Source of the DNA: an uncultured Bacilli bacterium
GTDB taxonomy: Bacteria; Bacillota_I; Bacilli_A; RF39; UBA660
Direction of reading: 5' to 3'
Length of the DNA: 64,000 nucleotides
NCBI GenBank assembly: GCA_944371995.1
Contig: CALVYD010000005.1
Span: 4,844 to 68,843 of the forward strand
Numbering within the stretch: position 1 is the first letter of the stretch; every line of letters starts with the position of its first letter. Under the pieces are notes generated by a model. It was given only the letters and a program-made list of their open reading frames with translations. It made no database searches and was not told the origin of the DNA. Made by a program: the position numbers and the translations under genes. Shown here in pieces: positions 1-64,000 of this stretch.

Positions 1-1
1 A

Positions 2-199
2 GAGAGTTTTGGAAGTATGTTTTCTGGATGTACAAATCTAAAAGAAATAGACTTTAGAAATGCTGAATTTAATGCACAAAAATACAATTATATGTTTAGA
101 AATGTTTCAAATGGAATAGTCATCGTAAAAGATGAAACCGCAAGAAGCTGGATACAAAGTAGATTAGGAAGTAATGGAACTGCAATCATTGCAAGTTAG
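2..199 (+). CDS. 3' fragment of a BspA/LRR_5-type leucine-rich-repeat surface protein (5' end outside window)
   Basis: Frame is open from the window edge (..ESFGSMFSGCTNLKEIDFRNAEF..). It carries the F-x-G-C-x-x-L-x-x-I signature of BspA-like LRRs. Stop at 197-199. Confidence 0.5.
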   Translation, partial: ESFGSMFSGCTNLKEIDFRNAEFNAQKYNYMFRNVSNGIVIVKDETARSWIQSRLGSNGTAIIAS

Positions 200-213
200 A
201 AGGGAGAATGGAT

Positions 214-2310
214 ATGAATAAAATGTTTCAGAAAAAATTAATGTTTATTATTCCGTTAATAGCATTAGTACTAATCGTAGGTTTTGTATTTTCTTCTTCT
301 TTCTCTTTTGCCCAAATTTTAGAAAATGGTACAAGAGTAGAAGAAAATAGTGATCTAACTTATTATATTGATGTGTTATATGATGGAAAAGATAGCGAAG
401 CAGTTAGCTCGAGTGATGAAGCAACTGCTGACGTTTATAGTGATTATATTTATGTAGAGGACAAACTACCAGCAGGACTAACTTTTAAAGAGTTTGTCTC
501 ATCAGGTGGAAATAGTATTGGAGCTGTAAAAAGAAATGATCCAAATACTAGTTGCTCTGGTTCTGTAGTAGGAGGATATGATGGATTATCTTATAATCCA
601 GATACCAATACGATATCTTTTAAAGTAAAGAGTTTACAAGCAGGATGTAAATTAACCGTTGGTGTTACTACAACAACACCATCTCTAGGAGATAAGGAAA
701 GAATAGATTTTTATAATACTGCTTATGCCAAAGAAAATGATTTTTCTGCTCAATCAAATACCGTACATGTCTTCCTAGGAAAACTAAACTCCACTACTTA
801 TCAAGTAAGTTATCGTATTGAAGGAGAAGTTCCTAATAACGTAGAAGTACCTACTAGTAACACTTATGTTGCCGGTGCTAGTGTAGGAGTTGCTTCTAAT
901 CCTATGGTAGACGGATATACTTTTAGTGGATGGCAAAGCAATGATGTTGAAGTTATAAATGGAATATTTACCATGCCTTCTGATAATGTAGTCTTTACAG
1001 GAACCTTTACAAAAAGTAAAACCTATGAAGTAAGTTATCGTATTGAGGGAGAAAAACCAGATATCTATACCATTCCAACTACCAAAGAATATAGTGCATC
1101 TAGTGATGTATTTGTGGATTCGTTGAAAAAAGGTGACATTATAGATGGCTATTGTTTCTTAGGCTGGGAGACTGATGATGTTTCATTAACACAAGATGGT
1201 GAAGATATAACATTTACTATGCCAGAGAAGAACGTAGAATTAGTAGGACGTTTTGAAAAAGTAACATACACAGTAACTTATCAATTTCAAGGAAATATCC
1301 TTCCACCTAATGCCGATTCCTTATTACCAGAAGTAAAATCCTATGCACCTGGTGAAACAGTAAAATTAGCAGAAAATCCTGAAGCAGCAGGCTATCGTTT
1401 CTTAGGATGGTATGCTAGCAACACATTTGAAATGCCTGATGAGAATGTAGTTATTTATGGTGAATGGGCAGAACAATCAGGAATATTTAGTCCAACAATT
1501 ACTCAGGAAATAATAAATCCAAAAGAAAAATATGAAAAAGGCGATATTGTTGAATTTAAAATTACAATCACTAATTCAGAAAATTTTCAAATAAAAGATG
1601 TCATGTTAGAAAATAAATATACTCTAGTAGCAGGAGCGGGCTATACATTGATGAACGATCACTATGTAAAAATTCCTACTATTCCAGCAACCAGTAGTAT
1701 AGAAGTTTATGGACGTTATATTGTAGAAGAAGATAATTATCAAAAACTAGAAAATGTAGCAGAAATACTAGGAGCAATCGCAGATAATAATTATGTTTTT
1801 GATACAACGAGGAACTATCAAGCAAAAGTAGAATTTTTAGTAGGAAAAATAAACATAAAAGTAAATAAAATAGACAAAAACAATAATAATTTATCAGGGT
1901 CAGTATTTGGATTATATGAGGACAAATCATTAACAAAAGAAATAAAAACAGGATTAGAATTTAATGACTTAGAAATAAATAAAACATACTATTTAAAAGA
2001 ATTAAAAGCACCAGATGGCTACATATTATCCGACCATACCACTGAAATTACAATAACTGAACAAGGTAAAGTAATAGTAGATGGACAAGAATTAACTATG
2101 ATCAATAATAGTTATCAAATAGATATCATCAACGAAAAACAAAACTTTATTAATTCACCAAATACACTAGACTCTATAGTTACTTATATTGTTATCTTTG
2201 CTATTTCTATATTGGTTATTGCATTTGTAATATATAAATTAAAAAAAGATAATCACCAAGGACCAAAAAATTCTAATCGAAAAAAAGAAGAGGACTTAGA
2301 CATAATCTAA
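214..2310 (+). CDS. Cell-surface protein with List-Bact (InlB B-type) repeats, a Cna-B/SpaA-like Ig fold and a C-terminal sorting signal; probable sortase B substrate
   Basis: The AGGGAG RBS at 201-206 favours ATG 214 over 208. There is a hydrophobic leader ending SFSFA/Q and three ~70-aa repeats with GYTFSGW, GYCFLGW and GYRFLGW cores. A Cna-B-like module reads KINIKVNKID..GSVFGLYED..YYLKELKAPDGY. The C-terminus is SPNTLD, then a hydrophobic span, then a KLKKD basic tail. Confidence 0.85.
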   Translation: MNKMFQKKLMFIIPLIALVLIVGFVFSSSFSFAQILENGTRVEENSDLTYYIDVLYDGKDSEAVSSSDEATADVYSDYIYVEDKLPAGLTFKEFVSSGGNSIGAVKRNDPNTSCSGSVVGGYDGLSYNPDTNTISFKVKSLQAGCKLTVGVTTTTPSLGDKERIDFYNTAYAKENDFSAQSNTVHVFLGKLNSTTYQVSYRIEGEVPNNVEVPTSNTYVAGASVGVASNPMVDGYTFSGWQSNDVEVINGIFTMPSDNVVFTGTFTKSKTYEVSYRIEGEKPDIYTIPTTKEYSASSDVFVDSLKKGDIIDGYCFLGWETDDVSLTQDGEDITFTMPEKNVELVGRFEKVTYTVTYQFQGNILPPNADSLLPEVKSYAPGETVKLAENPEAAGYRFLGWYASNTFEMPDENVVIYGEWAEQSGIFSPTITQEIINPKEKYEKGDIVEFKITITNSENFQIKDVMLENKYTLVAGAGYTLMNDHYVKIPTIPATSSIEVYGRYIVEEDNYQKLENVAEILGAIADNNYVFDTTRNYQAKVEFLVGKINIKVNKIDKNNNNLSGSVFGLYEDKSLTKEIKTGLEFNDLEINKTYYLKELKAPDGYILSDHTTEITITEQGKVIVDGQELTMINNSYQIDIINEKQNFINSPNTLDSIVTYIVIFAISILVIAFVIYKLKKDNHQGPKNSNRKKEEDLDII

Positions 2311-2311
2311 T

Positions 2312-3043
2312 ATGGCAAAAAAAATAATATTATATGGATTATTACTAATATCTTTCATTGGTCTTATCTTTTCTGCTTATAAAATAATATGCTGGTATAT
2401 AGATAATCAAAAAACACAAGAACAGATTGAAAATGTAGAAAAATTTATAGAAGAAAATTCTAAAGATTCTACAGATAATAACATGACAATAGATTTTACT
2501 TCTTTAATAAAAGAAAATAAGGAAACAAAAGGATGGATGCAAATTCCAAATACCAATATTAATTATCCATTCGTCCAACATAAAGATAATTCTTATTACT
2601 TAACACATTCATTTGATAATAGTTATAATAATGCTGGATGGATATTTTTAGATTATAGAAATAGTATTGAACTATTAGATACTAATACAATTATATATGG
2701 ACATGGTAGAGTAGATGGAACCATGTTTGGTAGTTTAAAAAATGTCCTTACAGAAGAATGGTTAAATGACTCTAATAATTATAAAATAAGAATTTATCTT
2801 CCAGAAAATACTTATACATATGAAATATTTAGTGCTTACCATGTAAATACAACAGATGATTACTTAAAAACTAATTTTAATAGTATCGAAGAGTATGAAG
2901 AATTTTTAAACTTAATAAAAAACAGGAGTACGTATTCTTTTCCTACTAACGTAACTACTAATGATAAAATAATTACTTTATCTACTTGTTATAATGATAA
3001 AGAAAAAATGGTAGTTCATGGAAAACTTATCGTAGAAGACTAA
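2312..3043 (+). CDS. srtB: Class B sortase
   Basis: N-terminal TM segment. Motifs GWMQIPNTNINYPFVQHKDNSYYL, IIYGHG (His) and ITLSTCY (catalytic Cys) are present. The ATG lies 1 nt after the upstream stop. Confidence 0.9.
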   Translation: MAKKIILYGLLLISFIGLIFSAYKIICWYIDNQKTQEQIENVEKFIEENSKDSTDNNMTIDFTSLIKENKETKGWMQIPNTNINYPFVQHKDNSYYLTHSFDNSYNNAGWIFLDYRNSIELLDTNTIIYGHGRVDGTMFGSLKNVLTEEWLNDSNNYKIRIYLPENTYTYEIFSAYHVNTTDDYLKTNFNSIEEYEEFLNLIKNRSTYSFPTNVTTNDKIITLSTCYNDKEKMVVHGKLIVED

Positions 3044-3070
3044 AAGGATGAGTTCTTCATCCTTTTAGTT
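3042..3070 (+). terminator. Rho-independent terminator after srtB
   Basis: Stem aaaaggatga / tcatcctttt with a 5-nt loop, followed by a T-rich tail. Confidence 0.75.
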
Positions 3071-3142
3071 TGAGATAATGTAGAAATATTGTAAAAAGTA
3101 ATAGAATATGATATAATTTGTTAACAAAAGAGGTGAGAATAT

Positions 3143-3910
3143 ATGAAAAAACACACCTTAGATATCGCAATTGTAGTTTGTTCTATAATAGTTATTATTT
3201 TAGTTGTTGTCTTAGTATGGCCTACAGACAAAAAGGAGTTAGCAAGCAGTGGCAATTCGAAAAAAGAAGTAACTAGCGAAGAAAAAGTAGAAAAAGAAGT
3301 AGCTGTAAATAAGGAAGAAGAAATACAAGAAAAAAGTCTTCTTTCAGATGATACTAAAGCAACCAATGAAGAAGAAGTAGTATCCTATGTCTCTGATGTA
3401 GAAGCACGTATTTCTAACTTAGATGCAGAAAGCACTAATACAACAATGAAAGAAAAATTAGAAAATACTTTTATTACACTTACGGATTTTATTTTCTATG
3501 ATGGAACGATTAAGGGTATGACATTCGATGAATTAACAGATACAGCAAAACAAGAGATTCTAGAACTATATGAAAAAATTGATTCTAAAATAGAATCTTA
3601 TTTTCCAAATTATAAAGAAAATATAACATCTTCTGCCAAAAAGGGATACACAACAGCTGTCAGCAAGGCAAAAGAGTTAAAAGATACTATTGTTGCAAAA
3701 TACAAGGAAACAGTAGGAGAAGAAGAGTATAATAATGTTGCAAGTAATTTAGAAGAGGATAAGAATAGTTTGAAAGATGCCTATACACCATATGTAGAAA
3801 AGGGTAAGGAAATAGCATCACAAGCAGTAGATAAAGGAAAAGAAGTATGGAATAGTACAAAGGATAAATTAGATTCTTGGTATCAAAATTTTAAAGAAAG
3901 TAGGGAGTAG
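3143..3910 (+). CDS. Membrane-anchored, highly charged protein of unknown function
   Basis: RBS gaggtga. Single N-terminal TM (IAIVVCSIIVIILVVVLVW) followed by Lys/Glu-rich helical sequence. An extended -10 (tgatataat) sits at 3109-3117. Confidence 0.7.
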   Translation: MKKHTLDIAIVVCSIIVIILVVVLVWPTDKKELASSGNSKKEVTSEEKVEKEVAVNKEEEIQEKSLLSDDTKATNEEEVVSYVSDVEARISNLDAESTNTTMKEKLENTFITLTDFIFYDGTIKGMTFDELTDTAKQEILELYEKIDSKIESYFPNYKENITSSAKKGYTTAVSKAKELKDTIVAKYKETVGEEEYNNVASNLEEDKNSLKDAYTPYVEKGKEIASQAVDKGKEVWNSTKDKLDSWYQNFKESRE

Positions 3911-3911
3911 T

Positions 3912-5198
3912 TTGCGAAGTGTTGGAATTTTAACATTAGGTTGTAAAGTAAATACATACGAAAGTGAATACATAATTCATGTACTAAAAGAGCATGGATA
4001 TATAATTAAAGAATTTGATGATATTTGTGATGTATATATTATTAACACCTGTACAGTAACAAATACTAGTGATGTAAAATCTAGGAAAATGATTCGCCAA
4101 GCAATAAAAAGAAATAAAGATGCTTGTGTAGTAGCTCTGGGATGTTTTATTGAAGCAAATAAAGATTATGACATTCCAGGTTTAGATATTGTAATAGGAA
4201 ATAAGGATAAGTCTAAAATAGTTGAAATATTAGAGGAATATTTTACAAAAAAAGAACAAATACGTAAATTATATGAAGAACTTCCAAATAAATTTGAAGA
4301 TATGTATATCAATGAATTTCCAGGAAGAACTAGAGCATTTGTAAAAATACAAGATGGCTGTGAAAATTTCTGTTCTTACTGCATTATTCCATTTGTACGT
4401 GGAAAGTGTCGCAGTAAAGATCCAGACACGGTAATAAAGGAAATAAAAGATTTAGTAAATCATGGATATAAAGAAATAGTATTAACTGGAATTCATACAG
4501 GAAATTATGGAGTAGACCTAGAGATTAATTTTGCAGAATTATTAAGAAGAATAGTAAAAATAGAAGGTCTTGCTCGTCTTCGTATTTCATCAATTGAAAT
4601 TACAGAACTAACAGATGAAGTATTAGAAGTAATAAAAGAAAATCCAGTGATTGTAAATCATTTACATATACCACTTCAGGCAGGAAGTAATCATGTATTA
4701 AGAATGATGAACCGTAAATATGATTTGAAATATTTTAAGTTCCATATTAAAAAAATTCGTTCTATTCGTCCTGACATTGCAATCACAACTGATGTCATTG
4801 TAGGTTTTCCAGGAGAGACAGGACTAGATTTTGAAACAACACTAGAAACCTGTGAAGAACTAAGCTTTGCCAAAATTCATGTATTTCCATATAGTGAAAG
4901 AAAAGGAACTGTCGCTAAAGAATTACCATTTCCTGTAGATGGTGATGTAAAAAAAGAAAGAGCAAGACTACTTCTTGCATTATCTAAAAAATTAGAATGT
5001 GCGTATTTTGACTCTTTTATTGGTAAAACTGTAACAGTATTAATTGAAGAAGAAAAAAATGGAAAAAGTTATGGACATACAGATACTTATTTACATGTCG
5101 AAATAAATGAAATTCTTCCTAAAAATGAATTTGTAACAGTTCGTATTACAGAAGTATGTTATCCATATTGTATTGGTGAAGTAACTTTGTTAAAATAA
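3912..5198 (+). CDS. mtaB: tRNA methylthiotransferase, MtaB-like (radical SAM, MiaB family)
   Basis: TTG start after RBS agggag. N-terminal LGCKVNTYESEY UPF0004 motif, radical-SAM CENFCSYCIIP motif and a C-terminal TRAM-like region. Confidence 0.8.
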   Translation: MRSVGILTLGCKVNTYESEYIIHVLKEHGYIIKEFDDICDVYIINTCTVTNTSDVKSRKMIRQAIKRNKDACVVALGCFIEANKDYDIPGLDIVIGNKDKSKIVEILEEYFTKKEQIRKLYEELPNKFEDMYINEFPGRTRAFVKIQDGCENFCSYCIIPFVRGKCRSKDPDTVIKEIKDLVNHGYKEIVLTGIHTGNYGVDLEINFAELLRRIVKIEGLARLRISSIEITELTDEVLEVIKENPVIVNHLHIPLQAGSNHVLRMMNRKYDLKYFKFHIKKIRSIRPDIAITTDVIVGFPGETGLDFETTLETCEELSFAKIHVFPYSERKGTVAKELPFPVDGDVKKERARLLLALSKKLECAYFDSFIGKTVTVLIEEEKNGKSYGHTDTYLHVEINEILPKNEFVTVRITEVCYPYCIGEVTLLK

Positions 5199-5214
5199 AA
5201 ATAGGAGAGATAAT

Positions 5215-5367
5215 ATGGATAATTTTATGTTTCAAAAATTAATGAATGCAAAAAAAGAAGAACAAAAAGAAGAAATAGAAGTATTAACGGAAGAAAAAGA
5301 AAACGATAAAAAAGCACCGCAAGAAGATAATAAAGAAGGATACGTAGCTAGAAAAAATAACGAATAA
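5215..5367 (+). CDS. Small (50 aa) Lys/Glu-rich hypothetical protein
   Basis: ATG 7 nt after aggagaga. Translation is MDNFMFQKLMNAKKEEQKEE..ARKNNE. Below the ORF-track cutoff and no recognisable domain. Confidence 0.35.
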   Translation: MDNFMFQKLMNAKKEEQKEEIEVLTEEKENDKKAPQEDNKEGYVARKNNE

Positions 5368-5383
5368 TAATTAGGAGGATTTT

Positions 5384-7576
5384 ATGGATATCTATATCAA
5401 AGGAAATTATCAAAGAAGTATTTATCAAAATAGTAATGGTTACCATATAGGTCTTTTTAAGATAAAGGAGACAAATAGTGAAGACTTAACAAAATATATA
5501 GATAAAACCATTACTTTTACAGGTTATTTCCATGAATTAAATGATGTAGATACCTATCTTTTTTTTGGCCAAATGGTAGAACATCCAAAGTATGGAACAC
5601 AGTTTTCAGTAACCAATTATGAACGTTGTAAACCAGAAGAAAAAGATGCTATTGTTGATTTTTTAACAAGTGGTTTATTTAAAGGAATAGGAGAGAAAAA
5701 AGCCAAAACAATTGTAGATGTATTAGGAAAAGATACTCTACAAGTTATTTTAGAAAATCCAGATAATCTAATATTAATTCCAGGAATTACAAGAAATAAT
5801 ATTGATACATTACATACGAAATTAAAGGAATATGAAGCAAGTTATGAAACGGTTTTATATTTAGGAGAATTAGGTTTTTCAACAAAAGATGCTATGCTTG
5901 TCTATAATTTTTATAAAGAGAGAGTAAAAGCTATTATAGAAGAGGATATTTATCAGTTAATCTATAGTATTCCAGAAATAAACTTTAAAAAAATAGATCG
6001 AATTGCTCTAAAAAATGGAGTAGAAAAAAATGCTTTAATTCGTATCAAAGCTAGTATTTTATATATTATGGAAGAACTTAGTAATGCTTATGGACACAGT
6101 TATTTTTTCTATGATGAAATCTTTTCTTATTTACCTAGAGTATTATTAATAACCATATCGGACAACGAATATCAAGAAGCATTATCTTCTTTATTAAAAG
6201 ATATGAAAGTAATTCAAAAAGAAGAAAAATATTATTTAGAAGAAATGTATCAAGCAGAATGCTTTATTGTAAAAAGATTTCGTTTGCTTGCCCGAAAAGA
6301 AGAGGAAGTATTTAAAAACATAGATGATAAGTTTAAAGAAATGGAAAGTGTGTTTGGAATTTCTTACAATGAAGAGCAAAAGCAAGCTATTCTAGATAGT
6401 TGTAGAAAGAATTTTTTAATTATTACTGGTGGACCAGGAACTGGTAAAACTACAATTATGAAAGGCATTGTAGAGTTATATAAAGAACTTCATAAGTTAA
6501 CATATGAAAAGCTAGTAGATCGTCTTGCTTTATTAGCTCCAACAGGTAGAGCTGCTAAAAGAATGAGTGAGGCAACACTTCTACCAGCATCTACCATTCA
6601 TCGTTTCTTAAAATGGAATAAAGATACTAATAAATTTCAAGTAAATGAGTATCATAAGAGTAAAGTAGAACTTGTAATTATTGATGAAGCGAGTATGATT
6701 GATACCGAACTTCTAGCAAGTCTTCTAAAAGGAATTTCTGCAAACTGTAAAATAATTATGGTAGGAGATTCTTATCAACTACCATCTGTTGGACCAGGAC
6801 AAGTATTGCATGACTTAATTGAAAGTAAAAAATTGCCAGTCGTTGAACTAAAAGAATTATACCGACAAGGAAAAGATTCAAATATCTTATCTCTAGCTTA
6901 TGGTGTAAGAGAAGGAGAAGTAAGGGATGAGGTATTTAATCAAGAGGAAGATTTAACATTTATAGAATGTAATGATCAAGATGTCCTATCCAACTTAATG
7001 GATGTATCTCAAACATTTAAAGACTTATCATACAAAAAATTTCAAATACTTGCACCAATGTACAAAACAATGTATGGAATTGATACAATTAATCAAAAGC
7101 TACAAACGATTTTTAATCCAAAAGATAGTAGTAAAAAAGAATTAGTAGTAGGTGAAGTAGTATTTCGTGAAGGAGATAAAGTAATTGAACTTACAAATAT
7201 GCCAGAAGAAAATATCTATAATGGAGACATTGGTATTATTAGTACTATTATAACGCAACCAGTAAAAAAGATTATTATTGATTTTGATGGAAATGAAGTA
7301 ACTTTTACAAGTGCTAATTTTAATAAATTTAGACTTGCGTATGCAATTTCGATTCATAAGGCACAAGGAAGTGAATTTGATGTTGTTATTATGCCAATTG
7401 TACAAGGATATAAAAAAATGCTTTATCGTAAACTCGTCTATACAGGAATTACTAGAAGTAAAAAAATGTTATATCTAATTGGTGACAAAATTGCACTTCG
7501 TCAAGCAGTTGCTAATACTTCATCAGATATTAGAAGAACAACCATCAAAGATTTTTTAGAAAATGGTATAAAATAA
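5384..7576 (+). CDS. recD2: ATP-dependent RecD-like DNA helicase (RecD2/YrrC family)
   Basis: Walker A GGPGTGKTT, Walker B VIIDEASM, C-terminal AISIHKAQGSEF..YTGITR helicase motifs and a RecD2-type N-terminal OB/HhH region. Confidence 0.9.
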   Translation: MDIYIKGNYQRSIYQNSNGYHIGLFKIKETNSEDLTKYIDKTITFTGYFHELNDVDTYLFFGQMVEHPKYGTQFSVTNYERCKPEEKDAIVDFLTSGLFKGIGEKKAKTIVDVLGKDTLQVILENPDNLILIPGITRNNIDTLHTKLKEYEASYETVLYLGELGFSTKDAMLVYNFYKERVKAIIEEDIYQLIYSIPEINFKKIDRIALKNGVEKNALIRIKASILYIMEELSNAYGHSYFFYDEIFSYLPRVLLITISDNEYQEALSSLLKDMKVIQKEEKYYLEEMYQAECFIVKRFRLLARKEEEVFKNIDDKFKEMESVFGISYNEEQKQAILDSCRKNFLIITGGPGTGKTTIMKGIVELYKELHKLTYEKLVDRLALLAPTGRAAKRMSEATLLPASTIHRFLKWNKDTNKFQVNEYHKSKVELVIIDEASMIDTELLASLLKGISANCKIIMVGDSYQLPSVGPGQVLHDLIESKKLPVVELKELYRQGKDSNILSLAYGVREGEVRDEVFNQEEDLTFIECNDQDVLSNLMDVSQTFKDLSYKKFQILAPMYKTMYGIDTINQKLQTIFNPKDSSKKELVVGEVVFREGDKVIELTNMPEENIYNGDIGIISTIITQPVKKIIIDFDGNEVTFTSANFNKFRLAYAISIHKAQGSEFDVVIMPIVQGYKKMLYRKLVYTGITRSKKMLYLIGDKIALRQAVANTSSDIRRTTIKDFLENGIK

Positions 7577-7613
7577 AATGTTTTTACTCATAATAAAAAT
7601 GAGGTGATAAAAC

Positions 7614-7781
7614 ATGTCCAAGAAAACAATGAATAAAATGGTCTGGGCTGCAGTATTAGGAGGAATGGGAGTAGCAGGATATATGTATTTTAAGAAAAAT
7701 CCTAATGCTATGACTAATATGAAAGAAATGGCAAAAAATGCTGCTAAGACTACATATGATAAGTTAGAAGATATTGACTAG
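7614..7781 (+). CDS. Small (55 aa) membrane protein
   Basis: RBS gaggtga. Translation is MSKKTMNKMVWAAVLGGMGVAGYMYFKKNP.., with one Gly-zipper-like TM. Immediately followed by a strong terminator. Confidence 0.5.
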   Translation: MSKKTMNKMVWAAVLGGMGVAGYMYFKKNPNAMTNMKEMAKNAAKTTYDKLEDID

Positions 7782-7801
7782 GAAACTAGTCAATTTTTTT
7801 C
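7773..7801 (+). terminator. Rho-independent terminator
   Basis: Stem attgactag / ctagtcaat, loop gaaa, then T7. Confidence 0.8.
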
Positions 7802-7851
7802 TATAAAAAACTACTATCAATTTATATTATAAAAATATTGTAACCATCCTG

Positions 7852-7884
7852 TTGACAAATGTAATCAGAAGGGAAGTGTACAAT
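7852..7884 (+). promoter_or_regulatory. Putative sigma-A promoter of megapilin A (TTGACA-N21-TACAAT, over-long spacer)
   Basis: ttgaca at 7852-7857 and tacaat at 7879-7884. Homologous to the promoter upstream of the paralog at 46363-46392, which has an 18-nt spacer. Confidence 0.4.
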
Positions 7885-7914
7885 CTTATTAGAATAAAAT
7901 AATGATGGTAAGAT

Positions 7915-16035: not shown

Positions 16036-17481
16036 ATGAAATATCAAAAGGGAGAGCTCGGAGAAATTGAAAATAGTAATAATGTAAAAGGTTATTTAAC
16101 ATTTTCAGCTTTTAGTAGTCTAAGAAAAGATACAGAAGGTATATGGATAAGACATAAAAGAGGAAATGGTTACAAGCCATTATGGGAGTTTTTAAACACT
16201 AAAAATACTGGCTGGGTAATACAATTAGATGTATATGGTTCACGACTTCCACACGGTCCGGTATATATATATTACACAAAAGATGACAAAGGAAAATATA
16301 CGGAACCTAGGATTTTAATTGTTGCAGATGCGAATTATCATATTCAATCGGTGTTAGGATTAGGATTACATCAAAGTATTGAAAGTAGTATGGCATTGAT
16401 TGCTTTAGAAAAGATAGAAAGTTTTCCAGGTAATAAAAAAAGAAAGAAGATAGCTCATGATATTGCTTTATTAGCAAGGCTAGGAGATAAGATAAATAAT
16501 GATATTGAATTAACGAAGAAAGAGCTTAGATTTTTGTATGAAATAGATTCGAAAATAGAAAGTTTTTATCATATCGCTGATCCTAAAAAAGAAGAACTTA
16601 AAGCAAAGAGAAACATAAAAAAAGATTTAGCTTATATATTCGGTTGTAAAGAAGAAAATATTGGTACTAACATAACAGATTTTGATACAAATAAAATTAT
16701 TTATTATTATGGAAGTTTAGAATGGGAAAAAGATTTTGTTCCTGATACTTTTAAGGATTTAAAAAGAATAATAGGAGGTGCTTCCTTTCCTAATTTAACA
16801 AGTGCTGCTGGCCTAAATAATCTGCAACAAGTAGATGGTGCTTATTTTTCTAGTTTAACGAATGCGGAAGGATTGAATAACTTGCGCAATATTAGAGGAG
16901 GAGCAATTTTCTCTAATTTGATTTATGCAAAAGGATTAAATAATTTACGTAATATCTCCGCACAGGCTTCCTTTCCTAAGTTAACAAATGCGGAGGGATT
17001 AAATAATTTGCAGTATATAGGTAATTATGCTATCTTTGCTAGTTTGAAGAGTGCGAAAGGATTAAATAGTTTAAAATATATAGGGGAAGATGCTAATTTT
17101 TCTAGTCTAATAAGTGCTCAGGGCTTAGACAGTCTACAAAATATAGTTGGAGAAGCAGACTTTAGTAGTTTGCCTGAAGCGACAGGTTTAAATAATTTAA
17201 AAAATATAGGTGAACATGCAGGATTTCCTAATTTAATTAATGCAAAAGGACTAGATAGTCTTCAAAACATAGGTGGAATTGCTTATTTTCCTAAATTAAT
17301 TACAGCTCAGGGCTTAGAAAATTTACAACATATAGGAGGTTATGCAGATTTTGGTAGCTTAATAAATGCGGAAAGCTTGCATAACTTGAAATATATAGGA
17401 AGAAGATTTAATTTTAGAAATTTAACTTCTATTAAAGGATTAGAAAATATAAATATAGATTATATGGATTCAAATAGATAG
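16036..17481 (+). CDS. Leaderless protein with an unknown ~240-aa N-domain and ~11 tandem 21-aa leucine-rich repeats
   Basis: RBS ggaggt. No signal peptide. The C-terminal half is GL-x-x-L-x-x-IGG-x-A-x-F-x-x-L-x-x-A-x repeated with strict 21-aa spacing. Confidence 0.8.
   Translation: MKYQKGELGEIENSNNVKGYLTFSAFSSLRKDTEGIWIRHKRGNGYKPLWEFLNTKNTGWVIQLDVYGSRLPHGPVYIYYTKDDKGKYTEPRILIVADANYHIQSVLGLGLHQSIESSMALIALEKIESFPGNKKRKKIAHDIALLARLGDKINNDIELTKKELRFLYEIDSKIESFYHIADPKKEELKAKRNIKKDLAYIFGCKEENIGTNITDFDTNKIIYYYGSLEWEKDFVPDTFKDLKRIIGGASFPNLTSAAGLNNLQQVDGAYFSSLTNAEGLNNLRNIRGGAIFSNLIYAKGLNNLRNISAQASFPKLTNAEGLNNLQYIGNYAIFASLKSAKGLNSLKYIGEDANFSSLISAQGLDSLQNIVGEADFSSLPEATGLNNLKNIGEHAGFPNLINAKGLDSLQNIGGIAYFPKLITAQGLENLQHIGGYADFGSLINAESLHNLKYIGRRFNFRNLTSIKGLENINIDYMDSNR
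16770..17455 (+). repeat. 63-nt periodic coding repeat (about 11 units) encoding the 21-aa LRR array
   Basis: Units include GLNNLRNIRGGAIFSNLIYAK, GLNNLRNISAQASFPKLTNAE, GLNSLKYIGEDANFSSLISAQ and GLDSLQNIGGIAYFPKLITAQ. Confidence 0.85.
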
Positions 17482-17504
17482 AAAGTAATATGAGGAGTGA
17501 TAAT

Positions 17505-20069
17505 ATGGCAAAGAAGAAAACTGAAACACAAGAAGTAATAGAGAAAATATTTGATTATACTCTAGAAGATATCATGGGAGAACGATTTGGAAGTTATTCT
17601 AAATATATTATTCAAGATCGTGCCATTCCAGATGCTAGAGATGGATTAAAACCAGTACAACGTCGTATTCTATATTCGATGCATAAAGAGAAAAATACTT
17701 ATGATAAAGGATATCGTAAAAGTGCCAAAACTGTAGGAGATGTTATTGGTAATTATCATCCACATGGAGATACTTCTATCTACGATGCAATGGTTAGAAT
17801 GAGTCAACCTTGGAAGACAAGACTACCATATATTGATATGCATGGTAATAACGGTTCTATTGATGGAGATAGTCCAGCAGCCTATCGTTATACAGAAGCA
17901 AGACTTTCTAAAATTAGTAATGAAATGCTTCGTGATATTGATAAAAATACCGTAGAATTCGCTCCCAACTTTGATGATACGACAGTAGAACCTACTGTCC
18001 TACCAGCTCGTTTTCCAGCTCTTCTTGTCTATGGAGCCATGGGAATTTCTGCAGGATATGCTACTAATATTCCACCACATAATCTAGGAGAAGTAATTGA
18101 TGCCACAATTCACAGAATTGATAATCCTAATTGTAGTCTAGATACGTTAATGAAATATGTAAAAGGACCTGACTTTCCAACCGGAGGAATCATTGAAGGA
18201 TTAGATGGAATTCGTTCAGCTTATGAAACTGGTCGTGGAAAAATTGTTGTCAAAAGTAGATACACGATTGAAGAAACAAAAACAGGTTCTTCTATTATCA
18301 TTACTGAAATTCCTTTTGAAGTAAATAAAGCATTAATGGTAAAAAAGATAGATGATATTAGAATCGATAAAAAGATAGACGGAATTGCCGAAGTAAGAGA
18401 TGAATCTGCTGCGGATGTTAGAGTGGTAATTGATTTAAAGAAAAATGCCAATGCAGAATTAATTGTTAATTATTTACTAAAAAATACGGATATGCAAATA
18501 AATTACAACTTCAATATGGTTGCAATCGTAAATAAACGTCCTAAACTATTAGGATTAACACAAGCAATCGATGCATTTATTCAGCATCAAAAAGAAGTAG
18601 TACGTCGTCGTACAGAATTTGATTTAGCTCATGCGAAAGCAAGATATCATATCGTAGAAGGATTAATTAAATGTATTTCTATATTAGATGAAGTAATTCG
18701 TGTAATTCGTGAATCTAAAAACAAAACAGATGCTAAAGAAAACTTAGTAAAAGAGTTTCAATTTACGATGGAGCAAGCAGAAGCAATCGTTACGTTACAA
18801 CTTTATCGCTTAACGAATACCGATGTTGTTGCTCTACAAGAAGAGATGGCAAACTTAGAAAAAATAATCAATGGTCTTACTGCTATCTTAGGTAGTGAAG
18901 AGGTAATGAAGTCTGTTATGAAAAAAGATCTACGAGATGTTAAGAAAGATTATCCAACAGAACGTCTTACCGATATCAAAGCAGAAATTACAGAAATTAA
19001 GATTGATACTACTGCCATGATTCCAAAAGAAGATTGTGTTGTTATGGTAACAAGAGATGGCTATGTAAAACGTACCTCATTTAGAAGTTATACAGCATCG
19101 AATCCAGAAGATATTACAATCAAAGAAAATGACTATATTATAGGAATTTATGAAATGACTACTCTAGATACTTTACTTGTATTTACGACTCATGGAAATT
19201 ACTTACATATCCCTGTTCATATCCTACCAGATTTAAAATGGAAAGACATGCCAAAACATGTAAGTAATGTGATTGAAACTTCTCCTGAAGAATCTGTTGT
19301 TAGTGCTATACCAGTTGCCTCATTTGAAACTGATAAAAACATCATCATTACCTCTCGTGATGGAATGATTAAACGTAGTAAATTAAAAGACTTTAAGCTA
19401 TCTCGTTATTCTAAACCTACCAGTTGTATGAAATTAAAAGAGGATGATTTAGTAATAGATGCCTTTGTAGAAGAAAAAGATACCTTATTCCTTACAACTG
19501 ACTCAGGTTACGGGTTAAGCTTTAAAACAGGAGAAGTACCAGTAGTAGGAGTAAAAGCAGCTGGTGTAAAAGCGATGAAATTAAAAGATGATCACTTAGT
19601 ATCTATTAATGAATACTCTATGGAGGATGCAGAATATATCTCAATTATTACTGATAAAGGTACTGGAAAACGTGTTCACTTATCAGAGTTTGAATTATCA
19701 ACTAGAGCAAGACGTGGATTATTAGTAATGCGTGAAGTAAAAAGTAATCCATATCACGTAATAAAAACCTTTATTACAGACTCTAAAAACTATATTGGTA
19801 TTAAAAACGGAGAAATTGAAACATTAAAATTAACAGAATTAAATATTGCAGACCGTTATTCTACCGGAGGACAAATATCTAAACATAATCTGACGGATAG
19901 TTTCTTAATCGCAACACTAAAAAGAAGAGAAGAACCAGAACAAGAAAGTATTCCTATAGAAGGAGAAAAAGAAGAAAAACAAGAGGAGAAAACAATTCCT
20001 AAAAAAGAAAAAATATCTTTAAAAGAAATTGATGATAGACTAATGACCATTGATGACTTTTTGAAGTAG
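17505..20069 (+). CDS. parC: DNA topoisomerase IV subunit A
   Basis: N-terminal ERFGSYSKYIIQDRAIPDARDGLKPVQRRILYSM is ParC-type. Catalytic Tyr lies in AAYRYTEARL. No GyrA-box (QRRGGKG) in the C-terminal domain. ATG 17505 follows RBS aggagtga. Confidence 0.88.
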   Translation: MAKKKTETQEVIEKIFDYTLEDIMGERFGSYSKYIIQDRAIPDARDGLKPVQRRILYSMHKEKNTYDKGYRKSAKTVGDVIGNYHPHGDTSIYDAMVRMSQPWKTRLPYIDMHGNNGSIDGDSPAAYRYTEARLSKISNEMLRDIDKNTVEFAPNFDDTTVEPTVLPARFPALLVYGAMGISAGYATNIPPHNLGEVIDATIHRIDNPNCSLDTLMKYVKGPDFPTGGIIEGLDGIRSAYETGRGKIVVKSRYTIEETKTGSSIIITEIPFEVNKALMVKKIDDIRIDKKIDGIAEVRDESAADVRVVIDLKKNANAELIVNYLLKNTDMQINYNFNMVAIVNKRPKLLGLTQAIDAFIQHQKEVVRRRTEFDLAHAKARYHIVEGLIKCISILDEVIRVIRESKNKTDAKENLVKEFQFTMEQAEAIVTLQLYRLTNTDVVALQEEMANLEKIINGLTAILGSEEVMKSVMKKDLRDVKKDYPTERLTDIKAEITEIKIDTTAMIPKEDCVVMVTRDGYVKRTSFRSYTASNPEDITIKENDYIIGIYEMTTLDTLLVFTTHGNYLHIPVHILPDLKWKDMPKHVSNVIETSPEESVVSAIPVASFETDKNIIITSRDGMIKRSKLKDFKLSRYSKPTSCMKLKEDDLVIDAFVEEKDTLFLTTDSGYGLSFKTGEVPVVGVKAAGVKAMKLKDDHLVSINEYSMEDAEYISIITDKGTGKRVHLSEFELSTRARRGLLVMREVKSNPYHVIKTFITDSKNYIGIKNGEIETLKLTELNIADRYSTGGQISKHNLTDSFLIATLKRREEPEQESIPIEGEKEEKQEEKTIPKKEKISLKEIDDRLMTIDDFLK

Positions 20070-20077
20070 TTAATACA

Positions 20078-20106
20078 AAGAAGAGGCTCACCCTCTTTTT
20101 TATTGT
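20078..20106 (+). terminator. Rho-independent terminator after parC
   Basis: Stem aagagg / cctctt with a 5-nt loop, then a T-run. Confidence 0.7.
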
Positions 20107-20159
20107 TTTTTTCTTGAAATATGATATAATATGTCTACTTTTGAAAAGGAGGTATTCAA

Positions 20160-21857
20160 ATGCCAGTACCGATTGATATAATAAAGTATTATGTTGAAAT
20201 ATCTAGACTAAAAAAAGCATTTCCTAACTTAGATGGTATAACATATTTAAAATATTTAGTTCGTGGAGTAGATTGTTGTTCTCCTGAAAAGCCAATTGCT
20301 TATCAATATGATAATCACTGTAAAATAATTTTTGAGGAACACGATGTATCAGGAACAATTTCTACAGATATTATTCCTATTACTTATCACAGTTCTTATG
20401 CTAATGCGATTGCGTTACAATTAAAGGAGACAATGAAAAGCTATCCCGACTTTTTTAGAACATTTTTAGAAGATTATGATGAAATTATCATTGATAAAGA
20501 TCAAGAAAGTTGTGAAGGAGCTTTGGTATTTAAAAATTATCTTAGATGTTCACCAAGGTTTGGACTTACTTTAGAAGACACTATTAAAGGAATCTTATCT
20601 GATAAGTATACATTGGATGAGAGGAAATATTCTAGGTTAACTTCACATTTTTCTTTAAAAAAAGTTAAAAAAGATTTAAATTATTGGTATTTATTACAAA
20701 GTCCAGATTTTGATGATTTATTTTCTTCACTTTTAGATAGCAAGCAATACCAGGAATTAAAATTATTGTTAGATCAACAGGAGTCTATTGATACCTATTT
20801 GGAAGAATTTAAAAAGCGGCATGTTTTCGACATAATAAATCAGGAAGTAGATAATTTTTATAATCGTTTTGGCATTACTGATTTTAAACTTATTAATGAT
20901 GCTTTAGAATATGCTCGTAATAATTATAAGTTCTATGAGAGGGATTTATCGGGATTTCAACAAGTAAGTCGTGATTTGGTGATTGATTTAACGCTTAAAT
21001 TTCTTGATACTATCGATGATACTCATGCTCTTAGTAAAGAGTTTCAAGAGACACTAGATGAAAAGAAAACAGTGTTATGGTATCCCAGTGAGAAGGAACA
21101 GGTAGAGGAGTTTTATAAGCAACAAAATTATGATTATAATAATGATATTGATGAAGCATATTATTCTCCATATTATGATAGAATAAATATTCCACTTACT
21201 GGAACGATACATGACGTTATTTGTACTGTGCATGAATTTATGCATCACCATAGTTTACATAAATGTTCTACTTTGAATAACGGGCTTTTAAAAGAAGTTA
21301 TTTGTATTTATTTTGAGATGAAAGCAGCTCATTGGCTAGTAGAACAAGGCTTTAAGGAAGAAGAATGCTTTGAAGACTTGGTACATCGTCAGGCAGTTGA
21401 TTTTTGGAATAATGCTTTTAGTGGTACTGCGCTTGTTTTTGATTTAATCAAAAGAAAACAACAATATGGAACTCTTACAGTAGATAATTTCGCTGATGAA
21501 AAATCACTTGGAGTCCAATTACTTATGTATTTGGTGCTTAACCATCCTGAGAAAATAGGAAATATTGAACAGACGGGATGGCCACTTTCCAATGAAGAAC
21601 GTGAGGCTGCTATAAATGAACTGGCTATGAATAATGTTAATGGACTTTTAAATACTAATCCAGTGAAAGTTACTAATTATTTATCTTACGCTTTAGGAAC
21701 TTATCTTGCTGATAAGAGTATTTCTAGTGATATGGATGCTAGAATGATGTTTGTTGCAGATAACTTGAGTAATCCAGAATATAGTGATTTGGATTTATTT
21801 AAACATATTCAAGAAGGATATCGTTTAACTTCTATAGAAAAGTTAAAGAAGATGTAG
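20160..21857 (+). CDS. Hypothetical protein with a gluzincin-like HExxH..E motif (possible metallopeptidase)
   Basis: RBS aaggagg. TVHEFMHHHSL is followed ~25 aa later by EVICIYFEMKAAHW, an arrangement reminiscent of M3-type peptidases. Otherwise no recognisable domain. Confidence 0.55.
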   Translation: MPVPIDIIKYYVEISRLKKAFPNLDGITYLKYLVRGVDCCSPEKPIAYQYDNHCKIIFEEHDVSGTISTDIIPITYHSSYANAIALQLKETMKSYPDFFRTFLEDYDEIIIDKDQESCEGALVFKNYLRCSPRFGLTLEDTIKGILSDKYTLDERKYSRLTSHFSLKKVKKDLNYWYLLQSPDFDDLFSSLLDSKQYQELKLLLDQQESIDTYLEEFKKRHVFDIINQEVDNFYNRFGITDFKLINDALEYARNNYKFYERDLSGFQQVSRDLVIDLTLKFLDTIDDTHALSKEFQETLDEKKTVLWYPSEKEQVEEFYKQQNYDYNNDIDEAYYSPYYDRINIPLTGTIHDVICTVHEFMHHHSLHKCSTLNNGLLKEVICIYFEMKAAHWLVEQGFKEEECFEDLVHRQAVDFWNNAFSGTALVFDLIKRKQQYGTLTVDNFADEKSLGVQLLMYLVLNHPEKIGNIEQTGWPLSNEEREAAINELAMNNVNGLLNTNPVKVTNYLSYALGTYLADKSISSDMDARMMFVADNLSNPEYSDLDLFKHIQEGYRLTSIEKLKKM

Positions 21858-21901
21858 TTCTTCTTTTTTCTTTATTTTCATATATTATACTGGTGGTAAA
21901 T

Positions 21902-22267
21902 ATGTCGAAAGAAAGTTTTAAATCTTTTGCTAGAAATCATACAGAACTTGCTAATTATGTGATGAATGGTAAGACAAATTGGCAAAGATTATACGAATTA
22001 TATGAAATATACGGAGAAAATAGTAGTATTTGGAATGATTATTTTTCATCGAATGCTCCAGCTACGGTAGGAGATATTTCAACTCTTCCTTCAAATATTA
22101 AAGATTTAATGCAAAGTATTAAAAATATTGACCTAAACTCTGTCCAAAAAGGGATTACTAATATTCAAAAAGCGTTAGGACTACTACAAGATATCGGCCT
22201 AGGAAATAGTAATAATGTATCAAACACTTACGAACCTAGACCAATGTATCAACATTTTGATGATTAA
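21902..22267 (+). CDS. YlbD-like protein
   Basis: FKSFARNH..L..V...KTNWQRLYELYEIYGENSSIWNDYF parallels Bacillus subtilis YlbD. It keeps the synteny ylbD-ylbE-ylbF-rsmD. Confidence 0.7.
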   Translation: MSKESFKSFARNHTELANYVMNGKTNWQRLYELYEIYGENSSIWNDYFSSNAPATVGDISTLPSNIKDLMQSIKNIDLNSVQKGITNIQKALGLLQDIGLGNSNNVSNTYEPRPMYQHFDD

Positions 22268-22269
22268 AA

Positions 22270-22491
22270 ATGGACTTATATACAATTAACTATGTAAAAA
22301 GTAATCCCTTAGTTTATCAATATTTAAGAGCAAACTCCTCCTGGTATCAAAAATTAAATCGTGATCCTGCCTCCATAAAAGAATTAGAAAAAGAAGCAAA
22401 ATCATATTATAAATTAACAGCCACTGATAAAATAGAAAAATTTAGTCATAGTATAGAAATGCTTTCAACATTTATGGATGTTTTAAAATAA
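22270..22491 (+). CDS. YlbE-like protein
   Basis: YVKSNPLVYQYLRANSSWYQKLNRDPASIKELEKEAKSYYK matches the YlbE pattern (..WYR.L.R.P..). Synteny supports the call. Confidence 0.7.
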   Translation: MDLYTINYVKSNPLVYQYLRANSSWYQKLNRDPASIKELEKEAKSYYKLTATDKIEKFSHSIEMLSTFMDVLK

Positions 22492-22510
22492 TTGTGATAA
22501 AATAAAAAAT

Positions 22511-22792
22511 ATGGAAGAGTTAATAGAAAAATTAGAACAATTAAAAAAAGAAATTTCTGCTCTAGATATAGTAGAAGAATTACATAAAAGAAAAGATGAA
22601 GTAATGAATGATTCTAGGTTAGTAGAAAAAATAGAAGAATATAAGAAACATCCTATGGAATCATTAAAAAAGGAGATAATATCATCGCCTTCTTTTTTAG
22701 CGTATAAAGAAACGGAAACAGAAATAGATTTATTAATTTTAAAGCTTAATCAAGAATTTAAAAAAATAAGAAAAGAATATGATTGTAGGTAG
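22511..22792 (+). CDS. YlbF/YmcA/YheA-family-like helical protein
   Basis: Helical 93-aa product (..IVEELHKRKDEVMNDSRLVEKIEEYKK..) at the position where ylbF sits in Bacillus. The motif match is weak. Confidence 0.5.
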   Translation: MEELIEKLEQLKKEISALDIVEELHKRKDEVMNDSRLVEKIEEYKKHPMESLKKEIISSPSFLAYKETETEIDLLILKLNQEFKKIRKEYDCR

Positions 22793-22797
22793 ATAAT

Positions 22798-23343
22798 ATG
22801 AAGATTATTAGTGGTAAATATAAGGGTAGAGTATTAGAAGGATTCGATATTGCTGGAACAAGACCAACGATGGATAGAGTAAAAGAAAGTGTATTTGCGA
22901 TGATTCAAATATGGTTAGAAGATGCTATTGTCCTAGATTTATTTGCAGGAAGTGGAAATCTTGGAATAGAAGCACTAAGTGAGGGCGCTAAGGAGATTTA
23001 TTTGGTAGATAAAAATAAAAAAGCTTGCCAAGTAATGAAAAGAAACTTAGATAAAATTGGTGTAAGTGAAAATGTTATATTTTATGGAGATTATAAAAAA
23101 GCCTTAGATAATTATAAGAATCAATCAATGAAGTTTGATATTATTTTTCTAGATCCTCCCTATCAAACAGACTTAGTTGAAAAAAGTATCGAAATAATAG
23201 AAAAAGAGGAATTGCTTTCTAAAGATGGAATCATAGTAGCAGAAAGCAATAGTATAGATAAGATAATCTTTTCTAAAGGACTAAAGATGATAAAAAGTAA
23301 AAAATATGGTGATAAAGTGGTAGCTATCTTACAACAATTATGA
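22798..23343 (+). CDS. rsmD: 16S rRNA (guanine966-N2)-methyltransferase
   Basis: RPTMDRVKESVF, SAM-binding DLFAGSGNLGIEALS and the catalytic DPPY motif. Confidence 0.9.
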   Translation: MKIISGKYKGRVLEGFDIAGTRPTMDRVKESVFAMIQIWLEDAIVLDLFAGSGNLGIEALSEGAKEIYLVDKNKKACQVMKRNLDKIGVSENVIFYGDYKKALDNYKNQSMKFDIIFLDPPYQTDLVEKSIEIIEKEELLSKDGIIVAESNSIDKIIFSKGLKMIKSKKYGDKVVAILQQL

Positions 23344-23370
23344 TAAAATAATGGTAAGATAGGTGATAAT

Positions 23371-25263
23371 ATGAAAAGATTAAATAATAAGGGTTTTGCT
23401 ATTACGACATTATTGTATGGTCTTATGATAATGTCTTTATTAGTTGTGATTGCTTTAGTTACCAATCTTGGTACTAATCGTTCCAACACTTCTACGTTTG
23501 TAGAAAAAATTGAAGATGAATTAAATAGGTTAAGTATTACAAACACGGAAGGTGATTATATAGGTGGAGATGTAGACAGTCAAGGGCGTGAGTATATTGC
23601 TCCAACAGCTGGCTGGTATAAAATCGAGCTCTGGGGAGCTGCCGGTGGTGGAACAAATGGTGGACGAGGAGCCTATACTTCAGGAATCATGTATCTAGAA
23701 GCTAATGATCGTCTATATTTTTATGTTGGAGCGCAAGGTGGAACTTCAGCCAGTAGTTTTAATGGAGGCGGAGCAGGTGCATCAAGCAATTATTTTGCCG
23801 GCGGTGGAGCAACAGATGTTAGGTTAATTTCAAGTACTTGGAATGATGAAGAATCGTTAGATAGTCGTTTGATGGTAGCGGCTGGCGGTGCTGGTAATGG
23901 TAATGGTAACGAAGGCGGTGTCGGTGGATATTTAACTGGTGGTAATGGAAAAGGTACAGCTAGTGCCATTGGACAAGCTGGTACCCAGTCAGCTGGCGGT
24001 GCTGGTGCTGGTGCAGCCGGTAGCTTTGGTATTGCTGGAGATGGTGGAAGTAATTCCGCAGGTGGTGGCGGAGGCTATTTCGGTGGAGCTGCAAGTGGTG
24101 CTAATGCATCTGCCGGAGGAGGCTCATCCTTTATTATAGGGTATGCCGGAAGTAGAGCAGCAACAGATGGTACCGCAGGAGACCAACCTACAAAGACTTA
24201 TAATGTACATCGTGGTGATTATGATGATGAAGGAAATGAAATTATAGAATCATATACTCCTGTAATATATAACGGATTAATGATTGCCGGAGTAAATGAT
24301 GGAGCAGGTAAGTTCAGAGTCTCTAAAGTATCAGACAATGATAGTGCAAATCCACCAAAAAAAGGAAGCAACGCTAAATTAAATCAAGTAAGATACATTC
24401 GTGATTGTGTAGATGGTAATACGGTAGATAGCAATGGTTACTGGCTAGAAATTCAAGCGATTAGTAATGGAACAAATTTAGCATTAGGAAAAGCTCCAGC
24501 AGGAAGCGGAGGTACTGCATCAGATTTAAACTATATAACGGATGGCAGTGTTGATGATATGGCTTCCGTAGGGAAAATAACAGGATCTGGCAATAAATGT
24601 GTACAAATAGATTTAGGTGCTCCAGTAGATTTAGACGAAATTGCTGTCTGGCATCAATATCAATTAAACAATTCTGCAGTTAGTTTTAAAAATCATACAC
24701 TATCTGTTAGTACAAACGGAAGTAGCTGGCAAACAATCAGAGGAAATAGCTCAGATACAAGTGATACGGGTATAACAAATGAAGAAGAAACCTCAAATGG
24801 TATTCATTATAACACATTTCACGCAGACGCTTTAGGAGAAATTCCTGATGGAAATTATTATATCGTTTCAGCTAATAGTGACAAAATGGCCTTGACAGCC
24901 GCAGAAGAAGGATCTAACAATTTTGCCAAGATGGATTATTTTACAGGAGATGCAACTCAAGTATGGTATGTCTATAAACAGACATCAGCAAGTGGAGCAG
25001 TAAACTATCATATGGTAAGTACATCAAATCAACTAGCTTGCACTGTAACAGGAGCAGGAACTAGTTCTATAATAAGACTATCAGCAAACGGAAATGGTGA
25101 TGAACAAGGATTCAATATTACACCTTTAGGAAATGGTTATTATACGATTACTAGTAACACAGGTAATCGACTAGGATACAGTACTAGTAACATTTCATTA
25201 GAAACCCAATCAGTAACTCAAGAGAAAACACAACGTTGGAAATTTGTATTAGCTGAGTATTAA
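23371..25263 (+). CDS. Pilin-like-anchored surface protein: Glu5-less GF leader, glycine-rich (ALK/LTK GlyR-like) domain, discoidin-like module and ricin-B-like lectin
   Basis: Leader MKRLNNKG/FAITTLLYGLMIMSLLVVIALV. Glycine-rich stretch WGAAGGGTNGGRGAY..VGAQGG..FNGGGAG..GGGATDVR..VAAGGAGNGNG. Discoidin-like stretch YIRDCVDGNTVDSNGYWLEIQ..CVQIDLG..IAVWH. C-terminal QVWYV and QRWKF Q-x-W motifs. Confidence 0.8.
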   Translation: MKRLNNKGFAITTLLYGLMIMSLLVVIALVTNLGTNRSNTSTFVEKIEDELNRLSITNTEGDYIGGDVDSQGREYIAPTAGWYKIELWGAAGGGTNGGRGAYTSGIMYLEANDRLYFYVGAQGGTSASSFNGGGAGASSNYFAGGGATDVRLISSTWNDEESLDSRLMVAAGGAGNGNGNEGGVGGYLTGGNGKGTASAIGQAGTQSAGGAGAGAAGSFGIAGDGGSNSAGGGGGYFGGAASGANASAGGGSSFIIGYAGSRAATDGTAGDQPTKTYNVHRGDYDDEGNEIIESYTPVIYNGLMIAGVNDGAGKFRVSKVSDNDSANPPKKGSNAKLNQVRYIRDCVDGNTVDSNGYWLEIQAISNGTNLALGKAPAGSGGTASDLNYITDGSVDDMASVGKITGSGNKCVQIDLGAPVDLDEIAVWHQYQLNNSAVSFKNHTLSVSTNGSSWQTIRGNSSDTSDTGITNEEETSNGIHYNTFHADALGEIPDGNYYIVSANSDKMALTAAEEGSNNFAKMDYFTGDATQVWYVYKQTSASGAVNYHMVSTSNQLACTVTGAGTSSIIRLSANGNGDEQGFNITPLGNGYYTITSNTGNRLGYSTSNISLETQSVTQEKTQRWKFVLAEY

Positions 25264-25288
25264 AAGCAGGAAACTGCTTTTATTTTTG
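25262..25288 (+). terminator. Rho-independent terminator
   Basis: Stem aaagcag / ctgcttt, loop gaaa, T-rich tail. Confidence 0.75.
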
Positions 25289-25295
25289 AAAAAAA

Positions 25296-25322
25296 TTAGC
25301 ACATTCTATTGACAAGTGCTAA
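25296..25322 (+). promoter_or_regulatory. CIRCE operator 1 (degenerate inner arms), overlapping the -35 box
   Basis: TTAGCACAT-N9-AAGTGCTAA compared with consensus TTAGCACTC-N9-GAGTGCTAA. Confidence 0.8.
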
Positions 25323-25338
25323 CATATTGTCATATAAT
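25309..25338 (+). promoter_or_regulatory. Sigma-A promoter of the hrcA operon
   Basis: TTGACA at 25309-25314, 18-nt spacer, TATAAT at 25333-25338. Confidence 0.75.
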
Positions 25339-25342
25339 ACAA

Positions 25343-25369
25343 TTAGCACTCGTATAATAGTAGTGCTAG
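25343..25369 (+). promoter_or_regulatory. CIRCE operator 2
   Basis: TTAGCACTC-N9-TAGTGCTAG, located just downstream of the -10 box. Confidence 0.85.
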
Positions 25370-25387
25370 CAGTAGGAGGATGATAAT

Positions 25388-26374
25388 ATGTTGACGGATA
25401 GACAATGTAAAGTCTTAAAGTTGATTGTTGAAAAATATATCAAAGATCCAGTTCCAATTGGCTCTAAGACGATATCTAAAACATTGAAATGTTCCAGTGC
25501 AACTGTTAGAAATGAAATGTCTGCCTTAGAAGAGGCAGGACTGCTAGAAAAAACTCATACTTCTTCTGGTAGAGTTCCAAGCGAAGAAGGATATCGTTAT
25601 TATGTCGATCATCTAATGGAACCTAAAAAAATGACCGGAGAAGATATGCTAAAGTTACAAACAGTATTTCATAATCAACAGTTATCTTTATCAGATGTTA
25701 TAGTAAAAAGTTTACAGGTAATTTCTGATATGACTAATTATACTACCGTAGTACTTGGTAGTACATCTCATGAGAATCTTCTAAAACAAATAGAAGTAGT
25801 TCCGATTGATGAAGGTAGTCTAATTGTAATTGTTATTACAGACCGTGGTCACGTAGAGCATAAAAACATTCGCCTGCAAGATGTATCATTAGATGAAGTA
25901 AAGAAAACAGTAAATCTAATTAATAATTTAATTATAGGTACTCCTATTGATGAAGTTAGTGCAAAACTAGAATATGAAGTGAAACCTATTATTGGTAAAT
26001 ATGTAAAGCAACATGAACAACTATATAATGCCTTCTATCATGTATTTAGTGATTTTACAAATCAAGAAGTTAATGTTGTTGGAAAAAATAAGTTTTTAAC
26101 TCAACCTGAATTTAGTAATATTGAAAAAATCAGGTCTGTATTTAATAAACTTGATAATCCAAAACTTCTTCATAAAATTGAAGAAGACGGGGATAACAAT
26201 ATTAAGGTTTATATTGGTAGTGAGAGTAAGATTGATGATGATGTTACCGTAATAAAAACTAGATTTAAAAATGGTAATCAAGAAGGAACACTTGCAATCA
26301 TAGGACCTAAGAGAATGGAATATGATCGTGTTGTTGCGTATCTTGAATACATGAAGGAAAACATAGAAAGGTAG
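25388..26374 (+). CDS. hrcA: Heat-inducible transcription repressor HrcA
   Basis: N-terminal LTDRQCKVLKLIVEKYI..PIGSKTISK winged helix. It sits ahead of grpE-dnaK, with CIRCE elements upstream. Confidence 0.92.
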   Translation: MLTDRQCKVLKLIVEKYIKDPVPIGSKTISKTLKCSSATVRNEMSALEEAGLLEKTHTSSGRVPSEEGYRYYVDHLMEPKKMTGEDMLKLQTVFHNQQLSLSDVIVKSLQVISDMTNYTTVVLGSTSHENLLKQIEVVPIDEGSLIVIVITDRGHVEHKNIRLQDVSLDEVKKTVNLINNLIIGTPIDEVSAKLEYEVKPIIGKYVKQHEQLYNAFYHVFSDFTNQEVNVVGKNKFLTQPEFSNIEKIRSVFNKLDNPKLLHKIEEDGDNNIKVYIGSESKIDDDVTVIKTRFKNGNQEGTLAIIGPKRMEYDRVVAYLEYMKENIER

Positions 26375-26380
26375 GTAGTT

Positions 26381-27016
26381 ATGGAAAACGAAAAAGAGAT
26401 TAAAGAAGAAGAAAAAGAACAGCAACCAGAAGAACAAGTAGAAAAACTAGAAGAAGAAATACCTGTTCCTGCGGGAGCTAGTGAGGATAAAAAATCAAAA
26501 AAAGAAAAGAAAGATAAACATGCTAATTCTAAGTTAAAAGAAGAACAGGAAAAATTATTAGAACAAATTAGCAAACTACAAGAAGAAAATCAAGCGTTAC
26601 TTGAAAAAGTAAAGCTAGCACAAGCAGAAGTAGTTAATTATCGTAAAAGAAAAGATGAAGAAACTCAAAATATGTTAAAGTTTGCTAATCAAGATTTAAT
26701 TACAGAGTTAATTAATGTAGCTGATAATTTTGAGCGAGCAATTAAACTAGATGATAATGATTTAACAGATGAATTATCTAAGTTCTTGGATGGATTTAAA
26801 ATGATGTATGCGAATTTAATGGAGATTCTAAAGAAATTTGGAGTAGAAGAAATTAATCGTGTAGGAGAAGTTTTTAATCCAAACGAGGAACAAGCGTTAA
26901 TGACAGATTCTATCGAAGAGATGGATGATGATGTTGTTACAGAAGTATTATTAAAAGGATATAAATTAAATGGTAGGGTAATACGTCCTGCCTCAGTAAA
27001 AGTTAATAGTAAATAA
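26381..27016 (+). CDS. grpE: Nucleotide exchange factor GrpE
   Basis: Coiled-coil region followed by NYRKRKDEE..DNFERA..G..V.RPA.V, characteristic of GrpE. Confidence 0.92.
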   Translation: MENEKEIKEEEKEQQPEEQVEKLEEEIPVPAGASEDKKSKKEKKDKHANSKLKEEQEKLLEQISKLQEENQALLEKVKLAQAEVVNYRKRKDEETQNMLKFANQDLITELINVADNFERAIKLDDNDLTDELSKFLDGFKMMYANLMEILKKFGVEEINRVGEVFNPNEEQALMTDSIEEMDDDVVTEVLLKGYKLNGRVIRPASVKVNSK

Positions 27017-27030
27017 AGGAGAGATGATAT

Positions 27031-28872
27031 ATGAGTAAAATTATTGGTATCGATTTAGGTACAACAAATTCATGTGCTGCAGTATTGGAAGCTGGTGCTC
27101 CAAAGGTTATTCCAAACCCTGAGGGTAGTAGAACAACTCCATCTGTAGTTGCATTTAAAAAAGGAGAAAGAATTGTTGGTGAAGCTGCAAAAAGACAAGC
27201 TTTAACAAATAAAAATACAGTAATCTCTATTAAGAGAAAAATGGGAACTAGTGAAAAAGTAGAACTAGAAGGAAAAGAATATACACCAGAAGAGATTTCT
27301 GCTATGATTTTAAGTTATATTAAGGACTATGCAGAAAGTTATTTAGGTGAAAAAGTAGATAAAGCAGTTATTACTGTTCCTGCATACTTTAATGATAGTC
27401 AACGTCAAGCTACTAAAAATGCTGGTAAGATTGCTGGTTTGGAAGTTGAACGTATCATCAATGAACCAACAGCAGCAGCCTTAGCTTATGGACTTGAAAA
27501 AGATGAAGGTCAAACTATCTTAGTATATGACTTAGGTGGTGGTACTTTCGATGTATCTATCCTTGAGTTAGGTGATGGTGTATTTGAAGTTAAATCTACA
27601 AATGGTAATAACCATTTAGGTGGAGATGACTTTGATGAGAGAATTATGGACTACTTAGTTAGTGAGTTCAAGAAAGAAAATGGTGTTGACTTATCTAAGG
27701 ATAAGATGGCAATGCAACGTTTGAAGGAAGCTTCTGAAAAAGCTAAGAAAGACTTATCTGGTATGGTATCTACACAAGTATCTGCACCATTTATTGCGAA
27801 AGGTGACGATGGAGAACCTCTACACTTAGATATGACTTTAACTCGTGCTAAATTTGAAGATTTAATTTCTGATTTAGTAGAATCTACTTTGGAACCAGTT
27901 CGTAAAGCATTAAAAGATGCTAATATGACGAAAAAAGATATTGATAAAGTTATTTTAGTAGGTGGATCTACTCGTGTACCTATGGTATATGATTTAATTA
28001 CGAAAGAATTAGGTAAAGAACCATCTCGTGAAGTTAACCCTGATGAAGTTGTTGCCATGGGAGCTGCTATTCAAGGTGGTGTATTAACTGGAGACGTTAA
28101 TGATATCGTATTACTTGATGTTACACCATTATCACTTGGTATTGAAACATTAGGTGGAGTTATGACTACATTAATTCCAAGAAATACAACAATTCCTACT
28201 TCAAAATCAGAAGTATTCTCAACAGCAGCTGATAATCAACCAGCAGTTGATGTACACGTATTACAAGGTGAACGTCCAATGGCAGCTGATAACAAAACAT
28301 TAGGAAGATTCCAATTAGGAAATATTCCACCAGCACCTCGTGGAGTTCCACAAATCGAAGTTAAATTTGATATTGATGCTAATGGTATTGTTAATGTTAC
28401 AGCAAAAGACCTTGGTACAAATAAAGAACAATCTATTACAATTACATCTTCTACAAACTTAACTGATGAAGAAATTGAAAAGATGCGTAAAGAAGCAGAA
28501 GAAAACAAAGAAGCTGATGAAAAACGTAAGGAACAAGCAGAAGCTAAGAATGAAGCTGAGCAATTAGTATTCCAAACTGAAAAAGCAATTAAAGATCTTG
28601 GAGATAAAGCAGATAAGAAAGAAGTAGAAGAAGCTGAAGACTTAATTAAAGACTTAAAGAAAGCTCTTGAAAAAGATGATATGGATGATATCAAGAAATA
28701 TAAAGAAAAATTACAAGAAAAAGCTATGAGTCTTGCTTCAAAAGTATATGAACAAGCAGCAAAAGAAAGAGAACAACAAGAAAATAAAGAAGAAAAAGAA
28801 GAGAAAAAAGATAAGAAAAAAGATAAAAAATCTGATGATGATGTTCAAGAAGCAGATATCGAAGAAGAATAG
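27031..28872 (+). CDS. dnaK: Molecular chaperone DnaK (Hsp70)
   Basis: [18 protein letters not shown] and [11 protein letters not shown]sp70 signatures. Confidence 0.98.
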
Positions 28873-28875
28873 TAC

Positions 28876-28906
28876 AAGTAGTCCTTCGGGACTACTTACT
28901 TTTCTG
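28876..28906 (+). terminator. Strong rho-independent terminator directly after dnaK
   Basis: Stem aagtagtcc / ggactactt with a ttcg tetraloop, then a T-rich tail. Confidence 0.8.
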
Positions 28907-28929
28907 AATATATAAAAAAGGAGAAAATA

Positions 28930-30726
28930 ATGGAAAAAGTCTTAGAACGAAGTGAAGTAAAAAAAGAAGATACCTGGGATGTAGAAAGTATATATGGAAG
29001 TATAAAAGATTGGCAAGAAGATTATGAAGACTGTAGAAGTAAAATAACTTATCTAGAAGAACAAAAAGATTCCTTTTTAAAGGATAGCAAACACTTTAAA
29101 GATTTTATATTACTATCAGATAAAGTAGAGCGACAACTAGAAAAAATTTATGTATATGCTAGTCTAAAAAACAATGAGGATACAGCAAATACAAAATATC
29201 AAGAATTACTTGGACAAGGATTAAATCTATATCAAGAATATGATGAAAAAACAAACTTCGTAGTACCATTAATTTTAAAAGAAGATAAAAAGAAAATTGA
29301 AAGTTTTATAGATAGTGAAGAAGAGTTAACTCCATTTCGTCATACGATAGAAGATATATTAAGATATCAAGGACATAACTTATCAGAAGTAGAAGAAAAA
29401 GTAATTGCTGCATATAATACAGTGTTAACTTCTGCTAGTAAAACAGCGGATATGTTAATGGATGCTGATATGCGTTTTGGTAATATCAAAGACGAAGATG
29501 GTAGGGAAGTAGAACTAACACAAAGCAATTATGGTATCTATATTCGTAGTAATGATAGAAGAGTAAGAAAAGATGCTTTTGAAAAAATACATCAAGTATT
29601 TGGAAGTTTTAAAAACACCCTAACTTCTACTTTAGAAAGTACTATAAAATGTAATAGTACTACTGCTAGATTAAAGAACTTTCATAGTTCACTAGAACTT
29701 TCTTTATTTATAAATAATATACCTGACTCTCTTTATCATAATTTAATTAGTGTAGTACATAATAATCTAGAACCATTATATAAATATTTTAATATTAAGA
29801 AGAAAAAACTTGGCCTAAAAGAATTTCATCTATATGATGGTTATGTATCAACAGTTACCGATATTAGCAAAAAATATTCTTTTGAAGAAGGTAAACAGTT
29901 AGTAATTAATGCTTTATCCGTATTAGGAGAAGATTATATAGAAACATTAAAGAAAGCATTTACCGAAAGATGGATTGATATTTATCCTAATAGAGGAAAA
30001 ACATCAGGAGCTTATTCTTCAGGTACTTATGATACCAAACCATTTGTATTATTAAATTATACGGGAGATTATAATGATGTATCTACTCTTGCTCATGAGT
30101 TAGGACATTCTATGCATAGTTACTTATCAAATACTCATAATGATCATACCAATGCAGGTTATCCTATCTTTCTAGCAGAGATTGCATCTACGGTAAATGA
30201 ATTACTATTATCTTATTATATGGAACATCATGCAAGTACCAAGGAAGAAAAACTTGCTATCTTAAACGAAAGACTAGATATATTTAAAGCAACAATTTAT
30301 CGTCAGACTATGTTTGCTGAGTTTGAATTCTATATACATGATGCTGTAGATAAAGGTGAAGTATTAACTGCTGAGAAATTATGTGATAAATATTATGAAT
30401 TAAACAAGTTATATTTTGGTGATGATGTAGTAGTGGATGATGATATTCGTTATGAATGGTTAAGAATACCTCATTTTTATAGACCATTCTATGTATATCA
30501 ATATGCAACAGGACTATCTATCGCAAGTTATATTGCCAAAAATATTTTAGAGGAAAAAGAGGGATTCCGTGATAAATATTTAGAGTTTTTATCTTCTGGT
30601 GGCAAAGACGATCCATTAGAAATATTAAAAATAATCAATGTTGATTTAACAGATACAAAAGTATTAGAAGAATCTTTAACAATGTTTAAAGAGACAGTAG
30701 ATACCTTTGAACAACTACAAAGTTAA
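28930..30726 (+). CDS. pepF: Oligoendopeptidase F (M3B family)
   Basis: The HELGHSMHS zinc motif with downstream FLAEIASTVNE Glu ligand. Length and N-terminal pattern fit PepF. Confidence 0.88.
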   Translation: MEKVLERSEVKKEDTWDVESIYGSIKDWQEDYEDCRSKITYLEEQKDSFLKDSKHFKDFILLSDKVERQLEKIYVYASLKNNEDTANTKYQELLGQGLNLYQEYDEKTNFVVPLILKEDKKKIESFIDSEEELTPFRHTIEDILRYQGHNLSEVEEKVIAAYNTVLTSASKTADMLMDADMRFGNIKDEDGREVELTQSNYGIYIRSNDRRVRKDAFEKIHQVFGSFKNTLTSTLESTIKCNSTTARLKNFHSSLELSLFINNIPDSLYHNLISVVHNNLEPLYKYFNIKKKKLGLKEFHLYDGYVSTVTDISKKYSFEEGKQLVINALSVLGEDYIETLKKAFTERWIDIYPNRGKTSGAYSSGTYDTKPFVLLNYTGDYNDVSTLAHELGHSMHSYLSNTHNDHTNAGYPIFLAEIASTVNELLLSYYMEHHASTKEEKLAILNERLDIFKATIYRQTMFAEFEFYIHDAVDKGEVLTAEKLCDKYYELNKLYFGDDVVVDDDIRYEWLRIPHFYRPFYVYQYATGLSIASYIAKNILEEKEGFRDKYLEFLSSGGKDDPLEILKIINVDLTDTKVLEESLTMFKETVDTFEQLQS

Positions 30727-30742
30727 GTAAGGAAGTGATAAA

Positions 30743-31897
30743 ATGGCTGAAAAGCGTGATTATTACGAGGTACTTGGTGTAAGTAAAAATGCTACACAGG
30801 ATGAAATTAAAAGTGCCTTTCGTAAAAAAGCTAAACAGTATCATCCAGATTTAAACAAGGATAATCCTGATGCTGCAGAAAAATTTAAAGAAGCACAGGA
30901 AGCATATTCTGTTCTATCTGATGAGCAAAAAAGAAAAATGTATGATCAATATGGTCATGCTGGAGTAGGCAATGGTCCAAGAGGTGCAGGAGGTTATTCT
31001 TATCAAGGATTTGATGCTTCCGACTTTGATTTTGGAGATATCTTTGATTCTATCTTCGGTGGTTCTTCTGGATTCTCTGGCTTCGGTTTTGGAGGAAGTT
31101 CTTCTAGTGCAGGACATGGTACTAGAGCCCGTCGTGGTAGCGATGTTTTAATGAGAATGAACTTAGACTTCGAGGAAGCAGTATTTGGATGCGAGAAAAA
31201 GTTTGATTTAGACGTAGTGGAAGACTGTGAAGAGTGTGATGGTAAAGGTGGATTCGATGAAGAAAAATGTTCTACTTGTCATGGAAGTGGTACTATCACC
31301 TCAGAACAGCATACGATTCTAGGATCTTTCCTATCTAAGACAACTTGTCCAGATTGTGGAGGAACAGGACGTACCTTCAAGAGAAAATGTACGCATTGTA
31401 AAGGTAAAGGAAAAATCAAGAAAAATAAAACACTTACTATCAATATTCCAGCAGGCATCGCAACAGGAGATCGCTTGCGTGTCTCAGGAAAAGGAAATCC
31501 TGGTACGAATAGGGGAGAAAATGGAGACTTATATCTAGAATTTGTAGTTGAGGAACACGATGTATTTATAAGACAAGATGATGACATCTACGTAGAAGTT
31601 CCACTTACTTTAACAGAAGCAATCATGGGATGCAAAAAAGAAATTCCAACACTTTACGGTAATGTTAAGATTAATATTTTACCAGGAACTAATAGTGGAG
31701 ATAAACAACGTATCCGTGGTAAAGGAGTAGACAATAAATATCGTAAGAGAAAAGGTGATATGTATGTCATATTTAAAGTATACACTCCAAAGAAACTTTC
31801 TCGTGAACAAAAAAGCTTAATTGAAAAGCTTGCTAAAACAGAAATGGATACTCCAGAAATAAAAGAGTTTAATAGATTTGTAAAAAATAATGACTAA
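30743..31897 (+). CDS. dnaJ: Co-chaperone DnaJ
   Basis: J-domain with HPD, a Gly/Phe-rich linker and four CxxCxGxG zinc-finger repeats. Confidence 0.97.
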
Positions 31898-31902
31898 ATG
31901 CT

Positions 31903-31934
31903 AAACTGTGAACCAGATTCACAGTTTTTCTTTG
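31903..31934 (+). terminator. Rho-independent terminator after dnaJ
   Basis: Stem aaactgtgaa / ttcacagttt with a 5-nt loop, then a T-run. Confidence 0.8.
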
Positions 31935-31994
31935 CTAACGAAGTATGGTATAATGATATTACAAAATGTTCTTACATATATTAGGAGGAAGTCT

Positions 31995-34547
31995 ATGAAT
32001 GACCAAAACACGATTATTGAACTTTCAAAAATGTCTTTAGGAGAATTTATAAAAAAGTTAAATTCTATGACGTCAGAAGAACAGAAAGAATTATTAAACA
32101 ATCCATATTTAGATGAACTAAATCCAGTAATATTTTCTTCTTTCTTTTTACAACTACCGCCAGAGGAAGCTAAACAAATACTTAATAATCCCAAAATTTA
32201 TCATAAAGTATTAACATCTCCAAAAAACAAAAAGAAAAGAAATATTCTAAATATTGTAGGAGAGAATAACTTTGACTTATTAAAACACATTTTTGAAAGT
32301 GACTATTTTTCATCATATAAAGAACAATTCTATGATTATATAGATTCTATTTCTTATGAGAGTTTCCAAAAAATATTAGAAAGTGTGAATCTTACCAAAA
32401 TAACTGACGCCATATTTAAAGAAAAAAGTGTTGAAGAATTAGAAAATTTAACTGGTATAGGTAATTTAAACCCTGAAATCACAACTTCATTTCTTCAAAA
32501 AGTAAAGATGCATCAATTAAATCCCTTAGGTATCCTAAAGATAAAAAATGAAAAAGAATTATTGATTTATACAAAATTTTCTCAATTAGTTCCAGTAGCA
32601 AGTGATTTAGAAGAAATCACGCTAAAAAATGGTACTGTCTTACCATATCAAAATATTTTAGAATTAAAAGAAGGTAAAGTAAACAAATTAATTCAATTAT
32701 TAAAAGCAAAAGGAAATTCTACACCTGAAGAATTATTAGAAGTAGGATTAAAACTATATTATATTTTTGGTTATGATGATGCTAGAAAAATTATTATGGA
32801 TAAATTTACGAATATGACTCCTAGCGCCATAATAAGAATTACAGATTTTAATTTTAAAGATCATCGAAGAGAATATCGTACTAAGCACCAAGAACGATTT
32901 TATCATCATGGAATAGAAGAAGAGCTTCTACTAGCCCTAGAAAGAGAAAATCATCAATTCTTTTCTAATCTTTTGTATGAAGCAAATGCATTAGAGATTG
33001 ATGAGTTAGAAAAATATTTTTTAAATATTGTTTCGACATATAAAAACTCTCCTGAATTAAAAGAGGTAATACAAGGAAAAATATTAGAGTTAATTAATCA
33101 AAGAGAAGCTAAAGCAAAAGAGAACTATACGAAAGACAAAGCAGAAAAGCTATCAACTCGTATACCTCATGAGTTATCGGTAAAAGAGTTAAAAGAACTA
33201 TTCCATGACGTATCTTTAGTATATTTATTAAAAAATTATGACCAGAAAACAATTTCTAACTTACAACAATTTTTATTAGGTAATAGAAAAGAAAATAATG
33301 ATTGTATCCTACGTTTAATTATTAATCAGGAAGCACTAGGACTAAATCAAATGTTAGGAACATTAATAAACAAATATGACGTAATAGAATCTGTTGCTAG
33401 AAAAAATAAATTATCTTTAAACTCAATATTAGATGTAATAGATATAGTAAAAACTAGTTTCTTTTCATTAAAGCCAAATGAGCAAGATATATTTTTATCA
33501 ACGATTGCTAAAATAATATCATCAAAAGAGTATTGTAATGGCAAAAGTGAAGAAGAAATTCTAAAAGAAACATTAAAATTACATGTAGAGAGAAAAAATA
33601 AAGTTTATGCATCAATTCCCATGGTTACTGGAGAAGATAGTGGTTTTTCCTATCAAGTTGCACCTTTTGATGCAGAATATTTATTAGCAGCAGGAGTAGA
33701 CTCTAAAAACTGTTTTCGTATATCTGGTAAAGGAGAAGATTTTTTTAGGTATTGCCTAACTAGTAATCAAGCAGTGATTATGTATTTTAACAATACCAAG
33801 ACTGAACATACTTATGTTTGCCCTATAGTAAGAAGTGGAAATGGAATTCATTGTAATGGAATAGATCCTGAACTTCCTAAAGAAGAGCAAGATGACTTTT
33901 TCAAAGCTTTTTCTAAGGCAATGGAACAAATAATTAATATAAGTAGTGAAAATAGTATTCCAGGCCAACAAATAGAAGTAGCGACAACAACAGATTTACA
34001 TCTAACAGAATATTTTGCAAATGGACCATACACAAAATATGAACTAGGAACCTATATACCAATTGATAAATATTGCTATACAGACTATAATAAAAAAGAA
34101 AAAACACATTATATTATATCTAAAAGTAGTACTTATCAAGAAAATAAATATTATTTGTCAGATGACAAATTTTATCAGGCAAGAAGAGCAGATTATGAAT
34201 TTAATATTGATAAAGAATATGATAAGGAGCGCCTATCATTAATAGTAAATTCTATTGCATATTCTGCAATTGATTATAAAAATATATCTACTACCAAGAA
34301 AAATAAAGAAAAACGAAATTTTAAACCAATCGATGTTAATACGTTTCAATATATTGTTGGAAATAAAGATTGGTATGTTGCAATTGATAATCAGTTTAAT
34401 ATTTTAGCAAATCTACTACCTTATGATGAGAGAGCAAAAAAAGATTATATTAGGCATTTAGCACAAGCACCATTATTAATTGAAAATATGGAAAAAGAGG
34501 AGAAAAGTAATGGAATTAATCGGGAAAATTTATCAAAAAATAAATAA
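31995..34547 (+). CDS. Large (850 aa) cytoplasmic orphan protein
   Basis: The track ORF starts at 31908 inside the dnaJ terminator. ATG 31995, preceded by RBS aggagga, is preferred. No signal peptide, TM or known motif recognised. Confidence 0.7.
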   Translation: MNDQNTIIELSKMSLGEFIKKLNSMTSEEQKELLNNPYLDELNPVIFSSFFLQLPPEEAKQILNNPKIYHKVLTSPKNKKKRNILNIVGENNFDLLKHIFESDYFSSYKEQFYDYIDSISYESFQKILESVNLTKITDAIFKEKSVEELENLTGIGNLNPEITTSFLQKVKMHQLNPLGILKIKNEKELLIYTKFSQLVPVASDLEEITLKNGTVLPYQNILELKEGKVNKLIQLLKAKGNSTPEELLEVGLKLYYIFGYDDARKIIMDKFTNMTPSAIIRITDFNFKDHRREYRTKHQERFYHHGIEEELLLALERENHQFFSNLLYEANALEIDELEKYFLNIVSTYKNSPELKEVIQGKILELINQREAKAKENYTKDKAEKLSTRIPHELSVKELKELFHDVSLVYLLKNYDQKTISNLQQFLLGNRKENNDCILRLIINQEALGLNQMLGTLINKYDVIESVARKNKLSLNSILDVIDIVKTSFFSLKPNEQDIFLSTIAKIISSKEYCNGKSEEEILKETLKLHVERKNKVYASIPMVTGEDSGFSYQVAPFDAEYLLAAGVDSKNCFRISGKGEDFFRYCLTSNQAVIMYFNNTKTEHTYVCPIVRSGNGIHCNGIDPELPKEEQDDFFKAFSKAMEQIINISSENSIPGQQIEVATTTDLHLTEYFANGPYTKYELGTYIPIDKYCYTDYNKKEKTHYIISKSSTYQENKYYLSDDKFYQARRADYEFNIDKEYDKERLSLIVNSIAYSAIDYKNISTTKKNKEKRNFKPIDVNTFQYIVGNKDWYVAIDNQFNILANLLPYDERAKKDYIRHLAQAPLLIENMEKEEKSNGINRENLSKNK

Positions 34548-34713
34548 TAGTAGTGGTTATATTTTAGGAGAAGATGGAAATTTATATTTATATTTTTGTT
34601 ATGACTTTTTAGAAGAAATGGAAAACGAAATAGGACAAATGGTCTTTTTTAAAAAAGAAAACGGTAAAATATTAAGGGCTACTTATATTTCTAAATTTAG
34701 CACGGAAAATTAA
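34510..34713 (+). CDS. Small (67 aa) protein, possibly OB/cold-shock-domain-like
   Basis: RBS gaggaga, then ATG 34510. It overlaps the upstream gene by 38 nt. GKIYQKINNSSGYILGEDGNLYLYF..GQMVFF..RA loosely follows a CSD-like pattern. Confidence 0.5.
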   Translation: MELIGKIYQKINNSSGYILGEDGNLYLYFCYDFLEEMENEIGQMVFFKKENGKILRATYISKFSTEN

Positions 34714-34742
34714 AAACTAAAAGTGGGATAAGGAGAATGATT

Positions 34743-35269
34743 ATGCCAAAGGATAATAATCTGTTCATAGAAAACTGTTTAATAATAATTAATGAAGATG
34801 GAACCGTAACAAAAGTACCTAGAGTATTACAAGAACGAAATCATAGAAATGCTTTTTTAGGTTAAATAAAGAAAATCCTTCTGCTTTAACTTATTTTCCC
34901 TGGGAAGAACTTTATCATTGTGATGGATATGAATTTGCGAATTATGTAGCTGCAAATGGAAAAGTTGTTTTTTGGCCATCCGATATAAACAATCCTGAAA
35001 ATATGATTGTAACATTACCACAAGTGCCAGAAAATATACAAGGTAGACAAGTTGAAAATATCTTTCCAGCACTAGAAGAATTTTCTGTTTATGCTTGTAC
35101 TGCACATTTTAGGAAACCTCGTTCACCTAAAATTGTTACCACACCATTATGTTCTTCTGGTGATTTTGAAGAAACATATAACAAAGTAAAAAACTATTTA
35201 AGCATATCAGCTATGTTAAATGAACCAGAACATATTGAAAATGTAAATCTAGTAGGTAAGGCAAAATAA
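34743..35269 (+). pseudogene. Orphan gene split by a -1 frameshift at a T6 tract (frame-0 part 34743-34865, -1 part 34847-35269)
   Basis: Strong RBS aaggaga. The 40-codon frame-0 ORF ends 4 nt after T TTT TTA (34853-34859). The -1 frame is open from 34847 to 35269 with no credible start of its own upstream of Met 35003. Confidence 0.6.
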
Positions 35270-35287
35270 AAGGATATCAAAGTGTTC

Positions 35288-35315
35288 TTGACATTTTGAT
35301 ATTTTTCTTTATAAT
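35288..35315 (+). promoter_or_regulatory. Sigma-A promoter for the transglutaminase-like gene
   Basis: TTGACA at 35288-35293, 16-nt spacer, TATAAT at 35310-35315. Confidence 0.6.
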
Positions 35316-35335
35316 ATATTAAAAATTAGAAAGAG

Positions 35336-36454
35336 ATGATTATATTGTCAGAAACAATTATATTATCAGAGTTACCAAGGAGGCGTCAAAAAACAATTAG
35401 ATATGAACTTCTAAGGTTTAGTGATTTTGTAAAACATCCGGAATTAATAAATCATAGCAAATATAGTTCTATCTATATTGATGATGTTAATCTGTTTAAA
35501 GAAAATTTTGATTTATTTTTAAAAATGCTTTCTGCTAACTTTTTTAAACGGTTTTCTTGTCATGATTATGAGGGATTAAAGTTTATAGAAAATGAATTAA
35601 AGAATCAGGCCAATATCCAAGTAGGGTTAGTAGATGATTTTCAAAATAAAGATAGGTCTTACATCAATATCGATGAATTTGAAAAAACAGAACTGGTTAT
35701 TCCCATTGCTTATTCTTCATGGAATGTTCAGTCTTCTAATGATATTCCTATTGCATGTTATTATTCCAATCTTGGACATTATAGTCCATTTGGTATTATA
35801 GGATTTTCTAGGATTTCTAAAGAATTTTTATCAAAAGTAAATGAAATTATTTCAGAAATTAGTAATAACTGGGATAGTTATACTGAGTTAGATAAATTGA
35901 TATTGATTTCTAATTATCTGCAAGATAGAGTCCAATATGTAGATGAGAACAATTTATCTGAAGGAAAAAAAGGAATCTATATTACAGATTCAAATGGTAT
36001 TGATGTGAATTTTAATGTTCATAATCCAGAAGTAACTTTGTTGCAGCGGTTTGGTGTTTGTGAGGGTATTGCCAATGCTACTACCTTATTATTAAATAAT
36101 CCTACTATTAATATAAACGCACGTAGTGTATTTGGATCTAATCATGTGTGGAATGTTGTTGAGATTGATGGAAAATTTTATCAGGTTGATAATACTTGGT
36201 CCATTACCAGAAATGAAAGTCAATACCCGGAAAGTTTGAAAGCAAAAGATTTTACATCTGATTATTTGTTGTTGGGAAGTAAAAAAATGGCAGAGTTAGG
36301 ACATCACAATGCCGCAACAATTTTACCTCAACTTTCTGATGATGACTATCCAAGAGAAAAGATTAATGAAAGACAAAAAGTATTATCTAAACAAGTCCGA
36401 TTTCATGATTACTCACAACCAGTTTTTAAAAGTTATCTAAAAGTTAATAATTAG
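35336..36454 (+). CDS. Transglutaminase-like (papain-fold Cys-His-Asp) domain protein
   Basis: The spacing RFGVCEGIANATTLLLN..GSNHVWNVVEIDGKFYQVDNTW matches a transglutaminase core Cys..His..Asp. No signal peptide. Confidence 0.7.
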   Translation: MIILSETIILSELPRRRQKTIRYELLRFSDFVKHPELINHSKYSSIYIDDVNLFKENFDLFLKMLSANFFKRFSCHDYEGLKFIENELKNQANIQVGLVDDFQNKDRSYINIDEFEKTELVIPIAYSSWNVQSSNDIPIACYYSNLGHYSPFGIIGFSRISKEFLSKVNEIISEISNNWDSYTELDKLILISNYLQDRVQYVDENNLSEGKKGIYITDSNGIDVNFNVHNPEVTLLQRFGVCEGIANATTLLLNNPTININARSVFGSNHVWNVVEIDGKFYQVDNTWSITRNESQYPESLKAKDFTSDYLLLGSKKMAELGHHNAATILPQLSDDDYPREKINERQKVLSKQVRFHDYSQPVFKSYLKVNN

Positions 36455-36477
36455 AGGTATTTTCACCTCTTTTTTTG
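36453..36477 (+). terminator. Rho-independent terminator
   Basis: Stem agaggt / acctct with a 6-nt loop, then T7. Confidence 0.75.
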
Positions 36478-36501
36478 ATATAATTGTAAAGGGTGAAAAA
36501 T

Positions 36502-36998
36502 ATGAAAAAAGTAGTAAATGAATATGTATATGATTTAAAGATGTTAAAGAAGTTTTATAAAGTAAATCTACAAACCAATTTTTTTCTAGTATTATTAATA
36601 TTAGTACTATTATCTACTATTTCTTCTTTCTTAGAAAAAGATATTTCTTTTGGTATATTTAGTTTAGTAGTATTTTTACTAGGTTGTATTTATTATTTTT
36701 TCTTTCCAAACATTTTAGCAACCATGTCTTATCGTAGATTATTAACAAAAAATAATAACCAAGAGATGCATATTAAAGTAACAGTAAATGAAAAAGAAAT
36801 TATTGTTGAAAATAACTTATCAAAAGAAAAGGATAAATACTCTATAGAAGATGTAAAAAAAATAAGAGAAAAAAAGATGCCATTTGTTTATTGATGAAAG
36901 AAAAAGAGGGAATACTTCTTGCTAAAGAAGGATTTAAAACAGGAGACAAGGAAACATTATATACTGTTTTAAGTAGGGTAAAAATCGATGAAAAATAA
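36502..36998 (+). pseudogene. Two-TM YcxB-like membrane protein gene interrupted by a -1 frameshift at an A7 tract (frame-0 part ends 36894; -1 continuation to 36998)
   Basis: Frame 0 ends ..DVKKIREKKMPFVY*. A shift at A AAA AAG (36870-36876) gives ..IREKKDAICLLMKEKEGILLAKEGFKTGDKETLYTVLSRVKIDEK*, which resembles the usual C-terminus of this family. Confidence 0.6.
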
Positions 36999-37088
36999 GA
37001 AATGCAACCGATATTTTACAAAAAACAACTAAAAATCGATAGTACGCAACCGGTTAACATAGTATGATTTTAGCGAGGTGATGAAAAA

Positions 37089-38453
37089 GTGAAGTTTGGT
37101 GAAAACTTACAAAAATTAAGAAAAGAAAAAGGCATTTCTCAAGAGCAATTAGCAGAACAATTAGGAGTAACTAGACAATCTGTTTCCAAATGGGAGTCCG
37201 GTGCCAGCTATCCAGAAATGGATAAAATTGTAGCTCTTTGTAATATTTTTCATTGTGATATGAATGTATTAATTAATAAAGATATTACAGAAGAACGAGA
37301 AAGAAAAGATGCAACTGGTATTGTAAAAAATCTATTCCAAAGTGCAGCAAACTATGTAAAGAAGACAATTTACTTATTTGAACACAAAAGTTTTAAAGAT
37401 ATTGTAAAACTACTTGCTCAAGTAATTATCATTATCTGTGTCATATTATGTTTTTCCATTCCCTTTATGCTATTAAAGGAAATTGTTATTAGTTTATTCT
37501 ATACAGGTAATAACTGGTTTAGTATGTTTTTCTCTAAATTCTGGGAGTTTATCTTTAATGCCGGCTATGTTGTTTTAGCAATCGCTACTTTCCTTTATAT
37601 TTTTAAAATAAAATTCTTAGATGGAGAAGAAGTAGTAGAAATAATAGAAGAGGAAGAAGTACCATCCAAGGAAGAAAAAGATACTGGAAAACAACCAGAA
37701 CAAAAACAAAAAGTAAAAGTTGTAAAAGTAAAATCAAATGATTTTAGCTTACTAGACTTATTATCAAAAGCAATTACTATTTGCTTAAAAGGAATATTCT
37801 TATTATTTTTAATTCCAATTGTGATAGGAACTATTTTTGCGATTGTTGTCTTTGTACTATTGATTGCTGTAATGTTTCAAGGAGTATTTCTATTTGGGCC
37901 TATCTTATTGTTAATAGGAATTATTGTATTTTCGATTGTCATAATAGAAGTTATTTTGAATTTTATCTTTAATTTGAAGTTTAGTAAGAGAAGAATTATT
38001 ATTACTATTATTAGTTCTGTTGTTGTTAGTTCTATTGGAATTGGTTTATCTATTTGGTATTTTTTAAATCTTAATGTTATTGATGATGTTCCTAAAGGAT
38101 TTAAGTTAGAAACAGAAGAGAAAGTTTATACTATGAGTGATGATTTTTCGATTCACTATTATGATTATTATTATACTGATTTTGTTGAAGATGATAGTTT
38201 ACAAGATCAAGTACGTGTAAAGATTGAATTTTATCCAAATATTAATCATGTTCAATTGGAAGAAGTAAATGATGCGGTTTTCTTGGATTTTTATGAAGTA
38301 AATAGTATTTCTCTTAAAAAGATTACAAATTGTATTATAAATGATTTAAAGAATGGAGAAGTTCATAATTATAATGAACTTGGAAGGGTAAAGATGACAG
38401 TTACTTCTAGTAAAGAGAATTTAGAAAAAATTAATCAAGAATGGGATTATTAA
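37089..38453 (+). CDS. Polytopic membrane-bound XRE-family HTH regulator
   Basis: GTG start after gaggtga. HTH is LRKEKGISQEQLAEQLGVTRQSVSKWESG. Several TM segments and a C-terminal extracytoplasmic domain. Confidence 0.8.
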   Translation: MKFGENLQKLRKEKGISQEQLAEQLGVTRQSVSKWESGASYPEMDKIVALCNIFHCDMNVLINKDITEERERKDATGIVKNLFQSAANYVKKTIYLFEHKSFKDIVKLLAQVIIIICVILCFSIPFMLLKEIVISLFYTGNNWFSMFFSKFWEFIFNAGYVVLAIATFLYIFKIKFLDGEEVVEIIEEEEVPSKEEKDTGKQPEQKQKVKVVKVKSNDFSLLDLLSKAITICLKGIFLLFLIPIVIGTIFAIVVFVLLIAVMFQGVFLFGPILLLIGIIVFSIVIIEVILNFIFNLKFSKRRIIITIISSVVVSSIGIGLSIWYFLNLNVIDDVPKGFKLETEEKVYTMSDDFSIHYYDYYYTDFVEDDSLQDQVRVKIEFYPNINHVQLEEVNDAVFLDFYEVNSISLKKITNCIINDLKNGEVHNYNELGRVKMTVTSSKENLEKINQEWDY

Positions 38454-38480
38454 AAAGCTTTGATGAAAGCTTTTTTCTTT
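38452..38480 (+). terminator. Rho-independent terminator
   Basis: Stem aaaagctt / aagctttt with a 6-nt loop, then a T-run. Confidence 0.7.
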
Positions 38481-38481
38481 T

Positions 38482-38499
38482 GTGTTGCAATCGCAACAC
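38482..38499. promoter_or_regulatory. Perfect 7-4-7 inverted repeat upstream of thyA (candidate operator)
   Basis: GTGTTGC-aatc-GCAACAC. It lies ~20 nt upstream of an extended -10 (tggtatagt, 38518-38526). Confidence 0.35.
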
Positions 38500-38544
38500 T
38501 TTACTTTTTCTATTTCATGGTATAGTAAATTAGGAGGATATGAT

Positions 38545-39576
38545 ATGACAAATTTAGATATTGATTACATTAATACAAAATTATTAGAAAAGGGTGATAG
38601 ACCATTTAAATTGGTTGACTTAGAATATCCAGAAGTTAGAACGGATGGTCATCATTTATTGGATAAAGAGAATAATCCTGTTGGAACAAAAGGTGATATG
38701 TATGCGAAAGTAATGATGGATAAATTGCTTAGAGAAGGTTGCTATGATGAAAATCCCCGTCCTAAATATGAAACAGATGGAAAACCAGCGAATACATTAT
38801 CTTTAAATAATCCTGGTTTATTTACCTATGATATTTCTAAAGGAGAGTCTCCAATGATAACACTGCGACCTATTGCAGTAAAAAAGAGTATTGGTGAAGT
38901 TCTTTGGATTTATCAAGATGCTACTACAGATTTAGAGGTTTTAAAAAATAAATATGGTGTTACCTGGTGGGATGCCTGGGATTTAAAAGATGATAATGGC
39001 ATCTATTTACGTAATATTGGTTCTACGTATGGATCTATTATTTCTCATTATGAGCAGATGAAAAAACTGATCCAAGATTTAAAAGAAAATCCTGATGGTA
39101 GACGACATATTATTGATATGTGGCAGCTAGAAGATTTTAAGAAGCCACATGGATTGAAACCTTGTGCTTATTCTACGGTTTGGAATGTTAGACATGGTAG
39201 AGATGGTGTGGATTATTTGGATATGAAATTGATACAAAGATCTAGTGATTTCTTAGTTGCGGGATGTATCAATCAAATGCAATATCTATCTTTAATGCAA
39301 ATGGTAGCGCAAGCAACAGGATATCAACCAGGTACTTTTAGCTGGGACATTCAAAACGTACAGATATATGATAGACATATTGCTCAGGCAGTAGAACAGC
39401 TTAGAAGAGAACCTATTACTTGTTTTGATGGTGTCCATCCAGAACCTTATTTAGAATTAAATCCTGATATTCATGATTTTTATGATTTTACTTTGAATGA
39501 TATTTCTGTTAAGAACTATCCACGTCAATTAATTAAGACTAAAAATCCTCAACAAAAATTTGATAAAGGAATTTAG
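38545..39576 (+). CDS. thyA: Thymidylate synthase (Bacillus subtilis ThyA-type)
   Basis: ATG 38545 follows RBS aggagg. GEVLWIYQ, GRRHIIDMW, LKPCAYSTVW (catalytic Cys), IQRSSD and the C-terminal NPDIHDFYDFTLNDISVKNY parallel B. subtilis ThyA. Confidence 0.85.
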   Translation: MTNLDIDYINTKLLEKGDRPFKLVDLEYPEVRTDGHHLLDKENNPVGTKGDMYAKVMMDKLLREGCYDENPRPKYETDGKPANTLSLNNPGLFTYDISKGESPMITLRPIAVKKSIGEVLWIYQDATTDLEVLKNKYGVTWWDAWDLKDDNGIYLRNIGSTYGSIISHYEQMKKLIQDLKENPDGRRHIIDMWQLEDFKKPHGLKPCAYSTVWNVRHGRDGVDYLDMKLIQRSSDFLVAGCINQMQYLSLMQMVAQATGYQPGTFSWDIQNVQIYDRHIAQAVEQLRREPITCFDGVHPEPYLELNPDIHDFYDFTLNDISVKNYPRQLIKTKNPQQKFDKGI

Positions 39577-39578
39577 TT

Positions 39579-40064
39579 ATGAAAAATGTTACGATGATTG
39601 CAGCAGTTGGTAAGAATTTAGAATTAGGAAAAGATAATGATTTGATTTGGCGCTTTAAGGAGGATATATCTTTCTTTAGAAAACACACGATTCATAAACC
39701 TATTATTCTGGGAAGAAAAACATTAGATTCTTTACCAGGGTTATTACCAGAAAGACAACACATTGTTTTGACACGCAGTTTAGAACAATTTCCTGATTCT
39801 GTATTAGTGATGCATTCTATAGAAGAACTACTTCCTTATATTGAGCAACATGAAGAAGAGTTTATGGTCATCGGTGGAGCTAGTGTTTATCGGCAAATGT
39901 TGCCTTATGCTGATACGATGTTACTTACGGAAGTAGATGCAGAAAGTGATGCTGATGTTTATTTTCCTTCTTTTAAAGAAAAAGATTGGGATAGTACCAT
40001 TCTTAGTAAACAAGAAGAAAAGGGAATTTCTTATAAGCATTTAGTTTATACAAGAAAAAAATAA
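39579..40064 (+). CDS. folA: Dihydrofolate reductase
   Basis: MIAAVGKNLELGKDNDLIWR..D..FF...T..KPIILGRKT DHFR signature. Located directly after thyA. Confidence 0.9.
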   Translation: MKNVTMIAAVGKNLELGKDNDLIWRFKEDISFFRKHTIHKPIILGRKTLDSLPGLLPERQHIVLTRSLEQFPDSVLVMHSIEELLPYIEQHEEEFMVIGGASVYRQMLPYADTMLLTEVDAESDADVYFPSFKEKDWDSTILSKQEEKGISYKHLVYTRKK

Positions 40065-40085
40065 AGAGACTTCGGTCTCTTTTTA
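40063..40085. terminator. Bidirectional terminator between folA and rnhC
   Basis: Stem aaagagac / gtctcttt with a ttcg tetraloop, flanked by A- and T-runs. Confidence 0.8.
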
Positions 40086-40994
40086 GTATATCAACGTATG
40101 TAAGATTCTATCTGTGTTCTTAAAATTAACTTTGGCAATTTCTTTTAGTTTTTCTTCGCCATATTTTTCTACTACTTCTTCTCCAATTTCATCTACATCA
40201 CGTCCAGCACCTTTTGGTAGTGGAATATGAATAGAGTCACATAATTTATCAAACTCTTTTAAGAAGATATATCTACTTATGATGGACGCACTAGCAACTG
40301 CCAAGTTTTTATCCTCAGCTTTTGTCATAAAGGTAATGCCTCGTTGAATATTAGGAACACTATTTAAATATTCGTAATATCTATTTTCTCTAGCAAACTC
40401 ATCTACAACAATATAGTCAACCTCTGGTTTTTCTTCCGTCATCAACTGATATAATACTTTATTATGAAGAATTGCTTTTATTTTATTCATATTAATATCT
40501 TTAGTATATTTTTCATTATATTCTTGATTTGTCAAAATCATACTACGATACTTTACAATCTTAATTAACTCTGGAGTAATCTTCTTTATTTTTTCATCAG
40601 TAATCTTTTTAGAGTCTCCAACACCTAATTTTTCAAGACGTTCCACATCTTCTTTCTTTACATAAGCAGCAGTAACTACAATAGGACCAAAATAATCCCC
40701 GGTACCAACTTCATCAGATCCAACTGAAGAACAGTTATGATATTTTTCATCTTTCTTTTTTTGTTCTTCTTTTTTCTCTTTAGTATTATCTAAAACCGTT
40801 CCCCATAAAGCCGCATCTACATCAGCACTAGTCCCTTGAAACATTGCTTTTCCAGACTCATATAAGGTAATTACCGTATCTTCTTCTTGCGCTTGGAAAA
40901 TAGCATAAGGTATTTTTTTATCTCTTACTTTGTCTTTATAATATTCAATCATTTTTTGCTTTGTCTCTTCATTTACTTTAATAACGATATTCAT
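40083..40994 (-). CDS. rnhC: Ribonuclease HIII
   Basis: N-terminal TBP-like domain (..ITLYESGKAMFQGTSA..) and catalytic GSDEVGTGDYFGPIVVTAAYV. Confidence 0.88.
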   Translation of the reverse strand: MNIVIKVNEETKQKMIEYYKDKVRDKKIPYAIFQAQEEDTVITLYESGKAMFQGTSADVDAALWGTVLDNTKEKKEEQKKKDEKYHNCSSVGSDEVGTGDYFGPIVVTAAYVKKEDVERLEKLGVGDSKKITDEKIKKITPELIKIVKYRSMILTNQEYNEKYTKDINMNKIKAILHNKVLYQLMTEEKPEVDYIVVDEFARENRYYEYLNSVPNIQRGITFMTKAEDKNLAVASASIISRYIFLKEFDKLCDSIHIPLPKGAGRDVDEIGEEVVEKYGEEKLKEIAKVNFKNTDRILHTLIY

Positions 40995-41027
40995 GTTTCC
41001 ACCTCTAATTTATTGTATCAAATTACC

Positions 41028-42368
41028 TTAGGAAAGTCTATTTTTATTAGGGTAAGAAATTATTAAAAAAGTTTTTTTCTTTTGTAAGACATCATCACTT
41101 GTTTTAATAATTTCTTCTTGATATTCGTGCTCGACATATCTTTTCTTTTGAAAATGTTCCTCATCTTTATAAATAGTACCTGTTTTAGTTAAAGAAAAAG
41201 AATGTATCTTTTCTTCCTGCTTTAAAAATCTGGTTAATGCGATAAAACTTTCTACATAAAACTCTTTTATCTCTTCTTTAGTTTTTCCATCTTTAATATA
41301 AATAGGCCAGCTATAATAATCATAATAATAAGGCTGATATCTACCACGAAGCTTATCTTCATCTATAATATCACTTAATAGTTCTCTTTGTTCTACTTCT
41401 TCTAATTCATATAGCTTTTTCGTATCAATAGCAACAACATCATCTTTTACATGCTCTATCATCATAAATATACTAACAAAGTATGACTGATTTAATATTT
41501 CATCATAAGTACGTTCATAATATCCTCTTTGCTTTTTAGGAATGTCTTTATAACGATTAAGCTTATGGATGACAGATAGTTTTTCTTCTTCTGTAAATTT
41601 ATCACTAGAAAGTATTGCAAGAGTAAAATTATGATAGGGATTTTTTTCTAAGAAGTATTCTTTTGCTTTTGGATGAAATTTTTCTTTAGGTGTTTTCATA
41701 ATATAATCGGCTAAAAAATCTTTTCTTCCAAATTTGATATCCAAAGGATAAGGAAGATAATGCCCGTAACTACTTTCTTCTGAATAGGTAAAAATTTGAT
41801 CCATAATTTGCTCATAAACTGGTACTAATTCTGCTATTTTCTCTTTTGCTAAAGAAAGCGACTCTAAATAATTGAAACGATGATAGGAACAAATATAAAA
41901 GGGTAGTTGTTCATTATCAAAATATAAGACAGAAAGATATTCCAAGAAATTTTTATTTTTTGCTTGTTTTTGCCAAAAATTTAAAGAAAAAACAGCTTCT
42001 TGATCTAAAATTTGACTCGTATATGAATTATGTAATGGTTTGATAATTTTATCCATGACTGACTTTATAAATATCTCTTGTTCTTCTTCATCTAAATCAA
42101 TATTAACTTCTTCTATAATATAGTGAAGAAATTTTTCTTCCAGTGGAGTAACCATGACCTCTTGTTCTTCATAATCTTTTAATATTTTTTCAATAAATTC
42201 TTTTTTCTCTATCTCAATAAGACTCATTTTATTAAAAATAGAAGCTTCACCATACATATCTAGATATTTTGAAATACGACGAACAATTCCTAAAGCAATC
42301 ACTTCATTATTATTAAGATGTTCTTGAAAATTATTTAATTTCTGCATAATACTCGTTTTCATATTCAT
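41028..42368 (-). CDS. Cytoplasmic orphan protein (about 446 aa)
   Basis: An AAGGAG RBS inside the track ORF favours the Met at 42368 (MNMKTSIMQ..). No recognisable domain. Confidence 0.65.
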   Translation of the reverse strand: MNMKTSIMQKLNNFQEHLNNNEVIALGIVRRISKYLDMYGEASIFNKMSLIEIEKKEFIEKILKDYEEQEVMVTPLEEKFLHYIIEEVNIDLDEEEQEIFIKSVMDKIIKPLHNSYTSQILDQEAVFSLNFWQKQAKNKNFLEYLSVLYFDNEQLPFYICSYHRFNYLESLSLAKEKIAELVPVYEQIMDQIFTYSEESSYGHYLPYPLDIKFGRKDFLADYIMKTPKEKFHPKAKEYFLEKNPYHNFTLAILSSDKFTEEEKLSVIHKLNRYKDIPKKQRGYYERTYDEILNQSYFVSIFMMIEHVKDDVVAIDTKKLYELEEVEQRELLSDIIDEDKLRGRYQPYYYDYYSWPIYIKDGKTKEEIKEFYVESFIALTRFLKQEEKIHSFSLTKTGTIYKDEEHFQKKRYVEHEYQEEIIKTSDDVLQKKKTFLIISYPNKNRLS

Positions 42369-42471
42369 TTGACGCTCCTTAGACATTTTTATCTATCTTA
42401 TCATTTTTTTAAACAATTTTATAGAAATTTTTAGTCTTTTTTTCTATAATATATTATAAGGAGTTGAAGTT

Positions 42472-43194
42472 ATGACTATCAATATTTTAGATGTTGCAAT
42501 TATATTAATTTTGATAATGTTTGCCATTCTGGGATTTAAAAGAGGTGCCATTAAAGAAATTGTTTCTTTAGTTGGTATTATTGCTGTATTTGTTATTTCT
42601 TTTCTATTAAAAGGAGTAATAGGTAATCTGCTTTGTAAGTTTTTACCATTCTTTGATTTTGCAGGTAACTTACAAGGTGTAACAGTATTAAATATTTTAC
42701 TATACCAGCTAATTGCATTTATTATCATATATAGTTTCCTATTTAGTATTTATCTATTTATTGTTAAAATATCTAGTGGAATTCAAAAACTAGTACATAT
42801 GACAATTATCTTATGGCTTCCATCAAAAATCATTGGTGCACTGGTTGCCTTGATAACAGGATATGTAATCACTTTCGTAGTATTACTTGCATTATTGATA
42901 CCTTTAAAAGACACTAATATTTTTAAAGAAAGTAAAATAGCAAATTCTATTGTTTATAATAGTCCTATATTATCTTCAAGTTCTGAAGGAATTAGTAAAT
43001 CTATAAACGAAATTTATGAATTAGGTGAGGATTTGTCCAAAGGAGAAATTAGTAAAAATGAAGCAAACTTAGAAACTATGGATGTATTCTTAAAATATAA
43101 TATTGTAAGTCCTAAAACAGCACGACAATTAATTGCCTTAGATAAATTAAAAGATATTGACGGACTAGAAAAAGTAATAGAAAAATATGAATAA
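42472..43194 (+). CDS. cvpA: CvpA-family membrane protein
   Basis: INILDVAIILILIMFAILGFKRGAIKEIVSLVGIIAVF is a typical CvpA N-terminus. Four TM segments. Its position next to rnhC matches Bacillus yshB. Confidence 0.8.
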   Translation: MTINILDVAIILILIMFAILGFKRGAIKEIVSLVGIIAVFVISFLLKGVIGNLLCKFLPFFDFAGNLQGVTVLNILLYQLIAFIIIYSFLFSIYLFIVKISSGIQKLVHMTIILWLPSKIIGALVALITGYVITFVVLLALLIPLKDTNIFKESKIANSIVYNSPILSSSSEGISKSINEIYELGEDLSKGEISKNEANLETMDVFLKYNIVSPKTARQLIALDKLKDIDGLEKVIEKYE

Positions 43195-43250
43195 GTGATA
43201 AAAAGATATGATATGATAAATAATATATAAAGAAAGGAAGATAAAATAAT

Positions 43251-43547
43251 ATGAATTATATAAAAAATGAAGAAGAATTTAATGAGGTAATAAAGAAAGA
43301 TAAAGTAGTGATTGATTTTTATGCAGAATGGTGTGGACCATGTAAAATGTTAAGTCCAATATTAGATAAGGTTAGTAAAGAAATGAACTTAGATACTTAT
43401 AAAGTAAATGTAGATGAAGTAGAAGATGTTGCAAGACAATATGGAATTATGTCTATTCCTACAGTTATGATTTTTGAAAAAGGAAAGATGACAAAGAAAA
43501 ACGTAGGATTTATGGATGATGCAGAGTTAAGAGAGTTTGTAAAATAA
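43251..43547 (+). CDS. trxA: Thioredoxin
   Basis: WCGPCK active site in a 98-aa product. Confidence 0.93.
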   Translation: MNYIKNEEEFNEVIKKDKVVIDFYAEWCGPCKMLSPILDKVSKEMNLDTYKVNVDEVEDVARQYGIMSIPTVMIFEKGKMTKKNVGFMDDAELREFVK

Positions 43548-43637
43548 CTCTTTTTTCTTTTGTTAGAAAGAAAAAAACTCTTTGCTTTTAATTCAATTGT
43601 GTTATACTTAAAGTAAATAGAGAATAGGAGGCAATAA

Positions 43638-46259
43638 ATGAAATACGTCTATTTATTTACTGAAGGCAGTAAAGATATGAGAAATCTATTAGGAGGAAAA
43701 GGTGCAAACCTAGCAGAAATGACTAATATAGGATTACCTGTTCCTAGAGGATTTACAGTAACTACAGAAGCTTGTACAAGTTATTATGATAATAACAGAG
43801 AGCTATCTGATGAAATTATGCAGCAAATCGATGAGAAAATCGAAGAGCTAGAAAAAATTACTGGAAAGACACTAGGAGATAGAAAAAATCCATTATTAGT
43901 ATCTGTGCGAAGTGGAGCACGTGCTAGTATGCCTGGTATGATGGATACCATATTAAACCTAGGAATGAATGATGATGTAGCAGTAGGATTTAGTGAAGTT
44001 ACGAATAATAAACGCTTTGTTTATGATTCATATCGTCGTTTTATCCAAATGTTTGCTGATGTTGTTATGGAATTTCCAAAATCTTCTTTTGAAAGAAAAT
44101 TTGATGAGATAAAGAAGGAAAAGGGAGTAGAACTTGATACTGAACTTACAGCAGAAGATTTAGAAGAAGTAGTTAAGATTTATAAAGAGGAATACATGCG
44201 CCTTGCTGGCAGTGAATTTCCTCAAGATCCAAAAGAACAATTAATGGCTGCCGTAAAAGCAGTATTTAGAAGTTGGATGAACGATAGAGCAATCACTTAT
44301 CGTAGATTAAATGATATTCCAAGTAGCTGGGGAACCGCTGTTAATGTTCAAGAAATGGTATATGGTAATAGAGGAGAAACTTCTGGTACTGGAGTTGCTT
44401 TCACTAGAAACCCTGCTACAGGAGAAAATCACTTATTTGGTGAATACTTAATGAATGCTCAAGGAGAAGATGTTGTTGCTGGTATTAGAACGCCTCAATC
44501 TATTGATACATTAAAAGAAGTAATGCCAGAATGTTATGAAGAATTCCAAAAGATTTGTAAAACTCTAGAAAATCACTATAAAGATATGCAAGATATGGAG
44601 TTTACGATTGAAGATGGAAAACTATTTATGCTTCAGACAAGAAATGGTAAACGTACCGCAACCGCAGCTTTAAAGATAGCAGTTGATATGGTAGAAGAAG
44701 GTATGATTACAAAAGAAGAAGCCTTATTAAAAGTGGACCCTAAACAACTAGACCAATTACTTCATCCGATGTTTGATGAAGAAAGCCTAAAGAAAGCAGA
44801 ATGTGTAGCAGAAGGTCTTGCTGCATCGCCTGGTGCTGCAACAGGTAAGATAGCTTTTACTGCCGAAGACGTTATTCGTATGCATAACGATGGAGAAAAA
44901 GATATTATTTTAGTTAGATTAGAAACATCTCCTGAGGATATTGAAGGAATGAATCTAGCTCATGGGGTTTTAACTCTTCGTGGAGGTATGACATCTCATG
45001 CAGCTGTTGTTGCTCGTGGTATGGGAACTTGTTGTGTATCTGGTTGTGGAGACTTAGTAATTGATGAAGAAGCAAAAACATTAACATTAAAAGATGGACG
45101 TATTTTAAAAGAAGAAGATTATATTAGTTTAGATGGTAGTACAGGTAAAGTTTATGCAGAACAAGTAAAAACAGTAGATGCTAGTATTACTGGAAATTTT
45201 GAAACATTTATGGACTGGGCTGATGAATATAGAGTACTAGAAGTTCGTGCTAATGCCGATACACCAAGAGATGCAGCTCAGGCAAGAAAATTTGGAGCAG
45301 AAGGAATCGGGCTTTGCCGTACAGAGCATATGTTCTTCGATGAAGAAAGAATATTTAACTTCCGTAAAATGATTACTGCACTAGATGTAGAATCAAGAGA
45401 AGCAGCTTTAGAAAAAATATTACCTTATCAAAGAGAAGACTTTGAAGGTTTATTTAAAGCAATGGATGGAAAATGTGTTATTATTCGTTTCCTAGATCCA
45501 CCATTACATGAATTCTTACCAAAGACAGAAGAAGAAATGAGACCACTTGCAGAAAGTCTAGGAATTACTTATGAAACCTTGAAAAATAAAGTAGATTCTC
45601 TAAAAGAATTTAACCCTATGATGGGACATCGTGGATGCCGTTTAGCAGTGACTTATCCAGAGATTGCTAGAATGCAAACAAGAGCTGTAATTGAAGCTGC
45701 AATTAATGTTCAAAAAGAAGGCGTTACGATTCACCCTGAAATTATGATTCCACTTGTTGGAGCAGTAAAAGAATTACAATATGTTAAAAAGATTGTAGTA
45801 GATACAGCAAAAGAAGTAATGGATCAAGCCGGCGTTACAGTAGATTACAAAGTAGGTACAATGATTGAAATACCAAGAGCAGCACTTTTAGCTGATAAGA
45901 TTGCTGAAGAAGCAGAATTCTTTAGTTTTGGTACCAATGATTTAACACAAATGACTTTTGGTTATTCTAGAGATGATGCTTCTAAATTCTTAGCAGACTA
46001 CTATCAAAAAGGAATACTAGACCAAGACCCTTTTGCATCTATTGATCAAGATGGTGTTGGAAAATTAATAGAGATTGCCGCAACTCTTGGAAGAGAAGCA
46101 AGACCAGATTTAGAACTTGGTATTTGTGGTGAACATGGAGGAGATCCAAAGAGTATTGATTTCTGTCATAGAGTGGGATTAAACTATGTATCATGCTCTC
46201 CATTTAGAGTACCAGTAGCACGTCTTGCCGCTGCACAAGCTGCAATTAATAATAAATAA
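43638..46259 (+). CDS. ppdK: Pyruvate, phosphate dikinase
   Basis: The 873-aa product has an ATP-grasp N-terminus (LGGKGANLAEM), the phosphohistidine motif GGMTSHAAVVARGMG and a PEP-utilising C-terminus with ICGEHGGDP. Confidence 0.95.
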   Translation: MKYVYLFTEGSKDMRNLLGGKGANLAEMTNIGLPVPRGFTVTTEACTSYYDNNRELSDEIMQQIDEKIEELEKITGKTLGDRKNPLLVSVRSGARASMPGMMDTILNLGMNDDVAVGFSEVTNNKRFVYDSYRRFIQMFADVVMEFPKSSFERKFDEIKKEKGVELDTELTAEDLEEVVKIYKEEYMRLAGSEFPQDPKEQLMAAVKAVFRSWMNDRAITYRRLNDIPSSWGTAVNVQEMVYGNRGETSGTGVAFTRNPATGENHLFGEYLMNAQGEDVVAGIRTPQSIDTLKEVMPECYEEFQKICKTLENHYKDMQDMEFTIEDGKLFMLQTRNGKRTATAALKIAVDMVEEGMITKEEALLKVDPKQLDQLLHPMFDEESLKKAECVAEGLAASPGAATGKIAFTAEDVIRMHNDGEKDIILVRLETSPEDIEGMNLAHGVLTLRGGMTSHAAVVARGMGTCCVSGCGDLVIDEEAKTLTLKDGRILKEEDYISLDGSTGKVYAEQVKTVDASITGNFETFMDWADEYRVLEVRANADTPRDAAQARKFGAEGIGLCRTEHMFFDEERIFNFRKMITALDVESREAALEKILPYQREDFEGLFKAMDGKCVIIRFLDPPLHEFLPKTEEEMRPLAESLGITYETLKNKVDSLKEFNPMMGHRGCRLAVTYPEIARMQTRAVIEAAINVQKEGVTIHPEIMIPLVGAVKELQYVKKIVVDTAKEVMDQAGVTVDYKVGTMIEIPRAALLADKIAEEAEFFSFGTNDLTQMTFGYSRDDASKFLADYYQKGILDQDPFASIDQDGVGKLIEIAATLGREARPDLELGICGEHGGDPKSIDFCHRVGLNYVSCSPFRVPVARLAAAQAAINNK

Positions 46260-46287
46260 AAGTCTTATTAAAACATAAAAAACAAGT

Positions 46288-46318
46288 AAAAATTGGCTAA
46301 TTTATTAGTCAATTTTTT
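46288..46318 (+). terminator. Rho-independent terminator after ppdK
   Basis: Stem ttggctaa / ttagtcaa (one G-T pair), then T6. Confidence 0.6.
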
Positions 46319-46362
46319 AAATTTAATTTATATAAGGAACAATCTTTTTTTGCAGATAATCA

Positions 46363-46392
46363 TTGACAAGTATCCCGATGGAAAGGTATAAT
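46363..46392 (+). promoter_or_regulatory. Sigma-A promoter of megapilin B
   Basis: TTGACA at 46363-46368, 18-nt spacer, TATAAT at 46387-46392. Confidence 0.65.
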
Positions 46393-46423
46393 CTTATTAG
46401 AATAGAAATAATGGTGATAGAGT

Positions 46424-49400
46424 ATGAGAATAGGAAAAAAGTTAAAGAATAGAAATGGTTTTACGCTAATTGAATTGATTGCGGTAATCGCTATTCTGGG
46501 AATTATTTTGCTACTAGCATTGCCACAAGTTTCTAAGATTCAACAGGCCAACAAAAATAGAAAGTATGAAGCTTATGAACTGTCTATAGAACGTGGTGCT
46601 AAACTATATACAGATTCGAATGCCAGAGATATGTTTGGTAATAATAATTCTGGTTGTGTAACGATTCCATATTCTGTTTTGAAATCAAGTAATGTTATCA
46701 AAGATTTTAGTGATCCTGATATTACTTGTTCTAACGATTCTGAAACTTATGTTAGAATTAGAAAGATTAACGATGATTATCGCTATGATGTCGCCCTAAC
46801 TTGTAGACAAGAGGGAGATGTTGTCTACCAAAAAGAAATAGATACAACCTTTACTTGTACGAATTCTCCAGATACGGAAGTACCAATAATTGAAGCTAGT
46901 CCGTCATCAAAATCTAACTGGGTAAAATCAGAAGATTTAGAAATAACGATTAAAATATCAGATGCAAGTGGACTAAATAAAAATACAAGTATTAAATATT
47001 ACTGGGTAAAGACTTCTGGAGAAAAAGTAGGAAAAGAATATACTCATAACTATAATAATAAAAAAGGTGTAACAAAAGTAAGCTATAAAATCCCTAAAAA
47101 GAATATGATAGATACTACTGGACAATATTATTTAGTAGTAGAACCTTATCGAACAACAACGGCAAATGGAGTACAAGATGTATTAGGAAATGACAGAATA
47201 ACAGAAGAGCGATTTGGAATATATAAAATTGATAATACGAAACCAAGTTGCGGTGTAGCCGATGGAGAAAAAACAAAATGGACAAATACAGATTTTACCA
47301 TTACGCAACATTGTGGTGATGGAGAAAGTGGCTGTGTAAAAGAAAGTTATAGTAAGAAGTTCACGGAATCGACTACTACCCATACTTTTACTATAAAAGA
47401 TAAAGCAGGAAATACCAATAAATGTAAAGTAAATGTATATTTGGATAAAGATAAACCAACATGTGGAAAAACAAAAGGAGAAAGTACAGAGTGGACTAAC
47501 AAAGATAGAACCATCAGTGTGGAATGTGAAGAAAAAGAGTTTAGTAAATGTAAGAAAGATGTATTTGAAGTGACATTCTCAACAGAGGGAAAGAAAGATA
47601 ATATAGAAATACAAGATAATGCAGGAAACAAAACACAATGTTCTGTAAACAAATATATTGATAAGACACCACCAAAATGTCCAACCATTAGTTCAACAAC
47701 ACCAGCTGGAAAATGGACTAATAAAGATATTACTTATACGTTTAAATTTACAGATGATACAGCTAAATATATATGGTATACCAAAGTAGGAGATAATGAC
47801 TGGAAAGAATGGAGTACCAATAAACCGAGTGTTACTCAAAAATCTATCACAGCAGAAGGATACCGAAAAGTAGGAGTACGAGTATATGACATTGCAGGAA
47901 ATCACCAATTATGTGGAACAGATGCGACATATAATATAGATAAATCAAAACCAACATGTGGAACAGCATCAGGATCAAGTACAACATGGATAAATAAAGA
48001 TAGATATATTAGTCAAGGATGTAACGATAGTTTGAGTGGATGTAGCGCACCAACATTTAATAAGACATTCACAACAGAAGGAACAACTGACAAAATATCA
48101 ATAGCAGATAAAGCAGGAAATTCCAATACCTGTACAGTAAATAAATATATAGATAAAACTAGGCCGACATTAGGGTATAAATTGACACAAGATACAACGG
48201 GTCAACCTTATAAACCAGGAACATGGACTAGAAATGGAGTGTTCCGTGATTTGTATCCAGCAGATAAAGGTGGAAGCGGAGTGCTAGAAACCCAATATAA
48301 TCTTGGAGGTGGATGGGATCACGAACCAAATTTAAGCAATTTTTATATAGGTGAAGGTAATCAAACGGGAAGGTATCGAGTAAAAGATAATGCCGGAAAT
48401 TACAGTGATGAAGTAGTTTTACATTTTATGATTGACTGGACCGCTCCGAACTGTGTAAGTAGTGGAGGAAGTAGTAACGCAACAATAGGACCAGTAACAA
48501 TCACAGGAATATGTAGCGATGGCATTAGTGGATGTACAGGAAATGTATCAAGAACATTCACTAACGATATGAATGAATGGGTATCACCAGGAACTGTTAG
48601 AGACAATGCTGGAAATACGAGAGAATGTCCAACACAACAAGTAAATATAAATACAAGACCAAATAAACCAACCATACAAAATCCAACAAATGAAAAATGG
48701 GTAAACTATAACTTTGCTTTAACGGTAAAGACCACATCACCAAGTAATATCATAGGATATTGGCAATATAGTTATGACAATAGTAACTGGGTAACCTATT
48801 CTAATTCCGCAACAAATAACTTTGTAACTACAAACTTTGAAAGAGAAAGAAACCAATTAGCATATATTAGAGTATGTAGTAAATCGGGTTTATGTTCAGA
48901 ATCCGCATCAACTTATATTAGAATAGATAAAACGAAACCAACGTTAGGATATAAATTGACTGATGATACTACAGGAGCAAATTATATTTCAGGGACATGG
49001 TCAAGACACGGATTGTATCGTGATTTATATCCAAAGGATAATGCCAGCGGAGTAAAAGAAGTGCAGTATAATGATAGTAATAGTGGATGGTATAATGAAC
49101 CAAATTGGAATCATTTCTGGATACGCACTGAGAGAATTAGAACAAGTAAATATCGAGTATATGATTATGCAGGAAATGTTAGTGATGAAGTAACAATAGA
49201 GTATAAGATTGATTGGACTCCACCGGTTGTAGAAAGTTTTGATTATGAATATACCGCTCCTGATCCGATCTGTAATACGAATCCATTAAAATACGCTGAT
49301 CCTACTGTTTTGATTTTTAGAGTAGATGTATTTAATGTTAGAGCGTATGATCCGCAGGTTAATAGTTCTCATAGTGGTATCGATCATTTTCAAATTGTTA

Positions 49401-49729
49401 TTGCACCTACATACTGGATTTATAAAAATGATGATACAACAGCAAAGGCACAGTGTACAGAGGATAGTTGCTATGATAACGCTTACCGTTACAAATATGT
49501 AAATGTTAATAATGTGCAAAGTATAGGAAATGGATATTATACCTTTCCTAGAACCAATGCTACAGCACAAATGAACAATCTTAATTACGGAAATACGAAA
49601 GCATTTTGTGCTGATTGGTGTATTAATGTTATTGCTGTAGATAAAGCTGGTAATGGTCAACAATCACCTACTTCCTGGGGAACAGGGACTGAATGTCCTC
49701 AAAAATATAAAGATGGTCGAGGATATTAA
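46424..49729 (+). CDS. Giant prepilin-type N-terminal domain protein (megapilin B), paralog of 7915-11643
   Basis: Leader MRIGKKLKNRNG/FTLIELIAVIAILGIILLLALPQ. The first ~560 nt are nearly identical to copy A. Module order is X 47939-48151, Z 48152-48433, Y 48434-48925, Z 48926-49210, then the C-terminal domain. Confidence 0.85.
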   Translation: MRIGKKLKNRNGFTLIELIAVIAILGIILLLALPQVSKIQQANKNRKYEAYELSIERGAKLYTDSNARDMFGNNNSGCVTIPYSVLKSSNVIKDFSDPDITCSNDSETYVRIRKINDDYRYDVALTCRQEGDVVYQKEIDTTFTCTNSPDTEVPIIEASPSSKSNWVKSEDLEITIKISDASGLNKNTSIKYYWVKTSGEKVGKEYTHNYNNKKGVTKVSYKIPKKNMIDTTGQYYLVVEPYRTTTANGVQDVLGNDRITEERFGIYKIDNTKPSCGVADGEKTKWTNTDFTITQHCGDGESGCVKESYSKKFTESTTTHTFTIKDKAGNTNKCKVNVYLDKDKPTCGKTKGESTEWTNKDRTISVECEEKEFSKCKKDVFEVTFSTEGKKDNIEIQDNAGNKTQCSVNKYIDKTPPKCPTISSTTPAGKWTNKDITYTFKFTDDTAKYIWYTKVGDNDWKEWSTNKPSVTQKSITAEGYRKVGVRVYDIAGNHQLCGTDATYNIDKSKPTCGTASGSSTTWINKDRYISQGCNDSLSGCSAPTFNKTFTTEGTTDKISIADKAGNSNTCTVNKYIDKTRPTLGYKLTQDTTGQPYKPGTWTRNGVFRDLYPADKGGSGVLETQYNLGGGWDHEPNLSNFYIGEGNQTGRYRVKDNAGNYSDEVVLHFMIDWTAPNCVSSGGSSNATIGPVTITGICSDGISGCTGNVSRTFTNDMNEWVSPGTVRDNAGNTRECPTQQVNINTRPNKPTIQNPTNEKWVNYNFALTVKTTSPSNIIGYWQYSYDNSNWVTYSNSATNNFVTTNFERERNQLAYIRVCSKSGLCSESASTYIRIDKTKPTLGYKLTDDTTGANYISGTWSRHGLYRDLYPKDNASGVKEVQYNDSNSGWYNEPNWNHFWIRTERIRTSKYRVYDYAGNVSDEVTIEYKIDWTPPVVESFDYEYTAPDPICNTNPLKYADPTVLIFRVDVFNVRAYDPQVNSSHSGIDHFQIVIAPTYWIYKNDDTTAKAQCTEDSCYDNAYRYKYVNVNNVQSIGNGYYTFPRTNATAQMNNLNYGNTKAFCADWCINVIAVDKAGNGQQSPTSWGTGTECPQKYKDGRGY

Positions 49730-49732
49730 AAT

Positions 49733-49768
49733 AAGCTTCATTAGAAATTTCTAATGAAGTTTTTATTT
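49733..49768 (+). terminator. Hairpin terminator of megapilin B (homologous to 11648-11684)
   Basis: Stem aagcttcattag / ctaatgaagttt, then a T-run. Confidence 0.7.
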
Positions 49769-49983
49769 GTTATGAAAATATAGAAATAATAATTACAGTG
49801 ATAAATTTAAAACCATATTAGTTATCTAATACATATGTAATGTTAGAATATCTCAAACAAATAATAGCAACAATCCATGTAAGTAAAAAATTATAAGTAA
49901 ACCTTTCGTAAAATACAATCTCTTACGTAGAAATTATATTTTATTTTTGCTATAATAATAAAAGAAGATAAAGAGGTGATTTA

Positions 49984-50877
49984 ATGAAAGTAGTTTGTGT
50001 TGGTCATTCTACTTATGATACAACGTTACCAATGGATTTTTATCCTACAGAAAATTTAAAATATAGAATTCATGAACATATGGAATGTGGAGGAGGTCCT
50101 GCTGCAAACGGGGCTTATTTGTTAGCTAAATGGGGCATGGATACCACTATCATGTGTGCCGTAGGTGATGACTATTACGGGCAACAAATAATCCATGAGT
50201 TTGAACGAGTTCATGCTTCTACAGAATGTATAGAAGTACATCCCGATTTTATGACTTCTAGTAGCTATATTATTGCCAATCGTTCCAATGGTAGTAGAAC
50301 AATTATCACATCAAAAAAACCACCTATTCGTAAATTAAATCATAATGGCAATATTCATGCGGATTTAATTTTAGTAGATGGAGAACATCCTGAAACAGCA
50401 GAAGCTGTATTACGAGCAAATCCCAATGCTATTAGCGTCATCGATGCAGGAAGACTAACGGACGATACGAAACGTTTAGGAAAACTAGTAACATATGTTG
50501 TTTGTTCTAAAACATTTGCCGAAGAGTTTTCAGGTAGAAAAATTGATGTTAATGATATGAGTAGTTTAATTTACTGCTATGACAGATTAAAAGAATTCTT
50601 TCAAAACACTGTAGTAATTACACTAGAAGATAAAGGAAGTTTTACAAAACTAGACGATTATGAAATACTACCAACTGTCAAAGTACAAGCTGTAGACTCT
50701 ACTGGTGCAGGAGATATCTTCCATGGAGCATTTACTTATTTCATAGGTAACGGATATTCTTTAAGAGATACAATTCATTATGCATCAATTACATCTGCAA
50801 TCTCCATCACAAGAGTAGGTGCAAGATGTTCGATTCCAGACTTAAAAGAAGTACTTGAATATGATGAACTTATATAA
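49984..50877 (+). CDS. PfkB-family carbohydrate/nucleoside kinase
   Basis: Ribokinase-like fold motifs GGGPAANGA and DSTGAGDIFHGAF. Confidence 0.8.
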   Translation: MKVVCVGHSTYDTTLPMDFYPTENLKYRIHEHMECGGGPAANGAYLLAKWGMDTTIMCAVGDDYYGQQIIHEFERVHASTECIEVHPDFMTSSSYIIANRSNGSRTIITSKKPPIRKLNHNGNIHADLILVDGEHPETAEAVLRANPNAISVIDAGRLTDDTKRLGKLVTYVVCSKTFAEEFSGRKIDVNDMSSLIYCYDRLKEFFQNTVVITLEDKGSFTKLDDYEILPTVKVQAVDSTGAGDIFHGAFTYFIGNGYSLRDTIHYASITSAISITRVGARCSIPDLKEVLEYDELI

Positions 50878-51118
50878 TCGTTATCCTGTCTTAGATTTAC
50901 ATGGATTCGATCGTGACTATGCTAGGATTATGATTAATGATTTTATTATGGATTGTTATCAAATGAGATGCGAAAAAGCAGTAATTATTCATGGTATTGG
51001 AACTGGCATACTTCGTAAAACTACCAAAGAAGTACTAAGCAAAAATAAATATGTAGAAAATGCAAAGATAGATATATTTAATGAAGGCGAGACTATTGTA
51101 GAGCTAAAAAGGCGTTAG
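50855..51118 (+). CDS. Smr-domain protein
   Basis: LDLHGFDRDYA...VIIHGIGTGILRK Smr signature. It overlaps the kinase gene by 23 nt. Confidence 0.75.
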   Translation: MNMMNLYNRYPVLDLHGFDRDYARIMINDFIMDCYQMRCEKAVIIHGIGTGILRKTTKEVLSKNKYVENAKIDIFNEGETIVELKRR

Positions 51119-51197
51119 TCTTGACTTTTTTTGTCTTTAGTGGTAGTATAATAGCGATAAAAAAGAGGTGAGTGAAAAAGGAAAAGAGGGAGGCTAT

Positions 51198-51716
51198 ATG
51201 TATAGTGAAAAATATGAACAACGTGGTTTTTCATGTAAACCTTTTTTATTAAGAATAATATTATTAATAGTACTTGTTTTTTTCATCATAGATATATTAC
51301 CAAACTTAGTAAAACCTACTATAATCACAAATAGTAAAAATAAGGATGTCTATCTTTCACCATTAACTTCAAAAGTATATGCTAACAATACAGAAAAAAT
51401 GAAGAAAGCAGCCCTTACTTATTATACAGAAGAAAAACTTCCTACTAATATTGGAGATTCAAGCACATTAACATTACAAGATATGAAAAAGCAAAACTTA
51501 ATCACTTCTTTAACGGTTGAAAACAACAATACTTATGATGAAACCGAAAGTTATATAAAACTAACAAAAATAGGACAAGATTATCTATTAAAAATAAATT
51601 TAAAAGATAATAAGCAAGAAAATTATCTTTTAGTACACCTAGGATTTTATACACATTGTGATAATAATATATGTGAGAATAAGATAAGTAAAACAAAAAA
51701 AACAGTAAAATTATGA
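51198..51716 (+). CDS. Single-pass membrane protein of unknown function
   Basis: RBS agagggagg, then ATG 51198. One TM (FLLRIILLIVLVFFIIDILP) and an extracytoplasmic ~120-aa domain with a C-terminal Cys pair. Confidence 0.6.
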   Translation: MYSEKYEQRGFSCKPFLLRIILLIVLVFFIIDILPNLVKPTIITNSKNKDVYLSPLTSKVYANNTEKMKKAALTYYTEEKLPTNIGDSSTLTLQDMKKQNLITSLTVENNNTYDETESYIKLTKIGQDYLLKINLKDNKQENYLLVHLGFYTHCDNNICENKISKTKKTVKL

Positions 51717-51759
51717 TATATAAAAATATATGATATATTGTAATACAAGGGGGATAATT

Positions 51760-54144
51760 ATGAAAAAGAAAAAAGTTCTAAATATTGTAAAATTTTCAGT
51801 TAATGACGTTGTAGGTAGCACGACAACAAAGCGTACTCAGGCAGCAGTTTTCTACGATGATGGTAGTGTAGAAATGCTTCCTATGGAGGATGCTGTTGAA
51901 CTATGCAAAAGGGAAAACATTAAAATGAAACAAACAACACCTGAAAAATTAGAAGCAAATTTCCAGAAATATCGCGGTGTTACTACTCCTAAAAAGAAGA
52001 AAAAGGAACAGGAAAATACTTCTCAAGAAGAAACAACACTTATTAAAAAAATAAAAAATAAATTGAAGACAATAAAAAACTTCATTTTAAAACCATTTAT
52101 GTTTATATATGAAAAAACCATTGTAAAAGCTTGTGAATATGCAACGCTTCATATTTTACAAAGAAAAAAATTAAAAGCGTTGCAAAAAAATAACGAAAAT
52201 GCAGAATCAAACACAAAGAAAAAACTCTTCCAAAAATCTAAAAAGAAAAAAAGTGAAAATGTAAATAACAACAAGAATAAGAATAAGTTTTTCAGTAAAA
52301 GAACAAAATCTAAGAATAAAAAAGCAAAAAATAAAACCAGAAAAAGGAAAAGATTTTTTACCAGAGTTAAAGCAGCTATCTTTGCAGCAGTACTAATGGT
52401 TGCAGGAGCATTCGGAATAAGTTCATGTCAAAAAAAGGAACTTTCCCTAAATCCACAATCAAAAGTAGAATCTGAAGCGGATATTTTAAATGATCTTTCT
52501 AAAGCAGATATTATTAATTTAATAAAAGAATATAAACTTTCTGCAGACCAAGTTTCTCAGTTAATTCGTGATGGAAAGATTACAAACGATGATTTTAAGC
52601 ATTTATCTGTAGAACAATTATTAAATATTACAAGTAGCAATATACAACAACAAGAAATGGAAAAAATATCTAATTTCTTAAATGGTTATAATATTACGTT
52701 TGCCAAAAATTGCTTAGATAAAGAAGCAGGAGAGATACGTACAGTACTTACTTATACCGAAGCAAATGCTCTTAATTCAGCATATAATAATTATTCTAAA
52801 GAAGATATTCAAGCAATATTTAATGGTTCTGAAGCTATCGATTTTACGAAGGCCTATAAAGAAGGCTATTTACAATTACTAGGAGCTTTTGTTCTAGCAA
52901 CAGATAATAATCCAGTACAATTAGATAAATTAATCAATGATGAAAATGGAAAAACTTTTGTTAAAGACTACGAGACTACTTTCTACGAATGTAAAAATCT
53001 TACAGGAGAAGATCAAGTTAAAGCAGTAACTGAACTATATAAAAGAGTAGTAAATGACTTTGCTATTACCTCAACTAATCAAGGAACAATAGAGTCATAT
53101 AAATTAGCAGTTGCTCCAATAGTAGTAGCAGCTACATCTTTATTTGATGATTTAGGAATCGATCAAACATTAGTTGATCAAGTAACTACATATTTTAATG
53201 AAGTAGGATTATACAGTAAAGCAACAGAAAACTTTAACATGGCCAATGCATTAAATGGCACCGAAGATTCAGAAAATCCTACCTATGAGCAATATAAAGA
53301 TGCTGAAATTAACAGCTTAGAAGATGAAAGTGCATATTATAAAAGTGATAAAAATCGTGATTTAAGTCAATTAGATAAGTTTAAATCATTAGTAAATTGG
53401 CAATTTAATTTAGATGCCAATGGTGATTTGATCATAGGAAACACGCTAGGAGAAAGTATAGTGTTGCAACCAGAAGAAGCACAAGAAAAAAAGGAAGATG
53501 AACCAGTATTAACTGAAGCAACCATTGTAGAACCAGTGAAAGAACCTGCAGTAGTTAGAGAAAGTACGCAATCTTATACAACTGCAACTGCTAGTTATAC
53601 TACCCTAAGTAATAATGATTATAGCTATGATAATGCAGATAATTTAGAATCATCTCCTATTCCAGAAACTCCAACAGCAACCTACAATAATACCTCTGAT
53701 GAAGTAGCTAATACAGAGGGAGTAGAAGTGACTTACAATCCAGAAGAAGAATTAGATAATTTCCAAGTAGGAGAAACAAACGGCCAGACATTTTTTGAAT
53801 ACGATGAGCCTAGTGAAGAAGTAGAGAATACAGATTCTAATGAAAGTCAGGCTACTGGTAACACAGATACGACAGAAGATACAGTATCAGAAGAAACGAA
53901 TACCGAAAATAATAGTAATAGTGATAACACTATTGAAGAAGAGTATAGTATCACTCAAATGCCAGACAGTAATCGTATAATTATAGAATATGAAGAGACA
54001 GTAGAAGAAACACCAGTAGAAGAAGTACAAACTGAACAAGAATTAACAAATGAACAAAAGGCTGAAGCTATTGTAAATGATATGGCAGAAAATCCAGAAA
54101 ATTATGCAGAAGAAGCAGAAGAAGTATTTGTATATACAAAATAG
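51760..54144 (+). CDS. Large membrane protein: very basic cytoplasmic N-domain, one TM, extracellular domain and acidic tail
   Basis: RBS aggggga, then ATG 51760. Lys/Arg-rich residues ~90-210, TM AAIFAAVLMVAGAFGI, and a Glu/Thr/Asn-rich C-terminus. Confidence 0.7.
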   Translation: MKKKKVLNIVKFSVNDVVGSTTTKRTQAAVFYDDGSVEMLPMEDAVELCKRENIKMKQTTPEKLEANFQKYRGVTTPKKKKKEQENTSQEETTLIKKIKNKLKTIKNFILKPFMFIYEKTIVKACEYATLHILQRKKLKALQKNNENAESNTKKKLFQKSKKKKSENVNNNKNKNKFFSKRTKSKNKKAKNKTRKRKRFFTRVKAAIFAAVLMVAGAFGISSCQKKELSLNPQSKVESEADILNDLSKADIINLIKEYKLSADQVSQLIRDGKITNDDFKHLSVEQLLNITSSNIQQQEMEKISNFLNGYNITFAKNCLDKEAGEIRTVLTYTEANALNSAYNNYSKEDIQAIFNGSEAIDFTKAYKEGYLQLLGAFVLATDNNPVQLDKLINDENGKTFVKDYETTFYECKNLTGEDQVKAVTELYKRVVNDFAITSTNQGTIESYKLAVAPIVVAATSLFDDLGIDQTLVDQVTTYFNEVGLYSKATENFNMANALNGTEDSENPTYEQYKDAEINSLEDESAYYKSDKNRDLSQLDKFKSLVNWQFNLDANGDLIIGNTLGESIVLQPEEAQEKKEDEPVLTEATIVEPVKEPAVVRESTQSYTTATASYTTLSNNDYSYDNADNLESSPIPETPTATYNNTSDEVANTEGVEVTYNPEEELDNFQVGETNGQTFFEYDEPSEEVENTDSNESQATGNTDTTEDTVSEETNTENNSNSDNTIEEEYSITQMPDSNRIIIEYEETVEETPVEEVQTEQELTNEQKAEAIVNDMAENPENYAEEAEEVFVYTK

Positions 54145-54155
54145 AAAATGATACT

Positions 54156-54181
54156 AAAGATGACAAAAGTCATCTTTTTAA
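54156..54181 (+). terminator. Rho-independent terminator
   Basis: Stem aaagatgac / gtcatcttt, loop aaaa, T-rich tail. Confidence 0.75.
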
Positions 54182-54235
54182 TATATTAGGAATTTGCTCC
54201 TCAAAATGCGAATTTGAAAACTTGATAAAAAATAG

Positions 54236-54264
54236 TTGACATACGAACAAACGTATTATATAGT
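54236..54264 (+). promoter_or_regulatory. Sigma-A promoter inside the IS left end
   Basis: TTGACA at 54236-54241, 17-nt spacer, TATAGT at 54259-54264. Confidence 0.6.
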
Positions 54265-54286
54265 GTTCTCATCAGGAGGGGATATT

Positions 54287-55435
54287 ATGTATAAATCTTA
54301 TCGGTTTCGTTTGTATCCTACAACTAATCAAATAGAGTTAATTCACAAAACATTTGGTTGTACTAGAGTAGTATATAATCATTATTTAGAAAAGCAAAAA
54401 GCACTTTATGATGAAGGAAAAGATTCTTTATCTTGTTTTGATATGATAAAAGATTTAAAAAACTTGCAAGTAGAACGTCCTTATTTAAAGGAAGTAGATT
54501 CTTGTAGCCTAAGATGTAGTTTATTTAATTTAGATGACGCTTTTAAAAGATGGTATAAAGGACAAGGAGAATATCCTAAGTTTAAGGGAAAATATAACTC
54601 TAAAAGAAGTTATAGAACAAACTGTATAAGTAGTACTTATAAAGATAAAACATATCAAAGTATAGAAGTAGATTTAAAAAGACACATAATAAAACTTCCT
54701 AAGTTAAAAGAAGTAAGTATAAAAGGATATCGAGATTTAGAGTATTTGCCTGGAAGAATTATCAACGCTACTATAGAACAAGCGTCTACTTTAAAATATT
54801 ATGTTAGTGTGTTAGTAGAAGAGGATGATGTATATACAAAATTAAAACCTAGAAAAATAATAGGAATTGATCTAGGTATTAAGGATATTGTAATTACAAG
54901 TGATAATGAAAAAATAGGAAATCCGAGACTAATAGAAAAGTATGAAAAAAGGATAAAAAGATGTTCTAGAGAATTGTCAAGAAGAGTAAAAGGAAGCAAT
55001 AATTATAATAAAACCAAAAAGAAACTAGCAGTACTACATCAAAAACTAAAGAATGCAAGAAGATATTTTATCCATCAAATAACTAAAAAACTGGTAATAG
55101 AAAATGATATCATAGTAACAGAAAGTCTAAAATTAAAGGACATGATAGAAGAAAAAAGATTATCTAAACAACTAACAAATGTAAGTCTAGGAGAGCTTTG
55201 TAGAGTCTTAGAATATAAAGCTAAGATATATGGAAAGAAATATATCAAAATAGATAGTTATTATCCAAGCAGTCAGGAGTGTAGCAGGTGTGGATATAAG
55301 AATGAGAAAGTAAAAGACTTAAGTGTTAGAAGTTGGATATGTCCAGAATGTGGAAGTTATCATGATAGAGATTATAATGCTAGTTATAATATTATGTTTG
55401 AAGGATTAAAGAAATATATGATGGAATTAAAATAG
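54287..55435 (+). CDS. tnpB: RNA-guided endonuclease TnpB (IS605 OrfB family)
   Basis: ATG 54287 follows aggagggg. N-terminal YRFRLYPT..Q...L...FG..R.VYN, RuvC D (IGIDLGIKD), E (VTESLKLKDM) and D (HDRDYNASYNI), plus a CSRCGY..CPECG zinc finger. The catalytic triad is intact. Confidence 0.92.
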   Translation: MYKSYRFRLYPTTNQIELIHKTFGCTRVVYNHYLEKQKALYDEGKDSLSCFDMIKDLKNLQVERPYLKEVDSCSLRCSLFNLDDAFKRWYKGQGEYPKFKGKYNSKRSYRTNCISSTYKDKTYQSIEVDLKRHIIKLPKLKEVSIKGYRDLEYLPGRIINATIEQASTLKYYVSVLVEEDDVYTKLKPRKIIGIDLGIKDIVITSDNEKIGNPRLIEKYEKRIKRCSRELSRRVKGSNNYNKTKKKLAVLHQKLKNARRYFIHQITKKLVIENDIIVTESLKLKDMIEEKRLSKQLTNVSLGELCRVLEYKAKIYGKKYIKIDSYYPSSQECSRCGYKNEKVKDLSVRSWICPECGSYHDRDYNASYNIMFEGLKKYMMELK

Positions 55436-55564
55436 AAAAGAAAGAAACAAAAGAAAAACTACGGTAGCGACTATCGGATGTTAAGCCTGTGGAGAAGTAA
55501 GGTTACTTAGTCTATGAAGCAGGAAACTTGGAAGGTGACGACCAAGGCGAATTAAGTTTACTTA
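55390..55564 (+). ncRNA. Predicted TnpB omega-RNA (reRNA): scaffold overlapping the tnpB 3' end plus a ~16-nt guide (55549-55564)
   Basis: The position matches the known IS605 architecture. A locally GC-richer, structured stretch (ctacggtagcgactatcgg.., stem cttgg/ccaag at 55527-55546) lies just before the inferred right end. The 5' boundary is a guess. Confidence 0.45.
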
Positions 55565-55572
55565 ATTCTTTT
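55549..55572 (+). repeat. 24-nt hairpin sequence identical to 63075-63098
   Basis: gaattaagtttacttaattctttt has stem gaattaag / cttaattc, loop ttta and a T4 tail. An exact second copy forms the terminator of the dedA-family gene. Confidence 0.9.
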
Positions 55573-55671
55573 GTTCTTTAGACAAGAGTTTAAAAACACC
55601 AAAATTACTTCTAGAAAATTATATAAATTCTTAGAATATAAACCCTTTAAAACCATTCTAACAAATCAAAT

Positions 55672-55700
55672 TTGACAGATTTTATATTTTGTGTTATAAT
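55672..55700 (+). promoter_or_regulatory. Near-consensus extended -10 sigma-A promoter
   Basis: TTGACA at 55672-55677, 17-nt spacer ending in TGt, TATAAT at 55695-55700. Confidence 0.7.
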
Positions 55701-55766
55701 GTGTTTACTTCAAGGATAGAGGGGGAAACTGAAGCAGAAGTAATTATGCATAGGGAGGTTGAATAT

Positions 55767-56186
55767 ATGGAAAAATCTTATATATTTGAATATTTAGATG
55801 AAAATGATTTTAGAAAGAAAGAACGTTCTGTTAGAAAGTATAACATGCTTGCCTATAAAAAATTAACTTTTTCTTATTATCCAGAATTAAGAAAAGGAAA
55901 TTTCTTAGGTAAAGAAGTAAGTAAAAGTGAAAAAGAAAAAACTGTTTCATATGAATTAAAATTACCTACAGATGAGTTATTTACTAAAGTTCATGGAGAA
56001 ATTATTTTACATTATACTGTATACTTAGAAAAAAATATTATTCTTTTAACAAACATTACCCCGGAAGGAATTTTAGATGAAGGACATAGAGCAGAACTTT
56101 CTACTTATAAAGGCGTTATGATTTCTAAAACAAACCCTGAAAAGGACATGTTTAAGATTAACTTATTAAATATGTTAGGAAAATAA
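55767..56186 (+). CDS. Hypothetical protein (139 aa)
   Basis: RBS gggagg, then ATG 55767. Preceded by a consensus promoter and followed by a strong terminator. No recognised domain. Confidence 0.6.
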   Translation: MEKSYIFEYLDENDFRKKERSVRKYNMLAYKKLTFSYYPELRKGNFLGKEVSKSEKEKTVSYELKLPTDELFTKVHGEIILHYTVYLEKNIILLTNITPEGILDEGHRAELSTYKGVMISKTNPEKDMFKINLLNMLGK

Positions 56187-56203
56187 TAAAATAACAGCAA
56201 AAT

Positions 56204-56238
56204 AAAACCCGTTTCTTTTATATGGAAACGGGTTTTTA
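56204..56238. terminator. Bidirectional rho-independent terminator
   Basis: Stem aaaacccgtttc / gaaacgggtttt with a 9-nt loop, flanked by A- and T-runs. It lies between convergent genes. Confidence 0.85.
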
Positions 56239-56256
56239 CTATGATAGGTAAGGAAT

Positions 56257-57306
56257 CTATAATAATTCAGTTTCGCTATTAGTATTTTCTTCTTTATTAT
56301 TTTCTAATCCATCAAAAGCCTCAGCTTGCTTTTCTTCTAGGTTATTATCTACTGCTTCCTCATGATCTTTTTCTGCTGCTACTTCATTTTTTTGATCTGT
56401 CTGTTCTTCTTTTAAAGGTTCTAACTGTTTTGCTAACTGTTTCTGGATAAATCCTAAATTAAATAACTTAGAACCAACTTTCATATCCATGCGATCTTTC
56501 TTTTGTTTTAAAGCAACCATCGCACTAGTTCCTGCATCGACAATGAAAGGTAATCCAGTAATAAAGCTTGCCATATCACTATTTAAAAATATCAAAGGCC
56601 ATGCCATCTCTTCTGGAGTTGCTAGACGCTTAGCAGTACCTGTTTCAGCTACTAAAGCATCCATTCCACCAGCTTCAACTTCAAACTCTTTCTTCATTCC
56701 AGTATCTGTGCTACCAGGGAGTAGGGCATTAACTCTAATTTTTTTAGGTCCTAACTCAATAGCAAGACTTGCCATATAATAGTTCATTGCTCTCTTTGAT
56801 AAAGGATAAGCCATCATACCAAGGGTATCTTCATTAGCTTGACTATGTAAAGCACTAATCATTTCATCCCAAGTTTTCGCATTTGTAAATTTTTCAAACT
56901 CATTAGCATATTTATCCCAGTATAATCCACCAGTAGAAGTGACATAAGAAATAGTACCACCATAAGACATTCTATTCTTTAAATATTCTTCGGTAATATA
57001 TTTATTAGCAATATAATTTACAGTAAAAGTTTTATAATAATTAGTTTTTGCACCAGATAATCCAGCAACACCAAAGAAAGAATCAATATGCGTTGGAATT
57101 TGGCTCATAGCATTATCGATAGACTCTTTACTGCTCAAATCCACTTCAATAAACTTTGCTACTCCTTCAATTTCTTTTTCTACTATATCTAATGCATATA
57201 CTTCTGCATTTAGCTCAACTAATAGCTTCGCAGTAGCAAGGCCAATACCAGAACTTGCTCCTGTAACCACACATATTTTATGATTGTATCCAAAATAATC
57301 TTTCAT
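56257..57306 (-). CDS. Short-chain dehydrogenase/reductase (SDR) with a ~90-aa acidic C-terminal extension
   Basis: Cofactor motif VVTGASSGIGLATA and catalytic YPLSKRA (YxxxK). The tail is Glu/Asn/Lys-rich. Confidence 0.85.
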   Translation of the reverse strand: MKDYFGYNHKICVVTGASSGIGLATAKLLVELNAEVYALDIVEKEIEGVAKFIEVDLSSKESIDNAMSQIPTHIDSFFGVAGLSGAKTNYYKTFTVNYIANKYITEEYLKNRMSYGGTISYVTSTGGLYWDKYANEFEKFTNAKTWDEMISALHSQANEDTLGMMAYPLSKRAMNYYMASLAIELGPKKIRVNALLPGSTDTGMKKEFEVEAGGMDALVAETGTAKRLATPEEMAWPLIFLNSDMASFITGLPFIVDAGTSAMVALKQKKDRMDMKVGSKLFNLGFIQKQLAKQLEPLKEEQTDQKNEVAAEKDHEEAVDNNLEEKQAEAFDGLENNKEENTNSETELL

Positions 57307-57465
57307 TATAATACCTCCTATTATTAGTCTAACACTTCCAAATATTAATGAAAAAGCTTTTTTTAATTCTTATTCACAAATTTACATTATCTTACATTTT
57401 TTCTTGAGAAAACATTTATTTTAGTTTAGAATAGAAAGTTAAACAGGGATAGTAAGGTGATATAA

Positions 57466-59598
57466 ATGACAGATAAAAAATATGCAGTAGTAATGAAAAA
57501 GAAAAAAACAAATGGCGAGTTTTATATCTTAGTTCCCGAAAAACTAGTAGAAGGAACATTAGATACTGCAAATGGATATTATTTTAATACAACGAATCAA
57601 CAAACTTTTTTAGATATTTCAGAACCTAGTTCTATAAACAATCCTCAAATAGAAGAATTAGTAGCTTATACCATTTCAGAAAAATATTTATTACAAAAGT
57701 ATCCAAACGCAGATATAGAAGAAGCTAAAGCAGACTATTTCAAAAGAGTAAATAGTGCGATAAATATAGCTTTTTATTTACAAAACATGAATATTACAGG
57801 AATAATTCCTTTATGCCTACAGACTACAATGGATAAATTAAATAATATTCAATTAGAAAAAGGGCAAAGTATGGAAATGGATTTATTTTCTACTAGTTCA
57901 ATTCTGCCAGTAGATTGCTATGGATATCCACTATCTCCATATGAATTAGAACAGGTAAAAAATGAGGATACGGAATATGAAGAAGATTATTTCTCAATTC
58001 TACTAGAGGAACTATTAAAAACAGATAACGTAAATATCATTCATCAAGTACTAAAAAGAATTTATGATGAAGACGAGGATTTACAAGAAATTATATCATC
58101 TTTATCCTTTATGAATATGATACAAGAAGCTAAGGACACATCTTTTGAAGGTATTAGTATTTCTGATATTTTTTCTAGTAGTTGTAGTCAAATTTTATCT
58201 ACAAGTGATATGAAAAAAATGAAAGAAATTATTAATCTAACATCTGATTTTTTTACGATGATTTATTGTCAAATCCAGGAAAATGCTTTGATAAAAAATC
58301 AACCAGAAGTAGAAGCTTCGTGTGATTATTTAGATAGATTAACAGAACAATATCAGAAATTAACAGAAAAGAGTAAGGATGCAGATACCATCCATAAGAA
58401 AATAAGAGAACTAAAAAATCTCGAATTGGATAATATGAATACGATTCAAAAAAACTATAAACTAGTAGTAAAAAAAACACAACAAAAAGAAAAAGCAAAA
58501 AAGACTACTAGTGAAGAATCATCTATTATCAATGTAGCCGAAGCAAAAAAATATTTAGATGAGAGAATTATTGGTCAAGAAAATGCTAAACAACGTATCA
58601 TTTCTGCTGTATGGAATAAGCAGATTGCTAATCAAATTCAAATAGATTTACCATCTTATTGTTTATTAGTAGGGCCAACTGGTTCTGGAAAAACCTTACT
58701 TACGAAAACAATTGCAAAGTATTTGGAAATACCTTCTATTATATTTGATACAACTCAGCTTACAGCAACAGGATATGTAGGAGACTCTATTACAGATTCT
58801 TTAACGAGATTGTTATCAGAAGCTAATAACGATGTAAAAAAAGCAGAACAAGGAATCATCATTTTCGACGAAATCGATAAAAAAGGTTCTGATAGTAATA
58901 AAGATATCGCAGGAAAAGGAGCATTAAATGCTTTACTTCCTTATTTAGATGGAAGAACGTATTATTTAGAAGTGAATAAAAGAAAAATACCTTTTAAAAC
59001 AGACAAATTAATGATTATGGCAACCGGATCCTTTGCAGAAGCAATACAAATGAAACAACATAAAAACTATTCTAACTCTTGTTTAGGTTTTACAAAAGAA
59101 ACTATAACCAATACACCTTCAGTAGAATTAACCAGTGAAGATTTAATAGAGTATGGTGGCATTCCTAAAGAGTTAGTAGCAAGAATTCCTGTAATTGTCA
59201 TGTTAGAAGCACATACGAAAGACAGCCTAAAAGAAATTCTATATCGTAAAAACATTAGTCCTTTATACAAAAATAAAGAAGCACTACACTATGCTAACGT
59301 ATTCTTTAATTGGACGGATGATTACGTAGAAAAAGTAGCTCTACAATCTTTAGAACTAGGGTATGGTGCTCGTTCCTTAAATAATATTGTAGAAAATACA
59401 ATGATGAAAGCTAAATGGGAAGTATTATCGAATATGCAGACTTATTCTGGTTTTAAGGTTACTGGTGATACAGTTGATGATTCAGAAAATGCTATTATAT
59501 ATGGATATGACGGAGAAGAATATCAGTTAAAGACAATCTTAGAAGAAAAGAAAGAAAAGACTAAACAATACAAAATAACGAACAAAAAGTGCTATTAA
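57466..59598 (+). CDS. ClpX-like AAA+ unfoldase with a novel ~350-aa N-terminal domain replacing the zinc-binding domain
   Basis: Residues ~365-700 parallel ClpX: IIGQENAKQ, Walker A GPTGSGKTLL, pore loop TGYVGD, Walker B IIIFDEIDK, LGF (IGF-loop equivalent) and sensor-2 GARSL. No C4 zinc finger at the N-terminus. Confidence 0.8.
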   Translation: MTDKKYAVVMKKKKTNGEFYILVPEKLVEGTLDTANGYYFNTTNQQTFLDISEPSSINNPQIEELVAYTISEKYLLQKYPNADIEEAKADYFKRVNSAINIAFYLQNMNITGIIPLCLQTTMDKLNNIQLEKGQSMEMDLFSTSSILPVDCYGYPLSPYELEQVKNEDTEYEEDYFSILLEELLKTDNVNIIHQVLKRIYDEDEDLQEIISSLSFMNMIQEAKDTSFEGISISDIFSSSCSQILSTSDMKKMKEIINLTSDFFTMIYCQIQENALIKNQPEVEASCDYLDRLTEQYQKLTEKSKDADTIHKKIRELKNLELDNMNTIQKNYKLVVKKTQQKEKAKKTTSEESSIINVAEAKKYLDERIIGQENAKQRIISAVWNKQIANQIQIDLPSYCLLVGPTGSGKTLLTKTIAKYLEIPSIIFDTTQLTATGYVGDSITDSLTRLLSEANNDVKKAEQGIIIFDEIDKKGSDSNKDIAGKGALNALLPYLDGRTYYLEVNKRKIPFKTDKLMIMATGSFAEAIQMKQHKNYSNSCLGFTKETITNTPSVELTSEDLIEYGGIPKELVARIPVIVMLEAHTKDSLKEILYRKNISPLYKNKEALHYANVFFNWTDDYVEKVALQSLELGYGARSLNNIVENTMMKAKWEVLSNMQTYSGFKVTGDTVDDSENAIIYGYDGEEYQLKTILEEKKEKTKQYKITNKKCY

Positions 59599-59631
59599 CG
59601 TTAAGAAAAAAATAGTAAGGAGTAGTAAGAT

Positions 59632-60261
59632 ATGAAAAAAATAGCAGACTTAAAGATAGATGAATTTAAAAATAATGAAAATTATTTATTTAATGAATGT
59701 ATTGACTGGTTTAACAAATATTTAGATACGTATGATAGTTTTAGAATTTTGGTAAGAAAAAGAGAAGACTTAGGCATTACAACTACCATATCTAAAGAGG
59801 AAATAGAGGAAAAGAAATCTAAATATTTATTTTCTATAAACCTAACAAATACTACCATAGGACAAAAGATATTAGAAGGTCCAAGTATCTCGATAGATAG
59901 TAAAAATAAGGAAGCAATTCATTTTTTAATGACTGCCATCACTATTAGCTATTTATCTCTAAACCAAGACTTTCATATGCAATTATTAGAAGAGGATGGA
60001 CTACAGTTAGAAAATGAAGAGACTCATAATTCTACATTAGATATTTTAGAACCAGGAGATAAAACTTTATGGTTAGCTTTTATAGATATTGTCAAAAATA
60101 AAGATAAGCCAGCTGTATTAGAAGAAAAATTATTTTCTACCTATCAAAAAGCTCTAGAGAAAAAAACAAAAATAGACGATGACTTTTGTAAATCCATTGA
60201 TGATAGTGACCAACACTATCTTGCAGTAAAAAGGTATTTTCACTATAAGAAGAGAAAGTAG
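59632..60261 (+). CDS. Orphan protein (209 aa)
   Basis: RBS aaggag. Starts 33 nt after the ClpX-like gene. No recognised domain. Confidence 0.6.
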   Translation: MKKIADLKIDEFKNNENYLFNECIDWFNKYLDTYDSFRILVRKREDLGITTTISKEEIEEKKSKYLFSINLTNTTIGQKILEGPSISIDSKNKEAIHFLMTAITISYLSLNQDFHMQLLEEDGLQLENEETHNSTLDILEPGDKTLWLAFIDIVKNKDKPAVLEEKLFSTYQKALEKKTKIDDDFCKSIDDSDQHYLAVKRYFHYKKRK

Positions 60262-60323
60262 TATCTTTCTTTTTTCTATAAATTATGGTATAATCATTAT
60301 CAAATAAAGAGGGAGTATGTGTA

Positions 60324-61187
60324 ATGAGTAAGTATGAATTAATTGGTTCTCTATATAGGCAATATGAAAAACAACCATATCAAAACGAGCAAATAATTTC
60401 ACTAGAAGACATTCCGTTAAATAGTCTAGAAAATATAGATAAATTAACATCTAGTATGACGACGATGGATTTGATAGAAATGCTACCAGAAAAAATGCAA
60501 GATAAAAATCATTTTTCTATTCGTGTATGGAATCATTATAGTGATAATTACTATTATGTTAAAACAATTTTTGATGATCCAGAAATAAATTCATTGTTAA
60601 TGCAAATACAGAAGAAAACAGTTTTACTAGAGGAAGGATATAAAACATTATCACTAGTACCAATTTGTCCTTTAGTAAATAGTTACTGGAAAAAAATAGA
60701 AGATGCATTAAATAAGAAAGACTTGAGTACAATCGGAGAATATTTTTCTGAACAAAGTAAATACTATTTTAAACTAGAAAGATATCTAGAAAGTGGCTAT
60801 GATTATGGAGAAAAAGAAAAAGCTCTAGAAAACCTAAAATTAGAATTTCGAGATTATCGTATTTTTAGAAAAGTATATGTAAAAGAAAATTATTATACTA
60901 AAGCAACACCAAAGAATAGTATTTTTTTAATGGAACCTCAAAAGAAATCTAAATACGAAATACCTCATTATCAAACTAGCAAACCATCAAATAGCAAAAA
61001 CATGGATACAGATACAGATTTCATACTACAAATGACACATAATTTTAATACTCAGGGAGAAAAAGAAGAGTTCTTAGAACCAGAAGAATATGCCATGTGC
61101 AATCCAGGATTTTATGATAGTCCAGCACCAAAGCTTATCAAAACTAGAAGTAAAAAACCTAGAAAATCTTCAAGAGATGAGAATTAA
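60324..61187 (+). CDS. Orphan protein (287 aa)
   Basis: RBS agaggga. Same strand, 62 nt after the previous ORF. No recognised domain. Confidence 0.6.
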   Translation: MSKYELIGSLYRQYEKQPYQNEQIISLEDIPLNSLENIDKLTSSMTTMDLIEMLPEKMQDKNHFSIRVWNHYSDNYYYVKTIFDDPEINSLLMQIQKKTVLLEEGYKTLSLVPICPLVNSYWKKIEDALNKKDLSTIGEYFSEQSKYYFKLERYLESGYDYGEKEKALENLKLEFRDYRIFRKVYVKENYYTKATPKNSIFLMEPQKKSKYEIPHYQTSKPSNSKNMDTDTDFILQMTHNFNTQGEKEEFLEPEEYAMCNPGFYDSPAPKLIKTRSKKPRKSSRDEN

Positions 61188-61257
61188 TTCATTTTTCTAT
61201 TGTAAAAACAAAAGATTTATGATACTATTAAATGGTCATGTGAATGACCAATCTTTT

Positions 61258-61334
61258 GCCCTGTTGGTGAAGTGGTTTAACACGCTGCCCTCTCAAGGCA
61301 GTATACACGGGTTCGAAACCCGTACAGGGTACCA
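61258..61334 (+). tRNA. tRNA-Glu (anticodon CUC), CCA-encoded
   Basis: Hand-folded cloverleaf. Acceptor GCCCTGT/ACAGGGT, anticodon stem CTGCC/GGCAG with loop CTCTCAA (CTC at positions 34-36), T-arm ACGGG-TTCGAAA-CCCGT, discriminator A plus CCA. Overall close to Bacillus tRNA-Glu. Confidence 0.85.
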
Positions 61335-61378
61335 TATGTTTATGTATTTGACACTTTTACAAGATGTCGAATTTCTAC

Positions 61379-61407
61379 AATCAATCTTAACGGATTGATT
61401 TTTTTTG
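61379..61407 (+). terminator. Rho-independent terminator downstream of the tRNA
   Basis: Stem aatcaatc / gattgatt with a 6-nt loop, then T8. Confidence 0.7.
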
Positions 61408-61473
61408 CTTTTCTTGACAAGTTATCTAATTCATATTATATTTTCTATATAAGATAGAACAGAGGTGTTTTTT

Positions 61474-62418
61474 ATGATGAAGATTTATAAACATGAATTA
61501 GATAATCCTAAGATTTTATCTTGTGAGAAAATAGAAAAGGACTGTTGGATTCGTCTAGTAAATCCTACCCAAAATGAGATTGATTTAGTATCAAAAGAAG
61601 CAAATATTCCAGCGAGTATCATTTCTCAAGTATTAGTAGAAAAAGAATTACCAAGAATTAAACAAGTAGAGGGAGCAACCCTAATCGTCTTAGATGTTCC
61701 TTATATGAAAGATAAAAGTATTAAAAACAAATATATTACTTATCCGTTAGGAATCATTATTTGTAATAATTGCCATATTATTACCGTATCATTAATAGAA
61801 CATGAATTCCTAAATAGTTTTGTAAATGGTGAAGTAGAAACATTTTTTACTTATAAAAAGTCTAGATTTTTAATTCAAATATTCTTAAAATCAGCAGAAG
61901 TTTACTTAAATACTTTAGCATCTATTGATGAAGATATTCAAAAACAAGAAAAAGTAACTTATAAATCGACAAGTAATCGTCAACTAATTAACTTTTTAAA
62001 TATTCAAAAGACCTTAGTATATTTTATTACTTCTCTTCAAGCTAATAGTCATGTCTTAGAAAAATTACATCGTGAAGACATTTTACCTATGTATGAAGAA
62101 GATAAAATGTTATTAGAAGATGCTATGATTGAAAACAAACAGTGTATAGAAATGTCAACCATCTATCGTGATATTTTAGATTCTACGATGGATACGTATG
62201 GTACGATTATCTCTAATAATCTAAATGTAATTATGAAAGTTTTAGCAGGCATTACGATTGTATTTTCTATTCCTACCATGATTTCTTCTTTTTTAGGAAT
62301 GAATGTACCATTAGGCTTCCTAGAAGACTTTGAGTTTGCTTTCTTAGTTGTCTGTATTGTATCTTTTCTACTTTCTTTTTTAATTGCTTGTTGGTTAAAG
62401 AAAAAAGATATGCTATAA
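61474..62418 (+). CDS. corA: CorA-family magnesium/cobalt transporter
   Basis: A GMN motif (FLGMNVPL) lies between two C-terminal TM helices. ATG 61474 follows agaggtg. Confidence 0.88.
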   Translation: MMKIYKHELDNPKILSCEKIEKDCWIRLVNPTQNEIDLVSKEANIPASIISQVLVEKELPRIKQVEGATLIVLDVPYMKDKSIKNKYITYPLGIIICNNCHIITVSLIEHEFLNSFVNGEVETFFTYKKSRFLIQIFLKSAEVYLNTLASIDEDIQKQEKVTYKSTSNRQLINFLNIQKTLVYFITSLQANSHVLEKLHREDILPMYEEDKMLLEDAMIENKQCIEMSTIYRDILDSTMDTYGTIISNNLNVIMKVLAGITIVFSIPTMISSFLGMNVPLGFLEDFEFAFLVVCIVSFLLSFLIACWLKKKDML

Positions 62419-62450
62419 TGAGATAGTCTAAACATTTATTAGGAGGAATT

Positions 62451-63068
62451 ATGGAAGAGTTTGTTATATCGATTATGAATCAATTCGGGTATTTTGGAAT
62501 ATTTTTTCTAATATTTATTGAAAATATATTTCCACCAATACCATCAGAGGTAGTATTATTATTTGGTGGCTTTATGACTACTTATTCTAAATTGAATTTA
62601 TTTGGAATGATTATTTTTTCAACACTAGGATCTACGGTTGGAGCCATTGTTTTATACTATATTGGAAAGATTTTAAATAAGGAAAGATTAAAGAAAATCG
62701 TATCAGGTAAAATAGGTAAAGTATTACGACTAAAAGCAAGTGACATAGAAAAAGCAGATAAATGGTTTGATGCCAAAGGAAATAAAACAGTATTTTTCTG
62801 TCGCTTTATTCCTGTTGTTCGTAGTCTAATATCCATTCCTGCAGGTATGAGTGAAATGATTATGTCAAAATTTTTAATCTATACAATAACAGGTTCTCTT
62901 ATTTGGAATACAGTCTTATTATTTGTAGGAAGTAAAGTAGGGGAGAACTGGAAGAAGATAGAACAAGTGATGAGTCAGTATTCACATATTATTCTAATTA
63001 TTTTAATTATTGCTTTCATAGGCTTTGTAATTTATCATTTTTCAAAGAAGAAAAAGAAAAAAGCATAA
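62451..63068 (+). CDS. DedA-family membrane protein
   Basis: YFGIFFLIFIENIFPPIPSEVVLLFGG and FCRFIPVVRSLISIPAG DedA signatures. Confidence 0.88.
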   Translation: MEEFVISIMNQFGYFGIFFLIFIENIFPPIPSEVVLLFGGFMTTYSKLNLFGMIIFSTLGSTVGAIVLYYIGKILNKERLKKIVSGKIGKVLRLKASDIEKADKWFDAKGNKTVFFCRFIPVVRSLISIPAGMSEMIMSKFLIYTITGSLIWNTVLLFVGSKVGENWKKIEQVMSQYSHIILIILIIAFIGFVIYHFSKKKKKKA

Positions 63069-63069
63069 T

Positions 63070-63098
63070 CTCAAGAATTAAGTTTACTTAATTCTTTT
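63070..63098 (+). terminator. Terminator of the dedA-family gene; contains the 24-nt sequence identical to the TnpB element's right flank, preceded by CTCAA
   Basis: ctcaa at 63070-63074. Stem aagaattaag / cttaattctt (63073-63096), loop ttta, T-run. Confidence 0.8.
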
Positions 63099-63148
63099 AA
63101 TTTGTTATAATATAAAAACCGACGAATTATAATAGAATAGGTGATTAT

Positions 63149-63823
63149 ATGAGACAATTAAAAATTATGAGCATGGATTTTTCTCCTAATTTTTTACTTT
63201 CTAGAAGAATGATACCAGGGCAAAATGAAGCGATGATGAAGATTGCTTCCTCTTATATTCAAGAAGAACATTCTTTTGATGTCGTTTTATTACAAGGAAA
63301 GAATGCCTATCAAAGAGGAATAGAACTAGCAAAACGAGGAGATTATCATCTTTTCTCCGAAAAAAACGCCTCATCTGCGATTTTAACGAAACAAGATTTG
63401 CCAGTTTATAAAGATTTTGTTATTCCAGGTGTAGGTAATATCGTTATTATACCGACAGTATATAACTATCTTTCTATCGCATCTGTTTCTCTAACAAGTA
63501 AAAAAGAAGAAGAAAGATTGCTAAAAACATGGAACAGATTTACAGATTATGATTCCAAAGAAATACATACAGAATTACAAGTAGTAGGAGGACTATTCCA
63601 ATCACAACAGAGTTTAGCAGAGGTTGCTAATAAGACAAACTTAATAGATACTGCTCAAAGAATTCAATCAAATTGTGATGAATTAAAAAATGATAGTTAC
63701 TCAATATTAATATCTAAAGAAATGAAATTAATAGATCCGGTGCCACATAGACAGACAGGACTTGTGAAAGAAAAATATATTAAACATTGTCCTATTGGTA
63801 TTTCTGTACAATATACTAATTAA
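63149..63823 (+). CDS. Hypothetical protein, possibly a degenerate endonuclease/exonuclease/phosphatase fold
   Basis: RBS aggtga. LKIMSMDFS and FDVVLLQG loosely resemble EEP motifs, but the catalytic Glu is replaced by Gly. Confidence 0.5.
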   Translation: MRQLKIMSMDFSPNFLLSRRMIPGQNEAMMKIASSYIQEEHSFDVVLLQGKNAYQRGIELAKRGDYHLFSEKNASSAILTKQDLPVYKDFVIPGVGNIVIIPTVYNYLSIASVSLTSKKEEERLLKTWNRFTDYDSKEIHTELQVVGGLFQSQQSLAEVANKTNLIDTAQRIQSNCDELKNDSYSILISKEMKLIDPVPHRQTGLVKEKYIKHCPIGISVQYTN

Positions 63824-63856
63824 ATAAGGTAACAACATAGTTACCTTATTTTTTTA

Positions 63857-63910
63857 TTGACAAATGACAAGTTGTCATATATAATGAATAATTGTATGAC
63901 AACCTGTCAT
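63857..63910 (+). promoter_or_regulatory. Promoter with two palindromic operators upstream of a TetR-family gene
   Basis: TTGACA at 63857-63862, 17-nt spacer, TATAAT at 63880-63885. ATGACAAGTTGTCAT (63864-63878) fills the spacer. ATGACAACCTGTCAT (63896-63910) follows the -10 box. Confidence 0.7.
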
Positions 63911-63937
63911 ATTATAGATATTAAAGGTGGTGTTACC

Positions 63938-64000
63938 ATGCCTAGTCAAACGTTTCTAAATCTAGATTCTAGTAAACGAAATAAATTATTAGAAGCCGCT
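63938..64000 (+). CDS. TetR/AcrR-family regulator, 5' fragment (continues beyond window)
   Basis: RBS aaaggtgg. MPSQTFLNLDSSKRNKLLEAA is a typical TetR N-terminus. Confidence 0.6.
   Translation, partial: MPSQTFLNLDSSKRNKLLEAA

Follow-up and report, generated by a model that had tools for sequence, protein, structure and literature searches.

The open reading frame at 23371..25263 (+) of the 64,000-nucleotide stretch of DNA analysed here (the window) encodes a 630-residue protein, hereafter the target. In RF39-type gut Bacilli, a lineage at the level of an order, its gene belongs to the core set and keeps a strictly syntenic position. The module at the N-terminus of this protein is an autonomous carrier, and the ectodomain behind it has been exchanged as a whole between species at this single locus. 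The interpretation that we favour, and to which we give about an even chance of being right, is that the target is a surface lectin, constitutively co-transcribed, which is borne on a degenerate class III-type carrier lacking the glutamate at position +5 (Glu5) of type IV pilins.

A conserved position downstream of rsmD

The open reading frame and the N-terminus quoted in the original prediction, which had been made from the DNA letters alone, agree exactly with the sequence. Immediately upstream lies rsmD (22798..23343, +), a member of the 16S rRNA m2G966 methyltransferase family (PF03602, E=2e-53) and the probable operon partner of the target. Its stop codon ends at 23343 and the target ATG stands at 23371, leaving the 27-nt spacer that had been described; a Shine-Dalgarno sequence, AGGTGA (23361..23366, +), is read within this spacer 4 nt ahead of the ATG, and the spacer contains no terminator-like site, again as first reported. 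The arrangement recurs across the lineage, with an AGGTG/GGTGA-type motif ahead of the target start in 40 of 53 loci and a gap of 24–46 nt between rsmD and the target in all 53 loci in which it could be measured. Because the terminator-free arrangement has been kept in 53 of 53 loci, co-transcription of rsmD and the target, which had been suggested from this single sequence, appears likely. An intrinsic-terminator-like hairpin and T-run (25261..25292, +) lies over the target stop codon, where it would end the ylbD-rsmD-target transcription unit, and a comparable hairpin and T-run is found 3′ of the stop in 45 of 49 loci. Beyond it, a perfect TTGACA-18-TATAAT occupies positions 25309-25338, ahead of hrcA.

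The gene order ylbD-ylbE-ylbF-rsmD-X-hrcA-grpE-dnaK, in which X is the target position, was found in 55 of 57 species genomes. Standing at the end of a ylbD-ylbE-ylbF-rsmD operon, the target is therefore probably made constitutively. Within this fixed setting its sequence diverges strongly, the identity across genomes being 29-88% for the target versus 83-99% for dnaK. The adjacent genes of the locus (ylbD/E/F, rsmD, hrcA, grpE and dnaK) are housekeeping genes, and several open reading frames of the window that lie farther from the target have no Pfam match.

An ectodomain of predicted ligand-binding modules

Three structured regions follow the N-terminal module. The first is a TNF-like plus glycine-rich (‘TG’) supradomain, residues 59-321 (23545..24333, +), recognised by both PF12810 and Foldseek. 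The glycine-rich domain of the original prediction was borne out by a match of PF12810 (ALK_LTK_GRD) to residues 79-318 (E=2.2e-32, 113.4 bits against a cut-off of 24.5), which spans positions 6-241 of the 243 in the profile; glycine makes up 31% of a polyglycine-rich insert at residues ~119-276. The best structural matches were 7nx1 (LTK TG), 9g5i, 7ls0/7n00 (ALK GRD) and 7nx4, at E values of about 4e-8 to 2e-7, and their low global TM scores (0.35-0.45, target-normalised) are due to the query having several domains. These matches place the region in the TG fold, in which a polyglycine lattice is inserted into a TNF-like β-sandwich, and a profile of the family, compared with the PDB, retrieved C. 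elegans ALK (7lir) at 1.3e-5. The target therefore shares both sequence and fold with the ligand-binding region of ALK and LTK, which differ from it in being metazoan receptor kinases that bind protein cytokines.

A galactose-binding-like or discoidin-like β-sandwich, residues ~340-484 (24388..24822, +), was assigned from family-level HMMs and from the structural model. The discoidin domain that had been proposed here stands at the level of the family, PF22633 being detected in 32 of the 63 homologs at E<=1e-3 (best, 5e-9), while the target itself falls below the Pfam cut-offs, with 25.2 bits for F5_F8_type_C (cut-off 28.2) and 24.6 bits for PF22633 (cut-off 27.8). Two homologs that pass the latter are P0045 (35.0 bits) and P0100 (54.3 bits), and AlphaFold2 places β-strands over residues 340-481 of the target.

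The third region is a ricin-type β-trefoil lectin domain, residues ~494-627 (24850..25251, +), identified by PF14200 and Foldseek. Its assignment by the first reading as ricin-B-like is upheld by PF14200 (RicinB_lectin_2; 29.6 bits, cut-off 25.6), and the QVWYV and QRWKF motifs on which that assignment was based are both in the sequence. They represent two of the three QxW motifs of a trefoil, QVW (530-532) in the first lobe and QRW (620-622) in the third; Q530 is invariant and W532 nearly invariant across homologs. With Pfam, the glycine-rich domain was found in 63 of 63 homologs and RicinB_lectin_2 in 55. A PDB search with the target sequence alone returned nothing, and it was the family profile that was needed to match ThreeFoil (1.4e-15) and also MTX. 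Foldseek recovered the β-trefoil fold, with target-normalised TM scores of 0.78-0.84 to SSA, ThreeFoil and an Entamoeba lectin. The target thus matches the β-trefoil, discoidin and CBM-type modules of botulinum HA33, MTX and the CBM13 of 1,3Gal43A by HMM and fold, and keeps two QxW motifs; such modules usually sit on toxins or glycoside hydrolases, whereas the target carries no catalytic or toxic domain. Based on these lectin-type domains, the target may act as an adhesin.

Modules of the same kinds are also found in phages. PHROG families match the glycine-rich region strongly (2.6e-27, 1.4e-26 and 2.9e-22), structural matches in BFVD include many phage glycine-rich-domain and tail-fibre proteins, and the discoidin-like module resembles tail-fibre modules of Bacillus phages JL and CP-51 (30-31% identity, rmsd 2.3-2.6 Å). 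The TG domain of the target groups with the tips of phage tail fibres that have polyglycine lattices (Pam3 gp24; S16 gp38), and gp24 has a long helix, a TNF-like domain and a glycine-rich domain in the same order and uses them for receptor recognition (PMC9608196). It is accordingly conceivable that the gene is phage-derived and encodes a receptor-binding protein, as the tail-fibre gene of a prophage, perhaps a defective one, in the chromosome. We regard this origin as scarcely credible. The position between rsmD and hrcA is held in 55 of 57 species-level genomes, with housekeeping neighbours, a synteny that effectively refutes a prophage tail-fibre gene, and the target does not belong to a phage or prophage module. 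Moreover, in the virion protein gp24 the helix makes the connection to the baseplate, whereas the target has a membrane helix in place of a baseplate-docking domain and two lectin modules after the glycine-rich domain. The shared modules point instead to common domain ancestry.

An N-terminal module more conserved than its passenger

The conserved N-terminal module comprises residues 1-62 (23371..23556, +) and consists of a leader, a transmembrane helix and a juxtamembrane amphipathic helix. It has the lowest entropy in the protein, 1.15 versus 1.74-2.34 elsewhere, and over its first ~55 residues follows the consensus LNN[KR]G|FA[IV]ST.LY…NR…E[DE]ELNR. The basic leader, MKRLNNKG (23371..23394, +), ends in Gly8, where the G-F junction forms a putative prepilin-peptidase site. 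Gly8 is invariant in 63 of 63 sequences, as are F9, A10 and Y16 across the same 63 homologs, and N5, N6 and K/R7 are nearly so; leaders of 5 to 14 residues occur among the loci, depending on the start codon chosen in the analysis. The hydrophobic segment that follows, FAITTLLYGLMIMSLLVVIALVTNL (23395..23469, +), may be read as an alpha1-N-like or a transmembrane helix. It carries Thr at +5 (Thr13), as the first reading had noticed, and this proved to be a property of the family, with T in 59 homologs, S in 4 and Glu in none of the 63. Beyond the membrane, the juxtamembrane helix shows the pattern …NR.N…F/L-V..IE[DE]ELNR[YLF]S, in which the polar residues R37, E48, E50, N52 and R53 make up an invariant face.

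An ordinary signal peptide would likewise present a basic N-region and then a hydrophobic stretch, and neither LPXTG nor another C-terminal anchor was found in the target, so that a soluble lectin, secreted by the Sec pathway and cut by signal peptidase I, has to be considered. We hold this to be highly improbable. At ~22-25 residues, the hydrophobic region is longer than one would look for in a class I signal, and it is not followed by a conserved small-x-small cleavage motif. The ~25 residues downstream are highly conserved and helical, which would be surprising at a cleavage site or just beyond it.

Likeness to prepilin leaders

Class III leaders are hydrophilic, 6-26 residues long and end in Gly (PMC4471445). 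The leader of the target agrees with this description, having 8 residues that are basic before Gly8, and it is followed by the ~21 hydrophobic residues expected of an alpha1-N helix, from F9 to about L33, with the exception of S/T at +4 and +5. The Glu5 that marks type IV pilins is lacking in the target and in its family. Glu5 is, however, dispensable for class III processing, for which Gly-1 is critical (PMC4471445), and pilins without Glu5 exist, among them ComGG, GspK and S. sanguinis PilA (PMC8727766; PMC9934059), the last of which has a signal that was overlooked by all available bioinformatic tools (PMC9934059).

When compared by hhalign with canonical prepilin leaders, the module gave a score of 34.5 (P=1.3e-6) with Gly-Phe in register, whereas eight signal-anchors from the window scored 9.5-19.2 and shuffled leaders at most 15.7. 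In a systematic control, canonical leaders took ranks 1, 2, 4 and 5 among 46 controls. On this comparison the N-terminus specifically resembles class III leaders, being much nearer to canonical prepilin leaders than ordinary membrane anchors are. Neither PF07963 nor TIGR02532 (Pfam, NCBIfam) matched the target even at E<=1, and hmmsearch with an HMM of the module, run over all open reading frames of the window and the loci, found one copy per locus and did not retrieve the canonical leaders. A plain HMM search thus draws no link between the two leader types, and it is therefore profile-profile comparison alone that connects them. An ‘RGF’ N-terminus in the open reading frame at 51168..51716 was considered as a further pilin-like leader and rejected, since the motif is followed there by Lys and Pro and the hhalign score is no better than those of the controls.

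The two ‘megapilins’ of the window (7915..11643 and 46424..49729) score above the PF07963 N_methyl cut-off, so class III signals are in use in this genome, and these two canonical prepilin-type proteins suggest a prepilin peptidase in the lineage. Regular expressions for the prepilin-peptidase motif (GxGDxK) and for the PilB/ComGA Walker motif found no match in the window and the 57 loci. The strict form of the earlier proposal, that the target uses the same anchoring logic as the megapilins, did not survive, for the module is a distinct family of its own, without Glu5, without a match to PF07963 or TIGR02532, and headless in its AlphaFold2 model.

In that model (pLDDT 90.7, pTM 0.86) the module forms a single 49-residue helix, residues 7-55, and no four-stranded pilin head lies between this helix and the TG domain, which argues against a class III signal, as does the fact that the target gene never stands beside pilus genes. 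The junction between helix and domain is of low confidence (pLDDT 54-62 over residues 31-60, falling below 50 at 51-55). From this and from the lack of a head, alpha1-C appears not to be packed on a globular head as it is in pilins.

An alternative is that the N-terminus is an uncleaved type II signal-anchor that simply spans the membrane and whose juxtamembrane helix serves as a stalk for oligomerisation, perhaps as a trimeric bundle, the likeness to prepilins being convergent or vestigial. We take this alternative seriously and give it a substantial, though less than even, chance. In the model, the helix appears to stand clear of the ectodomain, and an N_methyl match, Glu5 and nearby pilus genes are all lacking. 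Furthermore, the helices of Pam3 gp24, which shares the order helix, TNF-like domain, glycine-rich domain, form a trimer (PMC9608196). In the target, V44, I47, L51 and Y/L54 fall in a-d heptad spacing with invariant charges nearby, and the invariant polar face fits an oligomerisation stalk just as well. Because the helix is conserved whatever passenger it bears, its contact must be with something besides the passenger. A generic anchor nevertheless leaves unexplained the basic NN[KR] leader and the invariant Gly-Phe-Ala at the cytoplasmic edge of the helix. Nor would it account for the module being significantly closer by hhalign to canonical class III leaders than to any other transmembrane N-terminus in the comparison, and the same genome places class III signals on other large surface proteins. 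For these reasons we retain a degenerate class III signal as the preferred reading of the N-terminus.

Exchange of passengers on a retained module

An exhaustive phmmer search, in which carriers of the module were counted as cluster representatives, found it in 389 of them, always at the N-terminus and on several types of passenger, including a lone trefoil, an ‘RPV-tail’ domain and unknown β domains. The exchange can be seen at the rsmD-hrcA locus itself, where the positional orthologs P0217, P0219 and P0222 bear quite different ectodomains, for example a lone trefoil or an unrelated domain. In some orthologs the polyglycine lattice has been wholly deleted. Conversely, a homologous cassette of glycine-rich and discoidin domains is carried by a PF07963-positive modular pilin, P0100 (L037 8858-12109). 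Core-gene synteny, the N-terminal module as the most conserved part of the protein and the wholesale replacement of the ectodomain at the locus had not figured in the original prediction.

Comparison with known class III systems

Modular type IV pilins number more than 1,200 proteins in 264 architectures, and include S. sanguinis PilB, which bears a vWA domain, and PilC, which bears a concanavalin-A-like lectin (PMC8179133, PMC9934059). The target is like them in that a class III-type N-terminal helix bears bulky C-terminal ligand-binding modules, lectins included, and P0100, with its homologous cassette, is a relative from the same lineage. PilB and PilC, however, combine a canonical, Glu5-containing signal with a small pilin head and are encoded in a pilus operon, whereas the target lacks Glu5, has no IPR012902/PF07963 match, is headless and lies in a housekeeping operon. 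By the criteria of Raynaud et al. 2021, it has the extra domains but shows neither a recognisable IPR012902 motif nor an evident pilin module; it may at best work like a modular pilin, and we do not file it as a member of that class.

GspK of the T2SS, ComGG of the Com pilus and S. sanguinis PilA share with the target the lack of Glu5, a Gly at -1 and a hydrophobic residue at +1. The ‘G-V-A-L’ of GspK-type leaders may be similar to the ‘G-F-A-I’ of the target. These proteins differ from it in possessing a pilin fold and in being encoded with partner minor pilins, and no similarity of the target to their globular parts was found. GspK has an extra domain and caps its filament (PMC8179133). Archaeal class III signals are also often without Glu5, and in the bindosome of Sulfolobus solfataricus such a signal places sugar-binding proteins on the surface with no obvious long filament (PMC4471445), which is one of the two fates that we envisage for the target. 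The bindosome is unlike the target in being archaeal, in its ABC-type solute-binding passengers and in its dedicated Bas assembly system, and the two are not homologous. Literature searches on pili or competence in RF39 and on PF12810 returned nothing relevant.

A proposed role for the target and its significance

We propose that the target is a cell-surface lectin of a walled, genome-reduced gut bacterium of the order RF39, belonging to the family CAG-611 or close to it. Its first ~55 residues would constitute a degenerate class III (prepilin-type) signal, made up of the basic leader, the invariant Gly, Phe-Ala and ~22 hydrophobic residues, which together with the conserved amphipathic helix would form one headless, alpha1-like helix of ~47 residues. 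The prepilin peptidase of the lineage would cut after Gly8, and the mature protein, lacking Glu5, would therefore be unable to homopolymerise. It could then be a membrane-held, stalked anchor, comparable to the archaeal bindosome proteins, or the first (tip) subunit of a type IV filament; either way, the module would display the ectodomain beyond the wall. There, the TNF-like/polyglycine domain, of a kind that serves ligand binding in phage tail fibres and in ALK/LTK, may join with the galactose-binding-like β-sandwich and the β-trefoil in binding glycans of host mucus, food particles or other microbes. This outer part evolves rapidly and is traded between species, with the carrier module retained.

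A bolder proposal, which we consider unlikely, is that the module is an unrecognised headless, Glu5-less, pilin-like carrier that is processed by the peptidase and caps a type IV filament. The locus would in that case be a fixed ‘adhesin slot’ with interchangeable species-specific tips (TG-discoidin-trefoil, lone trefoil or DUF6273-like) that is invisible to current pilin-detection tools.

The bacteria of RF39, which are abundant in the gut and uncultured, have reduced genomes and many auxotrophies. The target gene is among the few lineage-specific surface proteins kept at a fixed locus across RF39, and lectin modules that are probably constitutive and that diverge or are swapped between species follow the pattern expected of a host- or partner-recognition factor. 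The target also contains a bacterial relative of the ligand-binding domain of ALK/LTK that is tractable and is fused to lectin modules. If the N-terminus of the target is a class III signal that lacks Glu5 and is processed, motif-based counts of type IV pilin-like proteins omit a family of at least 389 sequence clusters, and in this family nature would have put a headless pilin helix to use as a generic carrier.

A fast-evolving gene at a fixed housekeeping locus

The gene for the putative surface lectin (23371..25263, + strand) encodes 630 residues beginning MKRLNNKGFAITTLLYGLMIMSLLVVIALV and lies directly 3′ of rsmD (22798..23343, +; PF03602, E=2e-53). The rsmD stop is separated from its ATG by 27 nt, with an AGGTGA ribosome-binding site 4 nt 5′ of the start, and a consensus scan of this spacer found no terminator, in agreement with the original prediction. 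The same type of scan revealed a hairpin followed by a T-run at 25261-25282, overlapping the stop of the lectin gene, and a perfect match to TTGACA-18-TATAAT at 25309-25338, 5′ of hrcA. Two CIRCE-like inverted repeats, at 25296-25322 and 25343-25369 of the window (TTAGCACAT-N9-AAGTGCTAA and TTAGCACTC-N9-TAGTGCTAG), are presumably both HrcA operators; the -35 hexamer of the sigma-70 promoter is inside the first repeat, and the second is just 3′ of the -10.

A homology search yielded more than 1,000 proteins similar to the lectin. A scan of one genome per species gave 57 loci, all of them in MAGs of uncultured gut bacteria that bear the label Bacilli, Mycoplasmatota or Tenericutes, including Mycoplasma sp. 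CAG:877 and Candidatus Faecimonas, which is GTDB genus CAG-877 of family CAG-611, order RF39, with a 1.4 Mbp genome of 28% GC (PMC8035907). The order parC…ylbD-ylbE-ylbF-rsmD-lectin-hrcA-grpE-dnaK is found in 55 of the 57. Spacing between rsmD and the lectin gene is 24-46 nt (mode 27) in all 53 measurable loci, a ribosome-binding site of the AGGTG/GGTGA type precedes the start in 40 of these 53, and a hairpin with a T-run lies 3′ of the stop in 45 of 49. Given the short, terminator-free spacer and the close spacing to rsmD in every measurable locus, the predicted co-transcription with a housekeeping gene is likely, and the lectin gene most probably closes a housekeeping operon as its final cistron. 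Across loci, identity is 29-88% for the lectin, 83-99% for DnaK and 73-98% for ParC; the lectin gene is a single-copy, vertically inherited, fast-evolving core gene of this lineage.

Three predicted binding modules in the ectodomain

In Pfam searches, PF12810 (ALK_LTK_GRD, the glycine-rich domain) matched residues 79-318 with E=2.2e-32 and 113 bits, and PF14200 (RicinB_lectin_2) cleared its cut-off of 25.6 with 29.6 bits, while F5_F8_type_C (25.2 bits) and the galactose-binding-like PF22633 (24.6 bits) fell slightly under their cut-offs. Among 63 homologs, the glycine-rich domain is present in 63, RicinB_lectin_2 in 55 and PF22633 in 32 (best E, 5e-9). The ALK/LTK-like and ricin-B-like domains read originally from the sequence are thereby supported, and the proposed F5/8-type-C module draws its support from the homologs rather than from the sub-threshold scores of the lectin itself.

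A confident AlphaFold2 model built from the 63-sequence alignment (mean pLDDT 90.7, pTM 0.86) shows a continuous helix at residues 7-55, an all-β region at 59-321, a β-sandwich at 340-481 and a twelve-stranded region at 494-627. The best Foldseek matches in the PDB were the TG (TNF-like plus glycine-rich) domain of LTK (7nx1, E=4e-8) and several ALK glycine-rich-domain structures, followed by the β-trefoil lectins SSA (2x2s), ThreeFoil (3pg0) and an Entamoeba lectin (6ifa), with target-normalised TM-scores of 0.78-0.84. The family sequence profile matched ThreeFoil (1.4e-15), the mosquitocidal toxin MTX (5.8e-14) and a CBM13-bearing galactanase, as well as C. elegans ALK (1.3e-5) and LTK (1.5e-3). 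Phage proteins are also well represented: the glycine-rich region has many matches among viral structure models and matches three PHROG families of unknown function (1e-22 to 1e-27), and the β-sandwich resembles tail-fibre modules of Bacillus phages JL and CP-51 (30-31% identity, rmsd 2.3-2.6 Å). Together, the domain, fold and phage matches place each of the three ectodomain modules among receptor-binding or carbohydrate-binding types. A prophage origin of the gene was ruled out by synteny. Among the BFVD matches, many phage glycine-rich proteins bear the UniProt name 'receptor protein-tyrosine kinase', likely a systematic misannotation transferred from the ALK/LTK domain.

A conserved N-terminal module resembling a class III signal

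The best-conserved stretch of the family is the N-terminus of about 55 residues, where mean column entropy is 1.15; it rises to 1.74 in the glycine-rich domain, 2.22 in the β-sandwich and 2.34 in the trefoil. G8, F9, A10, Y16, R37, E48, L51 and R53 are invariant across the 63 sequences, and the leader varies in length while its ending, N-N-[KR]-G, is constant. A class III signal is defined as a hydrophilic leader of 6-26 residues ending in Gly, followed by about 21 hydrophobic residues; cleavage depends critically on Gly-1, whereas Glu5 is dispensable for this step and required for homopolymerisation (PMC4471445). The lectin agrees with this definition on all points except Glu5: position +5 past the Gly is Thr in 59 and Ser in 4 of the 63 sequences, and Glu in none, which bears out the Thr in place of Glu noted in the original prediction. 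An ordinary cleavable Sec signal would be an unlikely reading of this N-terminus, as the hydrophobic stretch is long and the helix behind it is conserved.

In a profile-profile comparison with seven canonical leaders of the same lineage, the …NKGF… of the module aligned in register on the canonical …KKGF… (score 34.5, P=1.3e-6, probability 90.7%). Scores against the module were 9.5-19.2 for eight other transmembrane N-termini of the window, at most 15.7 for column-shuffled canonical leaders, and on average 22.4 when the transmembrane part alone was shuffled. In a systematic set of 47 non-redundant N-terminal transmembrane sequences, one match turned out to belong to the family itself and had been overlooked; the four canonical prepilin leaders took ranks 1, 2, 4 and 5 of the remaining 46, scoring 21-27 where the median was 12.3. 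By these comparisons the resemblance is specific and does not stem from hydrophobicity. Several results speak against a true pilin: PF07963 and the NCBIfam prepilin models gave no match to the lectin even at E<=1, and in the AlphaFold2 model the TG domain follows the helix too closely to leave space for a pilin head. Helix confidence declines from pLDDT 73-79 in the membrane part to 54-62 beyond it and below 50 at residues 51-55, and with this low-confidence junction the model does not pack the latter half of the helix against a globular domain.

One carrier, exchangeable passengers

Residues 1-62 were used in an exhaustive phmmer search of 1.84 billion cluster representatives, which returned 389 matches at E<=1e-3, every one at the extreme N-terminus. 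Beside orthologs of 500-720 residues, these include complete proteins similar to the lectin over the first ~55 residues only. The module precedes a single β-trefoil in P0217 (228 aa; PF14200, 1e-15), P0247 and P0255, an unrelated domain of ~250 residues ending G[VI]RPV, with no Pfam match or a weak one to DUF6273, in P0213, P0219, P0222 and others, and a β-rich domain of unknown kind in P0177; P0151 and P0163 are reduced to module, TNF-like stub and trefoil. The genes for P0217, P0222 and P0219 all lie at ylbD-ylbE-ylbF-rsmD-X-hrcA-grpE and are positional orthologs of the lectin gene with replaced ectodomains. In P0219 (locus L064, 4820-5767) and P0222 (L063, 1713-2624) the G[VI]RPV-ending passenger entirely replaces the lectin modules, and in several positional orthologs it is Cys-rich. 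Some otherwise typical orthologs (P0045, P0092, P0095 and P0101) have lost the entire polyglycine lattice of 100-130 residues (lectin positions ~125-255 in the alignment) and retain the TNF-like core GWYKIELWG, β-sandwich and trefoil; some species can thus do without the lattice. The parC-ylbD interval is variable: locus L062 holds two further tandem paralogs there (1283-2590 and 2577-3944), with the same Glu5-less module and a novel, β-rich passenger lacking a Pfam match, and the window holds an unrelated 565-aa ORF (20160-21857), also without a Pfam match.

The module is thus an autonomous carrier. That its juxtamembrane helix is kept whatever the passenger implies a partner other than the passenger, be it itself, like helices or an assembly machine. 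Self-association is the basis of an alternative that we rate as somewhat less probable than a class III origin, namely a signal-anchor that stays uncleaved and oligomerises through its conserved helix. V44, I47, L51 and Y54 have an a-d spacing that fits such an anchor. A parallel is the cyanophage Pam3 tail fibre gp24, in which, as in the lectin, a helix precedes a TNF-like plus glycine-rich domain; in gp24 the N-terminal helix oligomerises and the ALK-resembling domain is receptor-binding (PMC9608196). However, the invariant Gly-Phe-Ala does not fit this model.

Canonical leaders in the lineage and a proposed mechanism

Canonical class III leaders occur in the same lineage. The two megapilins of the window (7915..11643 and 46424..49729; 1242 and 1101 aa) carry the leader KKGFTLIELIAVIA, with PF07963 over its cut-off; their first ~70 residues are almost identical, they contain Ig-like domains, and they stand isolated among housekeeping genes (recD2-like; ppdK/pfkB), outside any pilus operon. 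Four other window ORFs of 451-879 aa (16036-17481, 31908-34547, 41028-42386 on the - strand, and 51730-54144) lack any Pfam match at E<=1e-3. In a relative's locus, L037, three canonical-leader genes are scattered among topA, miaB, trmD and obg rather than in a pilus operon: 6630-8834 (GYTLIEVL, with a Gly-rich C-terminal domain), 8858-12109 (P0100; GFTLIELL, with Ig-like, glycine-rich and three discoidin domains) and 15839-16858 (GFTLTELL, with LRR-like repeats). P0100 (1083 residues) matches PF07963, and its glycine-rich plus discoidin cassette is homologous to that of the lectin and thus common to canonical and Glu5-less carriers. These proteins suggest that class III leaders routinely serve this lineage as carriers of large binding modules; large surface proteins of this type at scattered housekeeping loci seem to be its habit. 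Peptidoglycan wall and sortases are predicted to be kept in most RF39 (PMC10868615), consistent with a window protein with SpaA-type, InlB B-repeat and SHIRT domains followed by a sortase (208-3043), which indicates that the organism is walled and also uses covalent surface anchoring.

The most likely reading, to which we give about even odds, takes the module for a degenerate class III signal. A putative prepilin peptidase, whose existence is implied by the canonical prepilin-type proteins, would remove the leader after Gly8. Lacking Glu5, the mature protein would not self-polymerise and may either act as a membrane-anchored stalk or enter a type IV filament as its first, tip-placed subunit; in both cases it would show its predicted glycan-binding ectodomain to the outside. 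A signature scan found no prepilin peptidase or assembly genes in the window or the 57 loci, and searches of the RF39 literature turned up nothing on pili. Precedents exist elsewhere: Glu5 is absent from ComGG and GspK, the latter capping the pseudopilus (PMC8727766); the Streptococcus sanguinis PilA signal is Glu5-less and missed by every bioinformatic tool, and PilC of this species is a tip-located modular pilin bearing a lectin (PMC9934059); modular pilins are widespread (PMC8179133); and in archaea the bindosome is built from sugar-binding proteins that carry class III signals (PMC4471445).

The sequence observations of the original prediction were therefore confirmed as written, and its interpretation in part: domains and the likely co-transcription hold, and the pilin-like reading of the N-terminus is a plausible hypothesis with specific support from the leader comparison, in a form distinct from the canonical leaders of the megapilins. 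What is new is a putative lectin whose class III-like carrier is headless and lacks Glu5, and whose ectodomains are swapped at a fixed housekeeping locus.

Follow-up and report, generated by a model that had tools for sequence, protein, structure and literature searches.

Paralogous self-contained cassettes for putative giant modular type IV pilins with a recombining 5' block in an uncultured Bacilli bacterium

The window analysed here comprises 64,000 nt from an uncultured Bacilli bacterium (RF39; UBA660; assembly GCA_944371995.1, contig CALVYD010000005.1) and contains two full-length paralogues, megapilin A and megapilin B, which lie 38.5 kb apart (Table 1). Both open reading frames are as originally described, including the leader MRIGKKLKNRNG/FTLIELIAVIAILGIILLLALPQ, and both copies are complete and in frame, each with a promoter-like site, a ribosome-binding site and a terminator. 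As read from the DNA, each locus is a self-contained expression cassette that consists of a putative sigma-70-type promoter, a short UTR, a single gene and a terminator. The -35 hexamer of B marks the 5' limit of homology to copy A and to related loci, the 5' UTR of about 30 nt is conserved across 7 loci, and the hairpin of the B terminator recurs 3' of Z-type genes in L002 and L003. The encoded proteins are identical to P0173 (A) and P0151 (B), which are found on the same public contig of 74,270 bp.

The flanks of A and B are mutually unrelated and consist of housekeeping genes; the regions upstream of both genes are AT-rich terminators of their neighbours. A six-frame scan of the window detected prepilin motifs only in A and B and no truncated promoterless pilin cassettes. 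No invertible element or recombinase was found adjoining either gene, flanking inverted repeats were absent apart from the terminators of neighbouring genes, and a scan of gene A revealed no tandem DNA repeats. Phase variation by inversion was considered and rejected, as there is neither an invertible promoter nor any flanking inverted repeat beyond the neighbours' terminators. A separate sortase with a SpaA-type substrate is encoded at 208-3043 of the window.

Table 1. Features of the two megapilin cassettes (window coordinates).
Feature	Position	Strand	Evidence or remark
Promoter-like site A, TTGACA-21-TACAAT, spacer above optimum	7852..7884	+	Missed by consensus scan
Megapilin A CDS, 1,242 aa, P-a-b-c-d-e-g-h-e2-f-g2-h2-Z	7915..11643	+	ORF, domain matches, module map
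All 39 differences from scaffold_631 in copy A, in short patches	8154..9543	+	Strain comparison
Intrinsic terminator hairpin A	11649..11678	+	-22.9 kcal/mol, z -7.8
Promoter B, TTGACA-18-TATAAT	46363..46392	+	12/12 consensus, best-scoring in region
RBS GGTGA, 6 nt before ATG, inside the ~30-nt 5' UTR	46413..46417	+	Sequence reading
Megapilin B CDS, 1,101 aa	46424..49729	+	ORF; N_methyl and TIGR02532 matches
Class III (prepilin) leader MRIGKKLKNRNG, predicted cleavage after G12	46424..46459	+	Alignment with solved pilins
Pilin module: alpha-1 helix (residues 15-71), four-strand sheet, four Cys	46460..46909	+	AlphaFold2
Ig-like modules a, b, c, d, e	46910..48172	+	Module map; weak Big_3_2 and DUF7743 matches
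Ig-like modules f, g, h, f2, not collinear with A	48173..49231	+	Module map
Terminal Z domain, 165 aa, predicted beta-sandwich	49232..49726	+	AlphaFold2, pLDDT 80.5, pTM 0.80
Intrinsic terminator hairpin B, then T run	49733..49762	+	-14.6 kcal/mol, z -5.6
All 212 differences from scaffold_631 in copy B	46564..48163	+	Strain comparison; marks gene-conversion tract

Sequence and predicted fold support the view that the proteins are modular type IV pilins. Megapilin B matches N_methyl PF07963 (29.9 bits, cut-off 21.2) and TIGR02532 (29.1, cut-off 16.3), and its leader and alpha-1N segment, MRIGKKLKNRNG followed by FTLIELIAVIAILGIILLLALPQ, align with solved pilins such that F13 is mature residue 1. 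Among 44 homologues G12 is nearly invariant, and F13 (mature F1) and E17 (mature E5) are invariant; the N-terminus displays the short basic leader ending in Gly, the F at +1, the E at +5 and the hydrophobic stretch of a class III signal. In an AlphaFold2 model of the N-terminal part (mean pLDDT 88), the helix is followed by strands at residues 76-82, 109-115, 118-129 and 132-137, and module a then forms a beta-sandwich after the pilin module. A Foldseek search with this model gave matches dominated by the adjacent Ig-like module and returned no pilin structures. The combination of a pilin module, 9 (B) or 11 (A) Ig-like modules and a terminal Z domain corresponds to a modular pilin in the sense of Raynaud et al. 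(2021). Matches to Big_3_2 and Big_13 within the Ig-like modules are weak, an OmpL47-type domain (NF047446) in module f2 of B lies above the cut-off (42 bits, cut-off 40), and most modules of both proteins carry no database signature. A sortase-anchored LPXTG Ig-repeat adhesin was rejected as an alternative, given that neither protein has an LPxTG motif and that the N-terminus is a class III rather than a Sec-type signal.

Judged by sequence, A and B belong to a large unannotated family of putative orphan giant modular pilins from small-genome gut Bacilli. Its 407 matches measure 600-1,534 aa and all derive from metagenomes or MAGs, and a literature search for giant pilins or RF39 pilins yielded no description of such a family. 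A prepilin peptidase, an assembly ATPase, a platform protein and a short major pilin were all absent from the 64-kb window, and the same machinery was not found within 10 kb of family genes at the related loci examined. Because the window is devoid of these genes, we can only infer pilus display and adhesion, and a role of A and B as adhesins or antigens is put forward in the same conditional sense.

The same genes, and the recombination described below, could also be accommodated if the class III signal did no more than anchor the protein in the membrane or direct its export, in which case the proteins would be wall-spanning, cell-anchored stalks and not pilus subunits. Such stalks would fit genes that are never found beside pilus machinery at the loci examined, as well as a mass of 120-135 kDa, which is far above that of any pilin shown to polymerise; a survey of more than 1,200 modular pilins found none longer than 860 aa (Raynaud et al., 2021, PMC8179133). 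Related genomes are moreover small, with one relative on a 1.42-Mb contig, and parallels exist in the class III-signal sugar-binding proteins of archaea and in pseudopilus-dependent surface display. Mature E5, on the other hand, matters for docking into the filament and not for membrane anchoring, and its invariance argues against a mere anchor, as does the retention of a full alpha-1 and beta-sheet pilin module under purifying selection (dN/dS 0.20). We regard anchored stalks as an unlikely explanation, albeit one to be taken seriously.

Homology between the two copies extends from the -35 hexamer to about 48 nt past the stop codon and ends in unrelated flanks, which confirms that a whole promoter-gene-terminator unit is repeated. 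By blastn, 7852-9650 aligns with 46363-48159 at 86.0% identity over 1,803 nt (E=0), and the shared strings quoted in the original prediction each occur once per copy (at 8017/46526, 8155/46664, 7882/46390, 11649/49733 and 11667/49751). Two of its statements need qualification. The stretch from the -35 hexamer to the ATG, described as shared, does have the hexamer, the -10 region and the 5' UTR in common, but only 51 of 63/61 nt match and the spacer measures 18 nt in B versus 21 nt in A. The first ~560 nt are strongly similar but not near-identical (91.8% identity; longest exact run 55 nt). The common terminator hairpin is real in both copies (Table 1), and the C-terminal ends are about half identical, as had been estimated (52-53% over 163-165 aa).

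Uniform divergence along the alignment, with no identity gradient, had been named as a finding that would refute the original prediction; divergence is in fact uneven, and identity falls stepwise. The pilin modules of A and B share 92% nt and 90% aa identity (dS 0.23, dN/dS 0.20), modules a-e share 80-86% nt identity (dS 0.55-0.70), and the Z domains only 64% nt and 52% aa identity (dS about 1.5). The step is significant, since none of 500 permutations reached the value of the max-chi-square breakpoint at gene nt 587, and third-position differences amount to 23/162 in the pilin module versus 127/421 in modules a-e (p=5e-5). As dN/dS remains at 0.12-0.33 along the whole gene, there is no sign of positive selection, which was also rejected as the cause of the 3' divergence (dN/dS 0.19-0.29 there, with dS saturated). 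The pilin module and modules a-e of B form a 5' block collinear with 7915-9663 of copy A. Beyond this block the module orders part (P-a-b-c-d-e-f-g-h-f-Z in B; for A see Table 1), and this lack of collinearity between the 3' halves had been overlooked in the original prediction. The idea that the exposed part diverged in place under positive selection is not upheld: rearranged modules set the two 3' parts apart, and related strains have other C-terminal domains in their place.

The window was compared with scaffold_631, a near-identical strain represented by a metagenome assembly. Some 30.2 kb of flanks contain 0 differences, and all 251 differences (39 + 212) lie inside genes A and B; outside the intervals given in Table 1, there is none in 21.6 kb of the copy A region and none in 15.9 kb of the copy B region. 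In copy B, 208 of the 212 differences match scaffold_631's own A copy. The A and B genes of scaffold_631 have an exact common block of 1,580 nt, as against at most 55 nt in the window; this block, over which the B copy of scaffold_631 is identical to its own A copy, is a recent gene-conversion tract. The 1.6-kb event may have run from A to B in scaffold_631 or may represent an import into the strain of the window. Among the 39 differences in copy A, 37 correspond to alleles present at the same position in other family members, 23 of which match copy B. In an independent assembly, the genes at two loci (L003/L005) have an unbroken identical stretch of 1,675 nt in common. Conversion between A and B, as proposed originally, is thus borne out via the near-identical strain, although it covers the whole collinear 1.75-kb 5' block and is not limited to the pilin end.

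A comparison of alleles in related strains had also been recommended, and it reveals chimeric 5' halves at a given locus. Alleles of the A locus, the B locus and a third group (the P0005 cluster) have nearly invariant 3' blocks and mosaic 5' blocks; between strains at one locus, polymorphism resides in the shared 5' block while the 3' block is invariant, and over 48173-49231 most B alleles from other strains are 100% identical. Depending on the strain, the gene at the B locus (PPDK...PfkB) has a B-type, an A-type or a mixed 5' half and a C-terminus of type Z, X or Y. In a lineage with ~92% identical flanks, modules a-e are 98-100% identical to copy B, with a pilin module of only ~80% identity. 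Full-length paralogues at separate loci and chimeric alleles at one locus between strains are the arrangement known from bab genes, and the segmental transfer between copies is non-reciprocal. These alignments show that the collinear 5' 1.75 kb is, to judge from the tracts, exchanged often and non-reciprocally between paralogues, in tracts from tens of nt to 1.6 kb. They likewise show 3' module blocks and C-terminal domains that stay intact as locus- or allele-specific cassettes, occasionally swapped whole. Conversion may be a neutral by-product of similarity and not a variation mechanism.

Patchy, non-reciprocal transfer of segments from several donors, together with the confinement of all polymorphism between two otherwise identical strains to A and B, could also indicate programmed antigenic variation of the pilE/pilS type, with one expression site and with the other copy and further copies elsewhere as largely silent donors. 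The suboptimal 21-nt spacer of copy A beside the perfect promoter of copy B would agree with this. We nevertheless consider it improbable: both copies are complete, in frame and under purifying selection with their own promoter-like site, RBS and terminator, silent copies in the form of truncated promoterless cassettes are absent from the window, no invertible element, recombinase or (in a scan of gene A) tandem repeat accompanies the genes, and the variable part is the base of the stalk and not the distal tip domain.

Every sequence used for comparison comes from a metagenome assembly, and exact 1.6-kb repeats are difficult to resolve in assembly; a part of the mosaics seen among close paralogues could accordingly reflect chimeric paths. 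The broader proposition, that assembly errors produced the duplication or the mosaic alleles, can point to the same origin of every sequence, to exact repeats of 1.58-1.68 kb (scaffold_631; L003/L005) that exceed typical short-read inserts, and to a difference in coverage (L003 41x vs L005 28x). It is nonetheless hardly credible. Collapse or false duplication is implausible because the window copies are 86% identical with no more than 55 identical nt running, have different module orders and lie in unrelated flanks. Moreover, independent assemblies again show both loci between the same flanks, a genuine B-type 5' half should give an unambiguous graph path of its own and not give way to A-type sequence, the scaffolds contain no N, and the A-like 5' half at the B locus is found in many separate contigs.

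Foldseek found no match to the Z domain in the PDB at E<1e-3, only generic beta-sandwich matches with TM<0.3, and an exhaustive HMMER search of 1.84 billion representative proteins recovered 6 clusters, so the domain is rare. Neither structure nor sequence links Z to a relative of known function, so that adhesion is a conjecture based on the architecture. Related strains have four or more alternative C-terminal domains. Behind each of the alternative types X, Y and W lies a separate gene for a small membrane-anchored protein, and no homology of these accessory proteins to known families was detected. The Z-type genes A and B lack an accessory partner gene and have the terminator directly 3'. 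Pfam, consulted on the alternative C-termini with a polymorphic-toxin reading in mind, returned nothing for types X and Y and a marginal Imm1/HMBD match in one distant member.

We favour, with a probability of roughly 70%, the reading that these are paralogous self-contained cassettes for giant modular type IV pilins with a recombining 5' block and alternative tip adhesins. Each protein begins with a prepilin leader and continues with a pilin module of ~150 aa, a stalk of 9-11 Ig-like beta-sandwiches and a terminal family-specific beta-sandwich, Z; a prepilin peptidase and a type 4 filament machinery, both with genes outside the window, would process and display it, most likely at the filament tip, and the two copies would act as alternative tip adhesins with different Z specificities. 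We further speculate, as a possibility that is rather doubtful at present, that small-genome gut Bacilli run high-frequency type IV pilin-based surface variation, in which scattered full-length, individually expressed genes keep exchanging 5' segments, both short and long, and swap entire C-terminal tips, some with cognate accessory genes. If so, combinatorial stalk and tip variants would arise faster than point mutations accumulate, and the system would be the pilin-based equivalent of the variable adhesins in Mycoplasma, Neisseria and Helicobacter, but would operate without silent cassettes.

Surface-protein variation by paralogue overwriting is already known; what is new here is the very large, undescribed pilin family. 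Modular pilins have only recently been recognised as a route to new type 4 filament functions, and the known examples are single genes in pilus operons, in contrast to the present family, which is large and unannotated and is made up of orphan cassettes, each with a promoter and a terminator of its own. The module arrays of this family are the longest found in the literature searched, and A and B hold every difference between two otherwise identical strains over ~37.5 kb aligned. Altogether, the family provides a concrete, testable model of how uncultured reduced-genome gut bacteria may diversify host- or partner-binding surfaces, as well as a natural set of sequences in which homeologous gene conversion can be measured in the wild. 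It also calls for caution in metagenomics, as it represents a gene class with 5' halves prone to mis-assembly and mis-clustering.

Among known systems, modular pilins have been proposed to reside at filament tips, and those of Streptococcus sanguinis carry a vWA module (PilB) or a lectin module (PilC; PMC8179133). A and B resemble PilB and PilC in their class III signal peptide, small pilin module with extra C-terminal modules, monoderm host and presumed tip adhesion. They differ from the surveyed modular pilins in size and composition (1,101 and 1,242 aa, with relatives reaching 1,534 aa; a terminal domain preceded by 9-11 Ig-like modules), and also in that the genes are orphan, multi-copy and outside a pil operon, recombine mutually and encode modules that mostly have no database signature. 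The Kil (Tad) pilus of Myxococcus xanthus employs interchangeable large tip pilins, including KilN, from scattered loci (PMC12075869). Common to both systems are paralogous large pilins at separate loci in which the alpha-1N docking part is conserved and the exposed domain varies; the Kil variants are proposed to give one filament alternative specificities. Kil tips, however, are heterotrimers from three-gene clusters of a diderm predator, as opposed to single-gene cassettes of a gut monoderm, and inter-paralogue conversion, present in the A/B family, has not been reported for them.

In the pilE/pilS system of Neisseria, segments are transferred non-reciprocally from silent promoterless cassettes, which varies the exposed C-terminal region. 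Segmental non-reciprocal transfer between pilin copies and polymorphism concentrated in the pilin gene are shared features; unlike in Neisseria, the window contains no silent promoterless cassettes, donor and recipient are both complete genes, and the exchanged region includes the conserved N-terminal module and not only the exposed C-terminal region. Allele groups of Pseudomonas aeruginosa pilA come with group-specific accessory genes (tfpO, tfpW-Z), much as the C-terminal types X, Y and W of related strains each have their own; the Z-type A and B differ in having no such partner gene, and the accessory proteins in having no known-family homology. The babA/babB/babC genes of Helicobacter pylori are adhesin paralogues that undergo gene conversion and form chimeric alleles at their loci (PMC4552749). 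There too, full-length paralogues occupy separate chromosomal loci, homologous segments support gene conversion and strains differ in the chimeric allele found at a locus; whereas Bab proteins are outer-membrane beta-barrels of a diderm, the 5' 1.75 kb exchanged here belongs to a putative type IV pilin scaffold.

Two genes of the window, megapilin A and megapilin B (see the table), encode proteins with a prepilin leader; no further prepilin motif was found in a six-frame scan of the 64-kb window, whose G+C content is 30%. Positions 46363-48159 align with 7852-9650 at 86.0% identity over 1,803 nt (blastn), and past this collinear 5' stretch the matches between the two copies run off-diagonal. 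The homology starts at the -35 hexamer, includes about 30 nt of conserved UTR with a GGTG-type ribosome-binding site downstream of the promoters, and ends about 48 nt beyond the stop codon, just after a common hairpin terminator (folding energy -22.9 kcal/mol, z -7.8, for copy A; -14.6 kcal/mol, z -5.6, for copy B). Both copies are flanked by unrelated housekeeping genes of the same strand, which encode a RecD2 helicase and an HTH membrane protein at copy A, and PPDK and a PfkB kinase at copy B. Since homology extends from the -35 hexamer to past the terminator between unrelated flanks, what has been repeated is a whole monocistronic cassette, as the original prediction had proposed; the sequence strings that it quoted are each present once per copy.

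The 21-nt spacer should weaken the copy A promoter, so that A and B may differ in their expression. Across the window and five related loci from public metagenome assemblies (L001-L005), the spacer measures 16, 17, 18 or 21 nt depending on the locus, with hexamers and UTR conserved. The surface protein at the start of the window and its adjoining sortase constitute a second surface-display system near copy A, unrelated to the pilins.

Coordinates of the megapilin cassettes, other window features and related loci
Feature	Sequence	Coordinates	Strand	Description
Gene A	window	7915-11643	+	1,242-aa ORF with prepilin leader
Copy A promoter-like site	window	7852-7884	+	TTGACA-21-TACAAT; missed by consensus scan
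Gene B	window	46424-49729	+	1,101-aa ORF with prepilin leader
Copy B promoter	window	46363-46392	+	TTGACA-18-TATAAT; 12/12 consensus match
Surface protein	window	208-3043		700 aa; Listeria-Bacteroides repeats, SpaA-type domain; adjoins sortase
ORF between gyrB and gyrA	window	16036-17481		481 aa; no Pfam match
Same ORF, same place	scaffold_631 (L002)	18122-19567		
Large ORF	window	20160-21857		565 aa; no Pfam match
Glycine-rich protein	window	23371-25263		630 aa; strong ALK/LTK glycine-rich domain match (PF12810, E=2e-32); weak ricin-type lectin match
Large ORF	window	31908-34547		879 aa; no Pfam match
Large ORF	window	51730-54144		804 aa; no Pfam match
TnpB/IS605 OrfB-type gene	window	54236-55435		OrfB_IS605 and Cas12f1-like TNB domains; 4.5 kb downstream of copy B
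Partial megapilin ORF (3' end)	L003	1-1232		85% identical to window 10406-11398
Small gene after X type	L011	10611-11350		
Small gene after Y type	L004	12922-13605		
Small gene after Y type	L005	13411-14091		
Small gene after W type	L012	4535-5284		

Both proteins match PF07963 (N_methyl) and TIGR02532 above cut-offs, and models of the ComGC, ComGE and GspG type match them in the first 40-60 residues only. The leader and alpha-1N align to solved pilins, which places mature residue 1 at F13 (against PDB sequences); F13 and E17, the latter being mature E5, do not vary across 44 homologues, and G12 hardly does. An AlphaFold2 model of residues 1-276, built from a 44-row alignment (pLDDT 88), predicts a 57-residue helix (15-71), a four-strand sheet (76-137) and, as a separate beta-sandwich, module a. 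The remainder of both proteins consists of modules 71-114 aa long that meet at a repeated '..IDKT.P.C' junction. With P for the pilin module, a-h for Ig-like modules (e2 to h2 being second copies) and Z for the terminal domain, the order is P-a-b-c-d-e-g-h-e2-f-g2-h2-Z in A and P-a-b-c-d-e-f-g-h-f2-Z in B. Modules b, c and e form a single family (40-58% identity) to which g is more distantly related; Pfam finds only weak Big_3_2, Big_13 and DUF7743 similarity in the stalk modules, and f2 scores above cut-off for an OmpL47-type domain. The 165-aa Z domain is predicted to fold as a beta-sandwich (pLDDT 80.5, pTM 0.80), finds no match in the PDB at E<1e-3 and is rare, with only six matching clusters among 1.84 billion representative proteins. 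The predicted architecture combines a pilin, Ig-like modules and a beta-sandwich, and at the sequence level A and B fit the definitions of type IV pilins and modular pilins (PMC8179133). An LPXTG motif is absent from both proteins.

Amino-acid identity between A and B is 90% in P, 83% in a, 85% in b, 83% in c, 78% in d, 81% in e, 71% in g, 79% in h, 57% in f and 52% in Z. Nei-Gojobori estimates of dS follow a gradient along the alignment, from 0.23 in P through 0.55-0.70 in a-e, 0.72-0.92 in g and h and 1.1-1.9 in f, to 1.5 in Z, with a significant step at gene nt 587 (maximum chi-square, 0/500 permutations; third-position Fisher p=5e-5); divergence is not uniform, in agreement with what had been anticipated. 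Purifying selection acts throughout, as dN/dS is 0.12-0.33 in every region, which rules out both positive selection and a relaxation of selection distally as the cause of the gradient. Together with the significant step, these ratios indicate that the gradient reflects a difference in segment age or origin. The earlier idea that the exposed part had diversified holds in that distal divergence is the greatest, but not as a product of positive or relaxed selection there.

Gene conversion is directly visible in a comparison with a near-identical strain. The window's proteins A and B are identical to the family proteins P0173 and P0151 (the latter in cluster P0001), both encoded on one 74,270-bp public contig, and both loci also lie on scaffold_631 of ENA ERZ28616109, as L002 (A) and L014 (B). 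In the copy A region (window 1-21643) the two strains show 39 differences, all inside 8154-9543 of gene A, and in the copy B region (38424-54307) 212, all inside 46564-48163 of gene B; thus 251 differences fall within the two genes and none in about 30.2 kb of flanks. At 208 of the 212 B-copy differences, scaffold_631 carries the allele of its own A copy, and its two copies share an exact block of 1,580 nt (gene nt 103-1682), against a longest A/B run of 55 nt in the window. The B copy of scaffold_631 thus holds a gene-conversion tract some 1.6 kb long, with one end in the alpha-1N coding region, which is conserved, and the other where collinearity stops (module e). In the A copy, 37 of the 39 differences are alleles that other family members have at the corresponding position, arranged in short patches matching varying donors (window B and the L005 and L011 types). 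A further exact block, 1,675 nt long and shared by the L003 and L005 genes, comes from another study's independent assembly. Exchange in the 5' block is thus non-reciprocal, recent and repeated, and the gene conversion originally suggested is borne out.

Module maps of cluster members extend this pattern. In most B-locus alleles f-g-h-f2-Z stays at 100%, and P-e is of B, A or mixed type; in A-locus alleles g to Z stay at 94-100% and P-e ranges from 88 to 100%; and a third group with a Y-type C-terminus (cluster P0005, its representative downstream of peptide deformylase in L005) behaves likewise. Paralogues diverge most at the 3' end whereas strains diverge in the common 5' block, which is the signature of exchange between paralogues. 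The 3' end itself differs by whole cassettes: the B locus carries the Z type in the window, L003, L010 and L014, a 97-aa X type in L011 and a 180-aa Y type in L004, and a fourth type, W, occurs in L012. Z-type genes, the window's included, are directly followed by a terminator, and X, Y and W types by a small gene for an N-terminally membrane-anchored protein without Pfam matches, which suggests accessory proteins specific to the tip domain. In the lineage of L001 and L004, compared with window 36478-48472, the flanks are only about 92% identical, modules a-e are 98-100% identical to those of window B and the pilin module only about 80%; this mismatch, with its breakpoint at the same P/a junction, implies that gene segments also move between lineages. 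In L003 the 3' end of another megapilin lies directly upstream of a B-locus-like gene (P0001), so that some strains carry tandem copies.

A protein search retrieved 407 relatives of 600-1,534 aa (the longest being P0063), nearly all with N_methyl; metagenomes and MAGs are their only sources. Just a few bear a name, either 'prepilin-type N-terminal cleavage/methylation domain-containing protein' or 'type II secretion system protein', and these come from uncultured Bacilli, Candidatus Faecimonas or Mycoplasmatota. Across the family the N-terminal ~350 aa are conserved and the C-termini extremely diverse, many being Cys-rich. Thrombospondin type 1 (TSP1) repeats, best known in animals, sit on the pilin scaffold in P0083, P0084 and P0104, and the P0004 C-terminus has a weak choline-binding-repeat match. 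One relative's 1.42-Mb contig, s495.ctg000758c of ERZ21564551, carries three paralogues in 21 kb. At all loci examined the family genes are orphans amid housekeeping genes, with no pilus machinery beside them, nor is any encoded in the 64-kb window.

We infer that a prepilin peptidase would cleave after G12 and that the pilin module would dock in a type 4 filament whose machinery is encoded elsewhere. The main rival account is otherwise the same and has the proteins anchored in the membrane instead of borne on a filament. In the filament-borne reading, Z would form a ligand-binding tip on a stalk of about 10 Ig-like modules, roughly 35-40 nm long if extended, A and B would be alternative tips, and the common 5' block could serve both as recombination substrate and as machine-compatibility element. 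Conversion may be selected for, as a source of surface variation, or may just be tolerated.

Altogether, the finding is real and well supported, and belongs to two known kinds, modular pilins and the concerted evolution of adhesin paralogues. The literature searched does not describe the family, nor does it use the terms 'megapilin' or 'giant pilin'. The Kil pilus of Myxococcus provides a precedent for interchangeable large tip pilins from scattered loci (PMC12075869). In their behaviour A and B resemble the bab paralogues of H. pylori and, to some extent, pilE/pilS of Neisseria, although the silent, promoterless donors that define the latter system have no counterpart in the A/B pair.
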